Source: Dehalococcoidia bacterium (lineage in GTDB: Bacteria > Chloroflexota > Dehalococcoidia > UBA2979). From it: a stretch of 64,000 nt of DNA. A program made the position numbers and the translations under genes. Location: NCBI GenBank assembly GCA_965262725.1, contig OZ253555.1, forward strand, positions 1,826,762 to 1,890,761, given 5' to 3'. Shown here in pieces: positions 1-64,000 of the stretch (positions within the stretch are counted from its first letter, which is position 1; the number at the start of each line of letters is the position of its first letter). The notes beneath the pieces are model-generated. The model saw nothing but the letters and a program-made list of their open reading frames with translations. It was not told where the DNA came from and did no database searches.

Positions 1-71
1 TGCCCGTCGGGACTGATGCCCGCGCGGCTCGCTCAGGAAGGACGCGAGACGATCGGACAGCAGGACCCGCG

Positions 72-1070
72 ATGACCGGCCGCTTCACCATCACCGCTCA
101 CACGTCGGCGGACGACGAGCACCTGTCCGCCGTGGCGGAGATCGTCCAGGGACTGACGGGCGACCCCAAGACCCTGAGCCCGAGATTCCTCTACCACGAT
201 GAGGGTTCCCGGCTATTCGACGAGATCACGCGCCTCGACGAGTACTACCCCACGCGGGTCGAGCAGTCGTTGCTCGAACGCTTCGGCGCTGAGATCGTCG
301 ACGACATTCGACCCAGCGAAATAGTCGAGCTGGGGCCCGGGAGCGGGGCCAAGAGCGGGATGCTGGTCGGCCCGGGGCTGCGGGCCGGAACACTCGCCCG
401 CTACATCCCCTTCGACATCAGCGAGTCGGCGGTCCGCGGAAGCGCATCATCGCTGCTCGCGGCGTATCCGTATCTCGACGAGATTGCCGGCGTCGTGGGT
501 GACTTCGGTCGCCACCTCTCCGCCATACCCTCCACACACGGAACGCGCCTCATCGCCTTTCTGGGCTCGACGATCGGGAACCTCCATCCCGGCGAGCAGC
601 GCCGACTCCTCGGGGACCTGCGTGGACTGATGGCGCGGAGCGACGACGCTTTGCTCATCGGCGTGGACCTCGTCAAGGAACGTGCCGTCCTCGAGGCGGC
701 CTACAACGACCGCGAGGGCGTCACGGCCCTCTTCAATCTCAACTCGCTGAGGGCGGCGAACGATCTGCTGGGGGTCGACATCGACACCGGCCTGTTCAGG
801 CATCGCGCCTTCTTCAATGCCGAGCATTCGCGGATCGAGATGCGCCTGGAGGCGAGCGCCGAGGTCTCGTTCACGCTGCCCGCGCGTGGGGACACCGTCC
901 GTGTCCGTGCGGGCGAGACGATCTGGACCGAGAGCTCCTACAAGTTCACCAGGGAGGGATTCGCCGAGACGCTGCGCGACTCGGGGTTCGGACGCGCGCG
1001 GTGGTACACGGACCCCGAGGAGATGTTCGCGCTCGTGCTGGCCCGCCCCGGCCCGCCCGAGGCGATCTAG
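72..1070 (+). CDS. egtD: EgtD-like L-histidine N-alpha-methyltransferase (ergothioneine pathway methyltransferase family)
   Basis: 332 aa. The N-terminal region (LYHDEGSRLFDEITRLDEYYPTR, ELGPGSGAKS) matches the EgtD/methyltransferase-33 signature. Confidence 0.65.
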   Translation: MTGRFTITAHTSADDEHLSAVAEIVQGLTGDPKTLSPRFLYHDEGSRLFDEITRLDEYYPTRVEQSLLERFGAEIVDDIRPSEIVELGPGSGAKSGMLVGPGLRAGTLARYIPFDISESAVRGSASSLLAAYPYLDEIAGVVGDFGRHLSAIPSTHGTRLIAFLGSTIGNLHPGEQRRLLGDLRGLMARSDDALLIGVDLVKERAVLEAAYNDREGVTALFNLNSLRAANDLLGVDIDTGLFRHRAFFNAEHSRIEMRLEASAEVSFTLPARGDTVRVRAGETIWTESSYKFTREGFAETLRDSGFGRARWYTDPEEMFALVLARPGPPEAI

Positions 1071-1948
1071 CGGCGCATCTCCCACGTCACGATCCCGATC
1101 TCCCGGAACCCCACCGGGATCCTGATGCCCTCGGGCTCACTCCACCACCGCTCCATCAGGTCGCACATCCTCCGGTCCTTCTGCGAGTGCGGGCGCAGCC
1201 AGAGCATGCGCCGCGCGAGCGTCCGCGCCTCGTCTGGAGCGAGGGGCGCCGGCGCCGAGCCGGTCACCACGCGTCGCACCTCGTAGGGGCTCCCGAGAGC
1301 CCCGAGCAGCGCCACGAACTCCCGCAGCCCCGGAAGTGTCTGCAACGGCTCCCCGTGGACCGCCTCGAAGAGGTCGGCGAGCTGAGAACCCCGCGGGAAC
1401 CGCGCCAGCGCGACCACGCAGAGGCGCCGGGCACTCCGCTCCATCGCCTCGATGAAGGGGACGGGCGCGCGGATGTCGTAGAGGCAGTGGGCGGCCAGCG
1501 CCACGTCGGCCTGCTCTGTCCAGGCCGCAGCTGGCCATCGGACGTCGTGCACGGACACGTTTGTCGCATCCGCCGCAGCGACGCCCTCGGCGAGCACGCG
1601 GCGCATGGCGGGCGAGGGCTCGATCGCGATGACACGCCTCACCCGGCGCGAGAGCGGGAGGGCGAAGCGCCCGCCGCCGGCGCCGATGTCGAGCCAGGAG
1701 TCCTCGCGGCGCGAGAGGGATGCCAGCACGTCGGACTCGGCGGCGGAGGGCTGCCCCGGCCGGAAGCGCCCGGCGACCGGCGCGTAGTAGTCGTGGGTCG
1801 GTTCGACCTCGCGGACCCGAGCGACCTGCTCGGCGTCGGCTTCGACGAGCCCGGCCCAGGCCTCGCGGGCTGCGTCGATCGATGGTCTGAGCGCGTGCAC
1901 GGGCTCCATCTCTCGACCTCCGAGCGCTCCTACCCACGGCCGTCGCAT
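1067..1948 (-). CDS. class I SAM-dependent methyltransferase
   Basis: 293 aa with a glycine-rich SAM motif (LDIGAGGGRFALPL). Convergent with and overlapping the egtD stop. Confidence 0.55.
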   Translation of the reverse strand: MRRPWVGALGGREMEPVHALRPSIDAAREAWAGLVEADAEQVARVREVEPTHDYYAPVAGRFRPGQPSAAESDVLASLSRREDSWLDIGAGGGRFALPLSRRVRRVIAIEPSPAMRRVLAEGVAAADATNVSVHDVRWPAAAWTEQADVALAAHCLYDIRAPVPFIEAMERSARRLCVVALARFPRGSQLADLFEAVHGEPLQTLPGLREFVALLGALGSPYEVRRVVTGSAPAPLAPDEARTLARRMLWLRPHSQKDRRMCDLMERWWSEPEGIRIPVGFREIGIVTWEMRR

Positions 1949-2222
1949 CCGCGGTGTCGGAGGCTCCTCACGGAGCAGATTCCACTACCGCGCCAGGATC
2001 GCGCCACCGCATCGCGCGACGGGATGCCGCACGTCGGCCACGCCACGGGAGCCGACCGGCGCCGAAGGCACGCCGCCGCCCGGGCTCACCTCGCGGCGCA
2101 TGCCTGCGACGCGCGGCGGGGCGACATCGCCCGTGCCGCCCGCGACCGCCAAACCGAGGAGCAGCGGAGCGGCGGGTCAACGGGCGGCCCGCCACCGCGA
2201 GGCCGTGCTCTGCGTCGGAGTC

Positions 2223-2684
2223 TCACCTGCGCGACTGGTCGGCTTCCAGCTGTTCGCGGACGCGCGAGACGAACTGATCGAAGAGCCGATCGGAGACGAA
2301 CTTGATCAGGCGGGAGCCCATCTGCGCCATGCGGCCGCCGACGTTGGCGACGGCCTCGACGGAGGACTCGGTCCCGCCGTCCTCCAGGGCCTTCAGCTCG
2401 CCGCGCATCTCCACATCGGCGCTGCCGTCGCCCACCCCGTGCGCGACGACGCGCATCCTGTAGTGCTCGGCGTCCAGCTCCTCGAAGCGCCCTGAGCCCC
2501 GGTACCTGGCCTGCACCGGCCCGACCTTGATGCCCAGCCGGCCGGCGAACTCGAGTCCCTCGGTCGTCTCGGTCAGCTCCGCGCCCGGCACGCACGCGAC
2601 CACCCGCTCGGGATCGGTGAGGAACTCCCAGACGCGATCGATCGGAGCGTTCACGCGGAAGGTCTTCTCGACTCGGACTTCCAT
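2223..2684 (-). CDS. coxG: CoxG / SRPBCC-family carbon monoxide dehydrogenase subunit G-like protein
   Basis: 153 aa SRPBCC-like (MEVRVEKTFRVNAPIDRVWEFLTDPERV). Sits divergently upstream of coxMSL. Confidence 0.6.
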   Translation of the reverse strand: MEVRVEKTFRVNAPIDRVWEFLTDPERVVACVPGAELTETTEGLEFAGRLGIKVGPVQARYRGSGRFEELDAEHYRMRVVAHGVGDGSADVEMRGELKALEDGGTESSVEAVANVGGRMAQMGSRLIKFVSDRLFDQFVSRVREQLEADQSRR

Positions 2685-2778
2685 CCCATCACTCCCTCTG
2701 CTCCGGGGGGGCGCGTTCCCCGCTACACTGTCGCCGGGCGCAAACGATCGTTATCGGCGTCCGTCAAGGAGAAGACCC

Positions 2779-3645
2779 GTGATTCCCGGACCGTTCGACT
2801 ACTTCGCCCCGTCCACTCTAGACGAAGCCTTGGCCCTGCTCTCAGATCACGGCCCCGATGCGAGAGTGCTCGCAGGGGGTCAGAGCCTGATACCTCTGAT
2901 GAAGCTGCGGCTCGCCGAACCGTCGGTGCTCGTCGACCTGAACCGCGTGCATGGGCTCGGCGGGGTCGAGGAGCGAGGCGATCATCTCCGGATCGGCGCG
3001 ATGACGCGTCACGCCGCGCTCGAGACCTCCGAGCTGATCAACTCGCGTTACCCGCTGATAGCGGAGGCCGCGCCCGTGATCGCCGACCCGCTGGTGCGAA
3101 ATCGCGGCACCACCGGCGGCTCCCTGGCCCACGCCGACCCCGCCGGAGATCTCGGGTCGGTCATGACCGCGCTCGGCGCCGAGATCGTCGTCACCGGTCC
3201 CTCGGGCGCGCGCACACTCCCGATCGACGACCTGCTGCTGGGTCCGTTTACCACCACGCTGGAGGACGGCGAGATCATGACCGAGGTGCGCGTCCCCCTC
3301 CCCCGGGCGGGAAGCGCGGGCACCTACGAGAAGCTCGAGCGGAAGGTCGGCGACTTCGCCACGGCCGCCGTCGCCGTCCAGCTCACCCGGGAGCGCGGTA
3401 GCTGCGCGTCGATCGGGATCGCTCTCACCGCGGTCGGGCCCACCACCATCCGTGCCAGCGCGGCCGAGGACTTCCTCCGGGGAGGCGGCATGGGCGAGCC
3501 GGAGCTCCGCGCCGCCGCCGAGCTCGCGGCCGAGGCCGCGGAGCCGGCCGCCGACCTACGGGGATCCGAGGAATACAAGCGGGACATGGTGCGGGTTCTG
3601 ACCCTGCGAGCGCTCAGGCGAGCGGTCGCACGAGCGGGAGGGTAG
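2779..3645 (+). CDS. coxM: CO dehydrogenase medium (FAD-binding) subunit CoxM
   Basis: GTG start after the RBS AAGGAGAAG. FAD-binding PCMH-like motifs (LAGGQSLIPLMKLR, GTTGGSLAHADPAGD). Confidence 0.8.
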   Translation: MIPGPFDYFAPSTLDEALALLSDHGPDARVLAGGQSLIPLMKLRLAEPSVLVDLNRVHGLGGVEERGDHLRIGAMTRHAALETSELINSRYPLIAEAAPVIADPLVRNRGTTGGSLAHADPAGDLGSVMTALGAEIVVTGPSGARTLPIDDLLLGPFTTTLEDGEIMTEVRVPLPRAGSAGTYEKLERKVGDFATAAVAVQLTRERGSCASIGIALTAVGPTTIRASAAEDFLRGGGMGEPELRAAAELAAEAAEPAADLRGSEEYKRDMVRVLTLRALRRAVARAGG

Positions 3646-3649
3646 AGAG

Positions 3650-4120
3650 ATGCCACAGATCGAGGTAACGGTGAACGGCACCGCCCATCAGGTGGATGTC
3701 GAGCCCCGCCTGCTCCTCGTGCACCTGATCCGCGAGGATCTCGCGCTCACGGGGACGCACATCGGCTGCGACACCACGCACTGCGGCGCCTGCACGGTCC
3801 TGCTCGACGGGGTGCCGGTGAAGTCCTGCACGATCTTCGCCGTCCAGGCCGATGGCGGCGAGATCAAAACGGTCGAGGGGCTGGAGCAAGGCGGCGTGCT
3901 CCATCCGATACAGCAGGCGTTCATGGAGAAGCACGGCCTGCAGTGCGGATTCTGCACACCGGGGATGATGCTGACGGGCGCCGCGCTGCTGGAGCGCAAT
4001 CCTGATCCCGACGAGGCGGAGGTGCGCCGAGCCATCTCGGGCAATCTCTGCCGCTGCACCGGCTACGTGAACATCGTCGAGTCCGTGCGGCACGCCGCCC
4101 AGACGTTGCGGGGGAGTTGA
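3650..4120 (+). CDS. coxS: CO dehydrogenase small [2Fe-2S] subunit CoxS
   Basis: 156 aa with two Fe-S cysteine clusters (CDTTHCGACTV; CGFCTPGMM...CRCTGY). Confidence 0.85.
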   Translation: MPQIEVTVNGTAHQVDVEPRLLLVHLIREDLALTGTHIGCDTTHCGACTVLLDGVPVKSCTIFAVQADGGEIKTVEGLEQGGVLHPIQQAFMEKHGLQCGFCTPGMMLTGAALLERNPDPDEAEVRRAISGNLCRCTGYVNIVESVRHAAQTLRGS

Positions 4121-6498
4121 CCATGACGACCAGGACGAGCGCCGAGATCGGCGGCATGGGGCACAGCGTCCGCCGCAAGGAGGATGCCCGCTTCATCCGG
4201 GGCAGAGGCAACTATGTGGACGACGTCGTCCGGCCGGGGATGCTCTACATGGACATCGTCCGGAGCCCCTACGCGCACGCCCGCATCACGAGCATCGACT
4301 CCGAGCGGGCGCTCCAGGTTCCCGGCGTCCTCGCCGTCATCACCGGCGAGACGCTGAAGGAATACAACCTGCACTGGATGCCGACTCTGATGTCCGACAC
4401 GCAGATGGTGCTGCCGGTGGAGAAGGTGATGTTCGCGGGGCAGGAGGTCGCCGCGGTGGTGGCGACCAGCCGCTACGCTGCGGCCGACGGCGTCGAGGCG
4501 GTGGAGGTGGAGTACGAGCGGCTGCCGGTCGTTGTGGACCCCTTCCGGGCGCTGGAGCCGGATGCCCCCGTGCTTCGCGACGACAAGGAGGGGAAGACCG
4601 ACAACCACATCTTCCACTGGGAGGTCGGGGACAAGGCCGCGACCGACCGCGCCTTCGAGGAGGCGGAGGTGACGGTCCAGCAGGATCTCTACATCCCGCG
4701 CATCCACGTGGCCTCCATCGAGACCTGCGGGTGCGTCGCCGAGTTCGACGCCGCGACCGGCCAGCTGACGGTATGGATGACCACGCAGGCCCCTCATGCG
4801 GTGCGGACCGTGTTCGCCCTGGTGGCGGGCCACGTCGGCCTCTCCGAGGAGAAGATCCGGATCATCTCGCCGGATATCGGCGGGGGTTTCGGCGGCAAGG
4901 TACCGGTCTACCCCGGCTATGTGATCGCGGTCGCCGCGGCGGTCGTCACCGGACACCCCATCAAGTGGATCGAGGACCGCATCGAGAACCTGCAGGCGGA
5001 CTCCTTCGGCCGCGACTATCACATGGCGGCGGAGCTGGCCGCGACGCGCGACGGCAAGATGACGGCGCTGCGGATCAAGACCCTGGCCGATCACGGATAC
5101 ACCGACGCCGCTGCGAACCCCTCGAAGTTTCCGGCGGGGCTGTTCTCGATCTGCACGGGCTCGTACGACTTCGAGCAGGCCTTCGCCGAGGTGGACGGCG
5201 TCTACACGAACAAGCCCCCCGGCGGGATCGCCTACCGCTGCTCGTTCCGCGTCACCGAGGCCGTGCACGCGATCGAGCGCCTCGTCGACGTGCTGGCGAG
5301 CGAGCTGGAGATGGACCCGGCCAAGCTCCGGAAGAGGAACTTCATCACGCCCGACGCCTTCCCCTACCAGTCGGTGCTCGGCTGGGAGTACGACAGCGGG
5401 AACTACGAGGGTGCACTCGACCTCGCGATGGAGATGATCGGCTACGACGAGCTCCGCCGGGAGCAGGCCGAGAAGCGCGCGCGCGGCGAGTTGATGGGGA
5501 TCGGCATCTCGAGCTTCACCGAGATCGTGGGGGCGGGTCCCTCGAAGCACTTCGACATCCTCGGGCTGAAGATGTTCGACAGCTGCGAGATCCGCGTGCA
5601 TCCGACCGGCAAGGCCACGGCCCGATTCGGCACGAAGTCGCAGGGGCAGGGCCACGAGACCACTTACGCCCAGATCATCGCGGAGGAGCTCGGCATCCCC
5701 TCGAGCGACATCGCCGTCGAGGAGGGAGACACGGACACCGCGCCCTACGGTCTCGGCACCTATGCCAGCCGCAGCACGCCCACCGCCGGGGCGGCGGGAT
5801 CCGTGGCGGCGACCAGGATCCGCGAGAAGGCGCGGAAGATCGCAGCCCATCTCCTGCGGGCGGAAGAGATCGTGGAGGATGACCTCGAGTGGGAGCCGGG
5901 GCGCTTCTTCGTAGCGAGCGATCCGTCGAAGGGCGTGACGATTCAGGAGATCGCCCTTGCCGCCTACACGGACTTCCCGGAGGGTCTGGAGGGCGGCCTC
6001 GAGGCCGTCTCCTACTACGACCCCCCCAACCTCACCTTCCCCTTCGGCAGCTACATCTGTGTGGTCGACATCGACACCGGCACCGGCGAGATCAGCATCC
6101 GCCGCTTCGTGGCCGTGGACGACTGCGGCAACATCATCAATCCGATGATCGTCGACGGGCAGATCCACGGCGGGCTCGCGATGGGGCTGGCGCCGGCGCT
6201 CTTCGAGGAGCTCTCCTACGACGAGAGCGGGAACCCGCTCAGCGCGAGCTTCACCGATTATCTTCTGCCGACCGCCGTGGAGACGCCGCGATGGGAGACG
6301 GGAAAGACGACGACGCCCTCTCCGCACCACCCGCTGGGTGCCAAGGGTGTGGGCGAGTCGGCCACCGTCGGGGCGCCGCCGGCGATCGCCAATGCGGTGG
6401 TGGACGCGCTCTCGCACCTGGGCGTGCGCCACATCGACATCCCGATCACGCCGGACAAGGTGTGGGCGCTGCTCCGGGAGCACGGGGTGACCGACTAG
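4117..6498 (+). CDS. coxL: form I carbon monoxide dehydrogenase large molybdopterin subunit CoxL
   Basis: 793 aa xanthine-dehydrogenase-family Mo subunit carrying the form-I active-site loop AYRCSFR (GGIAYRCSFRVTE). Confidence 0.85.
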   Translation: MTMTTRTSAEIGGMGHSVRRKEDARFIRGRGNYVDDVVRPGMLYMDIVRSPYAHARITSIDSERALQVPGVLAVITGETLKEYNLHWMPTLMSDTQMVLPVEKVMFAGQEVAAVVATSRYAAADGVEAVEVEYERLPVVVDPFRALEPDAPVLRDDKEGKTDNHIFHWEVGDKAATDRAFEEAEVTVQQDLYIPRIHVASIETCGCVAEFDAATGQLTVWMTTQAPHAVRTVFALVAGHVGLSEEKIRIISPDIGGGFGGKVPVYPGYVIAVAAAVVTGHPIKWIEDRIENLQADSFGRDYHMAAELAATRDGKMTALRIKTLADHGYTDAAANPSKFPAGLFSICTGSYDFEQAFAEVDGVYTNKPPGGIAYRCSFRVTEAVHAIERLVDVLASELEMDPAKLRKRNFITPDAFPYQSVLGWEYDSGNYEGALDLAMEMIGYDELRREQAEKRARGELMGIGISSFTEIVGAGPSKHFDILGLKMFDSCEIRVHPTGKATARFGTKSQGQGHETTYAQIIAEELGIPSSDIAVEEGDTDTAPYGLGTYASRSTPTAGAAGSVAATRIREKARKIAAHLLRAEEIVEDDLEWEPGRFFVASDPSKGVTIQEIALAAYTDFPEGLEGGLEAVSYYDPPNLTFPFGSYICVVDIDTGTGEISIRRFVAVDDCGNIINPMIVDGQIHGGLAMGLAPALFEELSYDESGNPLSASFTDYLLPTAVETPRWETGKTTTPSPHHPLGAKGVGESATVGAPPAIANAVVDALSHLGVRHIDIPITPDKVWALLREHGVTD

Positions 6499-6551
6499 GA
6501 GATCAAGGCGGTCCCGCCGGCGGGCGGTCGCCGCACTGTGGAGCTGGGGCG

Positions 6552-7565
6552 ATGTTGTCATCGGATGATCCGCTGGGACGGGCGGTCGAGCTGCGCGAGC
6601 GGCGGACGCCCTTCGCGCTCGCCACGGTGGTCGCCTGCCGCCGCCCGACCTCGGCATACCCGGGCGCGAAGGCGATCATCGAGGCCGGGGGTGCGTTCAG
6701 CGGCTGGGTGGGCGGGAGCTGCGCGCAGCCGCTCGTGCTGCGCGAGGCGCTGGCGGCAATCGAGGACGGCCGTCCCCGCCTGCTGCGGATCAGCCCCGAT
6801 CCCCCTTCCCCCGACGGAGTGGAGGAGGGAGTGATCCAACTCGCGATGCCGTGCCAGAGCCAGGGATCACTCGAGATCTACGTCGAGCCGTTTCTGCCGC
6901 GCCCGGAACTCGTGGTGATCGGGGAGACGCCGCTGGCCCAGGCCCTGGCCCGGGCAGGCACCCTGATCGGGTTCGACGTCGTCGTCAGCGATCCGGACGC
7001 CACGGCGGAGCGGTTCCCCGATGCCGCCGTGATCGAAGCCGATCTGGAGGCGGCCGCGCGGAGGATGGGAGCCGGAAGCTACGTCGTGGTCGCGACGCAG
7101 GGGCAGTACGACGAAGATGCGGTCTCCGCGGCTCTGCGTTCCGAGGCCGACTACGTGGGTCTCGTCGCGAGCTCGAAGCGGGCCGCCTCCGTCCTCCAGT
7201 ACCTGCGGGACAGCGGCTTCAGCCCCGGCGAGCTGGAGCCGCTCATGTGCCCGGCCGGACTCGATCTCGGCGCCGTGACGCCCGAGGAGATTGCACTCAG
7301 CATCGCCGCCGAGATCCTGCAGGTGAGGCGAGGCGGTCAGGACGGGCATTTGCGGGCATCCTCGGAGCCCGCCTCCGCGGAGGGCGGGGTCTCCGAGGCG
7401 CTGGATCCCGTCTGCGGGATGGTGGTCGGCGTCGCGTCGGCGCGCTACGTGTCCGAGCACGAGGGTCGGCCGGTCTACTTCTGCGCCGCCGGGTGCCGCG
7501 AGCGCTTCGTGCAGGAGCCCGAGCGCTATCTCCCTCTCCTCTCCTCGCTCCCGGGCCGGCCGTGA
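6552..7565 (+). CDS. XdhC/CoxI-family accessory protein fused to a C-terminal YHS (TRASH-like) metal-binding domain
   Basis: XdhC_CoxI N-domain plus a Rossmann-like domain. C-terminus DPVCGMVV...RPVYFCAAGCRERF is a YHS motif. In frame inside the longer ORF 5889..7565. Confidence 0.6.
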   Translation: MLSSDDPLGRAVELRERRTPFALATVVACRRPTSAYPGAKAIIEAGGAFSGWVGGSCAQPLVLREALAAIEDGRPRLLRISPDPPSPDGVEEGVIQLAMPCQSQGSLEIYVEPFLPRPELVVIGETPLAQALARAGTLIGFDVVVSDPDATAERFPDAAVIEADLEAAARRMGAGSYVVVATQGQYDEDAVSAALRSEADYVGLVASSKRAASVLQYLRDSGFSPGELEPLMCPAGLDLGAVTPEEIALSIAAEILQVRRGGQDGHLRASSEPASAEGGVSEALDPVCGMVVGVASARYVSEHEGRPVYFCAAGCRERFVQEPERYLPLLSSLPGRP

Positions 7566-7605
7566 ACGACGGGGGCGTCGGCTCCTGCAACAGCGGCGGC
7601 TCCCG

Positions 7606-8220
7606 GTGACGGCGCCCGTCTGCGGGCTCGTCCTCGCTGCGGGCACATCGAGTCGCCTCGGACAGCCGAAGCAGCTGCTCCCCTACCGGGGCACGATCCT
7701 GCTCGACTGGGTCGTGCGCACCGCCGAGGCCGCGGCGAGCCTCGATCGGGTGACGGTGGTGCTGGGTGGCGCCGCCCGCGAGGTCCGCGAGCGGCTGACG
7801 CCCGGGCGGGCTCGGATCGTGGAGAACCCGGACTTCGGCGAGGGGTGCTCGTCGTCGTACCAGGCGGGGATCGCCTCGCTCGACGCTTCGACGGCCGCCG
7901 TGGTGGTCGTGCTCGGTGACCAGCCCGGCGTCGAGGTCGAGAGCATCGACCTGCTCGTCTCCGAGTGGCGTCGCGTCGGAGCGAGGATCATGGCTACCTC
8001 GTACCGGGGCGAGCGCGGTCATCCGCTGCTCTTCTCCCGCGAGCTGTTCGGCGAACTGAACGGGCTCCACGGTGACAAGGCCGCCTGGAAGGTCCTCGAT
8101 CGCAACCCCGGCCGGGTTCACGATGTCCCGGTGGACCGGCAGCTCCCGCGCGACGTCGATACCTGGCGTGACTACGAGGCGGTCGCAGCGGAGCGGGGCC
8201 CGCGCCCTGCCGGCCGCTGA
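7606..8220 (+). CDS. MocA/MobA-like nucleotidyltransferase (molybdenum cofactor cytidylyltransferase-like)
   Basis: N-terminal GLVLAAGTSSRLGQPKQLL nucleotidyltransferase motif. Located within the cox cluster. Confidence 0.6.
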   Translation: MTAPVCGLVLAAGTSSRLGQPKQLLPYRGTILLDWVVRTAEAAASLDRVTVVLGGAAREVRERLTPGRARIVENPDFGEGCSSSYQAGIASLDASTAAVVVVLGDQPGVEVESIDLLVSEWRRVGARIMATSYRGERGHPLLFSRELFGELNGLHGDKAAWKVLDRNPGRVHDVPVDRQLPRDVDTWRDYEAVAAERGPRPAGR

Positions 8221-8244
8221 CGGCCCTCGTCCCGGAGAGAGGTC

Positions 8245-9393
8245 ATGCGGGACGTTCTGGCCGACCTCGAGCGCTGGCAGCGGCAGTCCGAGCAAATCGC
8301 CATGGCCACCCTCGTCGATGTCCGTGGCTCGGCGCCGCGGCTCCCGGGCGCGCGGTTCTGTGTGACCGGGGGCGGTGAGGTCAGCGGCTCGGTCAGCGGC
8401 GGGTGCATCGAGGCGGATCTCTTCGAGCACGCGATGGGAGTCCTGGAGAGCGACCGGCCGGCGCTCGTCCAGTACGGGATCTCCGACGAGCTCGCCTTCG
8501 AGGTCGGCCTCAGCTGCGGGGGCGAGATCGAGGTGCTGGTCGAGCCGTTCCGCCCGGACGCCGCCTGGGAGGGGCTTCGCGGCGCGCTGCTCGGCCAGCG
8601 GTCGGCGGCTCTCGCCGTCGGCCTCGAACCGGAGGCGCTGACCGGGCGCAGGATGGTCGTGTTCGAGGACGGAGCGCTAGCCGGAGGCATCGGCGACGAG
8701 CTCGACGGCGCGATCGCCGGCGAGGCCCGCAGCCTCCTGCTCACGGGCGGGACGCGCAGGCTCGGGCTCGCGGGGCCCCCTGGTGACTGCGTCGTGTTCC
8801 TGGAGGCCTTTCGGCCTCCCGCTCACCTGTTCCTGCTCGGGGCCGCTTTCGTCGCCCCTCCTCTCGCCCGGATGGCGAGCGAGGCGGGCTTCCGCGTCAC
8901 GGTCATCGATCCGCGGGCCGCGTTCGCGACGAGGGAGCGGTTCCCGAGCGCGGACGATGTCGTGGTGGGCTGGCCCGACGAGGTTCTGAAGCGGGCCGCA
9001 CTCGGCACCCACTCCTACGTCGTGATGTTGCTCCACGACGCGAAGTTCGATGTGCCGGCGCTGCTCCCCGTCCTCGCGTCGGACGCTCGATACGTCGGGG
9101 TCCTGGGAAGCCGCCGAACCCACGAGCGGCGCCTCGACCAGCTCCGGGAGCGCGGATGCAGCGAGACGGCGCTCGCCCGGCTGCGGGCCCCGATCGGCCT
9201 CGACCTCGGCGGAAGGGAGCCCGCGGAGATCGCGGTCTCGATCCTCGCGGAGATGCTCGCCGTCAGATACGGCCGGGAGACGGGGCGGCCGGCGCTCACC
9301 TCCGGCGCGACGGATCCCAGCGGCGAGGCTCAGGCGGAGATGAACGCCTCGAGCAAGGGCGCGACATCGGCGGGGCTCCCCTTGGGCATGTAG
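8245..9393 (+). CDS. XdhC family protein (second XdhC/CoxF-like accessory factor)
   Basis: 382 aa with the XdhC_CoxI N-domain (ATLVDVRGSAPRLPGARF) and a C-terminal Rossmann domain. Confidence 0.6.
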   Translation: MRDVLADLERWQRQSEQIAMATLVDVRGSAPRLPGARFCVTGGGEVSGSVSGGCIEADLFEHAMGVLESDRPALVQYGISDELAFEVGLSCGGEIEVLVEPFRPDAAWEGLRGALLGQRSAALAVGLEPEALTGRRMVVFEDGALAGGIGDELDGAIAGEARSLLLTGGTRRLGLAGPPGDCVVFLEAFRPPAHLFLLGAAFVAPPLARMASEAGFRVTVIDPRAAFATRERFPSADDVVVGWPDEVLKRAALGTHSYVVMLLHDAKFDVPALLPVLASDARYVGVLGSRRTHERRLDQLRERGCSETALARLRAPIGLDLGGREPAEIAVSILAEMLAVRYGRETGRPALTSGATDPSGEAQAEMNASSKGATSAGLPLGM

Positions 9394-10328
9394 ATGATCT
9401 GCAGGTCGGCGCCGTTGTTGGCGCGCTGCCGCAGCCGCTCCTGCACCTCCGGCATCGTTCCCACCACCTCGTTCTCCCGGACCATGCGGTCGCTGATGCC
9501 GACCATCGCCTTCTCGCGGTCGTGGGACTCCGCCCACTCCGCCTGCACTGCGCGGACCTCCTCCCCCCAGCCGATCCGGCTCAGCATCTCGTGGTAGAAA
9601 TTCCACATGCGGTTGATGTAGTTCTCGATCCGCGCCCTCGCCTCGTACATCGTCTGCTCGTCGTTGACGCCGTCCAGCAGGTAGATCGGTGTGTGCGGGG
9701 CGATCGTGATCTCGGAGACATCCCGTCCCGCCGTCGCGGCGCCCGTGCGCAGGTAGTCGCGGAGGTCTCCCATCTGGGCCGTCGGCCAGTGCACCGGCAT
9801 GATGCCGTCCGCGATCTCGCCGGACTGCACGAGTGACTTCGGCGTGATCGCGCCGATCCAGACGGGGACGTCGTCGCGCGGCCGGTCGTACTTGATGCTG
9901 AAGCCGCGATCGAGCGTGAAGATCTCTCCGTGGTAGTGCAGCCGCTCGCCACGGATCAGGATCTTGAAGATCTCGGTGTACTCGCGGAGGCGCCTGAGCG
10001 GCCGCCGGAACGGCACGCCGTGCATCTGCTCGACGACCAGCTGGCTCGAGACGCCGATGCCCAGCATCATGCGGCCCCCCGAGATCAGCTCGAGGGTCGC
10101 GTACTCCTCGGCGAGGACGGCGGGCGAGCGCGAGAAGACGTTGACGATCGTCGTGCCGATCTGGATCCGCGAGGTGTTCTGCGCAATCACGGCGAGCCAT
10201 GGGATCGCCGAGAGCTGCCATGCCTCCGGCACCGCCACCAGCTCGTAGCCGAGATCCTCCGCGATACGGATCTTCTCGATCGTCGAGCGCCAGTCGCTCC
10301 CGAACCCCGTCATCAGCCCCAGTCGCAT
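9330..10328 (-). CDS. LLM-class F420-dependent oxidoreductase (luciferase-like monooxygenase family)
   Basis: 332 aa bacterial-luciferase-like TIM barrel (MRLGLMTGFG...GGRMMLGIGVSS). Confidence 0.65.
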   Translation of the reverse strand: MRLGLMTGFGSDWRSTIEKIRIAEDLGYELVAVPEAWQLSAIPWLAVIAQNTSRIQIGTTIVNVFSRSPAVLAEEYATLELISGGRMMLGIGVSSQLVVEQMHGVPFRRPLRRLREYTEIFKILIRGERLHYHGEIFTLDRGFSIKYDRPRDDVPVWIGAITPKSLVQSGEIADGIMPVHWPTAQMGDLRDYLRTGAATAGRDVSEITIAPHTPIYLLDGVNDEQTMYEARARIENYINRMWNFYHEMLSRIGWGEEVRAVQAEWAESHDREKAMVGISDRMVRENEVVGTMPEVQERLRQRANNGADLQIIYMPKGSPADVAPLLEAFISA

Positions 10329-10652
10329 CTTGGTTCCTCCGCCCGAGCGCCGGTGGGTGACTCCGATCCCGACGCCGCATCGCGGCCGGGTCGGCCGACG
10401 AGTGGCAGCTTACCGATCCGGCACGGGTCGTGGTCGCGCTCGCGGCGATGGGCGTCCGGATCGCCTCAACGCGCGTGACCTGAACTCGGGAGCCGTCCGC
10501 GAGATGAGGCGGGCGGTGAGCGGGCGCGAGGGCGGTCGCCGGGGAGCGGGCACGGTGGGCGGACGCGACCCGGTGTCCGTGACCGCCCGGGGACGAAGGC
10601 AGGGAGTACTCTCCCGGTAGCGACGAGGCGGTTGGTCGAGGAGGCGGGACCC

Positions 10653-11660
10653 ATGCGGCTTGGAGTGCGCGTGCTCAGGGGCCCCGACTGGCGTACGTCG
10701 GTGGAGAAGGTTCGGGTCGCCGAGCAGCTTGGCTACGAGATGGTGGTGGCGACCGATCCCGGGATCATTCCCTGGCTGACCATCCTTGCAACGCACACCG
10801 AGCGGATCCTGCTCGGCTCATCGATCGTCAACGTCTACCCCCGCAGCCCGGCACTCCTCGCCCAGGACTTTGCGGCCCTCGACGAGATCAGCGGCGGCCG
10901 CGCCGTGCTCGGCATCGGCGTCTCCAGCCCCCAGCTCAACGAGCAGTACCACGGTGTCCGCTTCGAGCGGCCGCTCAGGCGGCTCCGCGAGTACGTCGAG
11001 ATCGTGAACCTGCTCTTCTCCGGACAAGAGCTGGTCTACGAGGGGGAGATCTTCCGCATGGACGATCGATTTCGGCTGACTCGCTCCGCGAACCCTCCCA
11101 GGGATCACGTCCCGATCTGGATCGGGGCGGTCTCGCCCGCCTCGATCCGCCAGACCGGCGAGGTAGCCGACGGCATCATCCCCGTCTACTGGCCACGGGA
11201 GCACTTCGGGACGCTTCGGGACGAGCTGGAGGAGGGGGCGAGCGGCGCCGGTCGCGCCGGCTTCCCGTTCACCATGGCGCCGCAGACGCACGTCTATGTG
11301 CTCAACGGTCGCCGCGACGAGGAGCTCTGGCGGGCGGCGCGCAGGCCGATCTGGCAGTACATCAATCGGATGGGGCCGTTCTACTGGCCCATGCTCGCCC
11401 GCCTCGGCTTCGAGGCGGAGGTGGAAGCCTCCCGCGCCGCGTGGGCTCGACGGGACCGGGAGGGATCGGTCGCCGCCATCAGTGAACGTATGGTGCGTTC
11501 GATCCACGTGATCGGGCCCATCGAATCCGTTCGGGAGCAGCTCCAGGAGCGCTCCCGGCTCGGGGCGGATCTGCAGCTCCTCTATACGCCGGAGATCGGG
11601 GAGCCCGACTACGACGACCCGGTCGCTATCGGTCGCCAGCTCGAGTCCTATCTCTCGTAG
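10653..11660 (+). CDS. LLM-class F420-dependent oxidoreductase (paralog, divergent orientation)
   Basis: Paralog of 9330..10328 (GGRAVLGIGVSSPQ). ATG at 10653 is preceded by GGAGG. Confidence 0.65.
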   Translation: MRLGVRVLRGPDWRTSVEKVRVAEQLGYEMVVATDPGIIPWLTILATHTERILLGSSIVNVYPRSPALLAQDFAALDEISGGRAVLGIGVSSPQLNEQYHGVRFERPLRRLREYVEIVNLLFSGQELVYEGEIFRMDDRFRLTRSANPPRDHVPIWIGAVSPASIRQTGEVADGIIPVYWPREHFGTLRDELEEGASGAGRAGFPFTMAPQTHVYVLNGRRDEELWRAARRPIWQYINRMGPFYWPMLARLGFEAEVEASRAAWARRDREGSVAAISERMVRSIHVIGPIESVREQLQERSRLGADLQLLYTPEIGEPDYDDPVAIGRQLESYLS

Positions 11661-11767
11661 CGCGCAACGCGCCGCCGGCCGAGCCGGGTGGACCGGACGC
11701 CGGCCCGATCATGGGGAGGCACGCGTGACGCGCGGGGTTCCCGGCGCGTCCACCCGGCGGGAACGAC

Positions 11768-13546
11768 CTACCTCGGCGGAAGCCGGTCCTGCGCCTCCCA
11801 CACACGGTCGAGGATCGGGCGGCCCTCGCCGGCCGGATCCACGAGCTCGGGCCGGTACGGCCAGCGGAGCGTGCTGTTGTGGGCGCGGATCACGACGGGG
11901 CGAATGCGGTAGCCGATCAACCGCTCGGCGGTGAATCCCAGCTCGAGGAGTATCCCGTGCGTCGTCTCGGCGGGGTCGTACTGGTCGAAGATGAAGTTGC
12001 CCAGGGCGTAGGCGACGAGTGCACCGTCAAAATGCTCGACCGCCTGCACCCAGTGTGGATGGTTGCCGAAGAGAAGAGTCGCCCCCGCCCCGACCGCGAT
12101 CCCGCCGAGCTCGAGCTGGGAGGCAATCGGTTCGGACGTCTCCTCCACGCCCCAGCTCGTCCCGACGACGACGTGATCCGCGATGTCCAGCGCCGCGCTC
12201 ACGTCCTCGCGGAGGCTCGCGGCGTCGAGCGGGGCCGTACCCGGGAAATGGTCCGTCGCCGCGTACCAGGACGCTATCGTGTCGTAGCCGAGGAAGGCGA
12301 AGCGCACGGGTCCCTGCGCGGTGTCGACGCTCAGCACGGCTGGCGCACGGGCGGAAGCCAGGTCCGGGCCGGCGCCGGCGGTCGCGATGCCCGCCTCGTG
12401 CAGTCGCCCCAGCGTGTCGAGCAGTGCATCGGCCCCGGGGCACTCCTCCCAGCAGTCCAGCATGTGGTTGCCGTTCGTCAGGACCACGTCCAGGCCCGCG
12501 TCCGACAGCGCGGGAACGGCCCGGGCGCTGCCCTGCAGCACGAACGTTTCGACGCAGGGCGTCGCCTCCCCGAGATCCGTCAGCGGCGCATCGAGCGACG
12601 AAACGGCGATGTCCGCGGCCAGGGTCACGTCGCGCACGCCATCGAACATCGCTCCGTAGTCATCGAGGATGGCGAGCACGAAGTTGGTGCAGCGCACCGG
12701 GAGCAACTCGCCCGTAACCAGCATGCCCACGGGGTCGAACGGTGTCGGCAGCTCACCCTCGGCGACGGTGAGTTCGCCGGCATCTGCCGCGGGAGCCCCG
12801 ATCCAGCGCACGAGGCGCAGCGGCGACTTCCACGCTGCGTCGCGGTACGGGTCGTGACCGCCGACGGTGAGTGCCAGCACACCGATGTCCAGCCGCTCGG
12901 GTTCGACCAGCGCGAACGCGCCCGGCGTCGACGCGACACGCTCCGTGATCTCACCATCCGGCAGCAGGTCCGCCTCCCACTCGGCGGTCGGGAGGCCGAG
13001 GGCATCCCCGATCGCTGGCGCCTGCGAAGCGGGAAGGTAGACCGTGATCGGCTGCGGGCTACCACCGAAGTCGGACCAGTCGCGGGCGTCGCCCCGCACG
13101 ATGCGCACGACGTCGCCGTAACCGAGATCCAGGACATCGCGCCGCTGATCCGTGATCGCCGCCCAGCGCCAGAGCACGACCCGCCGAAAGCCGGGCAGCG
13201 GCCTCTCCGACACCACGTATCGCGCCTCGGTGTCGCCTTCATCACCGGACGTGTCGGACGCGGGGTCCTCGGGGGGCACGGGAGTCACGGGCGCGGGGGT
13301 GGCGGTCGGGGTGTGCGAGGGGGCTGCGGTGGCGGTGGGTGGTGGCGGGGTGGCGGGGTCGCTTCCCGTGCACGCCGCTGCGGCGACCAGTAGCAACGTG
13401 GCCGCGGCGAGCGCCAGCGGAATCCTCGGCCTGCGAGCGCCGTGGAGCGGCGGCAGGGAGCGCCTTCGGCGGCGCCGGGCGACCCGCTGGCCGGGCGTGC
13501 GTGCGGGCAGCGGCGTCCGGCGGCGGCCTCGCCGGGAGCCGGTCAC
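11768..13546 (-). CDS. CapA-family metallophosphatase-like secreted lipoprotein
   Basis: Signal and lipobox-like LLLVAAAACTGS, a Pro/Thr linker, then CapA/PGA-type motifs (VLTNGNHMLD, LLFGNHPHWVQ). The true start is probably downstream of the Arg-rich N-terminus. Confidence 0.5.
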   Translation of the reverse strand: MTGSRRGRRRTPLPARTPGQRVARRRRRRSLPPLHGARRPRIPLALAAATLLLVAAAACTGSDPATPPPPTATAAPSHTPTATPAPVTPVPPEDPASDTSGDEGDTEARYVVSERPLPGFRRVVLWRWAAITDQRRDVLDLGYGDVVRIVRGDARDWSDFGGSPQPITVYLPASQAPAIGDALGLPTAEWEADLLPDGEITERVASTPGAFALVEPERLDIGVLALTVGGHDPYRDAAWKSPLRLVRWIGAPAADAGELTVAEGELPTPFDPVGMLVTGELLPVRCTNFVLAILDDYGAMFDGVRDVTLAADIAVSSLDAPLTDLGEATPCVETFVLQGSARAVPALSDAGLDVVLTNGNHMLDCWEECPGADALLDTLGRLHEAGIATAGAGPDLASARAPAVLSVDTAQGPVRFAFLGYDTIASWYAATDHFPGTAPLDAASLREDVSAALDIADHVVVGTSWGVEETSEPIASQLELGGIAVGAGATLLFGNHPHWVQAVEHFDGALVAYALGNFIFDQYDPAETTHGILLELGFTAERLIGYRIRPVVIRAHNSTLRWPYRPELVDPAGEGRPILDRVWEAQDRLPPR

Positions 13547-13731
13547 CGTGCGGCCAGCCGAACGCGCCGGCCGCGGGTACTCAGCGCGGATCCGGAGCGG
13601 CAGTGCTCACGTCCGTCGAGAACACGGCGGACCAGCGCGTCCCGGACTCAGCTGCGCCCCCGGCGGTGGCCCCGTCGATACGCGGTCGCCCTTCACGCTC
13701 TCTCCAGCTCCCCTCCCGGCGGCGCCGGGGA

Positions 13732-14794
13732 CTAGGGTGCGCGCTCCATCTCGGTCACCATGAAGTCCCGCACGAGGGGGAAGACGGGACGGCGCCAGTC
13801 CGTGGCCCAGTCTCCGCCGCGCACGCGGATCAGGAAGGCGAAGACGTAGCCCTCGCTCAAGCCGTCGCCGGGGCGGGCGTAGCCGGCGGAGACGCGGTAG
13901 CCCGTTGGAAACGGCGAGGTCCAGTAGCCCGCCTTCTGACCGTAGGTGTAGCCCTCCACGCCGAAGTCGGGAGGGAACGGCCAGAAGTCGTCGCCCAGGT
14001 CGGGCCTCGTCGCCAGGTCGAGCAGGTAGACCGTTCGCTCCACGTCCAGCTGCTCGCCCCGCACCAGCGAGGCCCAGACTCGAGCCATGTCGGGGGCCGT
14101 CATGTGCGCGTACCGCCAGCTGTGTTCGAACTCCGAGGCGTCCGACACGCCGGCTCGCTCGAGTACGTCGGCGATCTGCTCGGACGTCACGAGCTCATTG
14201 ACGAGGTCGGAAGCCCAGTCGAGCGACTGTGCGAGCACGACCTCGACGTGTGGCTGGATCGCCTCGAACTCGAGCAACCCCTCCTGCACCGCGCGCAGGG
14301 CCGTGATCATGATCACGATCTTGCCCGCCGAGGCCGGGTACTGGCCGTGCTCGGGCTGTACGGCGATGGTGGCTTCGCAGTCGAGGTCGACGAGCGCCAG
14401 GCCCCAGCCCCCGGTGAGACCGTCCATCGTCTCCTCGACGGCCTCTCGCAGCGCGACGCCGCGCTCCTCGAGCCCCGTGCAACGCGCCGTTCGCGGGTCG
14501 GGGGTGGGCGTGGGAGGGGGCGTGGGGGGTCGGTGTCGGCCTGGCGGTGGGGGACGGCTCAGGCGCGGGGGGAGGCGTCACGGACGGTGTGGAGGTCGCG
14601 GTGGGGAGCACGGCGCGTGCCGGCGCCACGGTGACCCCGACCGCGGACCCGGCGGCGCTCGAGGGCTCGCCGTCCGGGCTCCCGCCGCTGCATGCCAGCA
14701 TGACCGAGATGGCTACGGCCGCTGCGATGGCGACCACGGCCCTGCTGCCGCCGATCACCGGCGGCAGCGGACGGTTTCGGGCGCCTCCGCTCAT
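13732..14794 (-). pseudogene. secreted beta-lactamase-like serine hydrolase lipoprotein, apparently frameshifted in a Pro/Thr-linker G-tract
   Basis: ORF 14195..14794 encodes the signal/lipobox (VMLACSGGS) plus a PT linker. ORF 13732..14427 in another frame encodes the SxxK (SAGK) hydrolase domain. The hydrolase frame is also open and PT-rich upstream (PTPPPTPTPDP). Confidence 0.4.
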
Positions 14795-15180
14795 CCGAGC
14801 CTCCCCCGCTCAGCCAGACACAGCCCCTGTGAAGAGAGCCTCGCGCCCGATCGGAGTGCGCCTCACCCGAGCACCCCTCACCCAAGCCTAGTCGTGTCTC
14901 GGGAATTGCGGTGAGCTTCAGCGAGAGCTCTCGCGGGGGTACATCCGGGCCGGGAACCGCCCGGGTGGGGCGGCGACCAGGAGAGGCGCCGACCAACGTG
15001 CTCCTGCCCCGCCGGCGTACGCCGCCGGCCACGTTGACGTCGAGCGTGCGCTGAATGGCGCGCCTGTCCGCGCGTGCCGACTCCGCTCTCTGCGGGGGCG
15101 CGGCCCCCACCCACGAGGAGGCATAACGAGTGTGCTAGCTTAGCGAACGGCTCACGTGCGGGCGGCAATCGAGGTGCTCA

Positions 15181-16410
15181 ATGGAATGGACCGACACCGG
15201 GGAACAGGCGGCCTTCCGGGCCGCCGTGCGCGACCTGATCGCGACGCGGACGCCCGAGCGGTACCTGCGGCTGGCCGAGAGCAACCACCGCGGCTCCTTC
15301 TTCCAGTGGCAGGTCGACCGCAAGTCGGCCGATCCGGCCGCCACCGAGGCGGCCGACGAATGGTTCGCGGCGGTCGCCGAGAGGGGCTGGGTCGCTCCGC
15401 ACTGGCCGCCCGAGTACGGCGGAGGCGGGCTCACCCCGATGGAGCAATACATCTCCAACGAGGAGATGGCGCGCGCGAACCTCCCCTCCGTGGGCAGCAA
15501 CGTCGGGATCGGCATGCTGGGCCCGGCCCTGATCGTGCACGGCACCGACGAGCAGAAGCATCGCTTCCTGCCCCCGATCCTGAGGGGTGAGGTGATCTGG
15601 GCGCAGGGCTTCTCCGAGCCGGGTGCCGGCTCCGACCTCGCCTCGCTCCAGACCCGGGCGATCCGGGACGGTGACGAGTACGTGGTGAACGGCCAGAAGA
15701 TCTGGACGACCCACGGCCACTATGCCGACTGGATCCTGCTGCTCTGTCGAACAGACCCGGCGGCGCCGAAGCATCGCGGGATCACCTTCCTGCTCGTGGA
15801 CATGAGCTCGCCGGGGGTGTCGGTGCGGCCGATCGTCGATGCCGGCTGGGGACATGAGATCAACGAGGACTTCTTCGAGGACGTGCGCGTTCCCGCGGAC
15901 CAGATCGTCGGGGAGGAGAACCGCGGCTGGTACGTGGCGATGACGCTGCTCGACAACGAGCGTTCGAACATCAGCCGAGCAGTGTCGCTGCAGCGGCGTC
16001 TCGACCGCCTTCTCGGCTACCTCCGCAGCGAGGAGGGCGCGGCGCGATCGAGGGTGGCGGAGCTGGACTCGCTGCGCCAGCAGGTCGCCGCCCACTTCGT
16101 GGAGGCGGGCGTGATGCACAACTTCTCGCTCCGTATCATCACCCTGCAGGGCGCGGGCCAGGTGCCGAACCACGAGGCGTCGGTCGGGAAGCTGTTCGGG
16201 TCGGAGGTGGGGCAGCGACTCGAGCACACGGGAACGAAGATGTTCGGGCTCTACGCGAACCTCTGGGACGAGCGGGAGCCGCGATCCCCGATGGAGGCAT
16301 CGTTCACGCGCGGCTACGTCGCCTCCATCCCGGGGACCGTCGCCGGGGGAAGCTCCGAGATCCAGCGCAACGTGATCGCCACGCGCGGGCTGGGGCTCCC
16401 GCGAGGCTAG
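15181..16410 (+). CDS. acyl-CoA dehydrogenase family protein
   Basis: 409 aa with ACAD N-, middle and C-domain motifs (WAQGFSEPGAGSDLASL, GQKIWTT). Confidence 0.8.
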   Translation: MEWTDTGEQAAFRAAVRDLIATRTPERYLRLAESNHRGSFFQWQVDRKSADPAATEAADEWFAAVAERGWVAPHWPPEYGGGGLTPMEQYISNEEMARANLPSVGSNVGIGMLGPALIVHGTDEQKHRFLPPILRGEVIWAQGFSEPGAGSDLASLQTRAIRDGDEYVVNGQKIWTTHGHYADWILLLCRTDPAAPKHRGITFLLVDMSSPGVSVRPIVDAGWGHEINEDFFEDVRVPADQIVGEENRGWYVAMTLLDNERSNISRAVSLQRRLDRLLGYLRSEEGAARSRVAELDSLRQQVAAHFVEAGVMHNFSLRIITLQGAGQVPNHEASVGKLFGSEVGQRLEHTGTKMFGLYANLWDEREPRSPMEASFTRGYVASIPGTVAGGSSEIQRNVIATRGLGLPRG

Positions 16411-16467
16411 GACGGGCGTCGCCGTCCCGGGCGCCGCAGGCGAATCGGCCGGGAGGAGGAGCAGGAG

Positions 16468-17322
16468 ATGGCGCTCTCCGGCGTTGACCTGGGCAGCCTG
16501 GAGGCCGCCGTCTTCGAGCTCCGCGGCGGGATCGCCGTGGTCACGCTGAACCGCCCGGAGGCGCTGAACGCCCTCAACAGCGCGATGCACCGGGATATCG
16601 CGGCCTGCTGGGAGGAGATCAATCACAACGAGGCGATCCGCGCCGCGGTGGTCACGGGATCCGGTCGCTTCTTCTGTGCAGGCCGCGACATCAAGGAGTT
16701 CGTCGGCACCTACGGGGCCGGTGAAGCCAGGGCGCTGCGGCCGGTGGACGACCCCGACCACGAGATGTTCGGGGCGACGGTCAACCACTGGCATCTCCGC
16801 AAGCCCCTGATCGGCGCCCTCAACGGGCCAGCGGTGGGCGGCGGGCTCGAGATGGCGATCATGTGCGACATGATCGTGATGGCCGAGGAGGCGTACATCG
16901 CCGACCTGCACGCGAAGATCAACGCCGGCGGCATGACCTCGATGAACACGTTCCTGCCGCCCATGATCGCGCGCGAACTCACGATGACGGACCGCCGCCT
17001 CAGCGCCGAGGAGTGCCAGCTCTGGGGCTTCGCGAACGACGTCGCGCCCAGGAGCCGCGTGCTAGAGAGGGCACTCGAGCTGGCGGAGGCGACGGCCCGG
17101 ATGGGCCCCGACTCGATACGGCACCTCAAGCGGGGCTCGCTGGAGCTCCAGCTCGCCTCCGGGAACATCGCGAGTCCGGAGCGCCACCAGGAACGGCTGC
17201 GGACGCTGCGCGAGCGGCGGGCCAGGACGGCCGGCGACCGCGACCTGATGGAGGGGATGAAGGCCTTCGTCGAGAAGCGCGGAGCACGGTACGAGCGCCC
17301 CGTCGGGGGTGGCCGGGGATAG
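16468..17322 (+). CDS. enoyl-CoA hydratase/isomerase (crotonase) family protein
   Basis: 284 aa crotonase fold (VVTGSGRFFCAGRDIKEF, LNGPAVGGGLEMA). Confidence 0.8.
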   Translation: MALSGVDLGSLEAAVFELRGGIAVVTLNRPEALNALNSAMHRDIAACWEEINHNEAIRAAVVTGSGRFFCAGRDIKEFVGTYGAGEARALRPVDDPDHEMFGATVNHWHLRKPLIGALNGPAVGGGLEMAIMCDMIVMAEEAYIADLHAKINAGGMTSMNTFLPPMIARELTMTDRRLSAEECQLWGFANDVAPRSRVLERALELAEATARMGPDSIRHLKRGSLELQLASGNIASPERHQERLRTLRERRARTAGDRDLMEGMKAFVEKRGARYERPVGGGRG

Positions 17323-17386
17323 CGAGGCCGGCCGGCGCGACGCCCGCAGGGGCGCGAGCCGGCCCAAATGGGGAGGACGTGGCAAC

Positions 17387-18364
17387 GTGGTCAAGCTCAT
17401 CGACGTGCATCGCCATCTCTGGGGGTTCGACTGGTTCCCACCCAGCCACCTCCCGAAGCTCACCGCCGAGTCGCTCGCCCGGCGGACGGGGCGCACCGTC
17501 GAGCAGGTGATGGAGCGGATCCGGCAGTCGCCGACGATGGAGCCGTCGGGGGCGGGCGCCGTCTCCGAGATGGAGCACTACGGGATCGACCATTCGGTCA
17601 TCCAGACGCTCGACTGGGGACTCGCCTACGGACCGGAGGAGGACAACCAGCTGGATGTGGAGGAGTTCCACCGGCTCACCTACGAGGCGGCGGCGCGCCA
17701 TCCCGGGAAGCTGTGGGCAATGTGCGGCGTCGATCCGCGCCGGCCGCGCGCCGTCGCGTTCTTCGAGGATTGCGTCAAGAACCAGGGGGCCGTCGGCCTC
17801 AAGGTCTATCCACCCAACGGCTACCAGGCGAACGACGAGCGCTGCTTCCCGATGTACGAGAAGGCAATAGAGCTGGATGTCCCCGCGCTCATACACACGG
17901 GCGGGAACATCTGGGCGTGGGCCGAGTGGGTGGAGCTGGTGGCCCGCCGCTACCCCGATCTGCGCATCATCATGGGTCACGCGAACCTCTCGGGGCCCTT
18001 CGAGAGCGGGACCTACTGGCGCGGACTGATCGCCGCCTCGAACAAGCGCAACGTGTGGCTCGATCTCACCGACTGGCAGGTCACCGGTGCCGTCGACGGG
18101 GACAACATCCCGCAGCTTCTCAGGGTGATCCGCATATTCCTCGACCGTGTCGGCCCCGACCGCATCGTCTGGGGGACCGATCTGCCGCAGGCCGGTGTCG
18201 GGAGCCGCGCCCGCGGCAGGACCGAGACCTGGACCGACATCTTCAAGAACCTCCCGGACTGGGGGGCGCGGCACGGGATCGACTTCACGGAGGAGGAGCG
18301 CGACGGGATCTGCTTCCGGGCCGCCGAGCAGGCCTTCAGCAATGTCGACTTCGACGCGACGTAG
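17387..18364 (+). CDS. amidohydrolase-2 family metal-dependent hydrolase
   Basis: GTG start after GGGAGGA. IDVHRHLW and HTGG..MGH metal-binding motifs. Confidence 0.65.
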   Translation: MVKLIDVHRHLWGFDWFPPSHLPKLTAESLARRTGRTVEQVMERIRQSPTMEPSGAGAVSEMEHYGIDHSVIQTLDWGLAYGPEEDNQLDVEEFHRLTYEAAARHPGKLWAMCGVDPRRPRAVAFFEDCVKNQGAVGLKVYPPNGYQANDERCFPMYEKAIELDVPALIHTGGNIWAWAEWVELVARRYPDLRIIMGHANLSGPFESGTYWRGLIAASNKRNVWLDLTDWQVTGAVDGDNIPQLLRVIRIFLDRVGPDRIVWGTDLPQAGVGSRARGRTETWTDIFKNLPDWGARHGIDFTEEERDGICFRAAEQAFSNVDFDAT

Positions 18365-18414
18365 ATCGTGGGGAGCGCTGCATCCCATAGGCCGCAGGCG
18401 GGGAGGGTAGCCCG

Positions 18415-20799
18415 GTGACGGATCACCCGATCGCCGGCACGGTCGTCCTCGACTTGAGCGAGGGCGTCGCCGGCGGCTACGGCTCGTGGCTGCTCGCCTC
18501 GCTCGGGGCGCGCGTCCTCAAGGTCGAGCCTCCCGGCGGGGAGCGGCTGCGCCGGCTGGGTCCCTTCCCGGGCGATAGGCCCGACCCCGAGCGGGGCGGG
18601 CTGCACCTCGCCCTCAACGCCGGCAAGGAGAGCGTCGTCCTGGACCTGCGGAACGCCTCCGGACGGCGCGAGCTGGGGCGGCTCCTCGACTCGGCGGAGA
18701 TCCTGATCGAGTCGGCGGGATCCGGCGCGATGGATGCGCTCGGTCTCGGCTACCGCGAGCTCTCGGCGGAGCGCCCGGCGCTCGTCTGGGCCTCTCACTC
18801 GCCCTTCGGCCTGGAGGGGCCCTACGCCGGACGCCTGGGTTCTGAGATCGTCGACTACGCGATGGGTGGCTGGATGTACTTCTGCGGGGAGCCGGGGCGG
18901 CCCCCGCTGATGGTTCCCGGCTACCAGGCGGAACTCCACGCCGGGATGCAGCTCGCCGCCGGCTCGCTGGCGGCGCTCTGGCACGCGCGCCGCTCCGGCG
19001 CCGGGCAGCGCGTCGACGTGTCGACCTTCGAGTCGATGGTGAGCGCGCACGTGTTCCTGTTCTCGAACTGGATGCAGGAGGGCAAGGTGGAGCGGCGGCG
19101 GGGCACGACGCTGCTTGCCTGCGCGGACGGCCTGCTGCTTCTGACCTACCCGCGGCCTCAGCTCTACGCGCTGATAGGCGAGCCGGAGCGGGCCGACGAC
19201 CCGCGGTGGGAGGATCCGTCCCGCTTGGCCGAGGCGGAGGATGAGATGCTCGGGCGGGTCGCGGGATGGGTGGCGAACCGGACGAGGGCGGAGGTGCACG
19301 AGCGCGCCCAGGAGATCCGCGTCCACTCGCTGACCCCCGTCGATTCGGTCGAGGAGCTCGCCGCCTCGCCGCAGCTCGCGTTCCGCGGGTGGTGGCGGAG
19401 CGTCGAGCATCCGCTGGCCGGAGCCCTCGAGCTCCCCGGGCCGCCGTGGATGATGTCGCGGAGCCGGACCGGCACGGACATTCCGGCGCCCCGGCTGGGG
19501 GCCCACGACGCCGTCGGCGAGGCCGGGGCGCGGTCCCGGGCCGGAGGCGGGGGCACATATCCATTCAGTGGGCTTCGGGTGGTCGAGGTGACGAACAGCT
19601 GGGCGGGTCCTCTCTGCGGGATGCACTTCGCCGACCTCGGGGCGGACGTGATCGTGGTGGATCCCCCGGTCGCGCAGGCCACCCGTTCGTGGCACTTCCC
19701 GGCCGGGCAGAGCTGGCCGCGCGCCTACGACCGCGGGCACGGCTTCCACCAATTCAACCGCAACAAGCGCGGAGTCTCCTTCGAGCTGACGACCGACGGG
19801 GGCCGGGAGCTCTTCCTGCGGCTGATCGAGACCGCCGACGTGCTCATCGAGAACAACAGCCCCGGCGTGTTCCCGCGGCTCGGTCTGCCCTTCGATGTAC
19901 TGGAGCGCCGCAACCCGCGGCTGATCAGTTGCTCGATCCCGGCCTTCGGATCGGAGGGACCGTTCGCACCATACCGGGCGGCCGGCTCGAATATGGAGGC
20001 GACGACGACGGTGGTCTCGCGCACCGGCTACGGGCCCGGGGAGCTCGAGGCCACCGGTTCCTTCCACACCGATCCGATCGGGGGCACGCACGCGACGATC
20101 GGCATCATCGCCGCGCTGCTGGAGCGAGAGCGAAGCGGGCTCGGGCAGCACATCGAAGTGCCGCTTCTGGAGAGCGGCGCGATCTTCGCCATCGACTCGC
20201 TGATGGACTACCGGCTCAACGGGCGGATCGCGGGTCCTCTCGCGAACCGCTCAGAGCGCTGCGCGCCGCAGGGCGCGTACCGCTCCGCGGGCGACGACTG
20301 CTGGCTCGCGCTGGCCGCTGAGACCGACGACCAGTGGCGCCGGCTCTGCGCCGTGGTGGAGCGTCCCGAACTGGCCGAGCGCTTCCCCACCGTCGAGGCC
20401 CGCCGGGCGGCGCACGATGAGATTGACCGGGCAATCGAGGGCTGGAGTGTGGGCCTCGATCACAACGAGGCGGCGCGGCGCCTGCAGGCGGCGGGCGTGT
20501 CGGCGGGTCCCGTTCTCGCGAACTGGGAACTCGTCGGCGATCCGCACCTCCACGAGCGCGGCTACTGGGTCGACACGGTGCATCCCGAGGTGGGCTACCA
20601 GCGCTACGAGGGTCTCCCCTGGAAGCTGTCACGGACACCGCCCGCGACGAGAGCCCGGCCCGCTCCGCTCTTCGGGCAGCACAACGCGGACGTGATCGTG
20701 GGGGACCTCGGTCTCGACGAGGCGCATCTTGCGACGCTTCGCGAGTCCGGCGCCGTCCTGGACGCGCCCCGCAGCCTGCGCGTGATGCCGCGCCGGTAG
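18415..20799 (+). CDS. tandem-fused CoA-transferase family III (CaiB/BaiF-like) protein
   Basis: 794 aa with two complete CaiB-like modules (VLDLSEGVAGGYGSWLLASLGARVLKVE and LRVVEVTNSWAGPLCGMHFADLGADVIVVD). Confidence 0.75.
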   Translation: MTDHPIAGTVVLDLSEGVAGGYGSWLLASLGARVLKVEPPGGERLRRLGPFPGDRPDPERGGLHLALNAGKESVVLDLRNASGRRELGRLLDSAEILIESAGSGAMDALGLGYRELSAERPALVWASHSPFGLEGPYAGRLGSEIVDYAMGGWMYFCGEPGRPPLMVPGYQAELHAGMQLAAGSLAALWHARRSGAGQRVDVSTFESMVSAHVFLFSNWMQEGKVERRRGTTLLACADGLLLLTYPRPQLYALIGEPERADDPRWEDPSRLAEAEDEMLGRVAGWVANRTRAEVHERAQEIRVHSLTPVDSVEELAASPQLAFRGWWRSVEHPLAGALELPGPPWMMSRSRTGTDIPAPRLGAHDAVGEAGARSRAGGGGTYPFSGLRVVEVTNSWAGPLCGMHFADLGADVIVVDPPVAQATRSWHFPAGQSWPRAYDRGHGFHQFNRNKRGVSFELTTDGGRELFLRLIETADVLIENNSPGVFPRLGLPFDVLERRNPRLISCSIPAFGSEGPFAPYRAAGSNMEATTTVVSRTGYGPGELEATGSFHTDPIGGTHATIGIIAALLERERSGLGQHIEVPLLESGAIFAIDSLMDYRLNGRIAGPLANRSERCAPQGAYRSAGDDCWLALAAETDDQWRRLCAVVERPELAERFPTVEARRAAHDEIDRAIEGWSVGLDHNEAARRLQAAGVSAGPVLANWELVGDPHLHERGYWVDTVHPEVGYQRYEGLPWKLSRTPPATRARPAPLFGQHNADVIVGDLGLDEAHLATLRESGAVLDAPRSLRVMPRR

Positions 20800-20818
20800 G
20801 GGAGAGATTGCGGGCGCT

Positions 20819-21604
20819 CTAGCGGCCGCGGCGTCGCTGACGGCGGGCGTAGGAGCGGATCGCGCGCAGAAAGTCGATACGGCGGAATGCCGGCCAGAAG
20901 GCGTCGCAGAAGTAGTACTCGCTGTATGCGCTTTGCCAGAGCATGAACCCGGACAGCCGCAACTCCCCGGACGTGCGAATCACGAGGTCCGGATCGGGCA
21001 CGTCCGGCGCGTAGAGGTAGCGGGCGATCTCCTCGGCGTCGAGGACGCGCGCGACATCCTCGAGCGAGTCGCCGCGCTCTAGGTGGTCGACGACCAGGCG
21101 GCGGACCGCGTCCACGATTTCGTCGCGCCCGCCGTATCCAACCGCCACGAGCAGGTCGCCGCCCGTGTTCGCGGCGGTCACCTGCTCCACGCGCTCGATG
21201 GCCCCGATCGTCGACTCGGGCAGCAGGTCCCGGCGGCCGACCGCCCGGATGCGCCGCGGCAGCGCCGCCCGGCGCTGCTGTTCGGCGAGGCCCTCAACTC
21301 GCGTTTCCACGATCTCGAAGATGGCGTCGAGCTCGGCAGGGGGGCGCTGGAAGTTCTCCGTCGAGAGCACCCAGATCGTGACGACCCTGATGCCCAGTTC
21401 GTCGCACCAGCCGATCAGCCGCTCGACGTTATCCGCACCCTCGCGGTGTCCATCTCCGACCCGTGCGAGACTAGATGTCCGCGCGAAGCGGCGGTTGCCG
21501 TCGGGCAGGATGCCGACGTGTTGCGGGATCGCGCCTCGGCGAACATCCGCCTCGAGCTGTCGCTCGTAGTAGCGATAGACGAGCCCGAGCAGCATCCGCA
21601 GCAT
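20819..21604 (-). CDS. cis-prenyltransferase, Rv1086-like short-chain (Z)-prenyl (Z-farnesyl) diphosphate synthase
   Basis: Real protein is about 261 aa, starting at the internal MLRMLLGL of the 720-aa ORF. Extended similarity to Rv1086/UppS motifs (HVGILPDGNRRFA, LSTENFQRP, VAVGYGGRDEIVDAV, PDPDLVIRTSGELRLSGFMLWQSAYSE). Start coordinate is within 1 nt. Confidence 0.75.
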   Translation of the reverse strand: MLRMLLGLVYRYYERQLEADVRRGAIPQHVGILPDGNRRFARTSSLARVGDGHREGADNVERLIGWCDELGIRVVTIWVLSTENFQRPPAELDAIFEIVETRVEGLAEQQRRAALPRRIRAVGRRDLLPESTIGAIERVEQVTAANTGGDLLVAVGYGGRDEIVDAVRRLVVDHLERGDSLEDVARVLDAEEIARYLYAPDVPDPDLVIRTSGELRLSGFMLWQSAYSEYYFCDAFWPAFRRIDFLRAIRSYARRQRRRGR

Positions 21605-21907
21605 GTGCGCGCCTCCCCGCTTGCGGCGTGCGAACAGTCGGAGACTGTGCGTGGCCTGGAGCGGAAGGTAGCGAGTCGCGGCCCCCCACGGAAATTGCGC
21701 GGCCGCATGATCGTGAGAACCGACTCGCCGGTGCGGCTGGCTCATCCTTCTCTCTCCGGTCGATTCCTGGACGGGTGGCGCGCGTACGAAGACGTTCGGT
21801 CGACATAACCTGGCGGAGACGGCGGAGGCTGCCGGCCGCCTTGAGAGAACTCCCGGGGCGGGGCATAGTCGCATCGTCGGGCGTCTGCACGGGGCGGGGG
21901 AGAGCAC

Positions 21908-22735
21908 ATGGCTGGACTGACTCTGACTGGAATCGAGAACAAGGTAGCGGTGGTCACCGGCGCGGGCCGCATGAAGAGTATCGGGCGAAGCATCGCCGTC
22001 GAGCTCGCCAAGGCGGGAGCCGACGTTGCCATCACGGGCACGGGGCGTCCGCCCGAGCGCTACCCGGACGACGAGAAGGCCGCTGGCTGGCGCGATGTCG
22101 CCTCGGTCGCCGAGGAAATCGAGGCCGCCGGGCGAAGGGCCCTGCCCCTCGTGAGCGACGTTGGCGACGAGGGTTCCGTGCGCGACCTCCTCGACCGCAC
22201 GCTCGCCGAGTTCGGGCGCGTGGACTTCATCGTGAACAACGCCGGCGCCGCCCGCGGCCCCGACCGAGTCCCTGTTGTCGACATGCCCGTCGATGTCTGG
22301 GACACGGTGCTGCGCGTCAACCTGCGGGGCGCATTCCTCATGTCGAAGGTCTTTGGCCAGCAGCTCATAGATGCCGGGAACGGTGGCGCTATCGTCAACA
22401 TCTCCTCGATCGGGGGGAAGATGCTCGGCCCGAACGCTGCCGCCTACGTCGCGAGCAAGGCCGGCCTCCAGGGGCTGACCGGCTCCATGGCTCAGGAGAT
22501 CGGGTGCCACGGTGTTCGCGTGAACGCCATCTGCCCCGGGTTCGTCGATACGTCGCGCGTGGCCGACCTCTTCGATGATCCGGAGTTCGACGCCCGCGTC
22601 GCGCGCATCCCGCTCGGGCGCGTCGGCCTCGGCGAGGACGTCGGCTGGGCGGCCGTCTACCTCTGTAGTGATCAGGGCTCGTGGATCACGGGCCAGTCCA
22701 TCAACGTGTGCGGGGGCGCCGCGGTCGCGCGTTGA
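21908..22735 (+). CDS. SDR-family short-chain dehydrogenase/reductase
   Basis: TGAGRMKSIG Rossmann motif, plus NNAG and YxxxK (YVASK). Confidence 0.8.
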   Translation: MAGLTLTGIENKVAVVTGAGRMKSIGRSIAVELAKAGADVAITGTGRPPERYPDDEKAAGWRDVASVAEEIEAAGRRALPLVSDVGDEGSVRDLLDRTLAEFGRVDFIVNNAGAARGPDRVPVVDMPVDVWDTVLRVNLRGAFLMSKVFGQQLIDAGNGGAIVNISSIGGKMLGPNAAAYVASKAGLQGLTGSMAQEIGCHGVRVNAICPGFVDTSRVADLFDDPEFDARVARIPLGRVGLGEDVGWAAVYLCSDQGSWITGQSINVCGGAAVAR

Positions 22736-23023
22736 CCGGCGAGCGCGCTCCCCTGCAAGCGGTGGTCGGTGGCGACGCGCATCACTGATGCTGCCGGCGT
22801 GAAGCTGCTGCCGACCGCAACATAAGATGGTGGAGGCAGGAGGAGGCTCGGGCCCTCCAGAACCAGGGCATCTGCGGCGCCGCTCAGGGTCGGAGTCGGG
22901 CTGGGCCCGCACGATCCCGTACGGGTTCAGGGCTGGCGTGCCTGGTCGAGACTGGACCCGCGCTGACGTTCGTCGCTTCACGTTGTGTATCGGCCCGAGG
23001 CTACCTTACCCCGGATCCAGAGC

Positions 23024-24937
23024 GCCAGGCTAACTGGCGAGTAGGCAGGAGGTGGAAGTCCTCTATGGCAAAGAGCTAGCCACTCATGTCATTCCGCGAG
23101 CCGTGCGCGGGTCGTCGCGAGGCGGCTTGTGAAGCGTCGGCAGCGGGGTGTGCGGGCGGGGCTAATGAGCATCGAAAGGGCCATTTGGGGTGCCGAGGCT
23201 CTTGGATTGGTCGAAGGCAATACCGGCGACGGCGCTACTGGCGAGTCGTGGTCGGGCCCCACGGTGTCGAAGACCCCATGCACGCACACACGTCTATCGC
23301 CGGGACTTGGGAGAGCTGCGCGTTGTCCCGACGAGTCGTACGCCGGGACCGCGTCGGGAAGGGACGTAAACCGTAGCCGATGATGAACGATGCGCAGCAG
23401 TCTGATGGGGCCGTACGAGCGATGAAGGCGGCGAACAAGGGGGCGCGAGCCCCGGCGGAGTCGCTGGAGCAAAGGGCCCCAACCGAGAGGAATCCTCAAA
23501 GCACCGGCACGGTCCGGACGCAGAGTCGGGGTGCGGTGTCACCCGGAGCGGAGAGGATACGGCAGTTCGTGGAACGGAAGCCGGGAGAGAAACTCACCGC
23601 GCTCTTGCACCACATCACGCCGGAGGCGCTGCGGGAGGCGTATCTCGCGTTGAAGCGGGATGCGGCTCCGGGCGTGGACGGGGTGAGGTGGCGAGAATAC
23701 GGGGACGGGCTGGACGAGCGATTGCTCGACCTGCATGGCCGCGTACACCGTGGAGCGTACCGGGCGAAGCCCGTCAGGCGGGTAGAGATACCCAAGCCGG
23801 ACGGGGGAATACGGCCGCTCGGTATCGTCTCGCTGGAGGACAAGATCGTTCAGCGGGCGGTGGTGGACAATCTTTTGAACCCGATTTACGAGTCGGGCTA
23901 CTACGGCTTCTCGCATGGCTTCAGGCCGGGGCGTTCGGCGCATGACGCGCTGGACGCACTGGCCTACGCGGTCGAACGGCGCAAGGTCAGCTGGATTGTC
24001 GAGGTGGACATCCGGGAGTTCTTCGGCAGCATCGACCGGGGGCGGCTGATGTCGTTTCTGGAGATGCGCATCGGGGACCAGCGGGTGTTGCGCCTGATAC
24101 GAAAGTGGCTGAGCGTCGGCGTCATGGACGCGGAGCCGGAAGTCGATTTCGTGCGGGGGATGCCGCAGGGGGCGCCGATATCGCCGCTGCTTGCGAACGT
24201 GTACCTGCACAACGTGCTCGACGACTGGTTTGCGCGCGAGTGGCGACCGCGGGAGGTCCGGGGCGAGGCGTACATCGTGCGGTATGCCGATGACTTCGTC
24301 CTGGGGTTCCAGCACCGCAGCGATGCGGTGCGGTTCATGGAGGCACTCCGGGAGCGGTTCGCGGCCTACGGGCTGGAGCTGCACCCGGAGAAGACCCGTC
24401 TACTTGAGTTCGGCAGGTTCGCGCTGGCGAACAGGCGGAAGCGCGGGGAGGGCCGACCGGAGACGTTCGACTTTCTCGGCATGACGCACTACTGCCGGAC
24501 CCGACGCGACGGGAGATTCGGGCTGGGGCGCAAGCCCGTTGCGAAGCGGATGCGCCGGACGCTGAAGGCCATCAAGGCCGAGTTGTGGCGGCGCATGCAC
24601 GACAACCCCGTGACGACGGGGCAGTGGCTGGGGCGGGTACTGCGTGGGTGGCTTGGCTACTACGCGGTGCCGACCAGCTCGCCGGCGCTCACGCGGTTTG
24701 TTCGTTTCGTGAAGCGGCTCTGGCTGCGCGTTCTCCGACGGCGGTCGCAGCGCGACCGTTTCACGTGGGAGCGCATCCTTGCCCTGTGCCAGAAACACTG
24801 GCCCCGAATCTCCATCCTTCACCCGTGGCCTGCGGAGCGATTTGCCGTCACGCACTTGAGGTAGGAGCCGGATGCCCGAGAGGGCACGTCCGGATCTGTG
24901 CGGGGGGTGCCGGGCAACCGGCATCCCTACCGCGAAC
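23024..24937 (+). mobile_element. group II intron copy 1 (5'-truncated relative to copy 2; intact RT ORF; domain V at 24865-24898)
   Basis: Near-identical to 48467-51718 apart from the IS insertion there. Domain V GAGCCGGATGCCCGAGAGGGCACGTCCGGATCT and a domain VI hairpin follow the RT ORF. The 5' boundary is where identity to copy 2 starts; no GUGYG at that point. Confidence 0.7.
23380..24864 (+). CDS. group II intron reverse transcriptase/maturase
   Basis: RT domains 0-7 (LHHITPEALREAYLALKRDAAPGVDGV, YADDFVLGF), an X/maturase domain and a C-terminal region. The true start is probably internal; the first ~60 aa likely translate domain IV RNA. Confidence 0.85.
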   Translation: MMNDAQQSDGAVRAMKAANKGARAPAESLEQRAPTERNPQSTGTVRTQSRGAVSPGAERIRQFVERKPGEKLTALLHHITPEALREAYLALKRDAAPGVDGVRWREYGDGLDERLLDLHGRVHRGAYRAKPVRRVEIPKPDGGIRPLGIVSLEDKIVQRAVVDNLLNPIYESGYYGFSHGFRPGRSAHDALDALAYAVERRKVSWIVEVDIREFFGSIDRGRLMSFLEMRIGDQRVLRLIRKWLSVGVMDAEPEVDFVRGMPQGAPISPLLANVYLHNVLDDWFAREWRPREVRGEAYIVRYADDFVLGFQHRSDAVRFMEALRERFAAYGLELHPEKTRLLEFGRFALANRRKRGEGRPETFDFLGMTHYCRTRRDGRFGLGRKPVAKRMRRTLKAIKAELWRRMHDNPVTTGQWLGRVLRGWLGYYAVPTSSPALTRFVRFVKRLWLRVLRRRSQRDRFTWERILALCQKHWPRISILHPWPAERFAVTHLR

Positions 24938-25093
24938 CGGTGACCGGTGTTGAGCCGTGCGGAGGAGCGCGAAGCGGCCGTCGTGTGAGGTGCGGGAGCC
25001 GTTTGTGACTCCCGGAGGAGTGCGCGGCGCTGTCCGGGGCGTGTGATCAGCAGGGGAGACCGGCGCGGAGGCGATTGCGGACAGGCGGGCGCG

Positions 25094-26535
25094 CGGCGCT
25101 GGTCCGCGAGCGGCGAGGGGGAGCGGCGTCAGGTCGGGAGCGGGAGCGCGCGCAGCCGTGCGAGGGCATCGGTGAAGTGACCGGCCCATGGCCAGCGCGC
25201 CGGCAGATGGAGCGTGAACCGACGAGCAGAGCGGGTCAGCCGCCCGACGAGAGCGAAGAGCCGCCGCCGGAGCGTCCGGGTGGTGACGATGCGCTCGCCG
25301 AGCCCGAGCCGCGCCGTCCAGCGAGCGAGATTGTGGGCGATCACCTGGACCGCGAGCCAGGCGCCGTTGGCGGCGAAGCGGCCGGACGGCAGGTGATTGA
25401 GCCCCACGCCGTACTTCAGGTCGCGGATCGCGTTCTCGACCTCGGCGTGGCGGCGATGGTCGGCCTCCAGTTCGAGCGTCTCCCCGTCGCGGTCGGTGAT
25501 GAAGGCGTGGTAGCTATACGTCGCGAAGAGAGCGAGCTGCGAACCAGGCGTCGGCCGCACGCGCCGGACGATGAGCCGCACCGGGACGGCGTCCGGCGCG
25601 TGTGCGAACGGCGTGTAGGTCGTCTCTGAGACATCGGCGCCGCCCTCCAGCCAGTACGGGATCGGCGTCCACTCCTGTTCGGGAATCGCCTCGGTCAGCT
25701 TCCGCAGCTTCGGATGCTGGCGGATCGTGACCGAGAAGCGGACATCCATCTCGCGGCAGGCAGCGACCACCGCGCGGGAGTAGAAGCCGCTGTCGGCGCG
25801 CACCGTGAGTTGCCCGTTCGCTCCGGCATCGCGGACTCGACCCACCGTCTCCTGTAGGAAGTGGGCGGCGCCCCGGCCGCTGTACGCACGACCCCCGCGC
25901 AGCCGGGCCATCAGCACGTCACCCGTCCCGGCCGCCACCGCGAGCAGCGGGTGATAGCCGCGCGCACCGGTGTAGCCGGGGCGCTGCGCCCCCTCCTTGG
26001 CGAAGCCGTAGGTCTCGCACACCGTCGAATCGAGGTCGATGGTGAATGGCGCCTCGCCGGGTCCGGCCCCGGCGGCCCAGGCGCGGGCAAGCAGCGCGCG
26101 ACTGACGCGGTCGAGCTGGCGGACGTGGCCCCAGCGGAAACTGCGTAGGAAGGTGCCGAGCGTGGATGGCGCCTTGACGGTGCATCCGAGAACGCGCTCT
26201 GTGCCGCCGGCGCGCAACGCATCGGCATCGTCGATGCAGTCGCCGCCCGCTAGCACGGAGGCGACGAGTGTCGCGACCTTGTCTCCCGCGTTCGCCCTGC
26301 CCGGTGCGTCGCCGAGGTCGAGGTGACGGTCGACCAGCTCCCGCAGGCCGAGACGTTCGGCGAGCGTGGCCGGCAGGAGCAGACCCGCGTGGGCCACCAG
26401 GCGGTCGTCGTCGAAGGCGATCGAGAGCCGGGCGGGGCTGCTCGGTGATAGCATCGAATGGGTGCTCCCTGTTTCCGGTGGATCGTTCGCTTCACGACCA
26501 TTCTCCCAGATTCAGAGGAGCACCCAATTCCCTCT
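25094..26535 (-). mobile_element. IS1380-family insertion sequence (copy A)
   Basis: Transposase 25129..26454. Both termini are homologous to the ends of IS copy B at 51733-53161. Confidence 0.7.
25129..26454 (-). CDS. IS1380-family DDE transposase
   Basis: 441 aa, about 85% identical to the 51819..53144 product. Typical IS1380 transposase layout. Confidence 0.8.
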   Translation of the reverse strand: MLSPSSPARLSIAFDDDRLVAHAGLLLPATLAERLGLRELVDRHLDLGDAPGRANAGDKVATLVASVLAGGDCIDDADALRAGGTERVLGCTVKAPSTLGTFLRSFRWGHVRQLDRVSRALLARAWAAGAGPGEAPFTIDLDSTVCETYGFAKEGAQRPGYTGARGYHPLLAVAAGTGDVLMARLRGGRAYSGRGAAHFLQETVGRVRDAGANGQLTVRADSGFYSRAVVAACREMDVRFSVTIRQHPKLRKLTEAIPEQEWTPIPYWLEGGADVSETTYTPFAHAPDAVPVRLIVRRVRPTPGSQLALFATYSYHAFITDRDGETLELEADHRRHAEVENAIRDLKYGVGLNHLPSGRFAANGAWLAVQVIAHNLARWTARLGLGERIVTTRTLRRRLFALVGRLTRSARRFTLHLPARWPWAGHFTDALARLRALPLPT

Positions 26536-26705
26536 CTTCGCGACTGCATCCACGCTCTCCTTCGGTGCATCCGGGCTTACGGTGCTCGAGTCAGCCGGCG
26601 ACCAGCGTTGGGTGGGACATCGTGTCGGTGTTGGCCCGGGGAGCCGCGCGACCGACGAGGCACGCACGCGTCTTCGTGATCGCGCTCCGCTCGACGTGGC
26701 TCGAG

Positions 26706-26835
26706 ATGCGCACGCGCTCCGAGTTCATCTCCACGCTCGGGAACGGCGTGCCCCGCTTCGCCGTTCTCGCCTGGATCGCGGGTCAGAGCGAGGATTCGAG
26801 CGTGGTCGCGACCGTATCGGTCGGGATCGTGCTGC
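26706..26835 (+). CDS. candidate exon 1 of an intron-split ABC-2 permease gene (hypothesis)
   Basis: Stop-free, GC3-rich frame (MRTRSEFISTLGNGVPRFAVLAWIAG...VGIVL) that ends exactly at the GTGCG 5' splice site of intron X. Resembles DrrB-type N-termini. Confidence 0.3.
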
Positions 26836-27649
26836 GTGCGTCCGGAAGTCGAAGGGGTGGTGACGTGATGACGTGACCGGTCCGGAGACATGCTCGTTGC
26901 TGCCAGCCGGTGAGAGTCCGGCACGGGTAACTGTCAGGAGGCCCGTTAGCAGGTCGGCGGCGTGGACGGGAAACGGTCTGCGTCGAAGCCCGACGTCAAG
27001 AGCCCTATGAGGGGGAGCAAACGTGCGGTCCGCAGCATGACGCGAAGTCTGCCGCGCCGTGAGACTCGCCTGTCTATTGACAGGACCAAGGAGGAGCCGA
27101 GCCCGGGTGGTCAGGGCGAAGGCCATGGACGAGGTGAAGATCCTGGAATGCAGCCTCAAGAAACCTCCCGGCGTATGGGACGTGGAACGTACGGAAGGTA
27201 GCGACGGGAACCGGAGAAGCCCTCCCCGGCCCGGCACCCTGTGAGAGGGCGTCGGAGCGAGGCGTCCTATAACCGGTCAGAGCCGGGAAGTGGACAGCCA
27301 GCCGGAAGGGTGGCGGAGGGGGTCGTAGTACCGCTGGAGCCGGACGGACAACATAACCGCCGGTGATGGGAAGGACCCCTACTTTGTCCGTGCATGTTGC
27401 TGGGGGTGTGGACTGGTGAGTGCCCCTCGGGGCTAGCAACCACTTGGTAGGGTTCGAGGCTCTCCGCACATGCTGTACCGGCTGGCCAAGGCACGACCCA
27501 CGTTGTGGGGAGCGCTGCATGCCATCTGGTGAAGGGCATCGGTGAGCCGGATGAGGGAGAACCTCACGTCCGGTTCGATGTGGCAGGGGCTGGAGACGGA
27601 CGCTGCTATGGCCGTGGAGTTGGGCACCACCGGGAAACCGGCTTGGAAC
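26836..27649 (+). mobile_element. ORF-less group II intron (intron X), related to the domain I of the RT-encoding intron
   Basis: 5' GTGCGTCCGGAAGTCGAAGG aligns with 48121 GTGCGCCTTGAAGTTGAAGG, and the first ~350 nt are about 80% similar to 48121-48466. Canonical domain V GAGCCGGATGAGGGAGAACCTCACGTCCGGTTCG at 27544-27577. No RT ORF. The 3' end is approximate. Confidence 0.65.
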
Positions 27650-27651
27650 TG

Positions 27652-28299
27652 ATGCGCCACCGCCTACGGCTCGCACCGCGCCAGCCCCTGACCCTACTCG
27701 TTATCTGGACGGCCGCGGCTTTCCGCGTCAGCTTCACCCTGCGGAATGAGGCGTTCCTCGGGACGCTCGACCTCAACATGCTCGGCCGCTCGCCGCTGGC
27801 TTTGATCACGCTCGGCAAGGCGGCCGCCGTCACGCTCTCCTTCGTCCCGAACGCGATCGCCGCCCTGATCGTCGTGTTCGCCGTCACGCGCCAGCCGATC
27901 ACGGTCGCGGCGCTCCCTGCGTTCGCGGTCGCGATGACGCTGGCGATCCTCGCTCTCCTCGCGGTGGCGTTCGTGCTCTTGCCGATGCTCTTCATCATTG
28001 GGAACCGCGCCGGCTCCTTCGCCGCGATCACGCCCTTCGGCGCCGTGCTGTCGGGCTTCGTCTACCCGATCGATGTCCTCCCGGGCGCGCTCGAGGTCGT
28101 GGCCCGCCTCATGCCGACGTCGTGGGCGATGGAGACGGTCAGGTGGTCGATCTTCGGCGGCCACGACGCCTCCGACTTCGCCGGCCACTGGGCGGTCGCC
28201 GCCGCGCTGACCGCGCTCTACGTCGCGATCTCCGTGTGGCTCTTCCGGGTCGCGGAGACCCGCATACGCCGGAGCGGCAGCGTGGAGGGCGGGTTCTAG
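27652..28299 (+). CDS. ABC-2 type transporter permease (possibly exon 2 of an intron-split gene)
   Basis: Six predicted TM segments. The ATG at 27652 lies 3 nt after the proposed intron 3' end. Confidence 0.6.
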   Translation: MRHRLRLAPRQPLTLLVIWTAAAFRVSFTLRNEAFLGTLDLNMLGRSPLALITLGKAAAVTLSFVPNAIAALIVVFAVTRQPITVAALPAFAVAMTLAILALLAVAFVLLPMLFIIGNRAGSFAAITPFGAVLSGFVYPIDVLPGALEVVARLMPTSWAMETVRWSIFGGHDASDFAGHWAVAAALTALYVAISVWLFRVAETRIRRSGSVEGGF

Positions 28300-28300
28300 C

Positions 28301-29083
28301 ATGGCGGCATTCGCCGCGCAGTCGCGCCTCTCCTACGTCGCGCTCTTCTACTGGCTCTACCCGTGGGGCTACGTCTCGAACGTCATCCTCGCCCCGTTCT
28401 TCCAGCTGCTCACCTTCTCCCTGGTCGCCACCTACGCGACCGGCGCCGAGTCGGCGCAGCGCTACATGGTGGGCATGATCACCTGGGCGATCGTCTGGAT
28501 CGTGATCTCGGGGATCCTGCAGTCGTTCGCCTACGACCGGGGCTTCGGGACGCTCTCGCTGCTCTTCTCGACGCCGGTCTCGCGGCTGGGCGCGCTCACC
28601 GGCCGTGCCGCGCTGCACTTCCCGAACGGTGTGATCAGCGCCCTCGTGACGATCGCGCTGGCTGCGCTGTTCGCGGGTCTCGACGTGTCCTCGCTCGACT
28701 GGGGGACGGCGGCGGCCGCGGTGGTGATGATGTCGCTCGGCTGTACGACCCTCGGGCTGGTGCTGGGCTGCTGGACGGCGCTCACCCAGGACTGGTTCGT
28801 CTCCAACGCCGCGTCCCACGCGCTGCTCATCACCCTCACCGGCGTACTGGTCCCCACGGCCGACCTCCCCCCGGTGGCCTCCGACGTCGGCGTGCTGCTG
28901 CCGCTGACGCACGGTGTCGAGGCGCTCAGGCAGGCGTTCGCCGGGGCTTCCATCGCCGATGTCGGAGACGAGCTCGTCCGCGAGGGGCTCGTGGCGCTGG
29001 CGTACGGCGTCGCGAGCTACGTCGCGTTTCGTCTGCTGGAGCGCCATGCCCGGCGCACCGGTGCCCTGGAGCTCACGGGCTAG
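28301..29083 (+). CDS. ABC-2 type transporter permease
   Basis: 260 aa multi-TM protein directly downstream, same operon. Confidence 0.65.
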   Translation: MAAFAAQSRLSYVALFYWLYPWGYVSNVILAPFFQLLTFSLVATYATGAESAQRYMVGMITWAIVWIVISGILQSFAYDRGFGTLSLLFSTPVSRLGALTGRAALHFPNGVISALVTIALAALFAGLDVSSLDWGTAAAAVVMMSLGCTTLGLVLGCWTALTQDWFVSNAASHALLITLTGVLVPTADLPPVASDVGVLLPLTHGVEALRQAFAGASIADVGDELVREGLVALAYGVASYVAFRLLERHARRTGALELTG

Positions 29084-29094
29084 GGAGGCTTGCC

Positions 29095-30069
29095 ATGGTG
29101 GACGGGCCAGCGATCGAGTGCGAGGAGCTCGGGCGCCTCTACGAGTCGCGGGGGCTGCTGGGGCGCCGCAGCGAGACGGTGGCGCTCGACGGGCTCACGC
29201 TCGATATCCCGCGCGGCGCGGTCTTCGGCCTGCTCGGCCCGAACGGGGCGGGGAAGACCACGACCGTGCGCATCCTCTCGACGCTGCTGCTGCCGAGCTC
29301 GGGCTCCGCGCGCGTGCTCGGCCACGACGTCGAGCATGAGGCGGGCGAGGTGCGCAAGCACATCGGGCTCGCCCTCGGCGGCGAGCGCGGGCTCTACGGC
29401 CGGCTCTCCGGCCGCGACAACCTGCGCTACTTCGGGGCGCTGCAGCACATGTCGGGGCGTGACGCCGGGCGCCGCATCGACGAGATCCTGGAACTCGTCG
29501 GGCTCGCGGATTCCGGTGGCACGCTGGTCGAGCGCTACTCGCGCGGGATGCGGCAGCGGCTCCAGATCGGCCGTGCGCTGCTCGCGCGGCCCGAGGTGAT
29601 CTTCCTCGACGAGCCGACGATCGGGCTCGACCCGCAGGGGGCTCAGGAGTTCCGGGCGCTGGTGCCGGAACTCGCCGCTGCGGGCGCGGCCGTGCTGCTC
29701 ACGTCCCACTACATGCTCGAGGTGGACCAGCTGTGCGAGACGGTCTGCGTGATCAACGAGGGCCGCGAGGTGGCACTCGGCAGCCCCGCCGAGATCAAGC
29801 GCCGATTCGGCCGCGCCTCGGTGATCGAGGCGCTGCTGACGGAGCTCCGCGAGGGGCTTGTCGGCACGCTCGAGTCACTCCCGGCGGTGCAGCGCGTGGA
29901 GGTCACGAGCGACGGCGGCACGCACCGGGCGATGGTCCACCACGCGCCGGATGCGGATGTCAGCGCCCACGTGACTCAGATCGTGGGCGCTGCGAACATC
30001 GTGCACATGACCACGCGGGAGCCGACGCTCGAGGAGGCCTACCTCGAGCTGATCAGCCGCGAGCGATAG
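29095..30069 (+). CDS. ABC transporter ATP-binding protein
   Basis: RBS GGGAGG. Walker A (GPNGAGKTT), the LSGGQ-like YSRGMRQRL and Walker B (ILDEPT). Confidence 0.85.
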   Translation: MVDGPAIECEELGRLYESRGLLGRRSETVALDGLTLDIPRGAVFGLLGPNGAGKTTTVRILSTLLLPSSGSARVLGHDVEHEAGEVRKHIGLALGGERGLYGRLSGRDNLRYFGALQHMSGRDAGRRIDEILELVGLADSGGTLVERYSRGMRQRLQIGRALLARPEVIFLDEPTIGLDPQGAQEFRALVPELAAAGAAVLLTSHYMLEVDQLCETVCVINEGREVALGSPAEIKRRFGRASVIEALLTELREGLVGTLESLPAVQRVEVTSDGGTHRAMVHHAPDADVSAHVTQIVGAANIVHMTTREPTLEEAYLELISRER

Positions 30070-30232
30070 CGGTGGAGTATCACGGGGCCGTCCGGAGGGA
30101 CGAGCGGCGCGTCTGGCCGAGCGGCCGCTGCGAGTGGGCCTGCGGGGCGCGACCGGACCGCGACGGTGACGGCGTGATGGTTGCCGCGGCGGTGGGTCCG
30201 GAGGGCGCCGGGCCCGGGCTGCGAGCGAGGCG

Positions 30233-30862
30233 ATGACAGGGGAGCGGTGGCACCCCGGGACGCCAATCACCGGCCGCAGCCTCTGGTGCGGGCGCGTGTT
30301 CGCAGCCTGGCCATTCGTCGTGGTCGAGGATCGCGGCGACACCATCGCGGCCTTTACGCCACCCGGCGCGGTGTGGAGGCGCCCGACGGACCTCGAGGGC
30401 AACGACATTCGTCTGCCACACGTCGCGTGGCGTCTTCGCGACGACATCTGGTACGGCCGCGGAATGGTGCGCGTATTCATTCGCGACGCCGCACACTCGG
30501 TACTGGTCTTCCTCGACGAGGCCGACGTAAGGAATTGGTACGTGAATCTCGAAGCGCCCTTCCGCCGGACCGCGATCGGTCTCGACACGAGCGACCATCA
30601 CCTCGACGTCGTCTTTCCTCCCGACCTCGGTGAGGCGCGGTGGAAGGACGAGCACGAACTCGATGAGGCCGTCTCCTTCGGCAGCATGACCCAGGACGGG
30701 GCCGAGACGGTTCGCGCCGAGGCCGAGCGGGCGATCGAGTGGATCCAGCGCGGCGACCACCCTGCCATCGACGATCGCTGGCGCAGCTGGAGCCCGCCGT
30801 CCGAGTGGCGTATCCCCGTCCTCGCTCCCGATTGGGAGACGCTTCCGCCGCTCGTGACCTGA
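30233..30862 (+). CDS. DUF402-like (FomD-type) domain protein
   Basis: 209 aa (WYVNLEAP...DHHLDVVFPPD). The family assignment rests on recall only. Confidence 0.4.
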   Translation: MTGERWHPGTPITGRSLWCGRVFAAWPFVVVEDRGDTIAAFTPPGAVWRRPTDLEGNDIRLPHVAWRLRDDIWYGRGMVRVFIRDAAHSVLVFLDEADVRNWYVNLEAPFRRTAIGLDTSDHHLDVVFPPDLGEARWKDEHELDEAVSFGSMTQDGAETVRAEAERAIEWIQRGDHPAIDDRWRSWSPPSEWRIPVLAPDWETLPPLVT

Positions 30863-31208
30863 CAAGGCGGCGCGGACAGGGAGACTGGGCTCCCGCCGCG
30901 GCTGCCGCGTAGCGCGCGTGCGTCGTCAGACGCGGACCGCTCCGCCCCGACTGCCGACCGGCTGCCCTCGTGGCACTCCACCCACGCCACTCCGTGCGAC
31001 AGCCGGCCCGCCGGCAGGGGCGCAAGCAGCCGGAGGGGCAGTCGTCTCGTCCGTGTCTCCCTCAGACGCTACCGGGGCGGTGGTGAGGCAGGGGGGCATC
31101 GATCTTCGCAGTCCTGATGCACGTCTCCCGTCGAGGACGCAGCTCGCGGCGGAGGCGACCGTGTGCATCGTTTCGTTCAATGCGATGCGCAGGGTCGCGT
31201 ACATCCCT

Positions 31209-31251
31209 ATCCCCATTGCGCCCCCCCGATAGGGGGGGACGCAATGGGGAT
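31209..31251. terminator. long GC-rich palindromic hairpin (probable bidirectional, rho-independent-type terminator without a U-tract)
   Basis: TCCCCATTGCGCCCCCCC-GATA-GGGGGGGACGCAATGGGGA, about 50 nt downstream of the minus-strand flotillin stop and between convergent genes. Confidence 0.4.
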
Positions 31252-31301
31252 CGAGGTCACGCCACATGGCCGGAGCCTGGGCCGCGTCGGCGCCGCCGGG
31301 A

Positions 31302-32699
31302 TCAGCGCTCGGCGCCGATTCCGTCATCAGACGTAGCGCCGCCTTCCGGCTTGGCTGGGTCATCGTTTGACGGGAAGGAGCCGAGAAACGCGGGAAGTTC
31401 GATGCCAGCGCTCGCGGCGAGATCGTGGATCGGCGGAAGGGTGGTTGCGAGGCTGCGCACGAAGCCGGCCAACCCACCAGCGGGGCCCCCGCCCTCCCAG
31501 ACGACAACCTTGTCAATGCCGATCCCGGAGATCGCCTTGGCCTGCTGCTCCACGAGGGCCGGCATCTGCTCGGCCATCAGCAGCAGGACCGCATCTCGGG
31601 GACTGTTCCCCGCTGCTCCGACGAGGTCACTGATACCTTCTGCGCGCTTCGACAGGATCGCGTACTGGCCGTTGGCTTCGGCTTCCAGGAGCTTCTGGTT
31701 ACCCTCAGCCTGGCCTCCATTGAGGATGCTGATGCTGGCAGCCTCGGCTTCGGCGATGACGCGAGCCCTCTCCCGTTCCACTTCGGCGGGCATGATGACG
31801 TCCGCCTGCTGCTTGGCCCTGTCGCGGATCGTGCGGGCTTCCTCGGCCTCCGCCTCGGCGGCGAATGCCTCTGCCTCCGCCGAAGCAGTCGTCACACGCT
31901 CGGCGGCGATGGCAGCCCGTTCCGCTTCCGCTGCGCGCTGGCGGCGTGCACTCTCCGAGTTGGCGACGACCACTCGCGACTCGTTCTCGCCCTCAGTGGC
32001 AGTCGCTTCCTCTTCAGCGACCCGCACGCGTCGCTCGCGGTCCGCTTCGGCGGCGCCAACGGAGCCGTCACGTTCCTGCTCTGAGACTCGGATCTTCGCC
32101 TCGTTGATGGCGCGGGCGGCGGCTTCCCGCCCAAGAGCGTCGATGTAGCCGGACTCGTCGGTCACGTCCTGAATGTTGACGTTGATGAGCCGCAGTCCGA
32201 CCTTGGCCAGCTCGGCTTCAAGCGACTCGGTGATGTTCGCGATCAGCTTCTCGCGGTCGGTGTTGATCTCCTCGATCGGCATCGTGGCAATAACCACGCG
32301 CATCTGGCCGAAGATGATGTCGCGAGCCAGTGTCTCGATAGCTGGCAACTCGAGTCCCAGCAACCGTTCGGCGGCGTTCTGCATCACGCCGGGATCGGTG
32401 GAGATGCCGACAGTAAACGTGGCAGGCGTGTTGACCCGGATATTCTGCTGGGACAGTGCGCCTTCCAGCCTGATGTCGATGGACAGCGGCGTGAGGTCCA
32501 GGAACGCGTGCCCCTGGAGGACGGGCCACACCAGAGCGCCACCACCATGGAGGCAGCGTGCTGATTGGCCTTCGTCACCGACACGCCCATAGATGACGAG
32601 CACGCGGTCTGAGGGGCAACGCTTGTAGCGCCCCGCGATCGACAGCACGGTCAGCAGCACGATGGCTACGAGACCGCTCACTAAGACAATGGCATCCAT
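31302..32699 (-). CDS. flotillin / SPFH (band-7) family protein
   Basis: 465 aa with an N-terminal TM, an SPFH domain and a long Ala/Glu-rich coiled coil. Confidence 0.8.
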   Translation of the reverse strand: MDAIVLVSGLVAIVLLTVLSIAGRYKRCPSDRVLVIYGRVGDEGQSARCLHGGGALVWPVLQGHAFLDLTPLSIDIRLEGALSQQNIRVNTPATFTVGISTDPGVMQNAAERLLGLELPAIETLARDIIFGQMRVVIATMPIEEINTDREKLIANITESLEAELAKVGLRLINVNIQDVTDESGYIDALGREAAARAINEAKIRVSEQERDGSVGAAEADRERRVRVAEEEATATEGENESRVVVANSESARRQRAAEAERAAIAAERVTTASAEAEAFAAEAEAEEARTIRDRAKQQADVIMPAEVERERARVIAEAEAASISILNGGQAEGNQKLLEAEANGQYAILSKRAEGISDLVGAAGNSPRDAVLLLMAEQMPALVEQQAKAISGIGIDKVVVWEGGGPAGGLAGFVRSLATTLPPIHDLAASAGIELPAFLGSFPSNDDPAKPEGGATSDDGIGAER

Positions 32700-32779
32700 C
32701 GGAGGCCCCTTCCTGAGTCCCTGTGGTTATGAGTCCCTTGAGTCCCTGTGCCTATCCTGAGACGACGTTGTTGGTCCGG

Positions 32780-33340
32780 TCAGACCGAGAATGGGCGGAC
32801 CAGAACAGTGGTTGGGTTGATGGTGCCGACGACTTCGACACGCTCTCCGACCGCTACGGCACCGCTACCTGGTTCGGCCACGGCTGCCACCTCTCGCAGC
32901 CGGCCCTGCACCATGACTTCGATTTTCCCTGCCCGTGATCGGTCGTCAGGGACGGTGAGGTAGACGCGGCCGACAGATCCTACTGCCGTGCTGTAGTCGA
33001 GTGAGCCATCCGACTCGAGGCTTGAGAACTTCCGCCACATGATGCCTGCGCCCACCATGGCCAGCGTTCCGGACACGGCCGCGCCGCCCACCGAGGCGGG
33101 GAAGGGCACGTTCGCATCCACCAGGAGCACGCCGACCCAGCCGAAGACGAAGAAGAACGCAGTCAGCCCGCGGAGGGATATCATGCCCGAGAGCCCGGCC
33201 TCGTCGCCGCCGAAGTCGAAGTCGCCGCCGAATCCGACTGCGAGCAGGAGCAGCTGCAAGGCGAGCGCAGCTGCGGCGGCGAACCCGATCGCGTAGAAGA
33301 CTTGGAGTGGGCCCGTGAGCCCATCCCACCATCCGGGCAT
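32780..33340 (-). CDS. NfeD-family membrane protein (flotillin partner)
   Basis: Membrane N-terminus plus a C-terminal OB-like domain. Sits upstream of the flotillin gene in the same operon. Confidence 0.65.
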   Translation of the reverse strand: MPGWWDGLTGPLQVFYAIGFAAAAALALQLLLLAVGFGGDFDFGGDEAGLSGMISLRGLTAFFFVFGWVGVLLVDANVPFPASVGGAAVSGTLAMVGAGIMWRKFSSLESDGSLDYSTAVGSVGRVYLTVPDDRSRAGKIEVMVQGRLREVAAVAEPGSGAVAVGERVEVVGTINPTTVLVRPFSV

Positions 33341-33673
33341 CTCTATCCATCCTTATGCGGCAGGGCACGGGAGCGAGCCCCAGGCGGCATTCAGTGTAGG
33401 GGACGTACAGCGGTTCCGCTGCTGGTCATGTCACTGGCGGTGGCGAGGCGTACACACCCGACTCAGACGGGGAGATCGTAGCGTCCGCTACCGCGGTCAG
33501 GGTGAGGCAATGGACGCGTGCGCGGAACTACAGCGAGAGCCATGTCTGATTCCGTCCTCGTCGATCTCGGTGTACCAGCAGATTGATGGTACGCCCGTGT
33601 CAGACGCGAACGTGATTGAGGCGGCTTGTGCTGCGTCCGCTACGCTGCACGGTGTGCTGACTGCGGAGCGGCG

Positions 33674-34588
33674 ATGAGCGACACACCGGCCATCCGCTTC
33701 GAGGGCCTCGTGAAGTCGTACGGCGACGTGCGCGCCCTCGACGGCATCGACCTCGACGTGCCGCGCGGCGAGGTCTTCGGCTTCCTCGGCCCCAACGGTG
33801 CGGGCAAGACCACCGCGATCCGCGTCCTCATGGACCTGATCCGTCCCAACGCCGGCCGCGCCGAGGTGCTGGGGTTCGACGCCCAGCGCGACTCGATCGA
33901 GGTACGCCGGCGCTGCGGCTACCTGCCCGGCGACCTCGCCCTCTACGACGCGCTCACCGTCGACGCCTGCCTCGACCTCGTCGCGGCGCTGCGCGGGGGC
34001 GTCGACCGGCGCTACCGCGAGGAGCTCGTCGAGCGGCTGCGGCTCGACGGTGACCGCCGCGTCGGCGACCTGTCGCGCGGCAACTACCAGAAGGCCGGCC
34101 TCGTCATCGCGCTCATGGCGAAGCCCGACGTGTTGGTGCTGGACGAGCCGACAAACGCCCTCGACCCGCTCGTACAGGAGGAGGTCGAGGCGATCCTGCG
34201 CGAGGCGGTCGCCGAGGGGCGCACGGTCTTCTTCTCCTCGCACGTCCTCGCCGAGGTGGAGCAGCTCGCGCGCCGCGTGGCGATGCTGCGCGAGGGCCGC
34301 ATCGTCGCCGTCAGCGACCTCGCCGAGCAGCGCCGCCTCGCGCCGCGTCGCGTGAGCGTGACCTTCGAGGAGGCCCCGCCGGCCGGGGACTTCGGACGGC
34401 TGCCCGGCGTGCGCCTCGTCTCGCTCGAGGGGCGAGACGCCGTGTTCGAGACGCACGACGCGATGCACGCGCTGATCCAGGCGCTCGCAGCCCATCGCGT
34501 ACAGACCCTCGAAACCCACGAGATCACGCTCGAGGAGCTCTTCCTGTCGTACTACGAGGAGCCCGCGGGGGCGGCCACGCATGCCTGA
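33674..34588 (+). CDS. ABC transporter ATP-binding protein
   Basis: Walker A (GPNGAGKTT), signature LSRGNYQK and Walker B (VLDEPT). Confidence 0.85.
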   Translation: MSDTPAIRFEGLVKSYGDVRALDGIDLDVPRGEVFGFLGPNGAGKTTAIRVLMDLIRPNAGRAEVLGFDAQRDSIEVRRRCGYLPGDLALYDALTVDACLDLVAALRGGVDRRYREELVERLRLDGDRRVGDLSRGNYQKAGLVIALMAKPDVLVLDEPTNALDPLVQEEVEAILREAVAEGRTVFFSSHVLAEVEQLARRVAMLREGRIVAVSDLAEQRRLAPRRVSVTFEEAPPAGDFGRLPGVRLVSLEGRDAVFETHDAMHALIQALAAHRVQTLETHEITLEELFLSYYEEPAGAATHA

Positions 34589-35450
34589 CCGCACGATCGT
34601 GCGCAAGACGCTGCTCGACCTGCGCTGGCAGGTCGTGGGCTGGGGCCTCGGCCTCGCGGCCCTCGCGGCGATGCTCGTGCTGATCTACCCCGCCATCAGC
34701 GCGCAGTTCGAGGGCGTCGAGATGGAGAACATCGGGTTCGGGGAGATCCAGGACCTCTCGGACCCGCGCCAGTTCTTCCAGGTCGAGTTCTTCACGTGGT
34801 CGCCGGTGCTGATGACCATCTTCGCGATCATCGCCGGCGGTGCGCTGCTGGCCGGCGAGGAGGGTGCGGGCACGCTCGAACTCCTCCTGTCGCAGCCACT
34901 CGCCCGCCGACGGCTCTTCCTCGGCAAGCTCGCGGGCGTGGCGGTCGCCGTCGTCGGCGTCCTCGCGCTCGCCGGGCTCGGCTTCCTGTTGACGGCCCCG
35001 TTCGTCGATCTCAAGGGCGCGGTGGCCGCGGGTGAGCTGGCGGTCGCGCCCTTCTCGCTGCTGCCGTTCGCATGGTTCGCGCTCGCGGCGACGGTCCTCG
35101 CCGCCACGCTCACGCCGACGCGCGGACGAGCTGCGGCGCTGATGACAGCCGGCGCCTTCGTGGCCTACGCGCTGAACATCGCGGCCGACCTCGTCACCTC
35201 GCTCGACTGGCTGCGCTTCTTCACCCCCTACTACTACTCCGACGCCCAGCGCGTGCTGACCGAGGGCACCGTGTGGTGGCATCAGGTAGCGCTGCTCGCG
35301 GCCGCGCTAGTCTGCGCCGCACTGGCCCTCGCCGTCTTCGAGCGCCGCGAGATCGGCGTCGGGCGCTCGCCTCTCGCCCTGCTCCTCGGCCGCGAGCCGT
35401 CTGCCGCCGAGACCGCTGAGGCCGCTCGCGAGCCCCTGGTCGCCCGCTAG
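34581..35450 (+). CDS. ABC-2 family transporter permease
   Basis: 289 aa multi-TM protein overlapping the ATPase stop. Confidence 0.65.
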   Translation: MPDRTIVRKTLLDLRWQVVGWGLGLAALAAMLVLIYPAISAQFEGVEMENIGFGEIQDLSDPRQFFQVEFFTWSPVLMTIFAIIAGGALLAGEEGAGTLELLLSQPLARRRLFLGKLAGVAVAVVGVLALAGLGFLLTAPFVDLKGAVAAGELAVAPFSLLPFAWFALAATVLAATLTPTRGRAAALMTAGAFVAYALNIAADLVTSLDWLRFFTPYYYSDAQRVLTEGTVWWHQVALLAAALVCAALALAVFERREIGVGRSPLALLLGREPSAAETAEAAREPLVAR

Positions 35451-35663
35451 CAGCGTGCTAGAAACGCCTTCCGGGCAGCGGAGCGGGCGCCGCGCGGCCC
35501 GCCTCGAGTTGCGTCGTCGTGCTTCCGGCGTGCTGGTCCCCTTCCACGGGACGCCGCCTGCCGTCCGCCAGACCCCTGCCGGTGGGTGCGAAGGTCGACG
35601 AACCGATGCTCGATCCCCCGCAAGGCCCGTCAGGCGAGGAGGCTGCCCGTGAGCCCGGCACCG

Positions 35664-36335
35664 ATGAACACGCCGCGGCTGGCCGTGAGAGCCGTCTTCT
35701 GGGACCTGGACGACACTGTCCTGGACACTCTGACGGGCCGGGTGGAGGCGCTTGCCGGGGCGTATGAGGACTGTCTCGGCAGCCGACCGGACGCACGTGC
35801 GCTGTGGCGGGGGCACGATGGCCGCACGCTTCACGAACTCGCGAAGGAGTTGATGGGCGATGACTGGCCGCGTTTCGTCGAGTGCTACCGGGAGCGGTAC
35901 TTTGCTCTCGACATCGCCTCCGAGCCGTTCCCCGGCGTTGTGGACACGCTCGATGCGCTCAGGTCGGACGGGTTTCAGCTGGCGATTGTCACCTCGAAGC
36001 TCGCGTGGCGGGCGACGGAAGAGCTCGCACGCGCGGGACTGTTTGGCCGCTTCGCGGCTGTGGTCGGTTGGGAGGACAGCGAGCGGCACAAACCGGAGCC
36101 GGATCCGCTGCGCGTTGCGATGGGGCGCCTCGGCGTCGGTGAATCGGGCTCCATCGCGTACGTCGGGGACACGCCAGCCGACGTGAGGGCTGCACGGGCG
36201 GCAGGGTGCCACGCGATCGGAGCGGCATGGGGGTCGCTTGACGCCGATCGGGTGCGAGAGGAAAACCCGGACGTGCTGGTGGAACATCCGGCCGACGTGC
36301 TTGCCTACGTGCGCCGCGTGGGGCCGGAGAGGTAA
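35664..36335 (+). CDS. HAD-family hydrolase (phosphoglycolate phosphatase-like)
   Basis: The DxD motif (VFWDLDDTVLDT) plus later HAD motifs (VTSK; GDTPADV). Confidence 0.7.
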   Translation: MNTPRLAVRAVFWDLDDTVLDTLTGRVEALAGAYEDCLGSRPDARALWRGHDGRTLHELAKELMGDDWPRFVECYRERYFALDIASEPFPGVVDTLDALRSDGFQLAIVTSKLAWRATEELARAGLFGRFAAVVGWEDSERHKPEPDPLRVAMGRLGVGESGSIAYVGDTPADVRAARAAGCHAIGAAWGSLDADRVREENPDVLVEHPADVLAYVRRVGPER

Positions 36336-36369
36336 GAGCCCCGCCGCCGAAGTGGTGAAACGCTGCCAC

Positions 36370-36915
36370 TCAGCGTTCCTGCAACCGCTCGCGCGCCTGC
36401 CACTCGGCGCCCAGCACCGCGTAGAGAACGCCGTCGGCGCGCTCACCTCGGACGGGACGATTCATGCGAACTACGCCCTCCCGCTGCATGCCGAGCTTCT
36501 CTATAACACGCCACGAGGCCGTGTTGCGGATGTCGGCGACGGCCTGGACGCGGGCGAGGCCGAGCTCTTCGAAACCGAATGCGATGACCGCCGCCGCTGC
36601 CTCCGTCGCCAGGCCCTGGCCCCAGAGCGGGCGCGCAATGTCGTAGCCGATCTCGGCCGAGTCGGCCCCGCCGATTCCCAGGTTGAGGCCGCCCGAAGCT
36701 CGGCCCTCGTGGGCGATCGCCCATTGGAACCTGGTCTCGTCGTCGGCACGGATGGCCTTCGCAACAAACTCCTCAGCACTACGTCGCGTGTACGGACGTG
36801 GCACGGGGAGATACCGGGCCCACTCGGGGTCCGTCGCGTAGCCGACGACGTCATCGACATCGTCGAGTCGGAAGGGGCGCAGGAGCAGGCGCTGCGTTCG
36901 GAGCGTGGGCGGCAT
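36370..36915 (-). CDS. GNAT-family N-acetyltransferase (RimJ/RimL-like)
   Basis: Starts at MPPTLRTQRLLLRPF. Acetyltransferase fold (GQGLATEAAAAVI). Confidence 0.7.
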   Translation of the reverse strand: MPPTLRTQRLLLRPFRLDDVDDVVGYATDPEWARYLPVPRPYTRRSAEEFVAKAIRADDETRFQWAIAHEGRASGGLNLGIGGADSAEIGYDIARPLWGQGLATEAAAAVIAFGFEELGLARVQAVADIRNTASWRVIEKLGMQREGVVRMNRPVRGERADGVLYAVLGAEWQARERLQER

Positions 36916-37060
36916 GATCGGCCGAGTATCACACGGCGCGGCGCCGACGCCTCCCACGCATCGAAGTCGCAGGGGTCGTCGCAGACCTCCTGGCGCATGA
37001 GTCCGCCGGGGGCGAGCCCGGGCTCAGCCTCGGGAGCGAGCGCCGGAGCGTCGAGTGACT

Positions 37061-40000
37061 CTACTCCGGCTCCTCGAGGAACCCTGCGTCGGCAGGCTCG
37101 AGCAGCCCTCCGGCGTCCACGCGCCTGCGCGCTTCGGCGAGCGCCGCCTCGACCTCGGTGTGCCCGGGCCACGCCAGTTCGCCGCTGCGCAGGAAGAGCA
37201 GGCCCGCGTTCGCCGGAGCCCCGACGGCGGCCTCGATGGCGCGCTGGTAGAGCCCGATCTGCACGGCGTAGTGGCGTGCCGCCTCCTTAGCCGAGGTCCC
37301 GTCCAGCCGATCGCTCTTGAAGTCGATCACGTGCCAACCGCTCGCGTCGTGGTAGACGAGGTCGATGCTGCCGTGGACCGGCACGCCGTCCCAGTCCCAG
37401 GCGAACGGCAACTCGAACCAGCGCTCGACATCCGGCGCGGCCAGCGCGGCGGCGACCGGCGACCGCGTGAAGCGGTCGAGCATCTCCCGGGCCTCGCCGG
37501 CCAACGCCCGCGCCGTCGCGTCGTCGAGGGCGCGCTCGCTCTGCTCCCGGGCGAGATCGGCCAGCGCATCGTCGTCGAGGGAGCCGGGTGCGCCCCCGGA
37601 GACCTCGAAGGCGCGGTGCACGAGCAGGCCACGCAGCGCCGCCAGGCCGTCACCGTGCTCGTGCTGCCGCGGGGCGGTCTCCGGAGGGCGGAGCGCCGTG
37701 ACGGGCGTGCTCGCGCGCAGCGGGATCGCGGGCGGCCGCGCGAGCAGCGGCGAGATGTAGTCCTCCTCCTCGGATGTGTCGGGGCGCTCCAGGGCGGAGG
37801 GCGCCCGCCGCCTGGCGATCGCCTCGAGGTCGGGTGGGACCGGCTCGCGCAGCTGGATCTCGCGCAGGGCGCCACTGGCGTGCGCGTCGCGCACCGAGTG
37901 CAGCCAGCCCCCGCCTCCCGTCTCGTCGCCCGAGATATGGAGGTAGTCCCCGGCACGCGTCGCCGCGACATAGAAGAGACGCCGCTGCTCCTCCGCATCC
38001 TCCAGTTGGTCCTGTTGCTGCAGGTGCGCGTAGAAGCCGGGCCGCGGCCGCTTGTCGTCGTCCTCGTCGCGCTCCAGCATGACGGAGACGCCGTCCTCGC
38101 GAGACCAGCGGACCGCGTCCCAGGTCGACCAGGATGAGAGGTGCGCCTCCGGCACGAAGACGATCGGGAACTCGAGGCCCTTCGCGCCGTGCACCGTCAT
38201 CAGCTGCACCGCATCGGGGCGGTCGAGCGTGGCCGGCCCCTCGCGCGGGTCGAGGTCGTCGCGACGCTGCTCGAGGTAGGAGACCACCTCGGAGAGCGGG
38301 TGCCCGGCCAGCGTGCGCACGATGCGCAGCAGCTTGCGGATGTTCGCGCGGGCTTGCTCGCCGCCCGCGAGCGGCGCCCATGACGCCTCGACGGCGGTGC
38401 GGTCGAGAGCCAGCTCGAGCAGCGCGTCGGCCGGCAGGGAGGCAGCGGCCCGTCGCAGTGCGGCGAGCGTCTCCCGGGCATGCGCGCAGCGTGCGCGCTC
38501 CTCGCCGGCGATCTCGTCGGGCGGATCGGCCAGCGCCGCCACCGGCCTGCCCCGCTCGCGCAGCGCCAGCAGCGTGTCGTCCCCGAGGGCAAAGAAGGGC
38601 GATCGCAGCACGCCGCTGAGCGCGAGATCGTCCTGCGGCTCCGCCAGCCAGCGCAGCAGGTTGATGCAGTCGAACACCTCCTGCCGCGTGAAGAAACCCG
38701 TGCCGCTCGGTGTCGCGGCCGTGATGCCATGCGTGTCGAGGGCTTGCTGGAAGACATGGACGTGCCTGAAGCGCCTCAGCAGGATCGCGATGTCGCCGCG
38801 CTGCGCGGGGCGCATCACACGCTCGTCCCGGTCCCAGACCAGCCGCCCGCCGGCGAGCAGCCTCTCGATCTCCTCCGCGACCACGTCCGCCTCGACCCGT
38901 CGCCGCTCGGGCTCGCGCGGCCGCCCGCCGTCCGGCGCCCTGCTCCCGATCTGTGTCAGCGTGAGGTAGGTGCCGTCGTCCGGCGCCTCGCCGGGGCGGC
39001 CCGTCATCGGTGGTAGCGCCGCGAGGGACGGCGCCGTACCGGCGAAGACCTCGCCGAAGAGCTCGTTGATGCGCGCCACCAGTGCGTCGTGGCTGCGGAA
39101 CGAGCGGCTGAGCGGCAGCAGCGGCCCGCCCCGGCGGGCGACGAGGCCCTGCAACGCGGTGAAGCGGTGCACGTCCGCCCCGCGGAAGCGGTAGATCGAT
39201 TGCCGCGCGTCGCCGACGAGGAAGAGCGCGGGTCGCGGCCCGTCGCCGTCGCCGCCGGCAATCAGCTCGATCAGCTCCGCCTGCACGGGGTTGATGTCCT
39301 GTGACTCGTCGACCATCAGGTGGCGGAAGCGCTCGCGCACGGCGGCGGCCACGGCCGGGTGATCGCGGAGCAGGCCGACGGCGCCCAGCTCGAGATCGAG
39401 GTAGTCGAGCGCGCCCTGCGCCTCCTTCGCCGCCGTGTAGCGCCGCACCGCGTTCTCGAAGAGCGCGCGCAGCCCGGCGAGCGCTTCGAGAGCCGGCTCG
39501 TCGTGCTCGTTCCAGGCGGGCAGCCTCCCGGCCTCGCCGGCAAGCTCGCGCAGCTCGCGCAGCGCGTCCTTGACGTCGGAGTCGGGCGGACTCCTGCGCC
39601 CCACGTTGAGTCTGATGCGCGCCGCCGCGTCGCCGAGGAGGGCGGCGAAGTCTTGCCAGGAGTCCGCCTCGCAGGCCTCGGTGAGCGGCGCCAGGACGTC
39701 GCGCACGACCTCGGCAAGCCTGTCGCTCACGGCGTCGGCGTCGCGCCTGATCCGCGCGGCGATCGTCGGCGTCTGCTCCTGGATCGATCTCTGTCGGGGC
39801 CCGTAGCGCCCGTCGAGGGTGGCGCGGACGCGGCCGGGCCAGCCGGCGCTGTCCGCGCCCATCGCCGCGAAGGCGGACTCGACGGCGTCCCGCTCGGCGA
39901 CCATCCGCGGGAGCCGGACACCGGCGTGGTAGACGCCGATCCCGCGCAGCGCGGTGGTGCGCTCGTCGTCGGCCTCCGCGGCAGCATCGATCGCCTCGAT

Positions 40001-40381
40001 GCAGGCCGTGCGCCGCAGCAGTTCCGCCTCGTCGTCGGCGAGCACGGCAGCCGAGGGGTCGAGTACCGCCTCGACGGGGTGCTCGCGCAGCAGGCGCAGG
40101 CCCAGCGAGTGCACCGTCCCGATCGCCGCCTCGTCGAGCAAGGCGCGATGCTGCTCCAGCGCGGGGTCCAACATCACCGCGCTGCGCACCCGCTCGCGCA
40201 TCTCGGCGGCGGCCGCCTCGGTGAAGGTGATCGCCGCGATCTCCGGGATCGAGCAGTCGCGCAGCAGCCGCAGGTAGCGCTCGACCAGCACGCGGGTCTT
40301 GCCGCTGCCCGCGCCGGCCGCGACCGTGAGGTCCGAGGCGTCCGCCTCGATGATCGTTCGTTGCTCGCCGGTCAGGTCCAC
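37061..40381 (-). CDS. UvrD/PcrA-type helicase fused to a C-terminal PD-(D/E)XK nuclease (AddA/AdnB-like recombination helicase-nuclease subunit)
   Basis: 1106 aa. GTG start; Walker A (AGAGSGKT); SF1 helicase motifs; C-terminal RecB-type nuclease (IDLVYHD...IDFKSD). Confidence 0.8.
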   Translation of the reverse strand: MDLTGEQRTIIEADASDLTVAAGAGSGKTRVLVERYLRLLRDCSIPEIAAITFTEAAAAEMRERVRSAVMLDPALEQHRALLDEAAIGTVHSLGLRLLREHPVEAVLDPSAAVLADDEAELLRRTACIEAIDAAAEADDERTTALRGIGVYHAGVRLPRMVAERDAVESAFAAMGADSAGWPGRVRATLDGRYGPRQRSIQEQTPTIAARIRRDADAVSDRLAEVVRDVLAPLTEACEADSWQDFAALLGDAAARIRLNVGRRSPPDSDVKDALRELRELAGEAGRLPAWNEHDEPALEALAGLRALFENAVRRYTAAKEAQGALDYLDLELGAVGLLRDHPAVAAAVRERFRHLMVDESQDINPVQAELIELIAGGDGDGPRPALFLVGDARQSIYRFRGADVHRFTALQGLVARRGGPLLPLSRSFRSHDALVARINELFGEVFAGTAPSLAALPPMTGRPGEAPDDGTYLTLTQIGSRAPDGGRPREPERRRVEADVVAEEIERLLAGGRLVWDRDERVMRPAQRGDIAILLRRFRHVHVFQQALDTHGITAATPSGTGFFTRQEVFDCINLLRWLAEPQDDLALSGVLRSPFFALGDDTLLALRERGRPVAALADPPDEIAGEERARCAHARETLAALRRAAASLPADALLELALDRTAVEASWAPLAGGEQARANIRKLLRIVRTLAGHPLSEVVSYLEQRRDDLDPREGPATLDRPDAVQLMTVHGAKGLEFPIVFVPEAHLSSWSTWDAVRWSREDGVSVMLERDEDDDKRPRPGFYAHLQQQDQLEDAEEQRRLFYVAATRAGDYLHISGDETGGGGWLHSVRDAHASGALREIQLREPVPPDLEAIARRRAPSALERPDTSEEEDYISPLLARPPAIPLRASTPVTALRPPETAPRQHEHGDGLAALRGLLVHRAFEVSGGAPGSLDDDALADLAREQSERALDDATARALAGEAREMLDRFTRSPVAAALAAPDVERWFELPFAWDWDGVPVHGSIDLVYHDASGWHVIDFKSDRLDGTSAKEAARHYAVQIGLYQRAIEAAVGAPANAGLLFLRSGELAWPGHTEVEAALAEARRRVDAGGLLEPADAGFLEEPE

Positions 40382-40666
40382 TGCTTACGCCTCGTGAACT
40401 GGTTGACGCGACAGATATGGCGGAAGGCGCAGTAGCTGGGGCAGGTCGGCACCTGCGGGTCCACCCGGAAGTCACCTTCGGCCACCGAGGTACGCACCCC
40501 CTCCGCGTGTTGCGCCGCCTCCTCGATCAGCGCAGCATCGTCCGGGTTCGAGATCGAGCCCCGAATGTGGCAGGGCCCGATCGTCGCCTGCCTGGGGCGC
40601 TCAGCGCTCGGCTGGGATGGTCTGCACGCCGTAGCGGGAAATGATGCTGTCGGAGGTCACGATGGT
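40376..40666 (-). pseudogene. 3' remnant of the partner nuclease gene (AddB/AdnA-like) with an Fe-S Cys motif
   Basis: About 97-codon open frame with no start codon, ending in ...CPSYCAFRHICRVNQFTRRKQWT*. Its stop overlaps the helicase start (GTGGACCTGA). The upstream part is replaced by vapBC. Confidence 0.45.
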
Positions 40667-40990
40667 CAGTCCCTCGACCTGAGCCTGAGCGACGAGCAGC
40701 CGATCGAACGGATCGCGGTGGATGGGTGTGAGTCCTCCCGCATGCTCCGCGTGGAAGAGGGTGATGGGCAGACCCTTGAAGCCATCCTGCTCAATCCGCC
40801 CGGCGAGATCGGGAGGAGCCCGCAGTTTTCCCAGGGCCTGCTTGATGGCGATCTCCCAGACCGAGGCGGCGCTCGCGTACGCGTCGTTGTCGGGGTCGGT
40901 GATGGCGTCACGGGCGCTCGGTCCAAGCCTCGGATGATTCCCGAGCGCCCACACCAGGGCCTGGGTGTCGAGGAGCAGGCGGAGCATCAC
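40601..40990 (-). CDS. vapC: VapC PIN-domain toxin
   Basis: 129 aa PIN domain (LLLDTQALVW...D...). Overlaps vapB by 4 nt. Confidence 0.8.
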   Translation of the reverse strand: MMLRLLLDTQALVWALGNHPRLGPSARDAITDPDNDAYASAASVWEIAIKQALGKLRAPPDLAGRIEQDGFKGLPITLFHAEHAGGLTPIHRDPFDRLLVAQAQVEGLTIVTSDSIISRYGVQTIPAER

Positions 40991-41229
40991 GCAACGTCAC
41001 CACTGGCGCCCTCGAATGCCTCGATTACCTCCAACGGGGTGTCGTCGAAATCCTCGGCGATCCAGATCTGACCCTCAAGCGATCCAAGCTCGCGCCGGCG
41101 TCGCTCCCGGTAGGGTTGGAGCAGCAGGTACGGCTTGCCGGCCTTGGCGATCACGATCTCCTCTCCGCTCCACGCCAGCTCGCCGAGACGGGAGAGTTGC
41201 GACTTCGCCTCGTGCATGTTGACCTGCAT
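40987..41229 (-). CDS. vapB: VapB/Phd-type antitoxin
   Basis: 80 aa (MHEAKSQLSRLGELAWSGEEIVIAKAGKPYLLLQP). Located upstream of vapC. Confidence 0.7.
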   Translation of the reverse strand: MQVNMHEAKSQLSRLGELAWSGEEIVIAKAGKPYLLLQPYRERRRRELGSLEGQIWIAEDFDDTPLEVIEAFEGASGDVA

Positions 41230-41444
41230 CGGGGGCTCCTTAGCTAAGCTGGGCTTAGTCGATTATTGGGGCAACGCGCCCCATCCGCAACGCGGCGGCG
41301 AAGGTGCGGGTGCCTGTCGGGCTCGTTACAAGCGGAGCTCCCGATACTCAGCGTGAGAATCCGGGGCTCACGGCCCTGCGTGGTCGCGCGCGCCGAGGCA
41401 CTAGAATCCAGCTGGAGGCATCATTCGTAGCCGGGGGGGTCGCG

Positions 41445-42545
41445 ATGGAGATCAAGGCGGCAGTGCTCTACGAGGCGAACACCCCGCTGGTCGTCGAGCC
41501 CGTGCAGCTCGACGCCCCGAAGCATGGCGAGGTTCTCGTGCGCATCGCCGCGGCGGGCGTGTGTCACTCCGACTACCACGTGATGAAGGGCGAGTGGACA
41601 CTGCCGCTGCCGATGGTGCTCGGCCACGAGGCCGCCGGCACCGTCGAGAAGGTGGGCCCGGGAGTCGAGCGCGTGCGGCCGGGCGACCACGTGATCCTGA
41701 ACTTCCGCCCGAACTGTGGCTGGTGCGACCACTGCAGCCGGGGCGAGCCCGTGCTCTGCAACGGAGCGGACAGCGAGCGCTGGCTGCTGTTCGACGGCAC
41801 CACGCGCCTGCACACCGGCGGCGGGCGGGACCTCAATCACTTCGCACGAGTCGCCTCGTTCGCGGAGTATGCGGTCGTCCCCGAGTCGGGCGCGGTGCCC
41901 GTCCGCAACGACGTGCCTCTCGACAAGGCGGCGCTGATCGGATGCTCGGTGATGACCGGGGTCGGAGCGGTCATCAACACCGCGCGGGTCGAGGTCGGCA
42001 GCTCGGTGCTGGTGATCGGCTGCGGCGGGGTCGGCCTGAACTGCATCCAGGGCGCCGTGCTTGCGGGGGCGGAGCGGATCATCGCCGTCGACGTGAGGGC
42101 CAACAAGCTCACGTACGCAAAGCAGTTCGGCGCGACCGACGTCCTCGACGCGAGCGAGGGCGACACCGCAGCCCGGGTTATCGAGCTGACGGGTGGGGGC
42201 GTGGACTACGCGTTCGAGGCGATCGGCTTCTCGAAGACGATCGTCGACTGCTACGAGTCGACGCGGCTCGGCGGCACGACGGTCGTCGTGGGTATGACGC
42301 CCGAGGACGACATGATGACCATCCCCGCGCTCTCGCTTCCGCGCACGGAGAAGGTGCTGCGCGGCTCGTGGTATGGCTCCGCCCGGCCCTGGATCGACCT
42401 CCCGAAGATGGTCGACCTCTACATGGGCGGCCGCCTGCAGGTCGATCCGCTCGTCAGCCGCACCTACCCGCTCGAGGAGATCAACGAGGCGTACGCGGCC
42501 CTCGATCGCGGCGAGGTCGCACGTAGCGTGCTGCTGATGGACTGA
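41445..42545 (+). CDS. zinc-dependent alcohol dehydrogenase (class III / formaldehyde-dehydrogenase-like)
   Basis: Zn-ADH motifs (GVCHSDYH, GHEAAGTVEKVG, GCGGVGL). Confidence 0.8.
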   Translation: MEIKAAVLYEANTPLVVEPVQLDAPKHGEVLVRIAAAGVCHSDYHVMKGEWTLPLPMVLGHEAAGTVEKVGPGVERVRPGDHVILNFRPNCGWCDHCSRGEPVLCNGADSERWLLFDGTTRLHTGGGRDLNHFARVASFAEYAVVPESGAVPVRNDVPLDKAALIGCSVMTGVGAVINTARVEVGSSVLVIGCGGVGLNCIQGAVLAGAERIIAVDVRANKLTYAKQFGATDVLDASEGDTAARVIELTGGGVDYAFEAIGFSKTIVDCYESTRLGGTTVVVGMTPEDDMMTIPALSLPRTEKVLRGSWYGSARPWIDLPKMVDLYMGGRLQVDPLVSRTYPLEEINEAYAALDRGEVARSVLLMD

Positions 42546-42559
42546 GCCGCTCACCAGCC

Positions 42560-42760
42560 GATTCGTTCGTTCGGGATGGTCTGCACGCCGTAGCGGGAAA
42601 TGATGCCGCCGGACGTCACGATGGTCAGTGGAGTCGGCTAGACGACGCGCAGACGGTCATGAGGCTCGGGCGGCAACCCGACCAAGATCCGGTCGCCAGG
42701 CTGCACTCCGCCGGTATGCGAACCCGCGACCCCCAGTTGGCGAAACTGGCGCTCAGGCGC
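42560..42760 (-). pseudogene. degraded vapC paralog (C-terminal remnant)
   Basis: Minus-strand frame ...LPPEPHDRLRVV*PTPLTIVTSGGIISRYGVQTIPNERIGW, cf. VapC ...FDRLLVAQAQVEGLTIVTSDSIISRYGVQTIPAER. About 60 nt is near-identical to 40605-40665. Confidence 0.5.
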
Positions 42761-42800
42761 GCTCGCACCAGGTACCACGAGCCGGATGACGATCAGTCGA

Positions 42801-43124
42801 TCACCAAGGCGTCGATAGTCGTGCTGAAGGTCCCGGCCGAGTCAATGCTGCGATCGAGCCTGGCTTGCGACCACGCTCGATCTCGGAGAGATAGCTGAGG
42901 GCCACACCCGAGCGCTCCGACAACTCGCGCAAGGTGAGCCTGTGCTGGTCGCGGAATGCACGGACGGGGCTGGCACCTTCCATGATGGCGAGCGCCACCT
43001 CGTGCGGAAGCCTTGCATCGCCCTCCGCCTCGGCGGCGGCCAGACGGTCCTCAAGCACGGCGGTCCGCTCGACAAGCGCGTCGTACTGCTCGCGTGTCAG
43101 CGTGACGATCTCATCGGCGCTCAT
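42801..43124 (-). CDS. HigA-like HTH (XRE) antitoxin
   Basis: 107 aa with a C-terminal XRE HTH (LTLRELSERSGVALSYLSEIERG). Downstream of and overlapping the RelE-type toxin gene. Confidence 0.6.
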   Translation of the reverse strand: MSADEIVTLTREQYDALVERTAVLEDRLAAAEAEGDARLPHEVALAIMEGASPVRAFRDQHRLTLRELSERSGVALSYLSEIERGRKPGSIAALTRPGPSARLSTPW

Positions 43125-43311
43125 ACGCCTCCCTCCTGTGCCGGACTCTCAGCACGACCATGACAGGCGGATCGCGGTGCTCGACGGCGAAGATCACCCT
43201 GTAGCTCCCGACCCTCAGACGGTGGTACCTGCTCCCGGTCAACGGCGTCACCTGCCTGGCAAGCGTTTCCGGGTCCTGAGCGTACTGTTGGCGCGCGTGG
43301 CTCATCCACAA
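43111..43311 (-). CDS. RelE/ParE-superfamily toxin (HigB-like, toxin-first arrangement)
   Basis: RYHRLRVGSYRVIFAVEHRDPPVMVVLRVRHRREAY. Short at 66 aa and non-ATG start, so it may be N-terminally truncated. Confidence 0.55.
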   Translation of the reverse strand: MWMSHARQQYAQDPETLARQVTPLTGSRYHRLRVGSYRVIFAVEHRDPPVMVVLRVRHRREAYERR

Positions 43312-43319
43312 CTTCTGGC

Positions 43320-43810
43320 TATACCTCGGAGCTGCGGTCGCTCGCCACCTACGTGGTCGCCGATCATGTCTGGCGCGCGGTTCGCCGCGAGCCGAAGCCG
43401 CTCGTGCTCCTCATAGACGAGGCGTGGTCGCTGATGCGCCACGTGGAGGGGGCGCGGTTCTCGCGCAGATGGCGCGCCGCGCCCGCAAGCGCTGGCTCGG
43501 CCTGACGACGGTGACGCAGGAAGTCGAGGACTTCCTGGCCTCGCCCGAGGGGCACACCGTGCTCGCCAACAGCTCGGTTCAGATGCTCGTGCGGCAGGAC
43601 AGCTCGGCGGCGGACTGGTCGCCGAGACCTTCGGGCTCTCCCCCGGGGAGCGGGAGTTCGTGACGTCCTCCCGGCGGGGGCAGGGGCTGCTCCTGGCCCA
43701 CGGCAACCGCGTGGCGCTCGGCATCGAGGCGAGCGATCTGGAGGCGTCTCTCGCGACCACCGACCCGGCGGAGCTCGCGGCAGGCGGCAGGGGGATGGAG
43801 GTGGCGTGAT
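43320..43810 (+). pseudogene. frameshifted C-terminal fragment of a VirB4/TrbE-type conjugative ATPase
   Basis: Three consecutive frames read ...PLVLLIDEAWSLM..., ...RKRWLGLTTVTQEVEDFLASPEGHTVLANSSVQMLVRQD... and ...GEREFVTSSRRGQGLLLAHGNRVALG... Confidence 0.5.
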
Positions 43811-43936
43811 GACGATGACGACCGATATCGAGCGCGTGAAGCAGTGCAATCCGATCGAGGATGTCGTGGCCCGCCGCGGCGTGGAGCTTCGGGGGCAACC
43901 CGACTGAAGCGTGGAGCCCTCCTTTGATCAGTCTGC

Positions 43937-45154
43937 CTAGCCAGCTGTGAACTTTGCCGCTTCCCCCGAACCGCCTGTAGCATCCCCTTCGCTGTATGAG
44001 TGGGCTCCTGTTCCAGCAAGGGCGCCTCCCTGGACAATCAGGTACTCCTCCCTAATCGGCCGTCCATCCAACCAGCATTCCAGAATCTCACGGACTCCCG
44101 CTGAGTAGCGGGCTTGGGCTGAAAGCGAAGTGCCCGAGGTGTGGGGAGTCATGGCGTGGTTGGGCATGGACCTCCAGGGGTGATCATTGGGAGCCGGCTG
44201 AGGGAACCAAACGTCGCCCGCATACCCTGCCAGTTGACCGCTTTCGAGAGCTCTGACGATGGCGTCCCGGTCACAGATTTTGCCGCGGGCCGTGTTGACG
44301 ATATAGGAGCCGCGCTTCATCTTGCTAATCAGAGCATCGTTGAACATATTCTCAGTCTCGGGATGGAGAGGACAATGGATGCTGACCACATCACACACAC
44401 TGACGAGCGACTCAACGGTTTCGTGGAACGTCAGGCCAAGCTCTTGCTCGACATCAGTGGCAAGCCGATGTCTGTCGGTATAGTGGAGAGTGACGTCGAA
44501 AGGCTTCATTCGTCTCAGGACCGCTAAGCCAATTCTGCCGGCCGCCACTACACCCACGTCCATTCCCTCAATGTCGTAGGACCTGGAAACGGCGTCCGCA
44601 ATGTTCCATCCGCCCCTGACCACCCAATCGTGCTGGGGGATGTAGTCCCTGACCAGCGCCAACATCTGCATGACCGCATGCTCCGCGACGCTTATGCTGT
44701 TGCACCAGGTCACTTCACAGACAGTGATGTTCCTGCCGATGGCCGCCTGAAGGTCGACATGGTCCGACCCAATGCCAGCGGTTATGGCTAACTTGAGGTT
44801 CGGAGCCTTTTCAATGCGCTCGGCGGTGAGGTACGCGGGCCAGAAGGGTTGGGAGATGACTATATCGGCATCAGCCAGTTCTCTTTCGAAAACGGAATCG
44901 GGTCCATCCTTGTCCGCCGTTACGACGAACCTGTGTCCCCGTTCAGCCAAGAACCTCTCCAGCCCAAGTCCGCCCGAAACAGATCCCAGAAGGTGGCCAG
45001 GGATGAAGTCTATGGCGGCCGGTGAGGGTAAGGTCTGGCCGTCCGGATACTGGGTGAGGTTGGGTATTCTTTCGCGGGCATAGTCCGGAGGAAATCCTGC
45101 CACTGGATCGGAATAGAGAACACAAAGCACTTTCTGAGCGGAAGAGGAACTCAT
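43937..45154 (-). CDS. fdh: NAD-dependent formate dehydrogenase
   Basis: 405 aa, classical FDH (ISQPFWPAYLTAERI, GIGSDHVDLQAA, NSISVAEH, GRIG Rossmann). RBS AGGAGA. Lower GC than the backbone. Confidence 0.85.
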   Translation of the reverse strand: MSSSSAQKVLCVLYSDPVAGFPPDYARERIPNLTQYPDGQTLPSPAAIDFIPGHLLGSVSGGLGLERFLAERGHRFVVTADKDGPDSVFERELADADIVISQPFWPAYLTAERIEKAPNLKLAITAGIGSDHVDLQAAIGRNITVCEVTWCNSISVAEHAVMQMLALVRDYIPQHDWVVRGGWNIADAVSRSYDIEGMDVGVVAAGRIGLAVLRRMKPFDVTLHYTDRHRLATDVEQELGLTFHETVESLVSVCDVVSIHCPLHPETENMFNDALISKMKRGSYIVNTARGKICDRDAIVRALESGQLAGYAGDVWFPQPAPNDHPWRSMPNHAMTPHTSGTSLSAQARYSAGVREILECWLDGRPIREEYLIVQGGALAGTGAHSYSEGDATGGSGEAAKFTAG

Positions 45155-45215
45155 AGTAATCTCCTAAGTATATCTCCGCATATTGTATGTCGACCAATAG
45201 CCAGGGGTGGTCTTT
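45155..45215 (-). promoter_or_regulatory. AT-rich putative promoter / 5' leader of the formate dehydrogenase gene
   Basis: Minus strand ...GTCGACATACAATATGCGGAGATATACTTAGGAGATT-ATG, with TACAAT/TATACT -10-like hexamers and a strong RBS in an otherwise GC-rich genome. Confidence 0.3.
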
Positions 45216-45640
45216 GCCACCCCGCTGCTGCGGGATGTCCTCGAGTTCATGCCCGACGAGCTTCCAGCCCATCGGGGTCGGGGACCAAGGCCTGTCACGG
45301 CCAGCCGCCCCAAGGATGTGGCGACAGGCCGTCCCTGACTGCCGGGCTGCGCCTCTGTGCAGACACGGCCGGGTGGTAGCGTTCTTGCCCCCGTTCCCGC
45401 GGAGCGAGGCGTCCGGAACCGTCGGCGTTCATCGACTCGCCCCTCGGTTGGGCTGTGGCCCATGCTCGCTTCCACGTCCTCGCGCGCCCGCCTGGATGCG
45501 GCCTCCAATTCGAGACGCGCCCGGCCCCACGCCTCCGACTGTACTGGCCCGGTCGGAGACTACAAGAACTTGCAGAAACAAGCTCTGAGTCTCACAGTCA
45601 CCCTACACTGCGCTTGTATGCTTTGGTGGTGCAGGTGACA

Positions 45641-46008
45641 ATGAACGCTGCAATTGGCGGCACCGTCCTGAGGATGCACAGCGGGGGCAACGGCGCAGGC
45701 AAAGAGTTTGCCCTGCTTCAATCCGCGCGGGCGGTCGAGCATCAATCGGGAGTACTACTCGCCGGCGCGTACGAAGCCATCGCCCTACACGATGCCGATG
45801 CCCCTCCAACACGAACCAACCCGGCTATGGCGAGGGCCTGCTTGTCGCTAAGACGTGCGATGAGCGAGGCGCAAGGCCCTCGGATGGCGATGGAATACGG
45901 CGAGGACCGCGTCGTAGTTGGCATCAGATTGAATCAGGCGAAGCATGCCTTCGTCCAAGCCGACGAGATAGGCGAACGGGCCAAGATTGTGGCCGCTGGG
46001 AAGACGAA

Positions 46009-46012
<4 letters not shown>
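45641..46012 (+). CDS. small hypothetical ORF whose stop overlaps the katG remnant start (ATGA)
   Basis: 124 aa (MNAAIGGTVLRMHSGG...). No recognisable motifs. Lower-GC region. Confidence 0.2.
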
Positions 46013-47166
<1,154 letters not shown>

Positions 47167-47439
47167 CACCTGGGCTTTGCCGCAGAAGCGCGGCCGGCGT
47201 GCCAAGGCCAAGAGGCCCCTCCGGCTTCACGGGGTTGACGCCGCGGACTTACCCGAGCGCGGTGCTGCTGTCTAGTGCTCGACATAATCCCCACTGGACG
47301 AACATGGGGATGTCCGTTCAGCTGCGATAAACGATGAGCTGCCTCGCGGGGTGCGCTTTCGCTGCACGTTCCACACTGCGAGTAGGCGGACGCCAGTCGG
47401 GCACGGCGGCCGTCGTCAGACGTCTAAGAGCCGCCACAG

Positions 47440-47800
47440 GAGCGGCTCCCCGTCGTTGAGGGCTACCAGCGCCTCGCAGATCGATTCGGGCAGGCTCTTC
47501 GAAGTAGTCCGTCTCGAACCAGACGATCGTCGGGAAATCGACGGAATCGAGGCCCGTCTGCACCAGCCGGGGGTGGCGACGAGGTCGAGGAGCGCCTATG
47601 GGGCTCCCGTGGGCAGAACGAGATCTTCAGCTCGTTTGCGGTGAGGGACATGCTCAAGAACGCGTTCTACCTCGGGATGGTCACACATACCGCGGCGACA
47701 CGTTTCGCGGTCAGCACGAGCCGATCGTGACCCAGCAGCGCTACCAGCACGAGCAGGCGAGGCGCAGCGTCGTGCCGCCCAGAAGCACCACCGGCGGTGC
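47440..47800 (+). pseudogene. fragments of a large serine recombinase gene (frameshifted)
   Basis: Frames give ...LKNAFYLGMVTH... and ...YRGDTFRGQHEPIVTQQRYQHEQ..., resembling the zinc-ribbon / recombinase-domain region. Confidence 0.3.
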
Positions 47801-47866
47801 CACGGGACTCCTTCACGGGCGGCTCCGAGATATCGTCAAGAGTTGTGGATCGCTGGCCAGGGCAAG

Positions 47867-48120
47867 TCAGGCGGCGTACCTCCCGTGGCGTGCGTCGTCG
47901 CTCGCATCCGGGCTGACGGCTCGTTCCTGTAGGACGCCATCGACGAAGACGCCGCCCGCCCGGACGACGGCGACGAGTTGCGGGGCGTTCACCCGCCGCC
48001 AGCGCTGCTGCGCGGCGTCGAGCAGTTTGTAGGCCATCGCCAGTCCCGCCGACCGCGACCCGGCGCCCTTCGTGACGCGCTGGCGCAGCCGCACCGTCGC
48101 GAAGGTGGACTCGATCGGGT
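47867..48120 (-). pseudogene. C-terminal fragment of a DDE transposase, abutting the intron copy-2 5' splice site
   Basis: PIESTFATVRLRQRVTKGAGSRSAGLAMAYKLLDAAQQRWRRVNAPQLVAVVRAGGVFVDG. The N-terminal about 300 aa are absent. Confidence 0.4.
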
Positions 48121-49355
48121 GTGCGCCTTGAAGTTGAAGGACGGTGCAGGATGACCTGACCAGTCTGGAGACGTGCTCGTTGTCGCCAACCGGTGCAAGT
48201 CCGGTCCGGGTAACTATCAGGAGGCTCGGTAGCAGGTCGGCGGCTTGGTCTGGAAACGGACCGGGTCGGAGCCCGACGTCGAAAGCCCTTTCAGGGGAAG
48301 CAAACACACGGTCCGCAGCATAAAGCGAAGCCTGCCGCGTCGTAAGAGTCCCCGCCATTGGCGGGAAAGAGGAAGAGCCGAGCCCCGACCCTCAGGGCGA
48401 AGGCCATGGAAGAGATGAAGACCTGGAATCGCAATCTCGAAGAACTTCCCGGCGTAAGCCCTGATCCAGAGCGCCAGGCTAACTGGCGAGTAGGCAGGAG
48501 GTGGAAGTCCTCTATGGCAAAGAGCTAGCCACTCATGTCATTCCGCGAGCCGTGCGCGGGTCGTCGCGAGGCGGCTTGTGAAGCGTCGGCAGCGGGGTGT
48601 GCGGGCGGGGCTAATGAGCATCGAAAGGGCCATTTGGGGTGCCGAGGCTCTTGGATTGGTCGAAGGCAATACCGGCGACGGCGCTACTGGCGAGTCGTGG
48701 TCGGGCCCCACGGTGTCGAAGACCCCATGCACGCACACACGTCTATCGCCGGGACTTGGGAGAGCTGCGCGTTGTCCCGACGAGTCGTACGCCGGGACCG
48801 CGTCGGGAAGGGACGTAAACCGTAGCCGATGATGAACGATGCGCAGCAGTCTGATGGGGCCGTACGAGCGATGAAGGCGGCGAACAAGGGGGCGCGAGCC
48901 CCGGCGGAGTCGCTGGAGCAAAGGGCCCCAACCGAGAGGAATCCTCAAAGCACCGGCACGGTCCGGACGCAGAGTCGGGGTGCGGTGTCACCCGGAGCGG
49001 AGAGGATACGGCAGTTCGTGGAACGGAAGCCGGGAGAGAAACTCACCGCGCTCTTGCACCACATCACGCCGGAGGCGCTGCGGGAGGCGTATCTCGCGTT
49101 GAAGCGGGATGCGGCTCCGGGCGTGGACGGGGTGAGGTGGCGAGAATACGGGGACGGGCTGGACGAGCGATTGCTCGACCTGCATGGCCGCGTACACCGT
49201 GGAGCGTACCGGGCGAAGCCCGTCAGGCGGGTAGAGATACCCAAGCCGGACGGGGGAATACGGCCGCTCGGTATCGTCTCGCTGGAGGACAAGATCGTTC
49301 AGCGGGCGGTGGTGGACAATCTTTTGAACCCGATTTACGAGTCGGGCTACTACGG

Positions 49356-50681
49356 GGCACCTCGAAGAACTCGCGATTGTTGATGAAGGTATCGGTGAGG
49401 GCACGAGGGGGCAGAGGGCGTAGCTGAGGAGACCCCAGGGGGTGTGGGTGAGTCCGCGAGAGCATAGGTGAAGCGGGATAATTGACAGTTAAACGGGACT
49501 GTCAAAGCACCGAACTAGAGGCTGGTGTGAGGTCTGTGGACGGGTGGCGGCAAGCTAGGCCGCGGCAGCCGTACGGCGGTGTTCGAGGTGCGCCAGACGG
49601 CGAATATTGTACGCCAGGTTCTTGAAGCCGATCTGCGTCACTGCCCGCCGCACGCCGATCGTACGGATGTGCGTGCCGCCCATCTCGTTCGTCTGCGAGC
49701 CGAAGATGTGCTCAACCCGGGCCCGTACTTGCGACCATCCCCGGTTGACCGCCTCCTCAGCCGCCGTCAACGGCCGGTTGGCAGCGGCCTTCCGATGGAT
49801 GCGGCTCGTCAGACCTTTCTCCGTGAGCATTGCCTCAATCGCCCGCGACCGATAGGCACGGTCTGCCCACACATCGGGTGACGTGTTCGGAGAGTCGAGC
49901 AGCTGGTCGATCACCTGGCTGTCATGGACCGCGGCATCGGTGACGGCGTAGGAACGCACCAGCTTGTGGCGCCGATCGATGGTGATGTGGTTCTTGTAGC
50001 CGTAGTGACTCTTCCCGTGCTTCTTCGTCCAGCGGGCGTCGAGGTCTTTCTGGGCCAGCTTCGCCGGATTGAAGACCCACTCCGAGGGAATGAGGTCCTG
50101 CTTGAGCGACTCGTTCTCCCGGCGGCTGTTGCGCTGGATCGGCACCGAGACGATCGAGGCGTCGACGATCTGTCCGCCACTGGCGCGGTAGCCCTGGCTG
50201 GCGAGATAGTGGTCGAAGGCCTGGAACAACTCGGCGATGGCGCCCGCCCTGGTCAACTGCTCGCGGTAGAGCCAGAAGGTGGTGGCGTCGGGCACCCGGC
50301 CTTCGATGCCTGTGCCGCAGAAGCGGGAGAAGGAGAGACGGTCGCGGATCTGATACTCAATCTGTTCATCGGAGAGGTTGTAGAGTACGCCGAGTATCAA
50401 TCCCTTGAAGATGACGATTGCGTCCCATGGCTTGCGTCCGGCCGGTGATTTACGCTCTTCTTCGGGCGTGGCCCAGACGGCTTCTAACTGAGGTCTGAAC
50501 TGCTCCCACGGGATGATTTGGTCGAGCTTGGCGAGTGGGTCGCCCTTGGCGTCGAGAGCGTCGTAGCGGTCGTCCACATTGAAGAACCCAAGTTGGCCCA
50601 TATCATCCCCCGTAACCATGACCCTAATGGCTACAGTATATCATTCACCATGCCGACGATATAGTCATTCTTCGAAGTGCC
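49356..50681 (-). mobile_element. IS5-family insertion sequence nested in the intron RT ORF
   Basis: Imperfect terminal inverted repeats GGCACCTCGAAGAA / GGCACTTCGAAGAA. Flanking direct repeat about CTACGG. Transposase at 49555..50619. Confidence 0.7.
49555..50619 (-). CDS. IS5/IS4-superfamily DDE transposase
   Basis: 354 aa DDE_Tnp_1-like protein (...DASIVSVP...WTKKHGKSHYGYKNHIT...DRAYRS...). Confidence 0.75.
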   Translation of the reverse strand: MVTGDDMGQLGFFNVDDRYDALDAKGDPLAKLDQIIPWEQFRPQLEAVWATPEEERKSPAGRKPWDAIVIFKGLILGVLYNLSDEQIEYQIRDRLSFSRFCGTGIEGRVPDATTFWLYREQLTRAGAIAELFQAFDHYLASQGYRASGGQIVDASIVSVPIQRNSRRENESLKQDLIPSEWVFNPAKLAQKDLDARWTKKHGKSHYGYKNHITIDRRHKLVRSYAVTDAAVHDSQVIDQLLDSPNTSPDVWADRAYRSRAIEAMLTEKGLTSRIHRKAAANRPLTAAEEAVNRGWSQVRARVEHIFGSQTNEMGGTHIRTIGVRRAVTQIGFKNLAYNIRRLAHLEHRRTAAAA

Positions 50682-51732
50682 CTACGGCTTCTCGCATGGC
50701 TTCAGGCCGGGGCGTTCGGCGCATGACGCGCTGGACGCACTGGCCTACGCGGTCGAACGGCGCAAGGTCAGCTGGATTGTCGAGGTGGACATCCGGGAGT
50801 TCTTCGGCAGCATCGACCGGGGGCGGCTGATGTCGTTTCTGGAGATGCGCATCGGGGACCAGCGGGTGTTGCGCCTGATACGAAAGTGGCTGAGCGTCGG
50901 CGTCATGGACGCGGAGCCGGAAGTCGATTTCGTGCGGGGGATGCCGCAGGGGGCGCCGATATCGCCGCTGCTTGCGAACGTGTACCTGCACAACGTGCTC
51001 GACGACTGGTTTGCGCGCGAGTGGCGACCGCGGGAGGTCCGGGGCGAGGCGTACATCGTGCGGTATGCCGATGACTTCGTCCTGGGGTTCCAGCACCGCA
51101 GCGATGCGGTGCGGTTCATGGAGGCACTCCGGGAGCGGTTCGCGGCCTACGGGCTGGAGCTGCACCCGGAGAAGACCCGTCTACTTGAGTTCGGCAGGTT
51201 CGCGCTGGCGAACAGGCGGAAGCGCGGGGAGGGCCGACCGGAGACGTTCGACTTTCTCGGCATGACGCACTACTGCCGGACCCGACGCGACGGGAGATTC
51301 GGGCTGGGGCGCAAGCCCGTTGCGAAGCGGATGCGCCGGACGCTGAAGGCCATCAAGGCCGAGTTGTGGCGGCGCATGCACGACAACCCCGTGACGACGG
51401 GGCAGTGGCTGGGGCGGGTACTGCGTGGGTGGCTTGGCTACTACGCGGTGCCGACCAGCTCGCCGGCGCTCACGCGGTTTGTTCGTTTCGTGAAGCGGCT
51501 CTGGCTGCGCGTTCTCCGACGGCGGTCGCAGCGCGACCGTTTCACGTGGGAGCGCATCCTTGCCCTGTGCCAGAAACACTGGCCCCGAATCTCCATCCTT
51601 CACCCGTGGCCTGCGGAGCGATTTGCCGTCACGCACTTGAGGTAGGAGCCGGATGCCCGAGAGGGCACGTCCGGATCTGTGCGGGGGGTGCCGGGCAACC
51701 GGCATCCCTACCGCGAACCGAAGAAGAGTGCG

Positions 51733-53161
51733 CGAGCGGCTGGGGTTGGGTGCTCCGCTGTAGCTGGGACAATGGTTTTTGACCGAATCACGTCACAGCC
51801 ACAGGGAGCACCCATTCGATGTTAGCAACGAGCAGCCCCGACCGGATACACATCGCCTTCGACGACGACCGCCTCGTGGACCACGCGGGCCTGCTGCTCC
51901 CGGCCACGCTCGCTGGCCGGCTCGGCCTCCGTGAACTGGCAGACGCCCAGCTCGACCTCGGTGACGCAGCGGGGCGGGCGAACGTCGGCGACAAGCTGAT
52001 GACTCTCATCGCCTCGGCGCTCGCGGGCGGCGACTGCATCGATGACGCCGATGCCATGCGCTCAGGCGGCGCCGGGCGCGTGCTCGGCTGCACCGTGAAG
52101 GCGCCGTCCACCCTCGGGACCTTCCTGCGCAGCTTCCGGTGGGGCCACGTCCGCCAGCTCGACCGCGTCAGCCGCGAGTTGCTGGCCCGCAGCTGGGCGG
52201 CCGGGGCGGGACCCGGCGCGGCGCCGTTCACGATCGACCTCGACTCGACGCTCTGCGAGACCTACGGCCTCGCCAAGGAGGGCGCCCGGCACCACGGCTA
52301 CACGGGCGTGCGCGGCTATCACCCGCTGCTCGCGGTGGCGGCCGGGACGGGTGAGGTGCTGATGGCGCGGCTGCGCGGGGGCCGTGCCAACACCGCTCGG
52401 GGGGCCGCACACTTCCTGCGTGAGACGGTGGCGCGGGTGCGCGACGCCGGGGCCTCGGGGCAGCTCACGCTGCGCGCCGACAGCGGCTTCTACAGCCACG
52501 CTGTCGTCGCCGCCTGCCGCAAGCAGGATGTCCGCTTCTCCATCACCATTCGCCAGCAGCCGAACGTACGCCGGCTGATCGAGGCGATACCGGAAGAGGA
52601 CTGGACGCCGATCCCGTACTGGCTGCCGGGCGGCGCCGCTGTCGCCGAGACGACCTACACGCCGTTCCAGCACACGGGGGACGCCACCGCGGTGCGGCTC
52701 ATCGTGCGGCGCGTCACGCCGACGCCCGGCTCACAGCTCGCGCTCTTCGTGGACTACAGTTACCACGCCTTCATCACCAACCGCGCGGGGGAGATGATGG
52801 AGCTGGAGGCCGACCATCGCCGTCACGCCGAGATCGAGAACGCGATCCGCGACCTCAAGTACGGCGTCGGGTTGAACCATCTCCCATCGGGCCGCTTCGC
52901 CGCGAACGCGGCGTGGCTCGCGGTGCAGGTGATCGCGCACAACCTCGCCCGCTGGACGGCGCGCCTCGGGCTCGGCGAGGGAATCATGACGACCAGGACG
53001 CTCAGGCGGCGCTACTTCTCTCTCGCCGGACGGCTCACCCGCTCTGCCCGGCGGTGGACTCTGCACCTCCCGAAGCGCTGGCCCTGGGCAGAGCAGCTGG
53101 CAGCCGCGCTCGCGCGACTACGGGCGATACCGCTCCCGGCCTGACGCTCGCTCACAGCGCC
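51733..53161 (+). mobile_element. IS1380-family insertion sequence (copy B)
   Basis: Starts about 14 nt after the intron copy-2 3' end. Transposase at 51819..53144. Ends homologous to copy A. Confidence 0.7.
51819..53144 (+). CDS. IS1380-family DDE transposase
   Basis: 441 aa paralog of 25129..26454. Confidence 0.8.
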   Translation: MLATSSPDRIHIAFDDDRLVDHAGLLLPATLAGRLGLRELADAQLDLGDAAGRANVGDKLMTLIASALAGGDCIDDADAMRSGGAGRVLGCTVKAPSTLGTFLRSFRWGHVRQLDRVSRELLARSWAAGAGPGAAPFTIDLDSTLCETYGLAKEGARHHGYTGVRGYHPLLAVAAGTGEVLMARLRGGRANTARGAAHFLRETVARVRDAGASGQLTLRADSGFYSHAVVAACRKQDVRFSITIRQQPNVRRLIEAIPEEDWTPIPYWLPGGAAVAETTYTPFQHTGDATAVRLIVRRVTPTPGSQLALFVDYSYHAFITNRAGEMMELEADHRRHAEIENAIRDLKYGVGLNHLPSGRFAANAAWLAVQVIAHNLARWTARLGLGEGIMTTRTLRRRYFSLAGRLTRSARRWTLHLPKRWPWAEQLAAALARLRAIPLPA

Positions 53162-53370
53162 GACCCGGGTCCGAGGCTCGCGCCAGCATGCCCGCGCACG
53201 CCTCGCGCACCCTCGCGCCCGCACCCTCAGCGCCCACGAGCGGTGCTGAGCGACGGCTTCTGGCTCCGGCCCGCCCCCGGCGCCGCCCGGCGAACGCCGG
53301 CACGCCCGCCGAACTCTCCGGCAGCCCGGCACCCCGCCTCGTCAAGCTTCGATCGGTGGATTCGAGCTTA
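53162..53370. repeat. 209-bp direct repeat, copy 1 (second copy at 55042-55250)
   Basis: About 98.5% identical copies flanking the IS481-like element. No convincing ORF. Confidence 0.85.
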
Positions 53371-53377
53371 GACCGAT

Positions 53378-55015
53378 CACTGTGTCGACGAGCAGCGATT
53401 CGGTCAGGGGCTAACGCGTCAGCGACCCTGTCCTCCCTGGAAGCAGAAGCAGGGGGTGACAGTGCAGCAATCCGAACAGGCACGCCGCTATGTACTCGAC
53501 AGCGTGATCGCAGGCGATCTGCGGGTCGCGCAGGCCGGCGAGATCATGGGCATCAGTCAGCGCCACACGCGGCGCCTCCTCGCCGCCTACCGCGCGCGGG
53601 GAGCCGCGGCGCTGGGGCACGGCAACCGCGGCCGTCGCCCCCACAACGCTGTCCCGGTCGCCGTCGCCTCCGCCGTGGTGCGCTTCGCCACCAGCGGCTA
53701 CCCGGGAGCGAACCACACCCACCTCGCCGAGCTGCTCTGGGAGCACGAGGGTCTGGAGGTGAGCAGCTCGTCCGTCCGCCGGATCCTGGCGAAGGCCGGC
53801 ATCCCCAGTCCCCGACGCCGCCGGCCGCCCGAGCACCGCGTCCGGCGTGAGCGGATGCCCCGCGAGGGGATGCTGCTCCAGGTGGACGGCAGCCATCACG
53901 CCTGGCTCGAGGAACGAGGCCCCCGCTTCGCCCTGCTGCTCGCCGTCGACGATGCGACCGGCGCAGCCGTGCACGCGCTCTTCCGCCCCACCGAGGACGC
54001 GCGCGGCTACTTCCTCCTGCTGGAGGAGGTCGTCCGCGGCTGCGGCATCCCGCTCGCCCTCTACAGTGACCGCCACGGCGTCTTCCTGGCCGGTCCCGGC
54101 GGGCGGCGTGGGCTCAAGGCCTCGACCCAGTTCGCGCGGGCGATGGGCGAACTCGGGATACGCCAGATCTTCGCGCGATCACCCCAGGCGAAGGGGCGCG
54201 TGGAACGTGCCGCAGGTACGTTTCAGGACCGGCTGGTGACCGAGCTGCGCCACGCCTCAGCCTCCACCATCCCCGAGGCGCAGGCCGTGCTCGAGGGCTT
54301 CCTGCCGCGCTTCGACGCCCGCTTCCGGGTCCCGGCGGCGCAACCCGAGCAGGCCTACCGCCCGCTCGACCCCGCGCTCCCCCTCGCCTCCATCCTCAGC
54401 TTTCGGAACCCCCGCACCGTCGCCCGCGACAACACAGTCAAGTACCGCTGGCGCACGCTGCAGCTGCTGCCGGGTCCCGAGCGCACCAGCTACGCTGGGA
54501 CACGGGTCGAGGTCGTGGAACGGCCGGGCGGCGAGCTCTCCGTCCAGCACGTAGGCGAGACGATCCCCTCTCGCCCGGCACCGCCGCGCGCGGGGATGCT
54601 GCGGGAGGCTCGCTCCGAGCTGGCTCTCCGCCCCGACCACGAGCGCATCGCCTCAGGGCTCGGCTCCGGCGGCGCGCCTCGGCGGCTCAGTGCGCCCCCC
54701 GTCGCCCCGTCGGCGGTTGCGGCCGGCAACGGCGCTGCGGTCAGGCCGGAGACCAACGGCAAGCAACTCCCTGCTCCGACGCCCCGGCAGCTCGCCCGCT
54801 GGAAGGCGATTCAGCAGGCGCAGCTGCAAGGGCTCTCGATGCGGGCGACCGCCAGGCTGCTCGGGATCGCCCGCGACACCGTCCACAACTACGTCCTGGC
54901 TAACGGCGTGCCTGGACGCCGCAACGGCGCCGCGGCATCCTCCGACGACCAGGGCGACACTGACAGAGTCGCTGACGCGTTACGAGGACAGAATCGCTGA
55001 CCGTCGACAGTCACT
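53378..55015 (+). mobile_element. IS481/ISNCY-like element with about 60-bp imperfect terminal inverted repeats
   Basis: Left end CACTGTGTCGACGAGCAGCGATTCGGTC...TAACGCGTCAGCGACCCTGTC. Right end is the reverse complement (GACAGAGTCGCTGACGCGTTA...GAATCGCTGACCGTCGACAGTC). Confidence 0.6.
53456..55000 (+). CDS. DDE (rve integrase-core) transposase, IS481/ISNCY-like
   Basis: 514 aa with an N-terminal HTH and RRPH-type motif (LGHGNRGRRPHNAV), an rve core and a C-terminal HTH. Confidence 0.65.
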   Translation: MTVQQSEQARRYVLDSVIAGDLRVAQAGEIMGISQRHTRRLLAAYRARGAAALGHGNRGRRPHNAVPVAVASAVVRFATSGYPGANHTHLAELLWEHEGLEVSSSSVRRILAKAGIPSPRRRRPPEHRVRRERMPREGMLLQVDGSHHAWLEERGPRFALLLAVDDATGAAVHALFRPTEDARGYFLLLEEVVRGCGIPLALYSDRHGVFLAGPGGRRGLKASTQFARAMGELGIRQIFARSPQAKGRVERAAGTFQDRLVTELRHASASTIPEAQAVLEGFLPRFDARFRVPAAQPEQAYRPLDPALPLASILSFRNPRTVARDNTVKYRWRTLQLLPGPERTSYAGTRVEVVERPGGELSVQHVGETIPSRPAPPRAGMLREARSELALRPDHERIASGLGSGGAPRRLSAPPVAPSAVAAGNGAAVRPETNGKQLPAPTPRQLARWKAIQQAQLQGLSMRATARLLGIARDTVHNYVLANGVPGRRNGAAASSDDQGDTDRVADALRGQNR

Positions 55016-55022
55016 GGTCGGG
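54997..55022. repeat. about 25-bp direct repeat (second copy at 63962-63989), candidate att-type boundary
   Basis: CGCTGACCGTCGACAGTCACTGGTCG versus CGCTGAGTCCGTCACAGTCACTGGTCG at the window end, next to int/xis. Confidence 0.4.
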
Positions 55023-55041
55023 TATTAGAACGATCGGAACA

Positions 55042-55250
55042 GACCCGGGTCCGAGGCTCGCGCCAGCATGCCCGCGCACGCCTCGCGCACCCTCGCGCCC
55101 GCACCCTCAGCGCCCCCGAGCGGTGCTGAGCGACGGCTCCTGGCTCCGGCCCGCCCCCGGCGCCGCCCGGCGAACGCCGGCACGCCCGCCGAACTCTCCG
55201 GCAGCCCGGCACCCCGCCTCGTCAAGCTTCGATCGGTGGATTCGAGCTAA
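55042..55250. repeat. 209-bp direct repeat, copy 2
   Basis: See 53162-53370. Confidence 0.85.
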
Positions 55251-55343
55251 GGGGATCCGACTCCGTAGGGGCCTCGACTAGGTGGCGTGGTTCGACGCGG
55301 CGGAAGTTCCTGCGTGGTGGATCAACGACGAAGAAGGAGCATT

Positions 55344-55619
55344 ATGAACGACCTGATCGGCGAATACATCAACGCGGCTCGGAAGGTGCCACAGCTCGAG
55401 GAGGAGGCTGACAGCGCACTGGCGGTCGCTCAAGAAGCGCAGAAGACACGCGACGAGGCTGTTGCAGACCGCGAATCACAGAGCGTCTACGACGCAGTTC
55501 AATCGTGGGCCATTGCAGCGGACGCTGCTGAGAGAGCGCAAGGCGAACTCGAATTGGTCAAGAAGCGGCGTGATAACGCCGAGAAGGCGATCATGGCATA
55601 TCTTCGCCTGCCTTCCTAG
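55344..55619 (+). CDS. small hypothetical coiled-coil protein
   Basis: 91 aa with RBS AAGGAG. Lower GC than the backbone. Confidence 0.4.
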   Translation: MNDLIGEYINAARKVPQLEEEADSALAVAQEAQKTRDEAVADRESQSVYDAVQSWAIAADAAERAQGELELVKKRRDNAEKAIMAYLRLPS

Positions 55620-55704
55620 GCGCCGGTGTCCCTACACACTACTCCCATGCTCAGCTCAGACTGGGTAGACAGCGCCTGGTCACGCGGAGAGTCGGTGGCG
55701 ACTC

Positions 55705-56511
55705 TTACCGCGACCGTCGTAGAGAGAGATCGGCAACGACGCCGAAATGATCGGAGAGCTTCCGCTTCGCGAAGACATTGCTCATCACGTCCACCGGCCC
55801 GACCGCCAGATCCTTGCTGAGCGCGATGTGGTCGATGCTCTTGCGACCCTGGAAGGTGACGGGACCGGTCGCGATCGGAATATCCGACGAGAAGCACTCG
55901 CGCAGCATCGACCTGGTCCTGGCCGGCGCTCGGCCGCCGGGTCCGACGACCTGATTGAAGTCGCCCATCACGATGAGGCGCTCCGGGGTCCCCCGCCTCA
56001 GAATCGCCGCGAGGCCGGCCAGGTAGCGCTCATGGTCTCCCCACGGCCGCCTGCGCTCCGGCCCGCGCCTCTTCTCGGTCCGCGACCGGAACCACGGGAT
56101 GCAGACCCCGATCACGGTGACAGGTCCCAGCGACGTCTGCGTGACGCCGGACACGTACCGTCCGGGCGGCATGGAGGCAATGCCCACATCGTCGACGTGC
56201 TGCCACGGCTCCCGCGACCAGAGCATGACCTTCCTGCGGTGTTCCCGGATCGAGTAGCCATAATCAGGCCGTGAGCGCGCGATGTACCCGTCTGGACCAA
56301 GCAGCTCGTCATGGGTCTCGGTGAGACAGAGCACCTCGGGATCCCAGCCGGCAATGCGGCGCAGGATCTCAGGCGTTGCCCAGGATGCGGGAGTGGCCCA
56401 CTCCACATTCCACGTCGACACCCTCAGCTGCACGACCCGACTCCCTCGGTGGGCTGTCGGCTTGTCCGGAGGCCCGAAAACCTGACTGACTCTCTCCGCT
56501 CCCGGGTGCAT
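55705..56511 (-). CDS. endonuclease/exonuclease/phosphatase (EEP) family protein
   Basis: EEP motifs (LRVSTWNVEW, LCLTETHDE, MGDFNQV, SIDHIALSKD). Confidence 0.65.
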   Translation of the reverse strand: MHPGAERVSQVFGPPDKPTAHRGSRVVQLRVSTWNVEWATPASWATPEILRRIAGWDPEVLCLTETHDELLGPDGYIARSRPDYGYSIREHRRKVMLWSREPWQHVDDVGIASMPPGRYVSGVTQTSLGPVTVIGVCIPWFRSRTEKRRGPERRRPWGDHERYLAGLAAILRRGTPERLIVMGDFNQVVGPGGRAPARTRSMLRECFSSDIPIATGPVTFQGRKSIDHIALSKDLAVGPVDVMSNVFAKRKLSDHFGVVADLSLRRSR

Positions 56512-56660
56512 TCCCGAACTCTGACTGGGACACGATACGCGGCGGAACCAATGACCCATGCTGCGCCGCCCACCCAGTACGCCGATTGTGCGCGAGAGAC
56601 GGTCTTGGGAACGCCCGGTGCCGACCGCCGCACAGTCCGTGCGAGGTGAGGCGTGGCAGA

Positions 56661-57020
56661 ATGTCCGCCATGGTCTCCCCGCTCCCCATCATGACGCTGA
56701 TCGCGCGCGCTTCATGGCGCGAGGCGGTGACGTACCGCGAGACATGGCCCCACGAGTACGTCGTGATCCAACGTGACGGGCAGCAGGCGCTGCTCGCCGC
56801 CTTCTGCGCCCGCATCGCGCGCGGCGAAGGCGTCGAGTGCCGCTTCTTCGGGCGGACGCGGCGCCATCTCTTCCTTGCCGATCACAAGTACTGGACGATG
56901 ACCGACTGCGCCGACATCGACCTCGACGCCGATGACTACGTCCTCAACCGCGCACGCCTTTACCGCGACCGCCGCGACTTCGATGTGCGGCCGGGCGACC
57001 ACGGCGCGCGGGACGGGTAG
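56661..57020 (+). CDS. hypothetical protein (no recognised domain), upstream of and abutting the PD-(D/E)XK gene
   Basis: 119 aa (MSAMVSPLPIMTLIARASWREAVTYRETWPHEYVVIQRDG...). Confidence 0.35.
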   Translation: MSAMVSPLPIMTLIARASWREAVTYRETWPHEYVVIQRDGQQALLAAFCARIARGEGVECRFFGRTRRHLFLADHKYWTMTDCADIDLDADDYVLNRARLYRDRRDFDVRPGDHGARDG

Positions 57021-57026
57021 CCTTGC

Positions 57027-58014
57027 CGTGTCCGACGCGCACGAAGACGCCGCCGAACGGTTGGACGTCCACACGCTGTGGGGCCACGAGGCGCTCGACT
57101 TCACGCCCTGGCTGGCCGCCAATCTCGACCCCCTCGGCAAGGCGATCGGTCTGCGGCTCGAGCTACTCGACCGCGAGCACGCGGTCGGCCAACTCTCGCT
57201 CGACCTCCTCGCTCGTGACGCCGATGCGCGCGTGCGGGTGGCGATCGAGAATCAGCTCGCGGTGGCCGATCTCTCGCACCTTGGACAGCTCATCACCTAC
57301 GCCACGGGCAGCGACGCCCCTACGGCCGTGTGGGTCGCCACGGGTTTCCGGCGCGAACTGGCCGACGCGCTGCACTGCCTGAACGCCTGGACCGGCGAGG
57401 GCATCCGCTTCTACGCCGTCCAGGTGGAGGTCGTGAGGCGAACCGAGGACGCCGATCCGGAGCCGAGGTTCCGCAGGGTCGTCTACCCGGGCGGCCGGGA
57501 CGAGTCCTTTGCGCTGGCCGCCGCGGAGCCGTCGCCCGAGGCCCGGCGCTATCAGGAGTTCTTCGAGCCGCTGATCGCCGAACTGCTGCGGACGGGCTTC
57601 GCCGGACGCGCCGTGCAGCACTTCGATCACACGGGGCGGTTCTTCCGCTCGCGCCTCGATCCCGGCATCGGCTACGCCGCGTCGCTCTGGAGGGGCGTCG
57701 CGTGGGTCGGGCTGCATATTCGCATGGACGGCACGGCTCACACCAAGCGCGTCTTCGACACGCTGCACGGCGAGCGGGCGAGCATCGAGGCCGACCTCCC
57801 CGCGACCGACGGGTCGACGTGGTCGTGGCTGCGGCACGGCGCCTACACGTTCTCCAGCATCAACCTCCGCCGCGACGGCGCGATCCACGACCCGCCGGAC
57901 CGTCTGGCCGAGACGCGAGAGTGGATGCTCGACATGCTGCCGCGGCTTCGCGCTGTCTTCGACCCGCGCGTCGCGGCCATTCTTGAGGGCCTGCGTGCGT
58001 CGGGGAACGCGTAG
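57027..58014 (+). CDS. PD-(D/E)XK nuclease-like N-domain fused to a DUF4268-like C-domain protein
   Basis: Motifs D...D...VAIENQL...DLSHLGQLITY, then a W-rich C-terminal domain. The family assignment rests on recall only. Confidence 0.45.
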
Positions 58015-58439
58015 GACGCTGGCGAGACAGCCGCCTGCGGCGGCAGCGTCCCTATGGCTCGATCCTCGACCAGGAGAACTCTCCCACCCCGCTTGAGCTG
58101 CCGCCGCCGGGCCGCTTCACCACTCGGGCTCCGCCTTCGCACGGCCCCGCACGCCGCCAGGGACAGGAGAGCCCACGATGACCGTCACCACCTCAGAACT
58201 CCGCCCGCTGCTCATGCGACTCAAGCTCGGCTGGCTCACACGCTCGTGCGCAACCTGTCGAATAGAGTCGGCACGACTTGCGACCGAATCGCGCGGCAAG
58301 GTCGGGTCGATGGAGTCGGGCAGGGCGGTCCCGGCGGCGACCTGCTCCAGCGCGGTCGCGAACTCGTCCGGGCTGAAGGAGCGGCCTTCGCGCGCTTCCT
58401 CGCGAAGCGTCATGACCCGGTACGATGGGTCCACGGCCG

Positions 58440-58620
58440 TCACGCCTCCCGTGCTCGCCGCGCTGGATCCGCACGCGGCTTCGGGCCGCAGGTTCTGAAG
58501 GCGCTGGTTCCCGATTCTGGGAGCGAGGTGAGGCCTCAGGATTGTGCGGTAGTTCTCCGCAACGCGCAGGCCGCGGATCCTCATCCTGTCCGCGGGCCCG
58601 TCATCGGAATCTCCGGCGAC
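58440..58620 (-). pseudogene. fragment of a tyrosine integrase gene (N-terminal SAM-like region)
   Basis: LRVAENYRTILRPHLAPRIGNQRLQNLRPE, cf. the integrase at 62342..63505 (VAENYRTIVRLHLAPAIGSLRLQELRPD). About 75% nt identity to 63120-63240. Confidence 0.55.
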
Positions 58621-58845
58621 GCGCCATTGGAGCTGGTAGCGAGCCCCGCTGGCATCGTCACCATCCTGATGATCGTCGGCATCGCGCTGGACCGCGTGAT
58701 GAAGGACAGGCGCAAGGCCATCGTCGACGAAGGGGGGTCTCAAGCGCGCCCGGCGCGAGCTCGACGACGACTAGCATGTCCTGCTTGTCAAGCATCGCGC
58801 GCCCGTCCAAACTCGTCGCAGGACCGGCGACGAGGGGGCCGAGGA

Positions 58846-59088
58846 ATGCCGTTTAGCGATCAGGTGAAGGGCGAGGCCTTCCGCCGCTCCAGGGGGCGGT
58901 GCGAGTGCCGGAGGAAGACGTGCTCGAACCGGCGCCACAAGACGCCGCGGTGCACTACTTCGATCGTGCGGAGCGTCCACTACCACCACGTCCACGCCGA
59001 GAGGCTCGGCGGGTCTAACGGCCTGTCGAACTGCGAGGCGCTTTGCATACCGTGCCACAAGGCGACTGCCAACTACGGGCGCTCGTGA
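58846..59088 (+). CDS. HNH endonuclease-domain small protein
   Basis: 80 aa with Cys pairs and an H-N-H core (CECRRKTC...HYHHVHAERLGGSNGLSNCEALCIPCH). Confidence 0.65.
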   Translation: MPFSDQVKGEAFRRSRGRCECRRKTCSNRRHKTPRCTTSIVRSVHYHHVHAERLGGSNGLSNCEALCIPCHKATANYGRS

Positions 59089-59274
59089 ACTCGAATGGCG
59101 GCTGGCGCGCGTCGCGCCTGAGACACATTCGATCCCAGTCGACGCCAGCGGGAGACGCGGCGTCTAGCGGCACAGCGTCCAGATCCGCATGTCCGCCGAG
59201 TTGCGTCTCTTAGGCGAGTGGCCTCGGACTCGGCCTCAACCCAGTCGTCGTAGCGACCGCAGACGCTCGAGCCG

Positions 59275-59832
59275 GTGAGAGGGCTCGCGAGCAGGAGTAG
59301 GGGGGCACAATTGCTCAAGGCAATGCGGGGATACTTCGCACACCCGCACGGCAGGAAGCGAATTATTGCTCCTTGGAAATGGGCATGGCGAGACAGGATC
59401 CTACTTGGCGGTGAAGCAATAGCTGTGTGTGCCTCAATTGCCGCGATACCTGTCGAACTCGCCGAATCGGACTTCGGACCTTGGTTGGTAATAGGAGCGA
59501 CGATTGTAGGAACTGCTGCACTTCTATGGTATGCGCTCGACCTGATCTCAGCGGGAGAGATGCCGCTAACAAATAGATCGGCTCACACGATCAGGCAGGT
59601 CGTACAAGCCATGAAAATGGAAGAACAGGGAGCCATTTTCGAGTGGGACAATATCAGTCCAGACGGTGGAATACCGTCAGACCTAGCGAATTGGGCAAGA
59701 TTGAGGCCAGAATTGAAAAGACTCATTAGACAATACAATATCCCTCTGACGGTGGCGGTGGGCATGTTGGATGCTCAAGAAAAGGCGAGAGAAACATCAG
59801 GCATCCCCGACGAAGGAGAAGCGCACGGGTGA
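59275..59832 (+). CDS. low-GC (about 50%) hypothetical membrane protein, two predicted TM helices plus a soluble C-domain
   Basis: ILLGGEAIAVCASIAAIPV and WLVIGATIVGTAALLWYALDLI. Codon usage clearly differs from neighbouring genes. Confidence 0.45.
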   Translation: MRGLASRSRGAQLLKAMRGYFAHPHGRKRIIAPWKWAWRDRILLGGEAIAVCASIAAIPVELAESDFGPWLVIGATIVGTAALLWYALDLISAGEMPLTNRSAHTIRQVVQAMKMEEQGAIFEWDNISPDGGIPSDLANWARLRPELKRLIRQYNIPLTVAVGMLDAQEKARETSGIPDEGEAHG

Positions 59833-60128
59833 TCTCACTAGAGATTCACCACATGCGTCATCTCACTGGGGCTGGGCGGTAGCCTGACGCGCAGGGCACC
59901 GCCTGCGAGAAACGAAGTCGAGCGCGGGGATGACCCTCGCGACCACCACCTGTGCCGTGCGGGTCTTCGCGTGGCGGCCGCGAGGCCATGGTGCAGCACG
60001 GCGACTGTGCGCCAGTGCCGCCGCGGCCGCGCGGTAGTGTCTGCGTGCGGTTACGCGAGCGGCCAGAGGGTCACATATGCCGAAGCAGTACAAGTTGAGC
60101 CGTGCGCGGGCCGCCAACAACGATGTGC

Positions 60129-60353
60129 TCACAGCCGCTCGAATTCCTCGCGAGTCAAGCCAGCCTGCCGGATGATGGCGCGCAGGAGACCCGCGCCGAT
60201 CTCCCGATGGCGGGGCACAATGGTCACCCGGCGGCGGCCACCCGTTGCCCGGCCGAACTTGACGTGACTGCCTTGTTGGCCGATCTCCGCGAACCCCGCC
60301 GCCATGAGCTTCCGCGCGACCTCGCGATAGGGAAGAGGCCTAACCGCTGGCAA
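60129..60353 (-). CDS. hicA: HicA-family toxin
   Basis: 74 aa (KLMAAGFAEIGQQGSHVKF...GLLRAIIRQAGLTREEF). Confidence 0.75.
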   Translation of the reverse strand: MPAVRPLPYREVARKLMAAGFAEIGQQGSHVKFGRATGGRRRVTIVPRHREIGAGLLRAIIRQAGLTREEFERL

Positions 60354-60600
60354 CCTCTACCTCGACCCGGTGAATTCGGGGGGGGCTCGTGGCGACGGGC
60401 GGCGTCAAGTACAGCTCTAGCGCCTCGCGCAGATTTGCCAGCGCACTGTCGACGGTCTCGCCCTGGCTGGCGACATCCACCTCCAGCGCCTGAGCGACGT
60501 ACCACTCGTCTTCCTTCTGCACGCTCGCCGTGAACACCTGTCTCACCGTCGCCGCCCCGTTCCATTCCGATCCCGCAATCCGGTCCGGGTACTCTGACAT
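60340..60600 (-). CDS. hicB: HicB-family antitoxin
   Basis: Starts at MSEYPDRIAG inside the longer ORF. Upstream of and overlapping hicA by 14 nt. Confidence 0.6.
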   Translation of the reverse strand: MSEYPDRIAGSEWNGAATVRQVFTASVQKEDEWYVAQALEVDVASQGETVDSALANLREALELYLTPPVATSPPRIHRVEVEVASG

Positions 60601-60814
60601 GTTCGGTCGTCGGACCTGCCTCGACGGCTCCGGTGAGGCGGGCGCAGGCGCATTCCGTTCCCTTGCAGGAGTGTCACGACGCTGAGCGGCTGCGGGTTCA
60701 CAGGATACTCCCAAGTACATAGCCCTGCCCATTATTGGGGGACTACATACCTTTGGCCACTCTCACGCTGACACCTAGCCGTCTACCGGTTGCCCAGGGG
60801 CGATGCCCGTTGCG

Positions 60815-62265
60815 ACGGGTGGCTCAAAGTAGCGTCCCAGCAAGTGGTGTCACAGGCGGGGAGACGGTCTCCGCAGGGGGACCTACTACCGACCACGGTG
60901 CCCATGCAGGTGGACGTAAGAGACCACCGCATCATCCTTCACGAAGTTATGACGAACGTGGAGGAGGACGACGGTGGTCAGAGAGAGCGTGGACGTGTTG
61001 GAACTGCTCCGCAAGCAGGCATCGGGAGCTGACCTCGATTTCCTGCGCGAAGCGGTGGCTGTGCTCGCCGAGGCGGTCATGGACCAGGAGGTCTCGGCGC
61101 AGGTCGGCGCCGGCTACGGCGAGCGCAGCGAGATGCGCACCACCCGGCGCAACGGCTACAGGCAAAGACGCTGGGACACGCGGGTGGGCAGCATCGACCT
61201 GCAGATCCCGAAGCTCCGCCAGGGGTCCTACTTCCCGGCGCTGCTCGAGCCCCGGCGCCGCTCAGAGCGCGCCTTGCTAGCCGTCGTCCAGCAAGCGTAC
61301 GTGGAGGGCGTCTCCACTCGCCGCGTCGACGACCTCGTGCGCTCGCTCGGCTGCGAGGGCATCTCCAAGAGCCAGGTCTCGCGTATCTGCTCGGAGCTCG
61401 ACACGGTCGTCACAAGTTTCCTCGGCCGGCCCCTGGACTCCGGCCCCTACCGATACCTCTGGCTCGACGCGCTCACCCAGCGGGTGCGCGAGGAGGGCCG
61501 CATCGCCCAGGTGAGCGTCGTCGTCGCCACCGCGGTCAACGTGGAGGGGAAGCGCGAGGTGCTGGGCATCGACGTCGGTACCAGCGAGGACGGGGCCTTC
61601 TGGCTGGCATTTCTCCGCGGCCTCGTAGCACGAGGGCTCTCCGGCGTGGAGCTGGTGACCTCCGACGCCCACCAGGGCCTGAGGGGAGCGATCGCGACCG
61701 TCTTCGGCGGCGCCTCCTGGCAGCGCTGCCGTACCCACTTCATGCGGAACCTGCTCACACGCGTGCCGAAGAGCGCCGAGGCGCTGGTGGCGACGACCGT
61801 GCGCACCATCTACCAGCAGCCCTCGGCCTCCGAGGTGCACGCCCAGCACACGCGGGTCGTGGAGCAGCTCGGTGCGCGCTTCCCGCAGGCCGCGGCAATG
61901 CTCGCCGACGCCGCGGAGGAGATCCTGGCGTTCACGGCCTTCCCGGTGGCGCACTGGCGGCAGATCTGGTCGAACAACCCCCAGGAGCGGCTCAACAAGG
62001 AGATCCGCCGGCGCACCAACGTGGTCGGCATCTTCCCCAACCGCTCAGCGGTCATCCGGCTCATCGGTGCGGTGCTCTCCGAGCAGCACGACGAGTGGGC
62101 CGTGGGGCGGCGCTACATGACGATGATGACGCTGCTCTCCCCGCCGGGGAGTGAGCTCACGTCAGGCAAGGAGGTGCTGCTGCAGGCTGCCGGCTAACAA
62201 ATGATAAGGATGATGCGCAGTGACACCACTTGCCGGGACGTGACCGACACCACTCGTATCGGTAC
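60815..62265 (+). mobile_element. IS256-family insertion sequence
   Basis: Inverted repeats CGTCCC(A/G)GCAAGTGGTGTCAC at about 60832 and about 62225-62250 (reverse complement). Transposase at 60974..62197. Confidence 0.7.
60974..62197 (+). CDS. IS256-family (mutator-type) transposase
   Basis: 407 aa (HWRQIWSNNPQERLNKEIRRRTNVVGIFPNRSAVIRLIGAVLSEQHDEW). Confidence 0.85.
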   Translation: MVRESVDVLELLRKQASGADLDFLREAVAVLAEAVMDQEVSAQVGAGYGERSEMRTTRRNGYRQRRWDTRVGSIDLQIPKLRQGSYFPALLEPRRRSERALLAVVQQAYVEGVSTRRVDDLVRSLGCEGISKSQVSRICSELDTVVTSFLGRPLDSGPYRYLWLDALTQRVREEGRIAQVSVVVATAVNVEGKREVLGIDVGTSEDGAFWLAFLRGLVARGLSGVELVTSDAHQGLRGAIATVFGGASWQRCRTHFMRNLLTRVPKSAEALVATTVRTIYQQPSASEVHAQHTRVVEQLGARFPQAAAMLADAAEEILAFTAFPVAHWRQIWSNNPQERLNKEIRRRTNVVGIFPNRSAVIRLIGAVLSEQHDEWAVGRRYMTMMTLLSPPGSELTSGKEVLLQAAG

Positions 62266-62341
62266 CAACAACCACAACAGGGGCTGCGGATGGGAGGCGC
62301 GATTGGTAGACGGCGCAGAGGGGCCGAGGTCCCCGTGCTCG

Positions 62342-63505
62342 TCACTTCGCAATCAGATGGTCGAGCGCAGCCGCCGCCGCGCTCTGCTGGCCACTCAGGA
62401 GATGCCCGTACACATCCATGGTGAACGCCGCGGAGCCGTGGCCGAGCCGCCGTGAGACCGTCAGCAGGTCGACGCCGGCCTTGATCCACTGACTCGCCGC
62501 CGTGTGGCGCAGCGAGTGAAAGTTGACCGTACCGGGATCGTCGATCCCGCTCGAACGGAGCAGGCGGCGAAAGCCGGTATAGAAGGCCTGCCGGTACTGG
62601 AACCGGCCGGATCCGTCGGGGAACACGAGATCGTGATCCTGCCAGGCGGCACCCAGCCGAAGCCGCACGGCGTTCTGTTCGGCGCGATGCTGACGCAGCA
62701 GGGCGACGGTTGCTCCCGAGAGTTCGATGGTGCGACGGGAATTGCGCGTCTTCGGGGGCAGCAAGCGGAACTCACCGCCGACGCTCTGGAGTGTCTGCCG
62801 CACGAGAAAGCTCGCGCGTTCCAGGTCGATCGATGCCCACCTCGCACCGAGCAACTCCGCCTGCCGCGCGCCGGTGGCGAGCGCGAAGCGTAGCGGGACG
62901 TCGTAGTCCGTGTCCTGGACGGCCCCGAGCAGCTTCGCGATCTCGCTCTCATCCAGCGCGCGGCGTTCGCGCATTTTCCCCGCCAGCGACGGGCTCGGTA
63001 CAGCGGAGGCCGGGTTGCGGACAAGCAGCTGCCCGGCGACGGCGGCCCCGAGAGCCTGGCGGAGCAGACCCAGTATCTTCCTGACTGTCGCGGGCGCTCG
63101 TGACTTCGACAGGCCATCCTTCAGGTCGAGAATGTGGTCGGGACGGAGTTCCTGGAGGCGCAGGCTTCCGATTGCGGGAGCGAGGTGGAGCCTGACGATC
63201 GTGCGGTAGTTCTCGGCAACGCGCGGGCCGATCGCCTGATCGACCGTGCGCCGTTCGAGCCACAGCGCCAGCCACTCGCCGACCGTGATCTGGCTCGGGT
63301 CCACGCCGCCGTGATCGCGCTCGCCCAGCGCCTCTCGGAGTGCGCGCTGCGCGTCGCGCTTGGTGCCCTCGACCGAAAACCGGCGGCGCCGTCGCCTGCC
63401 GGTGCCAGCATCGCGCGGCAGCTCGACGGTGACCCGCCAGCTGCCCCTGGAGCGCTGCTCAATCGACCCGAGCCGTAGTCGCGCCTGGCCATCAGTCGCC
63501 TCCAC
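62342..63505 (-). CDS. int: tyrosine-type site-specific recombinase / phage integrase
   Basis: 387 aa with the catalytic R..HxxR..Y region (FHSLRHTAAS...VYGHLL). Confidence 0.85.
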   Translation of the reverse strand: MEATDGQARLRLGSIEQRSRGSWRVTVELPRDAGTGRRRRRRFSVEGTKRDAQRALREALGERDHGGVDPSQITVGEWLALWLERRTVDQAIGPRVAENYRTIVRLHLAPAIGSLRLQELRPDHILDLKDGLSKSRAPATVRKILGLLRQALGAAVAGQLLVRNPASAVPSPSLAGKMRERRALDESEIAKLLGAVQDTDYDVPLRFALATGARQAELLGARWASIDLERASFLVRQTLQSVGGEFRLLPPKTRNSRRTIELSGATVALLRQHRAEQNAVRLRLGAAWQDHDLVFPDGSGRFQYRQAFYTGFRRLLRSSGIDDPGTVNFHSLRHTAASQWIKAGVDLLTVSRRLGHGSAAFTMDVYGHLLSGQQSAAAAALDHLIAK

Positions 63506-63583
63506 GGTCTCGCGTTCGGGCGCTCCCGCGACTTGACGCGGCCTCTCCGCCCCGACTGCTCCCGGCCGTCCGGATTCATCCTA

Positions 63584-63793
63584 TCAGAACTGTTGTGCTG
63601 TTACGGGTCGCTCGGGCTTCGCGGCCGACTTCTCCAGCCAGTCGTCGAGCTCCCTCCTCGGTATCCGGATCACCCTGCCGAGCCTCACGGCCGGCAGCTC
63701 TCCGCGCGCCACCAGCTCGTAGGCGAGATTGCGCGAGATTCGGAGCAGCCTCGCGGTCTCGGGGACGGTCAGCAGCATTGGGCTATCGTTCAT
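63584..63793 (-). CDS. xis: excisionase / helix-turn-helix DNA-binding protein
   Basis: 69 aa (LLTVPETARLLRISRNLAYELVARGELPAVRLGRVIRIPRREL). Confidence 0.6.
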   Translation of the reverse strand: MNDSPMLLTVPETARLLRISRNLAYELVARGELPAVRLGRVIRIPRRELDDWLEKSAAKPERPVTAQQF

Positions 63794-64000
63794 CCGTCAC
63801 CTCCGGCGAGCGATCCCGCGCGGTGCGCGGAACCGATCTGGGCCATCCGGCCTTCCCTGAATTGGTTCACGCGCCGGCCCCATCGCGAGACCCGCCGGTG
63901 AACCGCCACGTAGGGGACCTGAAAGTGTCTTGTTCGCCTTGCAGATCGACCCCCCTTCTGTCCGCTGAGTCCGTCACAGTCACTGGTCGCCGCGTCCGAC

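Follow-up and report, generated by a model that had tools for sequence, protein, structure and literature searches.

The question raised by this locus is whether a group II intron that interrupts a protein-coding gene, and that encodes no reverse transcriptase (RT), could be spliced so as to restore the gene, and how it came to be there. The intron, referred to here as X, lies in the sense orientation in a gene for an ABC-2-type permease within a 64-kb window (the whole stretch of DNA analysed; 68.8% G+C). Structural models and comparison with relatives identify it as a real, ORF-less group II intron interrupting a permease gene, much as the original prediction had it: its domain I matches RF02003, and no RT ORF is present between the 5' end and domain V/VI (26836-27697). 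We put at roughly 85% the probability that X is a non-autonomous mobile intron recently arrived at an ectopic site in the permease gene; its splicing and its need for a maturase supplied in trans are predictions made from the sequence. In type, X is a further case of the helper-dependent mobile introns already known in bacteria and not a new kind of element.

X is 862 nt long (26836..27697 on the forward strand, GUGCG...CCCUAC), and its ends are set by comparison with contigs that lack it. Seven contigs have an empty site with flanks that are 99.3-100% identical to the window on either side. The site reads GTGCTGC/TCGTTATC in L002-L005, L106 and L107 (the slash marks the point of insertion) and, over a longer stretch, GGGATCGTGCTGC/TCGTTATCTGG in contigs encoding either the best permease homologue (P0001) or the downstream permease. 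One empty site is on a contig of 6.98 Mb whose identity to the window is 99.96-99.98% across 14.8 kb. Exactly 862 nt separate the two halves of the site in the window, there is no target-site duplication, and the sole ambiguity is 1 nt (a C); positions 2132-3552 of L002, for example, correspond to window 27694-29114. Excision of X at these ends restores the target in the seven-contig comparison. The ends conform to the group II rule (5' GUGYG, 3' AY), with GUGCG at 26836, the canonical 5' end recognized from the outset, and CUAC at 27697. The original prediction had put the 3' end at 27649, 48 nt upstream, and had suggested fixing it with a covariance model of domain VI; the alignment of the domain V/VI model, RF00029, to X terminates at 27697, and related introns have 3' ends reading ..CCAGCCCCCGACCCUAC/, a motif shared by X. 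Empty sites, permease homologues, the Rfam domain V/VI model and the 3' ends of relatives are four independent lines that concur in placing the 3' end of X at 27697.

Joining the two exons (Table 1) yields an 810-nt coding sequence for a permease of 269 aa, as compared with the 260 or so first estimated, with X inserted after the first base of codon 70. The gene start at position 6001 of L001 maps to window 26628; the stop-free upstream frame with very high GC3 ends at the 5' splice site, as claimed originally, but it begins at this GTG and not at ATG 26706. Homologues and the empty-site strains show the 26600-26835 frame to be the true N-terminus of the permease and not the tail of another gene, an alternative that had been raised. 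A search with the spliced protein recovered 18 homologues, the best of which, P0001, is 269 aa long, uninterrupted and 99% identical; the suggested comparison of the spliced ORF with homologues across the junction thus gives a full-length match with the intron ending at 27697. All 13 homologues aligned read VSVGIVLLVIWTAAAF, with VSVGIVL/LVIWTAAAF at the junction and no insert, and each lacks the 16 residues LMRHRLRLAPRQPLT. The sequence MRHRLRLAPRQPLT, previously read as part of the permease, is also missing from all 13 and is the 3' strand of domain VI; the perceived resemblance of both exon ends to the N-terminal segment of DrrB-type permeases fails, since part of that sequence is intron. 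Pfam matches of the spliced protein are below cut-off (PF12698, 26.9 bits, cut-off 31.6; PF01061, 16.6 bits, cut-off 26.9), and a majority of the close permease homologues have a precomputed PF12698 match. The next gene (28301-29083; PF01061, 58.7 bits) encodes a second, paralogous ABC-2 permease, and the one after it (29095-30069; ABC_tran and DrrA C-terminal domain) an ABC ATPase, giving the operon order permease-permease-ATPase with X in the first permease gene.

If X is not removed, the frame meets a stop at 26874-26876, after 82 aa. The intron is 3n+1 nt long and the stop lies 39 nt into it, so only splicing could preserve the permease protein, and the earlier description of the intron as in-frame is empty. 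Splicing at 26835/27698 would rebuild the full-length permease ORF exactly, matching the uninterrupted homologues across the junction. Two chimeric ORFs, 27652-28299 and 27505-28299, have no database record. The corrected gene model is a split gene for a 269-aa permease, in place of two separate fragments or of a protein enlarged by 16 aa.

Table 1. Features of intron X and its permease exons (window coordinates).
Feature	Coordinates	Strand	Description and basis
Exon 1, ABC-2-type permease CDS	26628..26835	+	GTG start, 69 codons and first base of codon 70
IBS2 CGGGAU	26822..26827	+	Exon positions -14 to -9
IBS1 CUGC	26832..26835	+	Last 4 bases of exon 1
Domain I core	26904..27040	+	RF02003 group-II-D1D4-4, 102.8 bits, gathering score 49, E 8e-22
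EBS2 GACUCG	27063..27068	+	Six-base element upstream of hairpin; covaries with exon -14 to -9
EBS1 GUGG	27107..27110	+	Loop immediately 5' of conserved UCAGGGCGAAGG; family covariation
Domain IV remnant	27436..27527	+	N- and C-terminal stubs of lost RT/maturase ORF
Domain V	27544..27576	+	AGC triad, 2-nt bulge, GAGAA loop; RF00029, fold, compensatory changes
Extended domain VI	27582..27693	+	About 110 nt, GAAA-capped; bulged branch-point A at 27691
Exon 2, permease CDS	27698..28299	+	Remainder of codon 70 to stop

Positions 1-600 of X align to more than 60 full-length members of its family, with which it shares a domain I architecture. In a permissive scan RF00029 aligns over its full length to 27542-27697 (37.5 bits, E 2e-5); a long apical insert in domain VI keeps the score slightly short of the gathering score of 40. 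Domain V, which had been picked out correctly at the start, is additionally backed by a single-sequence fold and by compensatory base changes among 10 aligned sequences. The region 27540-27697 folds into domain V followed by a single long hairpin (-82 kcal/mol, z = -4.9), in which the basal helix of domain VI, GGCAGGGGCUGG/CCAGCCCCUG-A-CC (here the slash parts the two strands), leaves A27691 bulged; this base is the seventh from the 3' end, where a branch-point A is expected at 7-8 nt, and is the predicted branch point. A consensus of 10 members with a long domain VI has 44 pairs, of which 16 show compensatory substitutions; the unpaired A is the same in all 10. The long domain VI is present in 11 of the 20 family 3' regions recovered (X included), which indicates a subfamily trait and not damage. 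X departs from 14 of 298 well-conserved family columns (family median 6, range 0-64), and is divergent in lying above the median, yet inside the family range. By these comparisons its catalytic domains are intact and typical of the family.

The family to which X belongs is large. The one relative within the window (48121-48457) is a 5' fragment without an ORF, cut off by an insertion sequence (IS), and a 19-mer common to it and X occurs at at least 100 loci in representative genomes; among the matches listed the hosts are mainly Actinomycetota, including Streptomyces, Mycobacterium and Acidimicrobiia. The idea that the 5' exon of the fragment is the antisense of an IS256/Mutator transposase tail found no support in tblastn against the Mutator transposase of the window or in Pfam, and was rejected. 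Full-length family members are about 2.1 kb long, and X aligns to them at its positions 1-600 and 692-862. The RT/maturase of one member contains RVT_1 and GIIM domains but lacks an endonuclease domain. Domain IV of X consists of about 90 nt in place of an ORF of about 1350 nt, and the stubs LYRLAKARP.. and ..CHLVKGIGEP match the ends of the IEP. A 911-nt ORF-less intron (L102), on a 3.3-Mb chromosome labelled as a Dehalococcoidia MAG, aligns to X over its whole length at about 73-77% identity and has the same deletion of the RT gene, with ..LYRAAKA..ERAW joined to ..PNAIR and a stop codon; the deletion in X is slightly larger. Because this deletion is common to X and L102 it predates their divergence, and by this reckoning X is an old ORF-less lineage whose RT/maturase was lost by an ancient internal deletion. 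The L102 chromosome probably carries a permease homologue 78% identical to that of the window.

Other copies of X were sought by searching the protein database with a spurious 200-aa antisense ORF inside the intron, and three 100%-identical matches with differing ends were obtained. In L110 a copy identical at 862 of 862 positions interrupts an inositol-monophosphatase-like gene in the sense direction; the spliced product of this gene has an Inositol_P match in Pfam that runs through the junction in one stretch. A second copy with 862/862 identity (L113) lies within the RT ORF of a full-length relative to form a twintron, the host intron sharing 80% identity with X across domains I-III and 91% across domains V-VI, and itself being located in an IS21 istB gene. 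Removal of X from this host leaves an uninterrupted 444-aa RT/maturase (..CFESIP/HDRLM..YADD..). The RT site used in L113 is also filled in L111/L112, where another host intron carries a copy of X (99.9% identity across 722 nt in L111); the RT stub of this host is 87% identical, and its first 350 nt are 99.4% identical to window 48108-48458. The L110, L111 and L113 copies come from metagenome assemblies, and a genome shared with the window is not implied. All three sites resolved on the 5' side (permease, inositol-monophosphatase-like gene and RT ORF) are sense-strand insertions within ORFs. The identical copies mark X as multicopy and recently mobile; its home site would seem to be the RT ORF of full-length relatives, with the permease and phosphatase genes as apparent ectopic targets. 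We also note a tandem X-X read-through (P0020) on a 3.67-Mb NCBI contig. JGI metagenomes scanned with lineage-specific patterns gave no match, and the organism appears in ENA/NCBI assemblies only.

Exon recognition at these sites is consistent with such an assignment. The exon-binding sequences EBS1 and EBS2 were located by inspecting covariation in the family; a histogram of exon-complementary 6-mers across the family has no clear peak. The four bases 5' of UCAGGGCGAAGG covary with exon positions -1 to -4, and all four are paired in 37 of 51 distinct cases, as against 7.8 in shuffles (maximum 17 in 2000). For EBS2, at least five of the six pairs form in 21 of 60 family members (6.3 in shuffles, maximum 14). 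At the permease, EBS1 and IBS1 form four pairs of four, two Watson-Crick and two G-U, and EBS2 and IBS2 five of six, two of which are G-U. EBS2 pairs at all six positions with the home-site sequence CGAGUC in L111 and L113 (the 5' exon of L113 being CGAGUCGAUACCCC/), and EBS1 is a perfect match to CCAC/ at the L110 site, where the 5' exon ends ..GGCCAC/. The predicted pairing of X at the permease site is therefore adequate but imperfect, which makes the site look like an ectopic target. Three further segments complementary to exon 1, GAUCCU (27139-27144), GCAGC (27151-27155) and GCAGCAU (27033-27039), were rejected as EBS candidates, as their loops are conserved throughout the family whatever the exon.

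A helper for X is not obvious in its neighbourhood. The only intact RT in the window (23380-24864), nominated originally as the maturase acting in trans, is 34-40% identical to the RTs of the X family, and its intron matches the RF02005 domain I model, whereas X matches RF02003; by these measures it is of a different lineage and a poor candidate helper. No same-family RT is found within the 64-kb window, and the cognate helper, if this strain has one, is outside it. A restorable 444-aa family RT is present in contigs that carry identical copies of X, and the pattern TCAGGGCGAAGGCCATGGA together with the 444-aa ORF restored from L113 provides queries suited to same-family RT/maturase genes. The intron with the 23380-24864 RT belongs to a second insertion relative to the sister strains (23010-26575, 3.57 kb), an IS that encodes a PF13701 transposase, shows a 5-bp duplication (CTTAC) and is placed 52 nt ahead of the permease start codon. 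This full-length intron (23020-24936), for which a 5'-truncated reading was rejected, lies 10 nt inside the terminal inverted repeat of the IS. The operon may have lost its own promoter through this IS and may already be silenced; the position of the IS, 52 nt from the start codon, weakens the argument that X must splice here.

The course of events that we favour is one in which X is a ribozyme-only copy whose RT/maturase gene went in an old internal deletion, and which would usually enter the RT ORF of full-length relatives at one fixed site, giving a twintron. In this strain a copy would have reverse-spliced into an imperfectly matching ectopic site at codon 70 of the permease gene, on the sense strand; reverse splicing is suggested by the exact ends, the lack of a target-site duplication and the EBS/IBS pairing. 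Splicing at 26835/27698, with branching at A27691, would then rebuild the 269-aa ORF, and without it translation would end after 82 aa. Mobility and efficient splicing would depend on an RT/maturase acting in trans from a same-family intron elsewhere in the genome, and not on the unrelated RT at 23380-24864.

The alternative that fares best accepts the same element and origin but holds that X is not spliced in this strain, because the cognate maturase is missing or the ribozyme impaired, and that the insertion merely inactivates a permease in an operon already being lost. We regard this as possible without preferring it. In its favour are the lack of any same-family RT in the window and the IS and intron inserted just upstream of the gene, and it draws on the imperfect IBS pairing, with two G-U pairs in IBS1, and on the 14 conserved columns at which X departs, against a median of 6; flanks 99.96-100% identical to those of empty-site strains would also make the insertion too recent for selection to have acted. 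However, the catalytic domains are intact and family-typical, at each of the three sites with a resolved 5' side the insertion is in the sense direction within an ORF, and a helper RT can be restored from contigs with identical copies of X. Those identical copies at other sites further indicate that the element was recently in active RNPs, which requires splicing.

Against the favoured reading of X as a spliceable recent arrival, three further explanations have little standing. The model with a 3' end at 27649, a spliced protein containing LMRHRLRLAPRQPLT and the maturase of the 23020-24936 intron as helper is very improbable: it keeps the frame, and the RT-bearing intron has a 3' end similar to GGAAC, but 27649 and 27697 are 48 nt apart, a multiple of 3, so that both ends keep frame and the earlier frame test was bound to pass. 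The empty-site DNA refutes the boundary, with RF00029 and the family 3' ends concurring, the 16-aa insert is foreign to all 13 homologues, a junction at 27697 gives a longer Pfam alignment of the permease than one at 27649, and the proposed helper shares only 34-40% identity with the family RTs. We give equally scant credence to the entry of a full-length RT-encoding intron into the permease gene followed by loss of its ORF in place; ORF-less introns do ultimately derive from ORF deletion and X retains the stubs, but 862/862-identical ORF-less copies are found at two other loci, the same deletion is seen in the roughly 75% identical relative in another genome, and the sister strains have empty sites and not full-length introns. 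Misplacement of a repeat into the permease gene during assembly is a similarly slim prospect; X is multicopy and repeats can misassemble, but the junctions are base-exact intron ends with exon bases neither duplicated nor lost, the 5' exon pairs with both EBS1 and EBS2, and a misjoin would not normally yield a perfect ORF on excision.

ORF-less introns in bacteria are rare and are nearly always found alongside related RT-encoding introns, and bacterial introns lie mostly outside housekeeping genes (PMC4424553); examples of ORF-less introns, and of introns within bacterial genes, are few but on record (PMC4424553, PMC2882425). The closest parallel is TeI3 of Thermosynechococcus elongatus, in which a single ancestral deletion left ORF stubs, identical copies occupy several sites and home into the RT ORF of relatives, and mobilisation is by RTs acting in trans (PMC2882425, Mohr, Ghanem & Lambowitz 2010). 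X resembles TeI3 in having one ancestral internal deletion with N- and C-terminal ORF stubs and identical copies at several sites, and in a preferred home inside the RT ORF of ORF-containing relatives, as twintrons, with occasional insertions into host genes. The two differ in that X is known from sequence alone and TeI3 from experiments, so that dependence on an RT in trans is experimental for TeI3 and inferred for X. The home site of X is in the middle of the RT domain (..CFESIP/H..), whereas that of TeI3 is between two start codons; X is in another phylum, its host being GC-rich, with about 7 Mb of genome and with closest named relatives that carry the label Dehalococcoidia MAG, and X is of another lineage, with an RF02003 domain I, an extended domain VI and an RT without endonuclease domain. 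The archaeal ORF-less introns, as summarized in PMC4424553 from Dai & Zimmerly 2003, resemble X in having entered the RT ORFs of related introns by recurrent site-specific homing; unlike the archaeal introns described there, X is also in two ordinary host protein genes. Like X, the bacterial host-gene introns (PMC4424553) are on the sense strand of a protein gene whose function would hinge on splicing, but they are fixed and X is a strain-level polymorphism. C.te.I1 of Clostridium tetani is ORF-less and helper-free (PMC4424553), whereas X has close RT-encoding relatives that might act for it.

A broader possibility, which we consider doubtful, is that X represents an old, obligately non-autonomous lineage that lives in the RT gene of its own helper and is now seeding host protein genes on the sense strand in a free-living bacterium. 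On such a nested arrangement the helper protein would be made only after X had been spliced out of the RT gene. If this is true and the copies are efficiently spliced by a shared maturase in trans, X would provide a second independent bacterial model, after that of Thermosynechococcus elongatus, of intron spread among protein genes served by one splicing factor. The locus offers a clean natural insertion polymorphism in which strains with X and strains without it reach 99.98% identity over a 14.8-kb flank, and the identification of the putative home site and two ectopic gene sites makes trans-mobilisation and trans-splicing testable in a lineage with no prior description of either.

The Bacillus cereus intron B.c.I4 is reported to carry a 3' extension and to splice at a point downstream of that predicted, and in X likewise the true 3' splice site is tens of bases beyond the standard domain VI prediction. 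The additional RNA in X is an apical extension within domain VI, with a conventional basal helix and branch A, and not an added 3' domain as in B.c.I4.

A 3.57-kb strain-specific insertion (window 23010-26575) separates the SDR gene from the ABC-2-type permease gene that carries X, the ORF-less group II intron. The insertion consists of an IS and a full-length group II intron of a different lineage from X, which encodes its own RT and lies 10 nt inside one terminal repeat of the IS (first IS and copy 1 in the table). Six related contigs with an empty X site (L002-L005, L106 and L107) contain neither the first IS nor the RT-bearing intron at this locus.

Mobile and associated features in the window
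Feature	Coordinates	Strand	Remarks
First IS	23010-23019 plus 24937-26575		terminal repeat CCCGGATSCACCG; 5-bp duplication CTTAC
RT-bearing intron copy 1	23020-24936		full-length, RT-encoding
PF13701 transposase of first IS	25129-26454	minus	
285-aa ORF	46052-46909		Pfam peroxidase domain match, partial only
X-family intron fragment	48121-48457		5' 337 nt of full-length family intron, ended by second IS
Second IS + RT-bearing intron copy 2	48458-53400		orientation opposite to first IS
IS5-like element	49356-50681		354-aa transposase (minus strand); DDE_Tnp_1 plus DUF772
IS with HTH domains	53456-55000		
Mutator-family transposase	60953-62197		
Phage-type integrase	62342-63580	minus	

A second IS, 81% identical to the first, carries copy 2 of the RT-bearing intron at the equivalent position of its terminal repeat, directly after CCCTGATCCA. 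In the metagenome contig L111, a relative of the RT-bearing intron that is 83% identical to it interrupts X itself, at about L111 position 838, within domain V of X and after GCCGGATGAGGG. A motif containing CC(G/T)GAT seems to be the target of the RT-bearing intron, in whatever setting the motif occurs. The ends of this intron, GAGCG...CGCGAA, were set against the related contig L001, where the IS is uninterrupted. At the 5' end of both copies (window 23020 and 48469) GAGCG replaces the canonical GUGCG, and the L111 relative begins with GTGCG; this U-to-A change at position 2 may weaken splicing, although copy 1 retains an intact RT ORF (494 aa). The RT ORF of copy 2 is interrupted by the IS5-like element, whose flanks overlap by 6 bp, suggestive of a target duplication. 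Window 46000-64000 as a whole is a mobile-element-rich zone.

The X-family fragment that abuts the second IS shares 79% identity with X and 99.4% with the L111 host intron, and its EBS1 (ACCC) perfectly matches its own 5' exon, which ends in GGGU. No domain V for this fragment is present downstream of the second IS.

A three-level nesting is seen at 4132-7865 of L113, a metagenome contig with a copy of X, in which an IS21 istB gene is interrupted by a full-length X-family intron (4424-7359), the RT ORF of which is in turn interrupted by X (5545-6406). Four X-family RT stubs of 193-198 aa (P0041, P0042, P0048 and P0051), with identities of 83-87%, each derive from a different large contig, which suggests that several genomes carry ORF-less introns at this RT home site, directly after CFESIP; the check among these stubs covered P0042 (L113) only. 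A further arrangement is indicated by P0020 (NCBI plus ENA), an antisense ORF on a 3.67-Mb contig that crosses directly from one X copy, at its 5' end, into a second copy, at its 3' end (CCCTAC followed by GTGCG), implying a putative head-to-tail X-X tandem. This tandem may also be at the RT home site, since the contig size equals that listed for P0040, a 193-aa RT stub.

Follow-up and report, generated by a model that had tools for sequence, protein, structure and literature searches.

AddAB enzymes work as heterodimers, in which AddB provides DNA-end binding, the 5′-strand nuclease and Chi recognition. In AdnAB enzymes each of the two subunits has its own complete UvrD-like motor and RecB nuclease. 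AddAB is active as the heterodimer, and isolated AddA unwinds short substrates only and loses its DNA-end specificity (PMC3064778). The Fe-S cluster of AddB needs four cysteines, and this cluster is required for DNA binding (PMC3321194). Here we analysed a 64-kb stretch of DNA (the window) that encodes an AddA-like protein next to a remnant of its partner gene. Comparison with closely related loci makes it very probable that addB was lost through a recent 4.6-kb deletion, which removed 94% of the gene in one strain lineage of Chloroflexota (Dehalococcoidia-like). The coordinates of the features are collected in Table 1.

Table 1. Features around the addB remnant in the window.
Feature	Position	Strand	Description
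addA	37061..40381	-	intact, 1106 aa, AddA-like SF1 helicase with C-terminal PD-(D/E)XK nuclease domain
addB remnant	40372..40549	-	last 58 codons (40549-40375) and stop; Fe-S Cys 2-4 present
deletion junction	40549..40551	.	window 40550 (C, minus strand) is a 1-nt microhomology common to both flanks
retained vapC 3′ flank	40551..40600	-	50 nt (51 with the shared C 40550); 100% identical to L079 5388-5438
vapC	40601..40987	-	PIN-domain toxin, 128 aa; Pfam PIN, E 3e-14
repeat copy 1	40614..40670	-	3′ end of intact vapC
vapB-like antitoxin	40987..41229	-	80 aa; stop overlaps vapC start by 1 nt
zinc-type alcohol dehydrogenase (ADH)	41445..42545	+	366 aa; Pfam ADH_N, ADH_zinc_N
repeat copy 2	42573..42629	-	3′ end of older vapC convergent with ADH; 94.7% identical to copy 1 and to L077 vapC
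decayed vapC′ body	42630..42724	-	about 60% nt identity, in-register DRL motif, internal stop; tblastn and alignment

The earlier note on this DNA had described a 1106-aa helicase frame whose start overlaps the stop of an upstream frame, and this arrangement is confirmed. The GTG start of addA lies at 40381, and the TGA of the upstream frame (40374-40372) falls within the first 10 nt of addA (GTGGACCTGA). As in B. subtilis AddAB (PDB 3U44/3U4Q), the encoded protein has an SF1A UvrD-like motor (Pfam UvrD-helicase, 191 bits; UvrD_C, 99 bits) followed by a C-terminal RecB-family PD-(D/E)XK nuclease (PDDEXK_1, 50 bits, residues 914-1066). Its top PDB match is B. subtilis AddA (3u44_A, E 3e-55), and it departs from the consensus at only 5 otherwise invariant columns, which is within the range of its relatives. 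In related loci, the gene directly upstream of the helicase is AddB-like. It encodes ADDB_N and PDDEXK_1 domains, a Walker A motif (GPAGSGKT) and a PD-(D/E)XK nuclease, and its sole solved relative is B. subtilis AddB (3u44_B). Its four conserved cysteines are spaced like C801/C1121/C1124/C1130 of B. subtilis AddB (PMC3321194), and here too addB precedes addA, the stop of the one overlapping the start of the other. The sequences are, however, divergent: addA stays below the NCBIfam equivalog level (TIGR02785, 301 bits against a cut-off of 708; TIGR02784, 300 against 861), as does AddB (64 bits against 904). Since these proteins belong to a divergent Chloroflexota clade, ‘AddA-like’ is the safe label. 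No match to AddA was found in an exact-protein look-up, and the best match in a scan of JGI metagenomes with AddA as the query was no closer than 78%.

Mycobacterial AdnAB (PDB 6PPJ) resembles the operon in having two large UvrD/RecB-nuclease subunits in tandem and in coming from a high-GC organism. However, AdnB matches the window protein at residues 4-122 only (E about 1e-29), far behind AddA, and the matches of the partner in relatives are to AddB and ADDB_N and not to a full second motor, apart from a faint one to AAA_19. Judged by the top PDB matches, the AddAB label appears to fit better than AdnAB. In the initial description as an ‘AddA/AdnB-like’ helicase with an AddB/AdnA partner, the AddAB half is the one that these matches favor.

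The frame upstream of addA ends with the sequence ...CPSYCAFRHICRVNQFTRRKQWT before its stop codon. It had been given as open for about 97 codons without a start. We count 94 codons (40656-40375), and it is indeed a short stub with internal GTGs only, in which only the final 58 codons (40549-40375) come from addB. In tblastn searches, 41 related loci gave alignments between the frame and the C-terminal end of the gene that immediately precedes the helicase (at most 80% amino acid identity, E values down to 4e-28), which bears out its assignment as the C-terminus of an AddB-type nuclease. The stub matches only positions 207-247 of the PDDEXK_1 profile, with 20 bits against a cut-off of 22. The invariant cysteines of AddB are residues 710, 953, 957 and 963 in the L079 protein, and the remnant begins at residue 918. 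It therefore retains only C953, C957 and C963, whereas C710, the D...DYK nuclease motif and the entire N-terminal domain lie in the deleted DNA. What remains of addB is 58 non-translatable codons, fused 51 nt behind vapC, and the heterodimer, the defining feature of AddAB, cannot form from this locus. The partner gene is intact in L030, L075, L076, L079 and L080, whereas no partner for the helicase-nuclease was found in the 64-kb window. The claims that the partner gene was destroyed at this locus and that the helicase-nuclease is orphaned within the window accordingly hold.

Upstream of the stub, nucleotide homology to all relatives ends at window 40550; AddB of L030, for example, matches the window at 40551-40375 only. 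The GC content falls from 74% to 66% at the stub boundary. The earlier note explained the truncation by a mobile or recombining vapBC-ADH segment that was inserted into addB, with the duplicated 3′ end of vapC marking the insertion boundaries. The change in GC content and a 57-66-nt direct repeat, which brackets vapC (5′ part), vapB and ADH, speak in favor of such an insertion. The syntenic comparison points to a deletion instead. Relative to L079, exactly 4,605 bp are missing (L079 5439-10043; blastn and exact-match walk). Window 42763-40550 corresponds to L079 3224-5438 at 98.4% identity and window 40550-40207 to L079 10044-10387 at 99.1%, and the two matches overlap at window base 40550 only. 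The deletion extends from 51 nt past the vapC stop to addB codon 917, and the gap contains the L079 genes for a CYTH protein (175 aa), a 96-aa ORF, a 185-aa ORF and addB (975 aa, with full PDDEXK_1 and ADDB_N domains). At the nucleotide level nothing in the window matches the deleted segment. A second intact allele is represented by L078/L080, which lie on one contig. On the left it follows the window as far as 40550, its addB is intact (1000 aa), and on the right it runs collinear with window 40550-32219 (98% identity), covering the addA, HAD, ABC and Band_7 genes.

In both intact alleles (98-99% nucleotide identity), the vapC′ remnant with repeat copy 2, ADH, vapB and vapC stand upstream of full-length addB-addA. 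Because the block and the repeat are already present in relatives with intact addB, both are older than the truncation and have no connection with it. In addition, the 5′ part of addB is absent beyond the block and throughout the window, and the breakpoint lies 51 nt outside vapC and not at a repeat copy. Destruction of addB by insertion of the vapBC-ADH segment is hence extremely unlikely. An inversion that brought vapBC beside the stub was also considered, prompted by a divergent PIN/antitoxin pair upstream of addB in L074-L076 (87-89% AddA relatives); it was ruled out, as these PIN/antitoxin proteins are unrelated to the VapBC proteins of the window.

The junction between stub and vapC was recovered in 10 contigs from 10 ENA assemblies (L049-L058), which are 98-100% identical to the window and came from an exact-protein look-up of VapC starting at ATG. 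The same look-ups with ADH and with VapC from its GTG gave no match. A chimeric assembly or a collapsed repeat might be suspected in a region so rich in IS elements and repeats. However, the junction is unique sequence and not a repeat, it is identical in the 8 deletion-allele contigs compared across stub and spacer, and the 10 assemblies differ in assembler and read type and include contigs of 1.5-7 Mb. The chance that it is an artefact is practically negligible, and its recurrence in all 10 indicates that the deletion is real and arose once. The remnant is identical to intact AddB of L079 and L080 in 58/58 amino acids, with 2-3 synonymous differences, which shows that the deletion is recent.

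The neighboring toxin-antitoxin module is of the VapBC type II kind, with a PIN toxin directly following a small, overlapping antitoxin gene. Matches of the antitoxin are weak and below cut-off (PhdYeFM, 19 bits; NCBIfam TA_VapB, 25 bits against a 60-bit cut-off), while homologues of VapC number in the thousands. Nothing in this module is unusual for so widespread a family, and it is the neighbor of the deletion, not its cause. As previously claimed, the 3′ end of vapC is repeated beyond ADH, where it had been placed at 42575-42636; the 57-nt core lies at 42573-42629, within an overall repeat of 40605-40670 and 42564-42629 (89% identity). This is far above chance for a 5-kb region. The decayed vapC paralogue proposed beside the second copy is also present, as a vapC-like remnant of overall extent ~42563-42724 with a stop codon and indels. 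In L077, vapC and ADH are contiguous and convergent, and the junction at copy 2 resembles that of L077 minus about 59 nt, so that copy 2 is explained as an old vapC/ADH junction. The window ADH gene shares 91-93% nucleotide identity with those of L023 and L077. The repeat may have originated in a tandem duplication, in Campbell-type recombination or through gene conversion involving a diverged paralogue. As to age, the alignments show it to be older than the deletion.

Taken together, the locus is very likely a deletion allele of an addB-addA operon for AddAB-type double-strand-break resection, produced by the loss of 4,605 bp. In the direction of addA, the ancestral order would have been the vapC′ remnant, ADH (opposite strand), vapB, vapC, CYTH and the 96-aa ORF (both opposite strand), the 185-aa ORF, addB, addA, and the GNAT, HAD and ABC transporter genes. 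This arrangement survives in co-occurring strains with 98-99% identity to the window. One illegitimate recombination event at a 1-nt microhomology would then have taken out CYTH, the two small ORFs, what was likely the promoter region of addBA, and most of addB, with the left breakpoint at the foot of a hairpin just past vapC. Neither the vapBC-ADH block nor the duplication of the vapC 3′ end, both in place by then, would have had a part in the event. Since AddAB is a heterodimer and the functions of AddB are missing, its end-resection activity has very probably been lost from this locus in the lineage.

The vapC 3′ flank can form a GC-rich hairpin of 12-15 bp, whose 3′ foot abuts the junction. 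Its predicted fold is modest (-29 kcal/mol, z -1.7, no U tract), and the whole spacer between vapC and addA showed no significant overall structure (z -0.4). No consensus promoter or terminator was found between vapC and addA, nor in L079; the consensus sequences used in these scans were of the E. coli type and may not suit Chloroflexota. The addA gene follows vapC on the same strand after 220 nt and has its own GAGG ribosome-binding site. From this arrangement, transcription of addA, if any, would probably start at the vapBC promoter and read through vapC; the hairpin behind vapC, as a terminator without a U tract, could stop it there. It is very unlikely that addA has been retained as a new downstream gene of the vapBC operon, as a stand-alone 3′-5′ helicase-nuclease tied to the toxin-antitoxin promoter. 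If this were true, the vapBC-linked addA would form a novel nuclease module that responds to stress or phage and not a decaying orphan.

The addA gene is still intact in most deletion strains, with a nonsense codon in one. It is of full length with conserved motifs in the window, L049, L051 and L052, and L050 carries Q567*. This intactness would follow from the recent date of the deletion. Alternatively, addA could still work, either together with an AddB-like protein encoded at another place in the genome or alone as a helicase-nuclease, and be kept by selection. Isolated B. subtilis AddA has 3′-5′ helicase activity (PMC3064778), and two related MAGs carry two addAB-like loci each (L001 and L007; L009 and L014). 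Moreover, synonymous and non-synonymous changes in the deletion clade are about 20/20, compared with a neutral expectation from site counts of about 11/29. Much of the divergence, however, consists of tracts imported from other alleles (38279-39200, L054, L055), so that substitution ratios mirror selection in the donor lineages. For this reason a dN/dS of 0.17 between the window and L054/L055 was rejected as a sign of selection after the deletion: 52/55 differences fall in the single recombination tract 38279-39200. Fixed changes in addA number 7 synonymous and 9 non-synonymous in the deletion clade, and the intact-allele branch L080 has the same kind of ratio (7/13). Branch-polarised counts revealed no excess of damaging addA changes in the deletion clade, deletion and intact lineages being alike. 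This pattern is also compatible with a still-useful addA, and such counts are unable to separate selection from drift. With the stub still at 58/58 amino acids, too little time has passed since the deletion for decay to be expected. In addition to the nonsense codon in L050, the 96%-identical relative L039 keeps only addA codons 821-1106. A functional addA maintained by selection therefore seems unlikely, and we favor a recent deletion that has left addA without its partner.

The event is an ordinary strain-level gene loss of a kind already known, set in a region rich in IS elements and toxin-antitoxin genes. With one junction, 1 nt of microhomology and several genes lost, it is like other strain-level deletion polymorphisms that arise by microhomology-mediated illegitimate recombination. 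Like known strain-level deletions and pseudogenes, it is polymorphic among co-occurring strains in a variable region, and no notable difference from these was seen. Among 47 loci of GTDB representatives, the window flanks had no match except for L039 and the ADH gene of L023; these flanks are also weakly conserved among the representatives themselves, which makes flank synteny uninformative. The case also holds a warning for method. A direct repeat around accessory genes beside a truncated gene mimicked an insertion scar, and comparison with close relatives revealed that the repeat is older than the truncation and unrelated to it. Beyond this organism the finding is of little importance. Within it, the locus represents an addB knockout of natural origin, widespread within one population of uncultured Chloroflexota (Dehalococcoidia/Tepidiformaceae-like), where strains with the intact operon coexist. 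This lineage may be able to do without AddAB-type end resection or have a backup for it, or the variable IS- and TA-rich region beside the operon may make the operon prone to loss.

The product of the helicase gene (table) has B. subtilis AddA as its best solved relative (3u44_A, E 3e-55), with weaker matches to the AdnB and RecB structures, and scores far under the NCBIfam equivalog cut-offs, so it is best described as divergent AddA-like. It departs from the consensus at 5 otherwise invariant columns (relatives, 0-15). A genome scan with the helicase gave 48 loci, nearly all in Dehalococcoidia/Tepidiformaceae MAGs, and two related MAGs each carry two addAB-like loci. In related loci, a gene of ~1000 aa with ADDB_N and PDDEXK_1 domains, whose sole solved relative is AddB (3u44_B), lies directly upstream of the helicase with the same 10-nt overlap as the stub has in the window. 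There, the addA GTG start lies within GTGGACCTGA, which ends in the TGA of the upstream frame. This frame stays open over 94 codons, with internal GTGs only, and its product has the C-terminus ...CPSYCAFRHICRVNQFTRRKQWT*. The stub aligns to the last 59 residues of the partner gene in 41 loci at up to 80% identity, which bears out the earlier note's view of it as an AddB C-terminal remnant. A search of the window with a full-length partner from a related locus (L030) found no match outside the stub, and nucleotide homology to every relative ends at 40550. Four Cys are invariant in AddB of this clade (residues 710, 953, 957 and 963 in L079, an intact allele), corresponding to the 4Fe-4S ligands C801, C1121, C1124 and C1130 of B. 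subtilis AddB (PMC3321194). As the stub starts at residue 918, three of these are kept, and the first Cys, the nuclease motif and the entire N-terminal domain are gone; the partner has indeed been lost at this locus.

Features of the addA locus and its surroundings (window coordinates)
Feature	Position	Strand	Remarks
DDE_Tnp_1_4 (IS1380-like) transposase gene	25129-26454	minus	
addA ORF, 1106 aa	37061-40381	minus	UvrD-helicase, UvrD_C, C-terminal PDDEXK_1 domains
addB stub	40549-40375	minus	last 58 codons
Hairpin	40553-40586		12-15 bp, GC-rich, immediately after vapC
vapC	40601-40987	minus	PIN domain; upstream of addA, same strand
vapB-like gene	40987-41229	minus	upstream of addA, same strand
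Zinc alcohol dehydrogenase (ADH) gene	41445-42545	plus	opposite strand to vapBC
Copy of vapC 3' end	42564-42629		89% over 66 nt; core 57 nt, 94.7%
HTH_3 antitoxin-like gene and overlapping 62-aa ORF	42801-43309		HTH_3 gene 107 aa, matching only first 36 of 55 HTH profile positions
NAD-dependent formate/2-hydroxyacid dehydrogenase gene	43937-45154		GC ~58%
katG-like (catalase-peroxidase) N-terminal fragment	46163-46909		248 aa
Group II intron reverse-transcriptase (RT) gene, two pieces	48829-49383, 50677-51645		
Transposase, IS5-family element	49555-50619		splits RT gene
Intact RT copy of same kind	23380-24864		
DDE_Tnp_1_4 transposase gene, second copy	51819-53144	plus	
IS256-type transposase	60974-62197		

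The loss had been ascribed to insertion or recombination of a TA-bearing vapBC-ADH segment. Intact alleles reached via VapC homologues at 98% identity (L078 and L079) show that this mechanism is wrong. In L079, vapB and vapC follow an ADH gene that is on the opposite strand; next come a CYTH-domain gene and a 96-aa ORF, these too on the opposite strand, and then a 185-aa ORF, addB at full length (975 aa) and addA. Window 42763-40550 matches L079 3224-5438 (98.4%) and window 40550-40207 matches L079 10044-10387 (99.1%), base 40550 alone being common to both alignments. The window is thus L079 minus 4,605 bp (L079 5439-10043), joined across a 1-nt microhomology. On the left, the break falls 51 nt past the stop codon of vapC, where the hairpin has its 3' foot; this hairpin could act as a terminator without a U tract or be prone to slippage. 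On the right, the break is within addB codon 917. No nucleotide match to the deleted DNA was found in the rest of the window. In the contig holding L078 and L080, the left flank is as in the window up to 40550, followed by CYTH and other genes, three IS elements and intact addB (1000 aa) and addA; its downstream HAD, ABC transporter and Band_7 genes are collinear with window 40550-32219 (98%). This second contig confirms the deletion.

The vapC 3' repeat had been read as marking the boundaries of the insertion. However, the second copy and the vapC' remnant (decayed vapC-like sequence next to that copy, containing a stop codon) are also present in L078 and L079, yet addB is intact there, which refutes destruction of addB by a vapBC-ADH insertion. 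In a further relative (L077), the same ADH gene directly adjoins, in convergent orientation, a vapC of 92% identity, and the window's second copy plus ADH 3' flank align as this junction minus ~59 nt. Upstream of the second copy, similarity to vapC falls to ~60%. The repeat is therefore the scar of an earlier rearrangement in a plastic region rich in TA genes, and is unrelated to the addB truncation; it may have arisen either by duplication or by recombination with a diverged paralogue. L078 and L079 cease to match the window at almost one position, no more than 5 nt apart (window 42763-42768; L078:3219, L079:3224). Just past it lie different transposase genes, DDE_Tnp_1_4 in L078 and rve/Mu-type in L079, which makes it a possible hot spot for insertion or rearrangement.

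An exact look-up of the VapC protein returned 10 contigs from 10 ENA assemblies (L049-L058), 98-100% identical to the window and all with the vapC-stub junction. Stub and spacer are identical across the 8 contigs compared, one SNP excepted. The arrangement is real and fixed in a lineage. The deletion is recent, since the stub is identical to intact alleles at 58/58 aa, with 2-3 synonymous differences. addA is full length in the window, L049, L051 and L052. In L050, a nonsense substitution, Q567* (L050:12305-12310, ~window 38681-38683), cuts it into 566-aa and 538-aa ORFs, possibly the onset of addA decay following addB loss. Pairwise addA dN/dS against L054 and L055 is 0.17, a value we rejected as misleading because 52 of 55 differences fall in an imported recombination tract (38279-39200). 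Such clusters, with ~5-10% divergence between strains that are nearly identical elsewhere, also occur at 37609-38135 against L053 and look like homologous-recombination tracts from other addA alleles. Polarised fixed changes in addA (synonymous:non-synonymous) are 7:9 in the deletion clade and 7:13 on the intact L080 branch, with no detectable difference between these counts. Another genome, a GTDB representative (L039, OZ252250.1; L039:9562-13498), has a 2-kb fragment, 96% identical to window 35890-37930, in which GNAT, a portion of HAD and, of addA, only codons 821-1106 survive. With a tRNA-Ala(GGC) gene on one side of this fragment and an IS5-family transposase on the other, pieces of the locus seem to move or decay independently.

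GC falls from ~74% in addA to ~66% at the stub and 55-62% in a region that holds the formate-dehydrogenase-like gene, the katG fragment, the group II intron pieces and several IS elements. The first two, conserved in L049-L052, resemble cargo that was acquired or has decayed. The DDE_Tnp_1_4 copies are inverted, ~25 kb apart with addA between them, and are a potential substrate for inversion. Together, the HTH_3 gene and the 62-aa ORF that overlaps its start may form another toxin-antitoxin pair, truncated in part. In three other loci (L074-L076:4101-4726), an unrelated divergent PIN/antitoxin pair lies upstream of addB, so TA modules recur next to the operon. The addB of L074 is split between two predicted ORFs of 691 and 278 aa (L074:5063-8010), which reflects either a further damaged allele or an error in sequencing.

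The loss of addB is a recent deletion polymorphism between strains, of an ordinary kind, in a region rich in IS and TA elements, and offers little that is new. The deletion also took the region upstream of addB, the expected site of the operon promoter. In the window, vapC precedes addA by 220 nt on one strand, GAGG lies 8 nt before the addA GTG, and a consensus terminator scan found none between the two genes; any addA expression would thus most likely stem from transcription that reads through from the vapBC promoter. AddAB acts as a heterodimer, isolated AddA unwinding short substrates and losing DNA-end specificity (PMC3064778), and DNA binding needs the AddB Fe-S nuclease domain (PMC3321194). 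Given these requirements, strains with the deletion allele should lack AddAB end resection from this locus.

Follow-up and report, generated by a model that had tools for sequence, protein, structure and literature searches.

TeI4g is a chloroplast-like group IIB intron. In Thermosynechococcus elongatus, an insertion sequence is found inside its ORF (TeI4g::ISEL2f), and both IS elements and other introns serve as homing sites for introns (PMC2882425). The intron-encoded proteins of the TeI4g system were also shown to act on other copies (PMC2882425). The opposite nesting is represented by RmInt1 of Sinorhizobium meliloti, which homes into ISRm2011-2, an element of the IS630 family, with its target located within the IS (PMC4496777). 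Twintrons and nested arrays are described in T. elongatus, Trichodesmium and Methanosarcina acetivorans (PMC2882425, PMC4649490). Finally, group IIC introns insert directly after a terminator or attC stem-loop and use a short IBS1 only, and the boundary consensus of group II introns is 5′ GUGYG ... AY 3′ (PMC4424553).

Here, we describe a locus within a 64,000-nucleotide stretch of DNA from a Dehalococcoidia bacterium (the window), in which a compact group II intron, termed intron B, is present twice: copy 1 reads as a complete element and copy 2 as the identical element plus an IS. As in TeI4g::ISEL2f, the IS of copy 2 lies in the intron-encoded protein ORF of domain IV, and sister copies with intact ORFs occur in the same genome (PMC2882425). 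The two cases differ in intron class, IS family and phylum. Like RmInt1, intron B is a bacterial group II intron that lacks an endonuclease, has its natural homing site in an IS and shows a spread tied to IS abundance (PMC4496777). Unlike that of RmInt1, its site lies in the terminal inverted repeat of IS1380-family elements, 10 bp from the tip, and is usable at either end; intron B also has a much smaller ribozyme with non-canonical ends. A literature search joining group II introns and IS1380 returned nothing relevant. The intron B lineage also shares with the twintrons and nested arrays that its introns target mobile elements and build multi-layer nests, some B relatives being located in domain V of other introns. 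In this window, however, intron B is parted from a second intron, intron A, by an IS1380 end, and the outer intron is a fragment.

The compact ribozyme and endonuclease-less maturase of intron B recall the group IIC introns of Oceanobacillus iheyensis, Eubacterium rectale and Geobacillus stearothermophilus (GsI-IIC), and the closest solved maturases to its own are those of class IIC (7uim, E=1.7e-45; 6ar1, E=3.8e-42; compared with 5e-29 for LtrA). Membership of class IIC is nevertheless unsupported: intron B has defined target sequences without an adjoining terminator or attC hairpin, pairs 5-8 bp of IBS1 with EBS1 and begins with GAGCG, and its domain V triad is AGC, unlike the CGC of IIC introns.

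The region very probably consists of five or more stacked layers of mobile elements, and not of one intron with one guest. The observed element boundaries and family assignments are given in Table 1.

Table 1. Features of the nested locus and of the reference copy, in window coordinates (aa, amino acids; IR, inverted repeat).
Feature	Position	Strand	Remarks
IS256-family transposase gene, C-terminal ~83 codons	47870-48120	minus	severed between ..TN and PIES.. by intron A
Intron A, 5′ third (part of domain I)	48121-48456	plus	ORF-less type; begins GUGCG; RF02003
TAAG upstream of IS1380 #2 left tip	48455-48458		
IS1380-family element #2	48459-53366	plus	intron B inside; NF033539
5′ exon of intron B	48459-48468	plus	outer 10 bp CCCTGATCCA of IS1380 #2 left IR
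IBS1	48463-48468		GATCCA
Intron B (whole, with IS)	48469-51717	plus	ends GAGCG...GCGAA
Intron B, 5′ part	48469-49354	plus	domains I-III 48469 to ~48828; RF02005 D1D4-6
EBS1 of intron B	48652-48657		UGGAUU
RT ORF N-terminus, copy 2	48829-49354	plus	175 codons
Duplicated target flanking IS5-family element	49351-49354 and 50683-50686		TACG
IS5-family insertion sequence	49355-50682	minus	1328 bp; NF033581, PF01609 and PF05598
IS5-family transposase gene	49555-50619	minus	354 aa
Intron B, 3′ part	50687-51717	plus	rest of RT/X-domain ORF; stop codon 51643-51645
Domain V, intron B	51646-51677		AGC triad, CG bulge, GAGA loop
Domain VI, intron B	51679-51717		bulged A51710
IS1380 #2 remainder after intron B	51718-53366	plus	inner left repeat begins CCGAAGAAGAG; right repeat ends ...GGTGGATTCGAG at 53366
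IS1380 #2 transposase gene	51819-53144	plus	NF033539 336 bits (cutoff 180)
IS1380-family element #1	23009-26575	minus	direct repeat CTTA(C); hosts copy 1
Copy 1 of intron B (intact reference)	23020-24936	plus	1917 nt; identical to copy 2 minus IS
Copy 1 RT/maturase ORF	23380-24864		494 aa; TIGR04416
Candidate retrohoming target sequence of intron B			CCCTGATCCACCGAAGAAG

Extent of intron B

The first-pass annotation had described a full-length group II intron at 48121-51718, with a complete ribozyme running from a 5′ GTGCGCC to domains V and VI. The latter domains stand: RF00029 (domains V/VI), whose gathering score is 40, matches 51644-51718 with a marginally lower score of 39.9 bits (E=1.5e-5), and the fold z-score is -4.9. 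The 5′ end does not; it belongs to intron A. The claimed span is thus a composite, and the real intron B, at 48469-51717, is ~350 bases shorter. Its 5′ part scores 170 bits with RF02005 D1D4-6. The structural features expected of a group II intron are found within these limits: domains I-III with an exon-pairing EBS1, an RT/maturase ORF in domain IV, a domain V hairpin of ~34 nt that contains a catalytic triad, a bulge of 2 nt and a GNRA loop, and a domain VI that folds with a UA bulge and places A51710 7 nt from the 3′ end at 51717 (7-8 nt expected). The compact ribozyme measures ~430 nt outside the ORF. A 3′ end at 51718 (...AC), read from the Rfam alignment, was replaced by 51717 on the basis of intron-free sites.

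An exact look-up of the 494-aa maturase returned no recorded match, and relatives of intron B were then collected by homology search. This gave about 30 copies with intact ORFs and differing flanks in Dehalococcoidia MAGs, from at least 8 genomes. According to BLAST, copy 1 and all the copies in L010-L036 and L038-L040 start at a position equivalent to 48455-48479, while 48121-48468 is missing from copy 1 and, in other genomes, from each of the ~30 related copies. The short form has a domain I that closes on itself with covariation support: a consensus fold of 9 diverse intron B 5′ parts contains 115 pairs (95.4% paired), 49 of them with compensatory changes, as well as the closing helices of this domain, which lie 7 nt from the 5′ end. 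None of 500 shuffles matches this fold, and slid controls are 36-43% paired. Furthermore, the final 3-8 bases of the 5′ flank pair with the loop of the EBS1 hairpin, and flank and loop co-vary in at least 8 lineages (flank/EBS1: AUCCA/UGGAU, CAUGCCA/UGGUAUG, UGCGGG/CUCGCA, GCGGGA/UCCCGC and GCGCUG/CAGCG). The mean number of contiguous EBS1 pairs is 5.4 with the own flank versus 3.6 with the flanks of other lineages. Intron-free IS1380 ends read GATCCA^CCGAAG (caret, insertion point).

Intron A is truncated and antisense to the IS256 transposase gene. It shares 80% identity with the initial 340 nt of a separate ORF-less intron (26836-27697), which has domains V and VI of its own; copy 1 bears no similarity to the intron A fragment. 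RF02003 D1D4-4 matches 48187-48323 with 91.8 bits. Since D1D4-4 and D1D4-6 are members of a single Rfam clan, both beginning at the GUGNAAGUCC motif, the region first taken for one intron has two tandem domain I's.

These data bear on whether 48121-51718 could still be a single 2.27-kb intron with a 5′ GUGCG that carries an IS, all other copies being 5′-truncated. Such an intron would have a canonical GUGCGCC at 48121, a D1D4-4 match upstream of D1D4-6, and 708 nt ahead of its ORF, a size that fits a IIA/IIB intron. We consider it barely credible: the related copies, with their intact ORFs and varied flanks, would all have to share one truncation base, and the short-form domain I is self-closing with covariation. 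Moreover, EBS1 pairs and co-varies with the bases directly upstream of 48469, the intron-free target sites fit the short form, and 48121-48456 is homologous only to the beginning of a separate intron. Joining the intron A fragment to intron B had also led to copy 1 being taken as the lesser copy; with intron B beginning at 48469, copy 1 is complete.

It should be noted that the ends of intron B, GAGCG...GCGAA, do not match the GUGYG...AY consensus and that, by inspection, domain V has a G.A instead of the usual G.U opposite the triad G. The activity of intron B can therefore not be assumed from consensus. The 5′ ends of its relatives include GAACG, GAACA and GUGAA, and GUGCG is found only in the L013 lineage, at the position homologous to GAGCG; the non-consensus termini are a trait of the whole lineage, not a defect of copy 2. 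What suggests that intron B is active is that its non-canonical features are common to many intact, multi-copy relatives. Indirect clues that point to mobility are the identical copies at two homologous targets and the many copies in related genomes.

The IS5-family element in copy 2

The IS5-family element reported earlier is indeed nested in the RT/maturase ORF (domain IV) of copy 2, which is interrupted after ...ESGYYG, at codon 176. Alignment to copy 1 delimits it cleanly, with inverted repeats and a target duplication, and excision of 49355-50682 together with one TACG makes copy 2 equal to copy 1 at 1916/1916 compared bases. The 354-aa transposase scores 271 bits with NF033581 (IS5 family transposase; cutoff 140), 92 bits with PF01609 and 71 bits with PF05598. 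The inverted repeats first given as GGCAC(C/T)TCGAAGAA bound the insert; in full they read GGGCAC(C/T)TCGAAGAA, with 15/16 positions matching.

A duplication of about 6 bp, CTACGG, had also been proposed. The literal repeat borders the insert at 49350-55 and 50682-87, but the duplication is most likely shorter. Nine further copies of the element, 99.6-99.8% identical and with the same ends, always have a G before GGCAC and a C after GTGCC, and the ends GGGCAC...GTGCCC are found in 10/10 known copies. Because the flanking G and C are present in every known copy, the element is most likely 1328 bp long with a target duplication of 4 bp (TACG), not 6, and the outer C and G of CTACGG are most likely IS tips that coincide with target bases. 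The 6-bp duplication was dropped, as L002 and L007 fail it at exactly the flanking base common to 10/10 copies; the 4-bp model also fits the copies in L002, L003 and L007. Under either model, 6/10 copies have no clean duplication. The ISfinder value for the IS5 group is 4 bp.

What the insertion leaves of the ORF is an N-terminal stub of 175 aa and a C-terminal part that lacks a start (PF00078 matches a 322-aa ORF of the 3′ part), and copy 2 thus cannot make its own maturase, in agreement with the first-pass annotation. The maturase of copy 1 matches TIGR04416 with 326 bits (cutoff 300). In domains I-III, V and VI, and in the ORF-proximal portion of domain IV (IVa), copy 2 matches copy 1 base for base, and domain IVa is where the maturases of studied introns bind. 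Since the ribozyme and domain IVa are identical in the two copies, it is plausible that the copy 1 maturase could act in trans to splice copy 2. An antisense insert of 1.3 kb in domain IVb would probably lower RNA stability and mobility. A metagenome scan gave 0 hits for the intron::IS5 junction, and there is thus no sign that the composite has moved.

IS1380 target sites and the inferred order of insertions

IS1380 #2 has the inverted repeats CCC(T)GATCCACCGA and CTCGAATCCACCGA, and its ends are 94-95% identical to those in L011 and L027, where uninterrupted ends read TAA(A/C)CCC(T/G)GATCCA^CCGAAGAAGAG. Intron B sits 10 bp within the left inverted repeat of IS1380 #2, and copy 1 occupies the same position in an inverted repeat of IS1380 #1. 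The two introns are 100% identical, compared with ~80% for the host IS1380 elements, which suggests that intron B moved independently and recently. The targets of its lineage include the IS1380 inverted repeat, a repeat ending TGG^CCCCAC and domain V of other introns; 5-8 bp of the target pair with EBS1, and by inspection no hairpin abuts these sites. EBS1 pairing with the IS1380 inverted repeat is a well-supported target rule for this lineage.

IS1380 #2 is flanked by TAAG on the left and CTTA on the right, with no direct repeat, whereas IS1380 #1 and the element in L027 both have one (CTTA(C) and TTAG(C), respectively). Elements of the IS1380 family are expected to carry a DDE transposase, terminal inverted repeats and a duplication of 4-5 bp. 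Further out, the IS256 fragment corresponds to residues ~351-429 of an IS256 transposase of 436 aa and shares 70-76% identity with annotated IS256 family transposases (tblastn against plasmids); on the fragment alone, Pfam and NCBIfam gave no family match.

From these sequences, we infer the following order of events, with retrohoming as the mechanism of intron insertion. An ORF-less-type intron, intron A, would have entered the minus-strand IS256 transposase gene, from 48121. An IS1380 element would then have landed in intron A at TAAG, as the abutting sequences suggest. A later rearrangement, suggested by the missing direct repeat of IS1380 #2, may have deleted the remaining parts of both intron A and the IS256 element. 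The compact, endonuclease-less intron B (1917 nt) would next have retrohomed into the IS1380 left repeat, between GATCCA and CCGAAG, guided by base pairs between the EBS1 loop (UGGAUU) and the six final bases of the exon. Last, the 1328-bp IS5 element would have entered RT codon 176 of copy 2, antisense to the intron, by DDE cut-and-paste or copy transposition, duplicating TACG.

A true twintron, with intron B directly within intron A and sequential splicing of the two, would be in keeping with the habits of the lineage: relatives of intron B are located inside domain V of A-type introns (L013, L014 and L033) and of another intron (L038), and intron-in-intron nesting is therefore common in it. 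Here, however, TAAG and 10 bp of the IS1380 repeat separate the end of the intron A homology (48456) from intron B (48469), the IS1380 body, not intron A, follows downstream of intron B, and domains II-VI of intron A, its 3′ part, are seen neither directly after 51717 or 53366 nor elsewhere in the window. A twintron is a complete intron in a complete intron, but intron A is a 336-nt 5′ fragment only, and we regard this reading as highly improbable. The end of the intron A fragment gave 0 hits in the metagenome scan, which recovered no full-length copy of this variant.

It is also unlikely that the nest is partly an assembly artefact, created by a wrong repeat join in a metagenome-assembled genome. 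The window does resemble MAG assemblies, the region is nearly all repeats, IS1380 #2 has no direct repeat, and intron A and the IS256 gene both end abruptly. On the other hand, the IS5 insertion has the inverted repeats, target duplication and perfect empty-site match that are signatures of a real event, and the intron/IS1380 junction recurs at IS1380 #1 in the window and in L011.

Implications of the probable layered nest

Layered in this way, the nest is an ordinary pile-up of mobile elements, and both of its arrangements, an IS in an intron ORF and an intron in an IS, are documented already. For annotation, fusing the GUGCG fragment with the neighbouring intron yields a false full-length element, and complete copies are then mislabelled as truncated. 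Copy 2 and copy 1 together offer a clean natural case of a maturase-less intron beside an identical, intact maturase donor. In addition, the family comprises many intact copies whose splice-site sequences depart from the consensus, which could be of interest to ribozyme specialists if they prove to splice. Tentatively, and with slightly less than even confidence, we propose that intron B represents a compact Dehalococcoidia lineage that is mobile despite its GAGCG...AA ends and domain V G.A. One branch of it would be specialised on the IS1380 terminal repeat, which it splits 10 bp from the tip, either riding on or disabling a DNA transposon, and would be able, as in copy 2, to carry one as cargo.

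Two group II introns across an IS1380 end

Although the first-pass annotation read 48121-51718 as one full-length intron, this stretch holds two different Rfam group II D1-D4 models (see table) and is best described as two introns mis-joined across the end of an IS1380 element. When the window (69% GC, rich in mobile elements, nearest relatives Dehalococcoidia MAGs) is compared with itself, 48459-49355 and 50682-51720 match the intact copy 1 of intron B, the intron with an RT/maturase ORF (23010-23906 and 23901-24939), at 99.9-100% identity. The sole match of 48121-48456 is 26836-27175, at 80% identity. Maturases related to that of intron B are abundant, and the loci fetched from other assemblies (L numbers below) comprise the closest ones, 24 Dehalococcoidia genome loci and three more distant. 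In every one of them, nucleotide homology to the window begins at the equivalent of 48455-48479 and stops at 51717-51719; in none is segment 48121-48454 attached to an intron B relative.

Coordinates of the features (window positions)
Feature	Position	Strand or orientation	Details
IS1380 #1	23009-26575	opposite to #2	transposase gene 25129-26454, minus; direct repeat CTTA(C)
ORF-less group II intron	26836-27697		D1D4-4 102.8 bits; RF00029 27542-27697, 37.5 bits
IS256-family transposase, last ~83 residues	47870-48120	minus	cut between TN and PIES
RF02003 (D1D4-4), Rfam	48187-48323		92 bits
IS1380 #2	48459-53366		transposase gene 51819-53144, NF033539 336 bits
RF02005 (D1D4-6), Rfam	48504-48725		170 bits
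IS5-family transposase, 354-aa ORF	49555-50619	minus	NF033581 271 bits (cutoff 140)
RF00029 domain V/VI, Rfam	51644-51718		39.9 bits; gathering score 40

The junction alignment of intron B relatives gives a common 5' start, G(A/U)(G/A)(C/A)(G/A)-CCAGGCUAACUGG, which reads GAGCG in the window lineage and the canonical GUGCG in the L013 lineage; across the family, the 5' ends GAGCG, GAACG, GAACA and GUGAA are off consensus. The last 3-8 bases of the 5' flank are complementary to one hairpin loop (UGGAUU; window 48648-48661), the loop hairpin of the Rfam D1D4-6 model, and flank and loop change together across lineages: AUCCA with UGGAU, CAUGCCA with UGGUAUG, UGCGGG with CUCGCA, UAUGCGUU with AACGCA, GCGGGA with UCCCGC, and GCGCUG with CAGCG. 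On this covariation the complementarity is taken as the EBS1-IBS1 pairing, which places the predicted 5' splice site between 48468 and 48469.

Folding nine diverse 5' parts to a consensus gives 115 pairs, 95.4% paired, 49 of them with compensatory changes; none of 500 shuffles was as good, and slid controls were 36-43% paired. Two covarying helices (intron nt 6-27 with 263-281; alignment columns 8-29 and 283-301) close domain I on itself, and the intron B ribozyme thus needs no sequence upstream of 48469. For domains V and VI the fold is the expected one: it shows the AGC triad, the CG bulge, the GAGA loop and, 7 nt from the end, a bulged A. Both domains had been claimed before and are present, but the 5' GTGCGCC joined to them belongs to intron A. 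Throughout the intron B family, domain V (window 51646-51677) has A for U opposite the AGC-triad G (GAGCCGG...CCGGAUC).

Judged by its sequence, 48121-48456 is the 5' third of a second intron type (A). It opens with GUGCG, has its own D1D4-4 match and resembles the first 340 nt of the ORF-less intron, which carries domains V and VI of its own, and it ends at TAAG, where IS1380 #2 starts; the window contains nothing more of intron A. The ORF-less intron itself lies in sense orientation within an ABC-2-type permease gene, and joining 26835 to 27698 gives a single continuous ORF with a weak PF12698 match (E=3.6e-6, below cutoff). It is uncommon for an intron to interrupt an ordinary bacterial gene, and the maturase for this one would have to come in trans.

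Intron B in IS1380 inverted repeats

The sequence from 51718 onward (CCGAAGAAGAG...) is 94-95% identical to an IS1380-family element end in L011 and L027, where that end is uninterrupted, TAA(A/C)CCC(T/G)GATCCA followed directly by CCGAAGAAGAG. This intron-free site sets the bounds of intron B copy 2 at 48469-51717 (GAGCG...GCGAA), so that the left inverted repeat of IS1380 #2 is split 10 bp from its tip. The sole alternative, a 1-nt leftward shift, would break the IBS1 register. Copy 1 occupies the same position in an inverted repeat of IS1380 #1; the other inverted repeat of that element (GATGCA, then CCG) has an IBS1 mismatch and is unoccupied. Since the two introns are identical and the two IS1380 elements share only ~80% identity over the aligning stretch, the intron entered each element independently and recently.

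No direct repeat was found at IS1380 #2, whose flanks, TAAG (48455-48458) and CTTA (53367-53370), are mutual reverse complements. These flanks suggest that an inversion or a deletion between IS copies followed the insertion, and the missing repeat, together with the lack of more intron A in the window, points to such a later rearrangement. Two more transposase-like ORFs lie downstream (53456-55000 and 60974-62197), one encoding a 514-aa protein with HTH_23/28/29/32 domains and the other distantly IS256-like (26% identity to a Rhodococcus IS256 transposase).

An IS5-family element in the maturase gene of copy 2

The inverted sequence GGCAC(C/T)TCGAAGAA stands at both ends of the inter-block sequence, as the first-pass annotation had claimed, and the IS5 assignment holds through a 354-aa ORF that also matches PF01609 and PF05598. 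Once 49355-50682 and one TACG are removed, copy 2 is identical to copy 1 at 1916/1916 positions. The RT gene is indeed split after ...ESGYYG, at codon 176: the 494-aa RT/maturase is broken where ...NPIYESGYYG meets FSHGFRPGRS, and this leaves copy 2 without a maturase of its own. The proposed nesting is true but ordinary, with an empty-site match to copy 1.

Nine more copies of the same IS occur in other assemblies (99.6-99.8% identity), and all ten read G before GGCAC and C after GTGCC. Ends of GGGCAC...GTGCCC give an IS length of 1328 bp and perfect 4-bp duplications in the window copy (TACG) and in L002 (ACTA), L003 (CTGA) and L007 (GCTA), the latter three in IS orientation. A 6-bp duplication breaks in L002 and L007, exactly at that outer base. 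The literal CTACGG repeat reported before is present, but given the invariant tips and the failure of the 6-bp model it is read as TACG plus the IS tips. Neither model yields a clean repeat for the six IS copies located between IS630-like ends. In L001, L004, L006, L008 and L009 inverted IS630-like ends (GGACACTAG ... CTAGTGTCC) lie on both sides of the IS5 copies (2939-4264), often with a 364-aa IS630-type transposase gene adjoining; a preferred CTAG target, made at the IS630 ends, may account for the missing clean duplication there.

Reciprocal invasion and possible maturase supply in trans

Standard events would account for every layer: the three IS types would have moved by DDE transposition and the introns by EBS-guided retrohoming, and the most recent of these events disabled the maturase gene of copy 2. 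Copy 2 and copy 1 do not differ in their RNA domains or in the start of domain IV, so the copy 1 maturase could act on copy 2 in trans. The intron::IS5 junction was found in metagenomes 0 times, with no sign of the composite having moved. In T. elongatus, intron-encoded proteins act in trans on ORF-less or IS-disrupted introns, TeI4g::ISEL2f is a documented IS-in-intron-ORF case, and introns homing into an IS or another intron are already documented (PMC2882425); RmInt1 likewise targets ISRm2011-2 (PMC4496777).

Intron B relatives lie in domain V of other introns in L013, L014, L033 (about 2139-4056) and L038 (about 3000), two stand head to tail in L039 (about 1135 and 3055), and in L027 (3995-5666) an IS1380 element has inserted into an intron, in the loop of its domain V, with repeat TTAG(C). 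Invasion thus goes both ways between introns and IS1380 elements. A further IS-in-intron case in the lineage is a ~1.2-kb insertion in L029 (about 1139-2329), which interrupts an intron B relative precisely at its EBS1 loop, after CTCTAG.

The boundary consensus of group II introns is GUGYG...AY, and IIC introns have a terminator/attC habit (PMC4424553). Intron B resembles IIC introns in being compact and in its maturase, which is closest to solved IIC maturases, whereas its target choice is not IIC-like, and it is assigned to no class here. What is of modest interest is the intron B lineage itself, with many intact copies, non-consensus ends and one branch that targets the IS1380 inverted repeat.

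Follow-up and report, generated by a model that had tools for sequence, protein, structure and literature searches.

The question raised by this locus is whether five neighbouring genes (EEP, A119, S11, HNH-like and two-TM), which the first-pass annotation had described as nuclease-type genes forming one candidate module, belong together functionally. The analysis was performed on a stretch of 64,000 nucleotides (the window), and the features concerned are collected in Table 1; all five open reading frames were found at or near the positions originally given for them. We found that the defence and mobile-element genes of the region were acquired independently and form a mosaic, not one system, and that A119 and S11, which make up a two-gene operon, are its sole conserved multi-gene unit.

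Table 1. Features of the region, in coordinates of the window.
Feature	Position	Strand	Remark
91-aa gene	55344..55619	+	acidic, probably helical product
EEP-family (DNase I-like) gene	55705..56433	-	Pfam PF03372
A119, 119-aa conserved accessory gene	56661..57020	+	upstream partner of nuclease gene
S11, PDC-S11/Madara-type nuclease, 328 aa	57028..58014	+
Degenerate integrase remnant	58117..58743	-	clear homology 58480-58572
80-aa stand-alone HNH-like gene	58846..59088	+
Two-TM low-GC gene	59317..59832	+

The GC content of the region is 0.60–0.71 and drops to 0.53–0.56 only at 59250–59999, so "TA-rich" does not describe the region in general. HicAB toxin-antitoxin genes are present in the window, and the S11 gene sits in a mobile island amid IS elements and integrases. 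No tRNA genes were detected in the window, a search for att-type direct repeats at the island ends gave just chance matches of 11–14 nt, and the signal in promoter and terminator scans was at background level. The original view of the region as a hot spot of phage defence and mobile elements was borne out: PADLOC marks the central gene as a candidate for defence, and in close relatives the A119–S11 pair is found amid McrBC, Type ISP, Eco57I, CBASS (TIR-SAVED), HEPN, Mrr and ScoMcrA genes.

Co-occurrence was examined with all genes of the set as tblastn queries, the targets being 80 A119 loci, 46 loci with EEP relatives and five contexts in which two-TM homologues lie. Homologues of the EEP, HNH-like, two-TM and 91-aa genes were seen in 0/80 A119 loci, and the same was true of HicAB and integrase homologues. 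The A119–S11 pair was adjacent to EEP relatives in none of the 46 loci, and none of the other genes was present in the five two-TM contexts. Recurrence was limited to A119 and S11, and the five-gene module was therefore rejected. All five genes do lie inside 4.5 kb of an island, and EEP, A119 and S11 are contiguous in the close relatives L081 and L084 as well as in the window, but it is highly improbable that the five act jointly as one undescribed defence system. The EEP linkage is confined to a block, 55679–58230, with about 86% nucleotide identity to L081 and the same arrangement in L084, which indicates shared ancestry and not independent co-occurrence; in addition, the gene set is split by the integrase remnant. 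The five genes are not worth pursuing as a unit.

This remnant, which had been missed in the first-pass annotation, is located between the A119–S11 pair and the HNH-like and two-TM genes. Its conserved part on the minus strand is 74% identical in tblastn to residues 93–123 of the intact integrase, and at the nucleotide level it forms a repeat (D2) with 82% identity to 63138–63230. Because the remnant divides the gene set, the genes probably belong to two accreted elements, and the remnant itself is probably the boundary of two accreted islands.

The EEP gene is divergent to the pair, as originally described, and its family was confirmed: the protein scores 53.9 bits with Pfam Exo_endo_phos, whose cut-off is 24.5 (E = 2.7e-14), and the canonical catalytic motifs TWNVEW, CLTETH, GDFN, SIDH and SDH can be read directly in the sequence. 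Gene calls in relatives suggest that the real start is a GTG near 56433, which would give a protein of about 242 aa. The protein is not an ExoIII equivalog (TIGR00633, 19 bits against 99). EEP accompanies the A119–S11 pair only in the two close relatives; elsewhere, its relatives adjoin McrBC, GmrSD or a UvrD-like helicase.

The remaining genes were similarly found to be separate from the pair. The HNH-like gene (GC3 0.89) scores 20.4 bits with Pfam HNH (PF01844), just under the threshold of 21.4, and matches PHROG 333 HNH at 1.3e-5; its product carries CxC...C and CxxCH cysteines and an HH..H..N motif, and no co-occurrence with the pair was observed in the 80 A119 loci or the two-TM contexts. 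The two-TM protein proved to be as described, with hydrophobic segments at residues 42–60 and 70–90 and a gene of low GC (about 0.52–0.53, GC3 0.52). It is an independent small family with homologues in 37 clusters at no more than 64% identity. The 91-aa protein gave no family match; its gene (GC3 0.65) is not part of the block that L081 has in common with the window and is not linked to the A119–S11 pair.

The S11 gene, annotated at first as a gene of restriction-endonuclease fold with DUF4268-like features, can now be assigned more precisely. It matches the PADLOC profile HMM for PDC-S11 (PDLC04911) with E = 1.9e-60 over 305 of 318 model positions, residues 42–348 of a 360-aa ORF being aligned with model positions 9–313, and three more PDC-S11 models in PADLOC also match. 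The 360-aa ORF begins at 56932 and runs into the A119 gene; since the HMM match begins at ORF residue 42 and the relatives are 328 aa long, the true start is the GTG at 57028, 7 nt past the A119 stop codon. Judged by sequence, S11 clearly belongs to the PDC-S11/Madara family, and the statement that the set could not be matched to a named system is outdated. The N-terminal domain is by fold a NucS-like PD-(D/E)XK nuclease with a catalytic-type Asp, and the catalytic-type residues D59 and E74-x-Q76, which are at least 97% conserved, are intact in the protein of the window. The C-terminal part is a candidate reader-like (EVE-like) domain of the DUF4268 type, with a Pfam score of 21 bits, below the threshold of 27.

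NucS acts in mismatch repair in Actinobacteria, and the NucS-like fold of the nuclease domain might mean that S11 is a housekeeping mismatch-repair nuclease of the NucS/EndoMS type from an actinobacterium, with A119 as an unrelated neighbour. This is barely credible, because S11 gives no match to Pfam NucS_C or NucS_N, its domain order is reversed (the nuclease is N-terminal and followed by the DUF4268-type part), its gene is surrounded by IS elements and integrases, and the family is spread patchily across phyla and located inside defence islands. S11 most likely cuts phage DNA containing hypermodified bases; the grounds for this are its homology to the E. coli enzyme Madara and a domain content like that of MdgA and MdgB. 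As it is only about 30–35% identical to the PDC-S11 proteins of cultured bacteria, its dependence on modification is an extrapolation. The ORFs scanned at 55344–59832 showed no methyltransferase domain, and the nuclease thus stands there without a cognate methyltransferase, as in type IV restriction. If S11 cuts hypermodified phage DNA, it would be a type IV-like restriction enzyme that has no methyltransferase partner.

We then turn to the linkage between A119 and S11. Neighbours were counted by targeted tblastn, as naive ORF clustering was confounded by antisense ORFs in high-GC loci. An S11-type gene lies directly downstream of A119 in 36 of 80 GTDB loci, mostly after a gap of 5–15 nt; other PD-(D/E)XK nucleases occupy this position in 12 loci and other partners in 5, and in the remaining 27 no co-directional downstream partner was identified, so A119 is not an obligate nuclease subunit. 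Conversely, close relatives of S11 have A119 upstream in 8/8 contexts, in one of which it is called as two fragments. Other genes preceded by A119 encode a NucS_C-type variant of PDC-S11, PDC-S26, members of an unclassified PDDEXK_4-like family, a Fic protein and members of a 160-aa family; its stand-alone copies have VapC or MNT-HEPN genes as neighbours. In-frame fusions of A119 with S11 occur in at least 11 clusters; further fusions were found with the PDDEXK_4-like family (P0246, P0312, L055 and L067), with DUF4268 alone (P0244 and P0248) and with an ADP-ribosylglycohydrolase (P0326). The recurrent in-frame fusions involve two nuclease families. The earlier suggestion that A119 and the DUF4268-like gene are co-transcribed is very likely correct, given the short gap, the conserved arrangement and the fusions. 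With stop and start codons so close, the two proteins would be made from the same transcript, probably in equal amounts.

A119 (GC3 0.88) has 1279 homologues, with at least 532 copies in GTDB species genomes, the best 80 of which were used for the locus analysis. These 80 copies are 68–82% identical and span at least 8 phyla; all come from MAGs, many of them carrying names of sponge-symbiont lineages. According to a confident structure prediction (pLDDT 92), A119 is a previously undescribed alpha/beta domain of 110–120 residues. Neither sequence nor structure matches were obtained in curated families and structures, sequence and profile searches of the PDB were empty, and the BFVD search gave one match, a phage protein without a name. 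One member of the A119 family matched Pfam TAGT with E = 0.026, roughly chance level across 43 queries, and this match was rejected. Carriage of A119 by a known phage or plasmid was likewise rejected, as the gene was found neither in the plasmids of PLSDB nor in the phages of INPHARED nor among the viral contigs of IMG/VR.

BrxR and CapW are regulators found upstream of many different systems, and A119 might by analogy be a transcriptional regulator of defence genes: its upstream position is conserved while the defence genes downstream vary, and in the window it shares a divergent intergenic region of 227 nt with the EEP gene. The confident model, however, contains no HTH, wHTH or RHH element, the protein is roughly neutral (pI 6.9), and repeated covalent fusion to enzymes would be unusual for a repressor, which makes a regulatory role quite improbable.

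In the same loci, dN was 0.165 for A119 and 0.39 for S11 at near-saturated synonymous divergence (pS ~0.6), i.e. A119 evolves 2.4 times slower than S11, and many of its best-conserved positions are aromatic or basic, including W19, R20, W29, H31, Y33, K76, Y77, W78 and R97. These two features suggest that A119 may bind an invariant ligand. The slow evolution fits less well with A119 as an antitoxin-like inhibitor that would keep the nuclease inactive until infection, the two genes being a toxin-antitoxin or abortive-infection pair, as a specific inhibitor would be expected to change together with its target. The small size of the upstream gene and the tight stop–start spacing do recall type II toxin-antitoxin operons, the islands are rich in such systems (HicAB here, VapC or MNT-HEPN elsewhere), and stand-alone A119 copies resemble orphan immunity genes. 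However, nearly the same A119 is the partner of four or more PD-(D/E)XK groups and of a Fic protein and not of a single toxin family, the DNA-binding domain usual in type II antitoxins is missing from its model, it is recurrently fused in frame to the enzyme, and Madara homologues elsewhere occur without it. We consider the inhibitor role unlikely.

We favour, as the somewhat more probable account, a mosaic island with an A119–S11 operon in which S11 cuts modified phage DNA and A119 is its ligand-binding subunit. A119 would be produced alongside S11 from one transcript and would bind an invariant ligand, for example a nucleotide, some feature of the DNA or a host factor that is conserved; ligand-bound A119 would then gate or target cleavage by S11, and the same portable sensor or specificity module might be common to several nuclease families. 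In an AF2 model of a natural A119–S11 fusion no confident docking was seen (pTM 0.59), and linker residues 100–121 were disordered. A counter-point to the subunit role should also be mentioned: E. coli Madara works, and plasmid-borne homologues occur, without A119. More tentatively, A119 may be the founder of a new fold-level sensor/specificity domain that plugs into several PD-(D/E)XK families (two PDC-S11 sub-families, PDC-S26 and the unclassified PDDEXK_4-like family) and now and then into a Fic protein or an ADP-ribosylglycohydrolase. If this is true, restriction-like systems of one class, with two components either separate or fused, would have spread through at least 8 phyla of bacteria that are uncultured and largely associated with sponges, and current defence-finding tools would miss them.

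The locus is a mosaic defence island in which a defence nuclease of known type occurs in a new, two-component form; the role given here to A119 is inferred. PDC-S11/Madara has been characterised only recently, in a 2026 preprint, where it is a defence that consists of one gene and is directed at phage whose DNA is modified. In the environment, a large clade of PDC-S11, and of at least two other nuclease families, carries this extra, strongly conserved domain, which has no structural match, so "single-gene" annotations miss a component there, and A119 offers a concrete entry point to the targeting or control of these nucleases. Its apparent confinement to uncultured MAGs of many phyla, many of them sponge symbionts by their record names, suggests that the bacteria of one habitat have this defence module in common.

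Finally, the locus was compared with known systems. NucS/EndoMS differs from S11 in domain order and partner domains, and is housekeeping and not island-borne. The type IV enzymes of the MspJI/AspBHI family have an N-terminal SRA-like reader in the same polypeptide, no DUF4268 and no A119-like partner. GmrSD, also of type IV, resembles A119–S11 in that its two parts occur as separate genes or fused, although this is an analogy only, the domains being unrelated (DUF262 ParB-like NTPase and DUF1524 HNH). MdgA and MdgB, DUF4268 nucleases, protect against T4 when its DNA is modified but not against the unmodified T4-GT7; in purified form, MdgA is far more active in degrading the DNA of T4 than that of T4-GT7 (bioRxiv 10.1101/2025.02.28.640651). 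Compared by description only, they resemble S11 in combining a nuclease with DUF4268, for which S11 has a candidate domain; MdgB was reported only in Actinomycetota and Acidobacteriota (bioRxiv 10.1101/2025.02.28.640651), where the S11 clade is also found, but both were reported as single genes. Madara, the PDC-S11 protein of E. coli ECOR34, is a nuclease encoded by one gene and acts on phage whose DNA is modified: T4 with glucosyl-hmC is restricted, T4 with unmodified cytosine is not, and the mutation D63A abolishes defence (bioRxiv 10.64898/2026.09.05.749240). S11 matches the PDC-S11 HMMs nearly end to end, has the same N-terminal NucS-like PD-(D/E)XK domain with the conserved Asp (S11 D59 corresponds to Madara D63) and a candidate C-terminal reader-like domain, and is likewise located in a defence island without a methyltransferase partner. 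Whereas Madara is described as a single-gene system, S11 in a large uncultured clade has A119 upstream or fused to it; because of this conserved co-directional gene, 7 nt upstream at our locus, and the recurrent fusions, we place the S11 locus as a variant of Madara.

The GC content of the window is high (0.69), and real genes were told from the many spurious ORFs by codon-position GC. The features of the region 55344-59832 and of its flanks are collected in the table. At the centre are two genes, a conserved gene for a 119-aa protein (A119) and a nuclease gene (S11), here called the pair. The first-pass annotation had drawn the second of them as a 360-aa ORF at 56932-58014; the gene is real, but that start would make it overlap A119. 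The HMM match points to a start at 57028, as do the relatives of 328 aa, so that S11 begins 7 nt past the A119 stop codon.

Genes and mobile-element features of the region 55344-59832 and its flanks
Feature	Coordinates	Strand	Remarks
Group II intron, first copy	23055-27040		Rfam D1-D4 matches
Group II intron, second copy	48187-51645		Rfam D1-D4 matches
IS5-type transposase gene	49555-50619
Reverse-transcriptase ORF	50677-51645
Region with direct repeat and IS	51819-55251
210-nt direct repeat	53162-53371 and 55042-55251		99% identical
21-nt inverted repeats of the IS	53412-53432 and 54962-54982
91-aa acidic ORF	55344-55619		GC3 0.65; no family
EEP (endonuclease/exonuclease/phosphatase-family) gene	55705 to ~56433 or 56559	minus	Pfam Exo_endo_phos E = 2.7e-14
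A119, 119 aa	56661-57020	plus	GC3 0.88
S11, 328 aa	57028-58014	plus	GTG start
Degenerate integrase fragment	58117-58743, clear at 58480-58572	minus	74% identical to residues 93-123 of intact integrase
HNH-like gene, 80 aa	58846-59088		Pfam HNH 20.4 bits vs 21.4 cut-off
Two-TM gene	59317-59832		low GC, 0.52
Intact integrase	62342-63505

S11 is a member of the PDC-S11 family. Four PADLOC models of this family matched the protein, the best with E = 1.9e-60 over 305 of 318 model positions. The Pfam DUF4268 score was below threshold for S11 itself, and a precomputed DUF4268 match is present in most of the listed homologues. The nuclease motif is intact: D59 and E74-N75-Q76, conserved at 97% or more in 107 homologues, are all found in the window protein. 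A naturally fused homologue, which shares 58% identity with the window protein in the nuclease part, was modelled with AF2 at a mean pLDDT of 88.7. Further down the list of matches to this model came AspBHI (9.2) and MspJI (7.6), both modification-dependent restriction enzymes.

In a September 2026 preprint PDC-S11 was renamed Madara, a single E. coli gene encoding an N-terminal NucS-like PD-(D/E)XK domain and a C-terminal EVE-like domain; T4 with glucosyl-hmC was restricted, T4 with plain cytosine was not, and the D63A mutation inactivated the protein (bioRxiv 10.64898/2026.09.05.749240). The same modification dependence was described for the DUF4268 nucleases MdgA and MdgB (2025 preprint, bioRxiv 10.1101/2025.02.28.640651). 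Given these results, the family membership and the conserved motif, S11 is most likely a type IV-like, modification-dependent restriction nuclease. To assign it this activity is an extrapolation, since it shares only about 30-35% identity with the PDC-S11 proteins known from cultured bacteria.

No described family and no solved structure matched A119. Searches of Pfam, NCBIfam, PHROGs and PADLOC gave nothing, a scan of 43 family members against Pfam returned two single matches only, which is the chance level, and the best hit of a profile search of the PDB had E = 0.46. The one match in BFVD was an unnamed 93-aa phage protein (E = 8.6e-6). The family is nevertheless large and highly conserved. 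It comprises 1279 clusters at 90% identity; at the 50% level only 358 representatives were found at E <=0.001, many of them fragments. At least 532 loci were found among GTDB species genomes, and the best 80 of these share 68-82% identity with the window protein. All 80 come from MAGs, of Dehalococcoidia, Acidimicrobiia, Gemmatimonadota (Ca. Palauibacter), Vicinamibacterales, Bryobacterales, Latescibacterota, Poriferihabitaceae, and Alpha- and Gammaproteobacteria. Judging by record titles, many of the hosts (Ca. Palauibacter, Poriferihabitaceae, Dehalococcoidia, Acidimicrobiia and others) belong to sponge-symbiont lineages, and A119 was not found in 72,556 plasmids, 50,697 phage genomes or IMG/VR viral contigs. 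Together with the MAG origin of all 80 loci, this suggests that A119 is shared across phyla within a restricted habitat. In comparisons with the window genes, synonymous sites were near saturation for both A119 and S11 (pS ~0.6), and dN was 0.165 for A119 and 0.39 for S11. Low dN despite near-saturated synonymous sites indicates that A119 is conserved through strong constraint and not through recent transfer.

A119 is genetically coupled to S11 and to other nucleases. We tallied the genes immediately downstream of A119 on the same strand in the best 80 loci: S11 was the partner in 36, mostly at a gap of 5-15 nt or with a 4-nt overlap, an unclassified PDDEXK_4-like nuclease in seven, a NucS_C-type PDC-S11 variant in three, PDC-S26 in two and a Fic protein in one. 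No co-directional downstream partner was identified in 27 loci; a few of these have a nuclease gene upstream or on the other strand. Conversely, each of the eight contexts that contain close relatives of S11 has A119 upstream, one copy (L088) being called as two fragments. In at least 11 clusters (including P0138, P0141, P0256, P0257, P0261 and P0267) A119 and S11 are fused in frame, and fusions with the PDDEXK_4-like family are seen in P0246, P0312, L055 and L067. In the remaining four of the 80 loci (L024, L028, L058 and L022) a conserved 160-aa protein takes the nuclease's place downstream of A119; it has the motif EKWFIFME..RLFAHRSWTG.GVYEA and no Pfam or PADLOC match.

We propose that S11 would cut modified phage DNA and that A119 would be a stoichiometric subunit or domain of the nuclease. 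A119 may bind something invariant, for instance a nucleotide, some feature of the DNA or a host factor that is conserved, and target or gate the nuclease. We favour a subunit or domain over an antitoxin or repressor because A119 evolves slowly, is promiscuous across nuclease families and has aromatic and basic residues at its conserved positions. As caveats, about one third of the 80 copies have no identified partner and A119 has no recognisable nucleic-acid-binding fold. The AF2 model of the A119-S11 fusion showed no confident inter-domain packing (pTM 0.59), with a disordered linker. The architectures of three clusters do not fit a simple nuclease subunit: P0326, where an ADP-ribosylglycohydrolase is fused to A119, and P0244 and P0248, where A119 is fused to a DUF4268 domain only, without the nuclease.

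The first-pass annotation had grouped the EEP, 119-aa, DUF4268-like, HNH and two-TM genes into one candidate for an undescribed defence module. This grouping did not hold: none of the 80 A119 loci carries a homologue of EEP, of HNH, of the two-TM or 91-aa gene, of HicAB or of the integrase, and the pair was adjacent to EEP relatives at none of 46 metagenomic loci. EEP directly adjoins the pair in L081 and L084, lies 4 kb from it beside a UvrD-like helicase in L082, and is absent from L083 and L086-L088. At the nucleotide level L081 is about 86% identical to block 55679-58230 of the window. Descent of a 2.5-kb block from a common ancestor could account for the contiguity, which is no independent evidence of function. 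The EEP family, which is not in PADLOC, may itself be a defence-island gene, given its recurrent neighbours, namely McrBC (L081, L102, L103), a GmrSD-like DUF262 protein (L100, L106, L107) and the UvrD-like helicase (L082, L089, L090). The family of the two-TM protein is small, with 37 clusters; its neighbours include excisionase, methyltransferase and DUF4238 genes and never HNH. The GC of the gene is markedly lower than that of its surroundings both in the window (0.52 vs ~0.68) and in other hosts (L136-L140; 0.53-0.58 vs 0.61), which looks like a compositional signature persisting across hosts.

The other part of that interpretation, a defence hot spot, was supported by the relatives. There the pair lies in textbook defence islands, next to McrBC, Type ISP, Eco57I with SNF2, CBASS (TIR-SAVED with Cap2/3-like genes), HEPN, Mrr, NucS_C nucleases and ScoMcrA-like HNH. 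In the window, the right flank carries hicB and hicA, an IS256-family element, the intact integrase and an excisionase. An integrase remnant, resembling the N-terminal part of the intact integrase, separates S11 from HNH, which suggests that two integrative elements accreted in tandem at one site; no att repeats were found inside the window. On the left flank, nested IS elements are piled up together with a group II intron. In the second intron copy the IS5-type gene separates the 5' part of the ribozyme from the reverse-transcriptase ORF, and looks like a nested insertion. The 210-nt direct repeats flank an IS whose insertion point adjoins an IS1380-type transposase gene.

The first pass could not match the set to a named system, yet its core gene already has a name, PDC-S11/Madara. 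The new element is the partner domain, which is conserved, has no structural match and accompanies Madara-type nucleases as well as other PD-(D/E)XK nucleases of defence.
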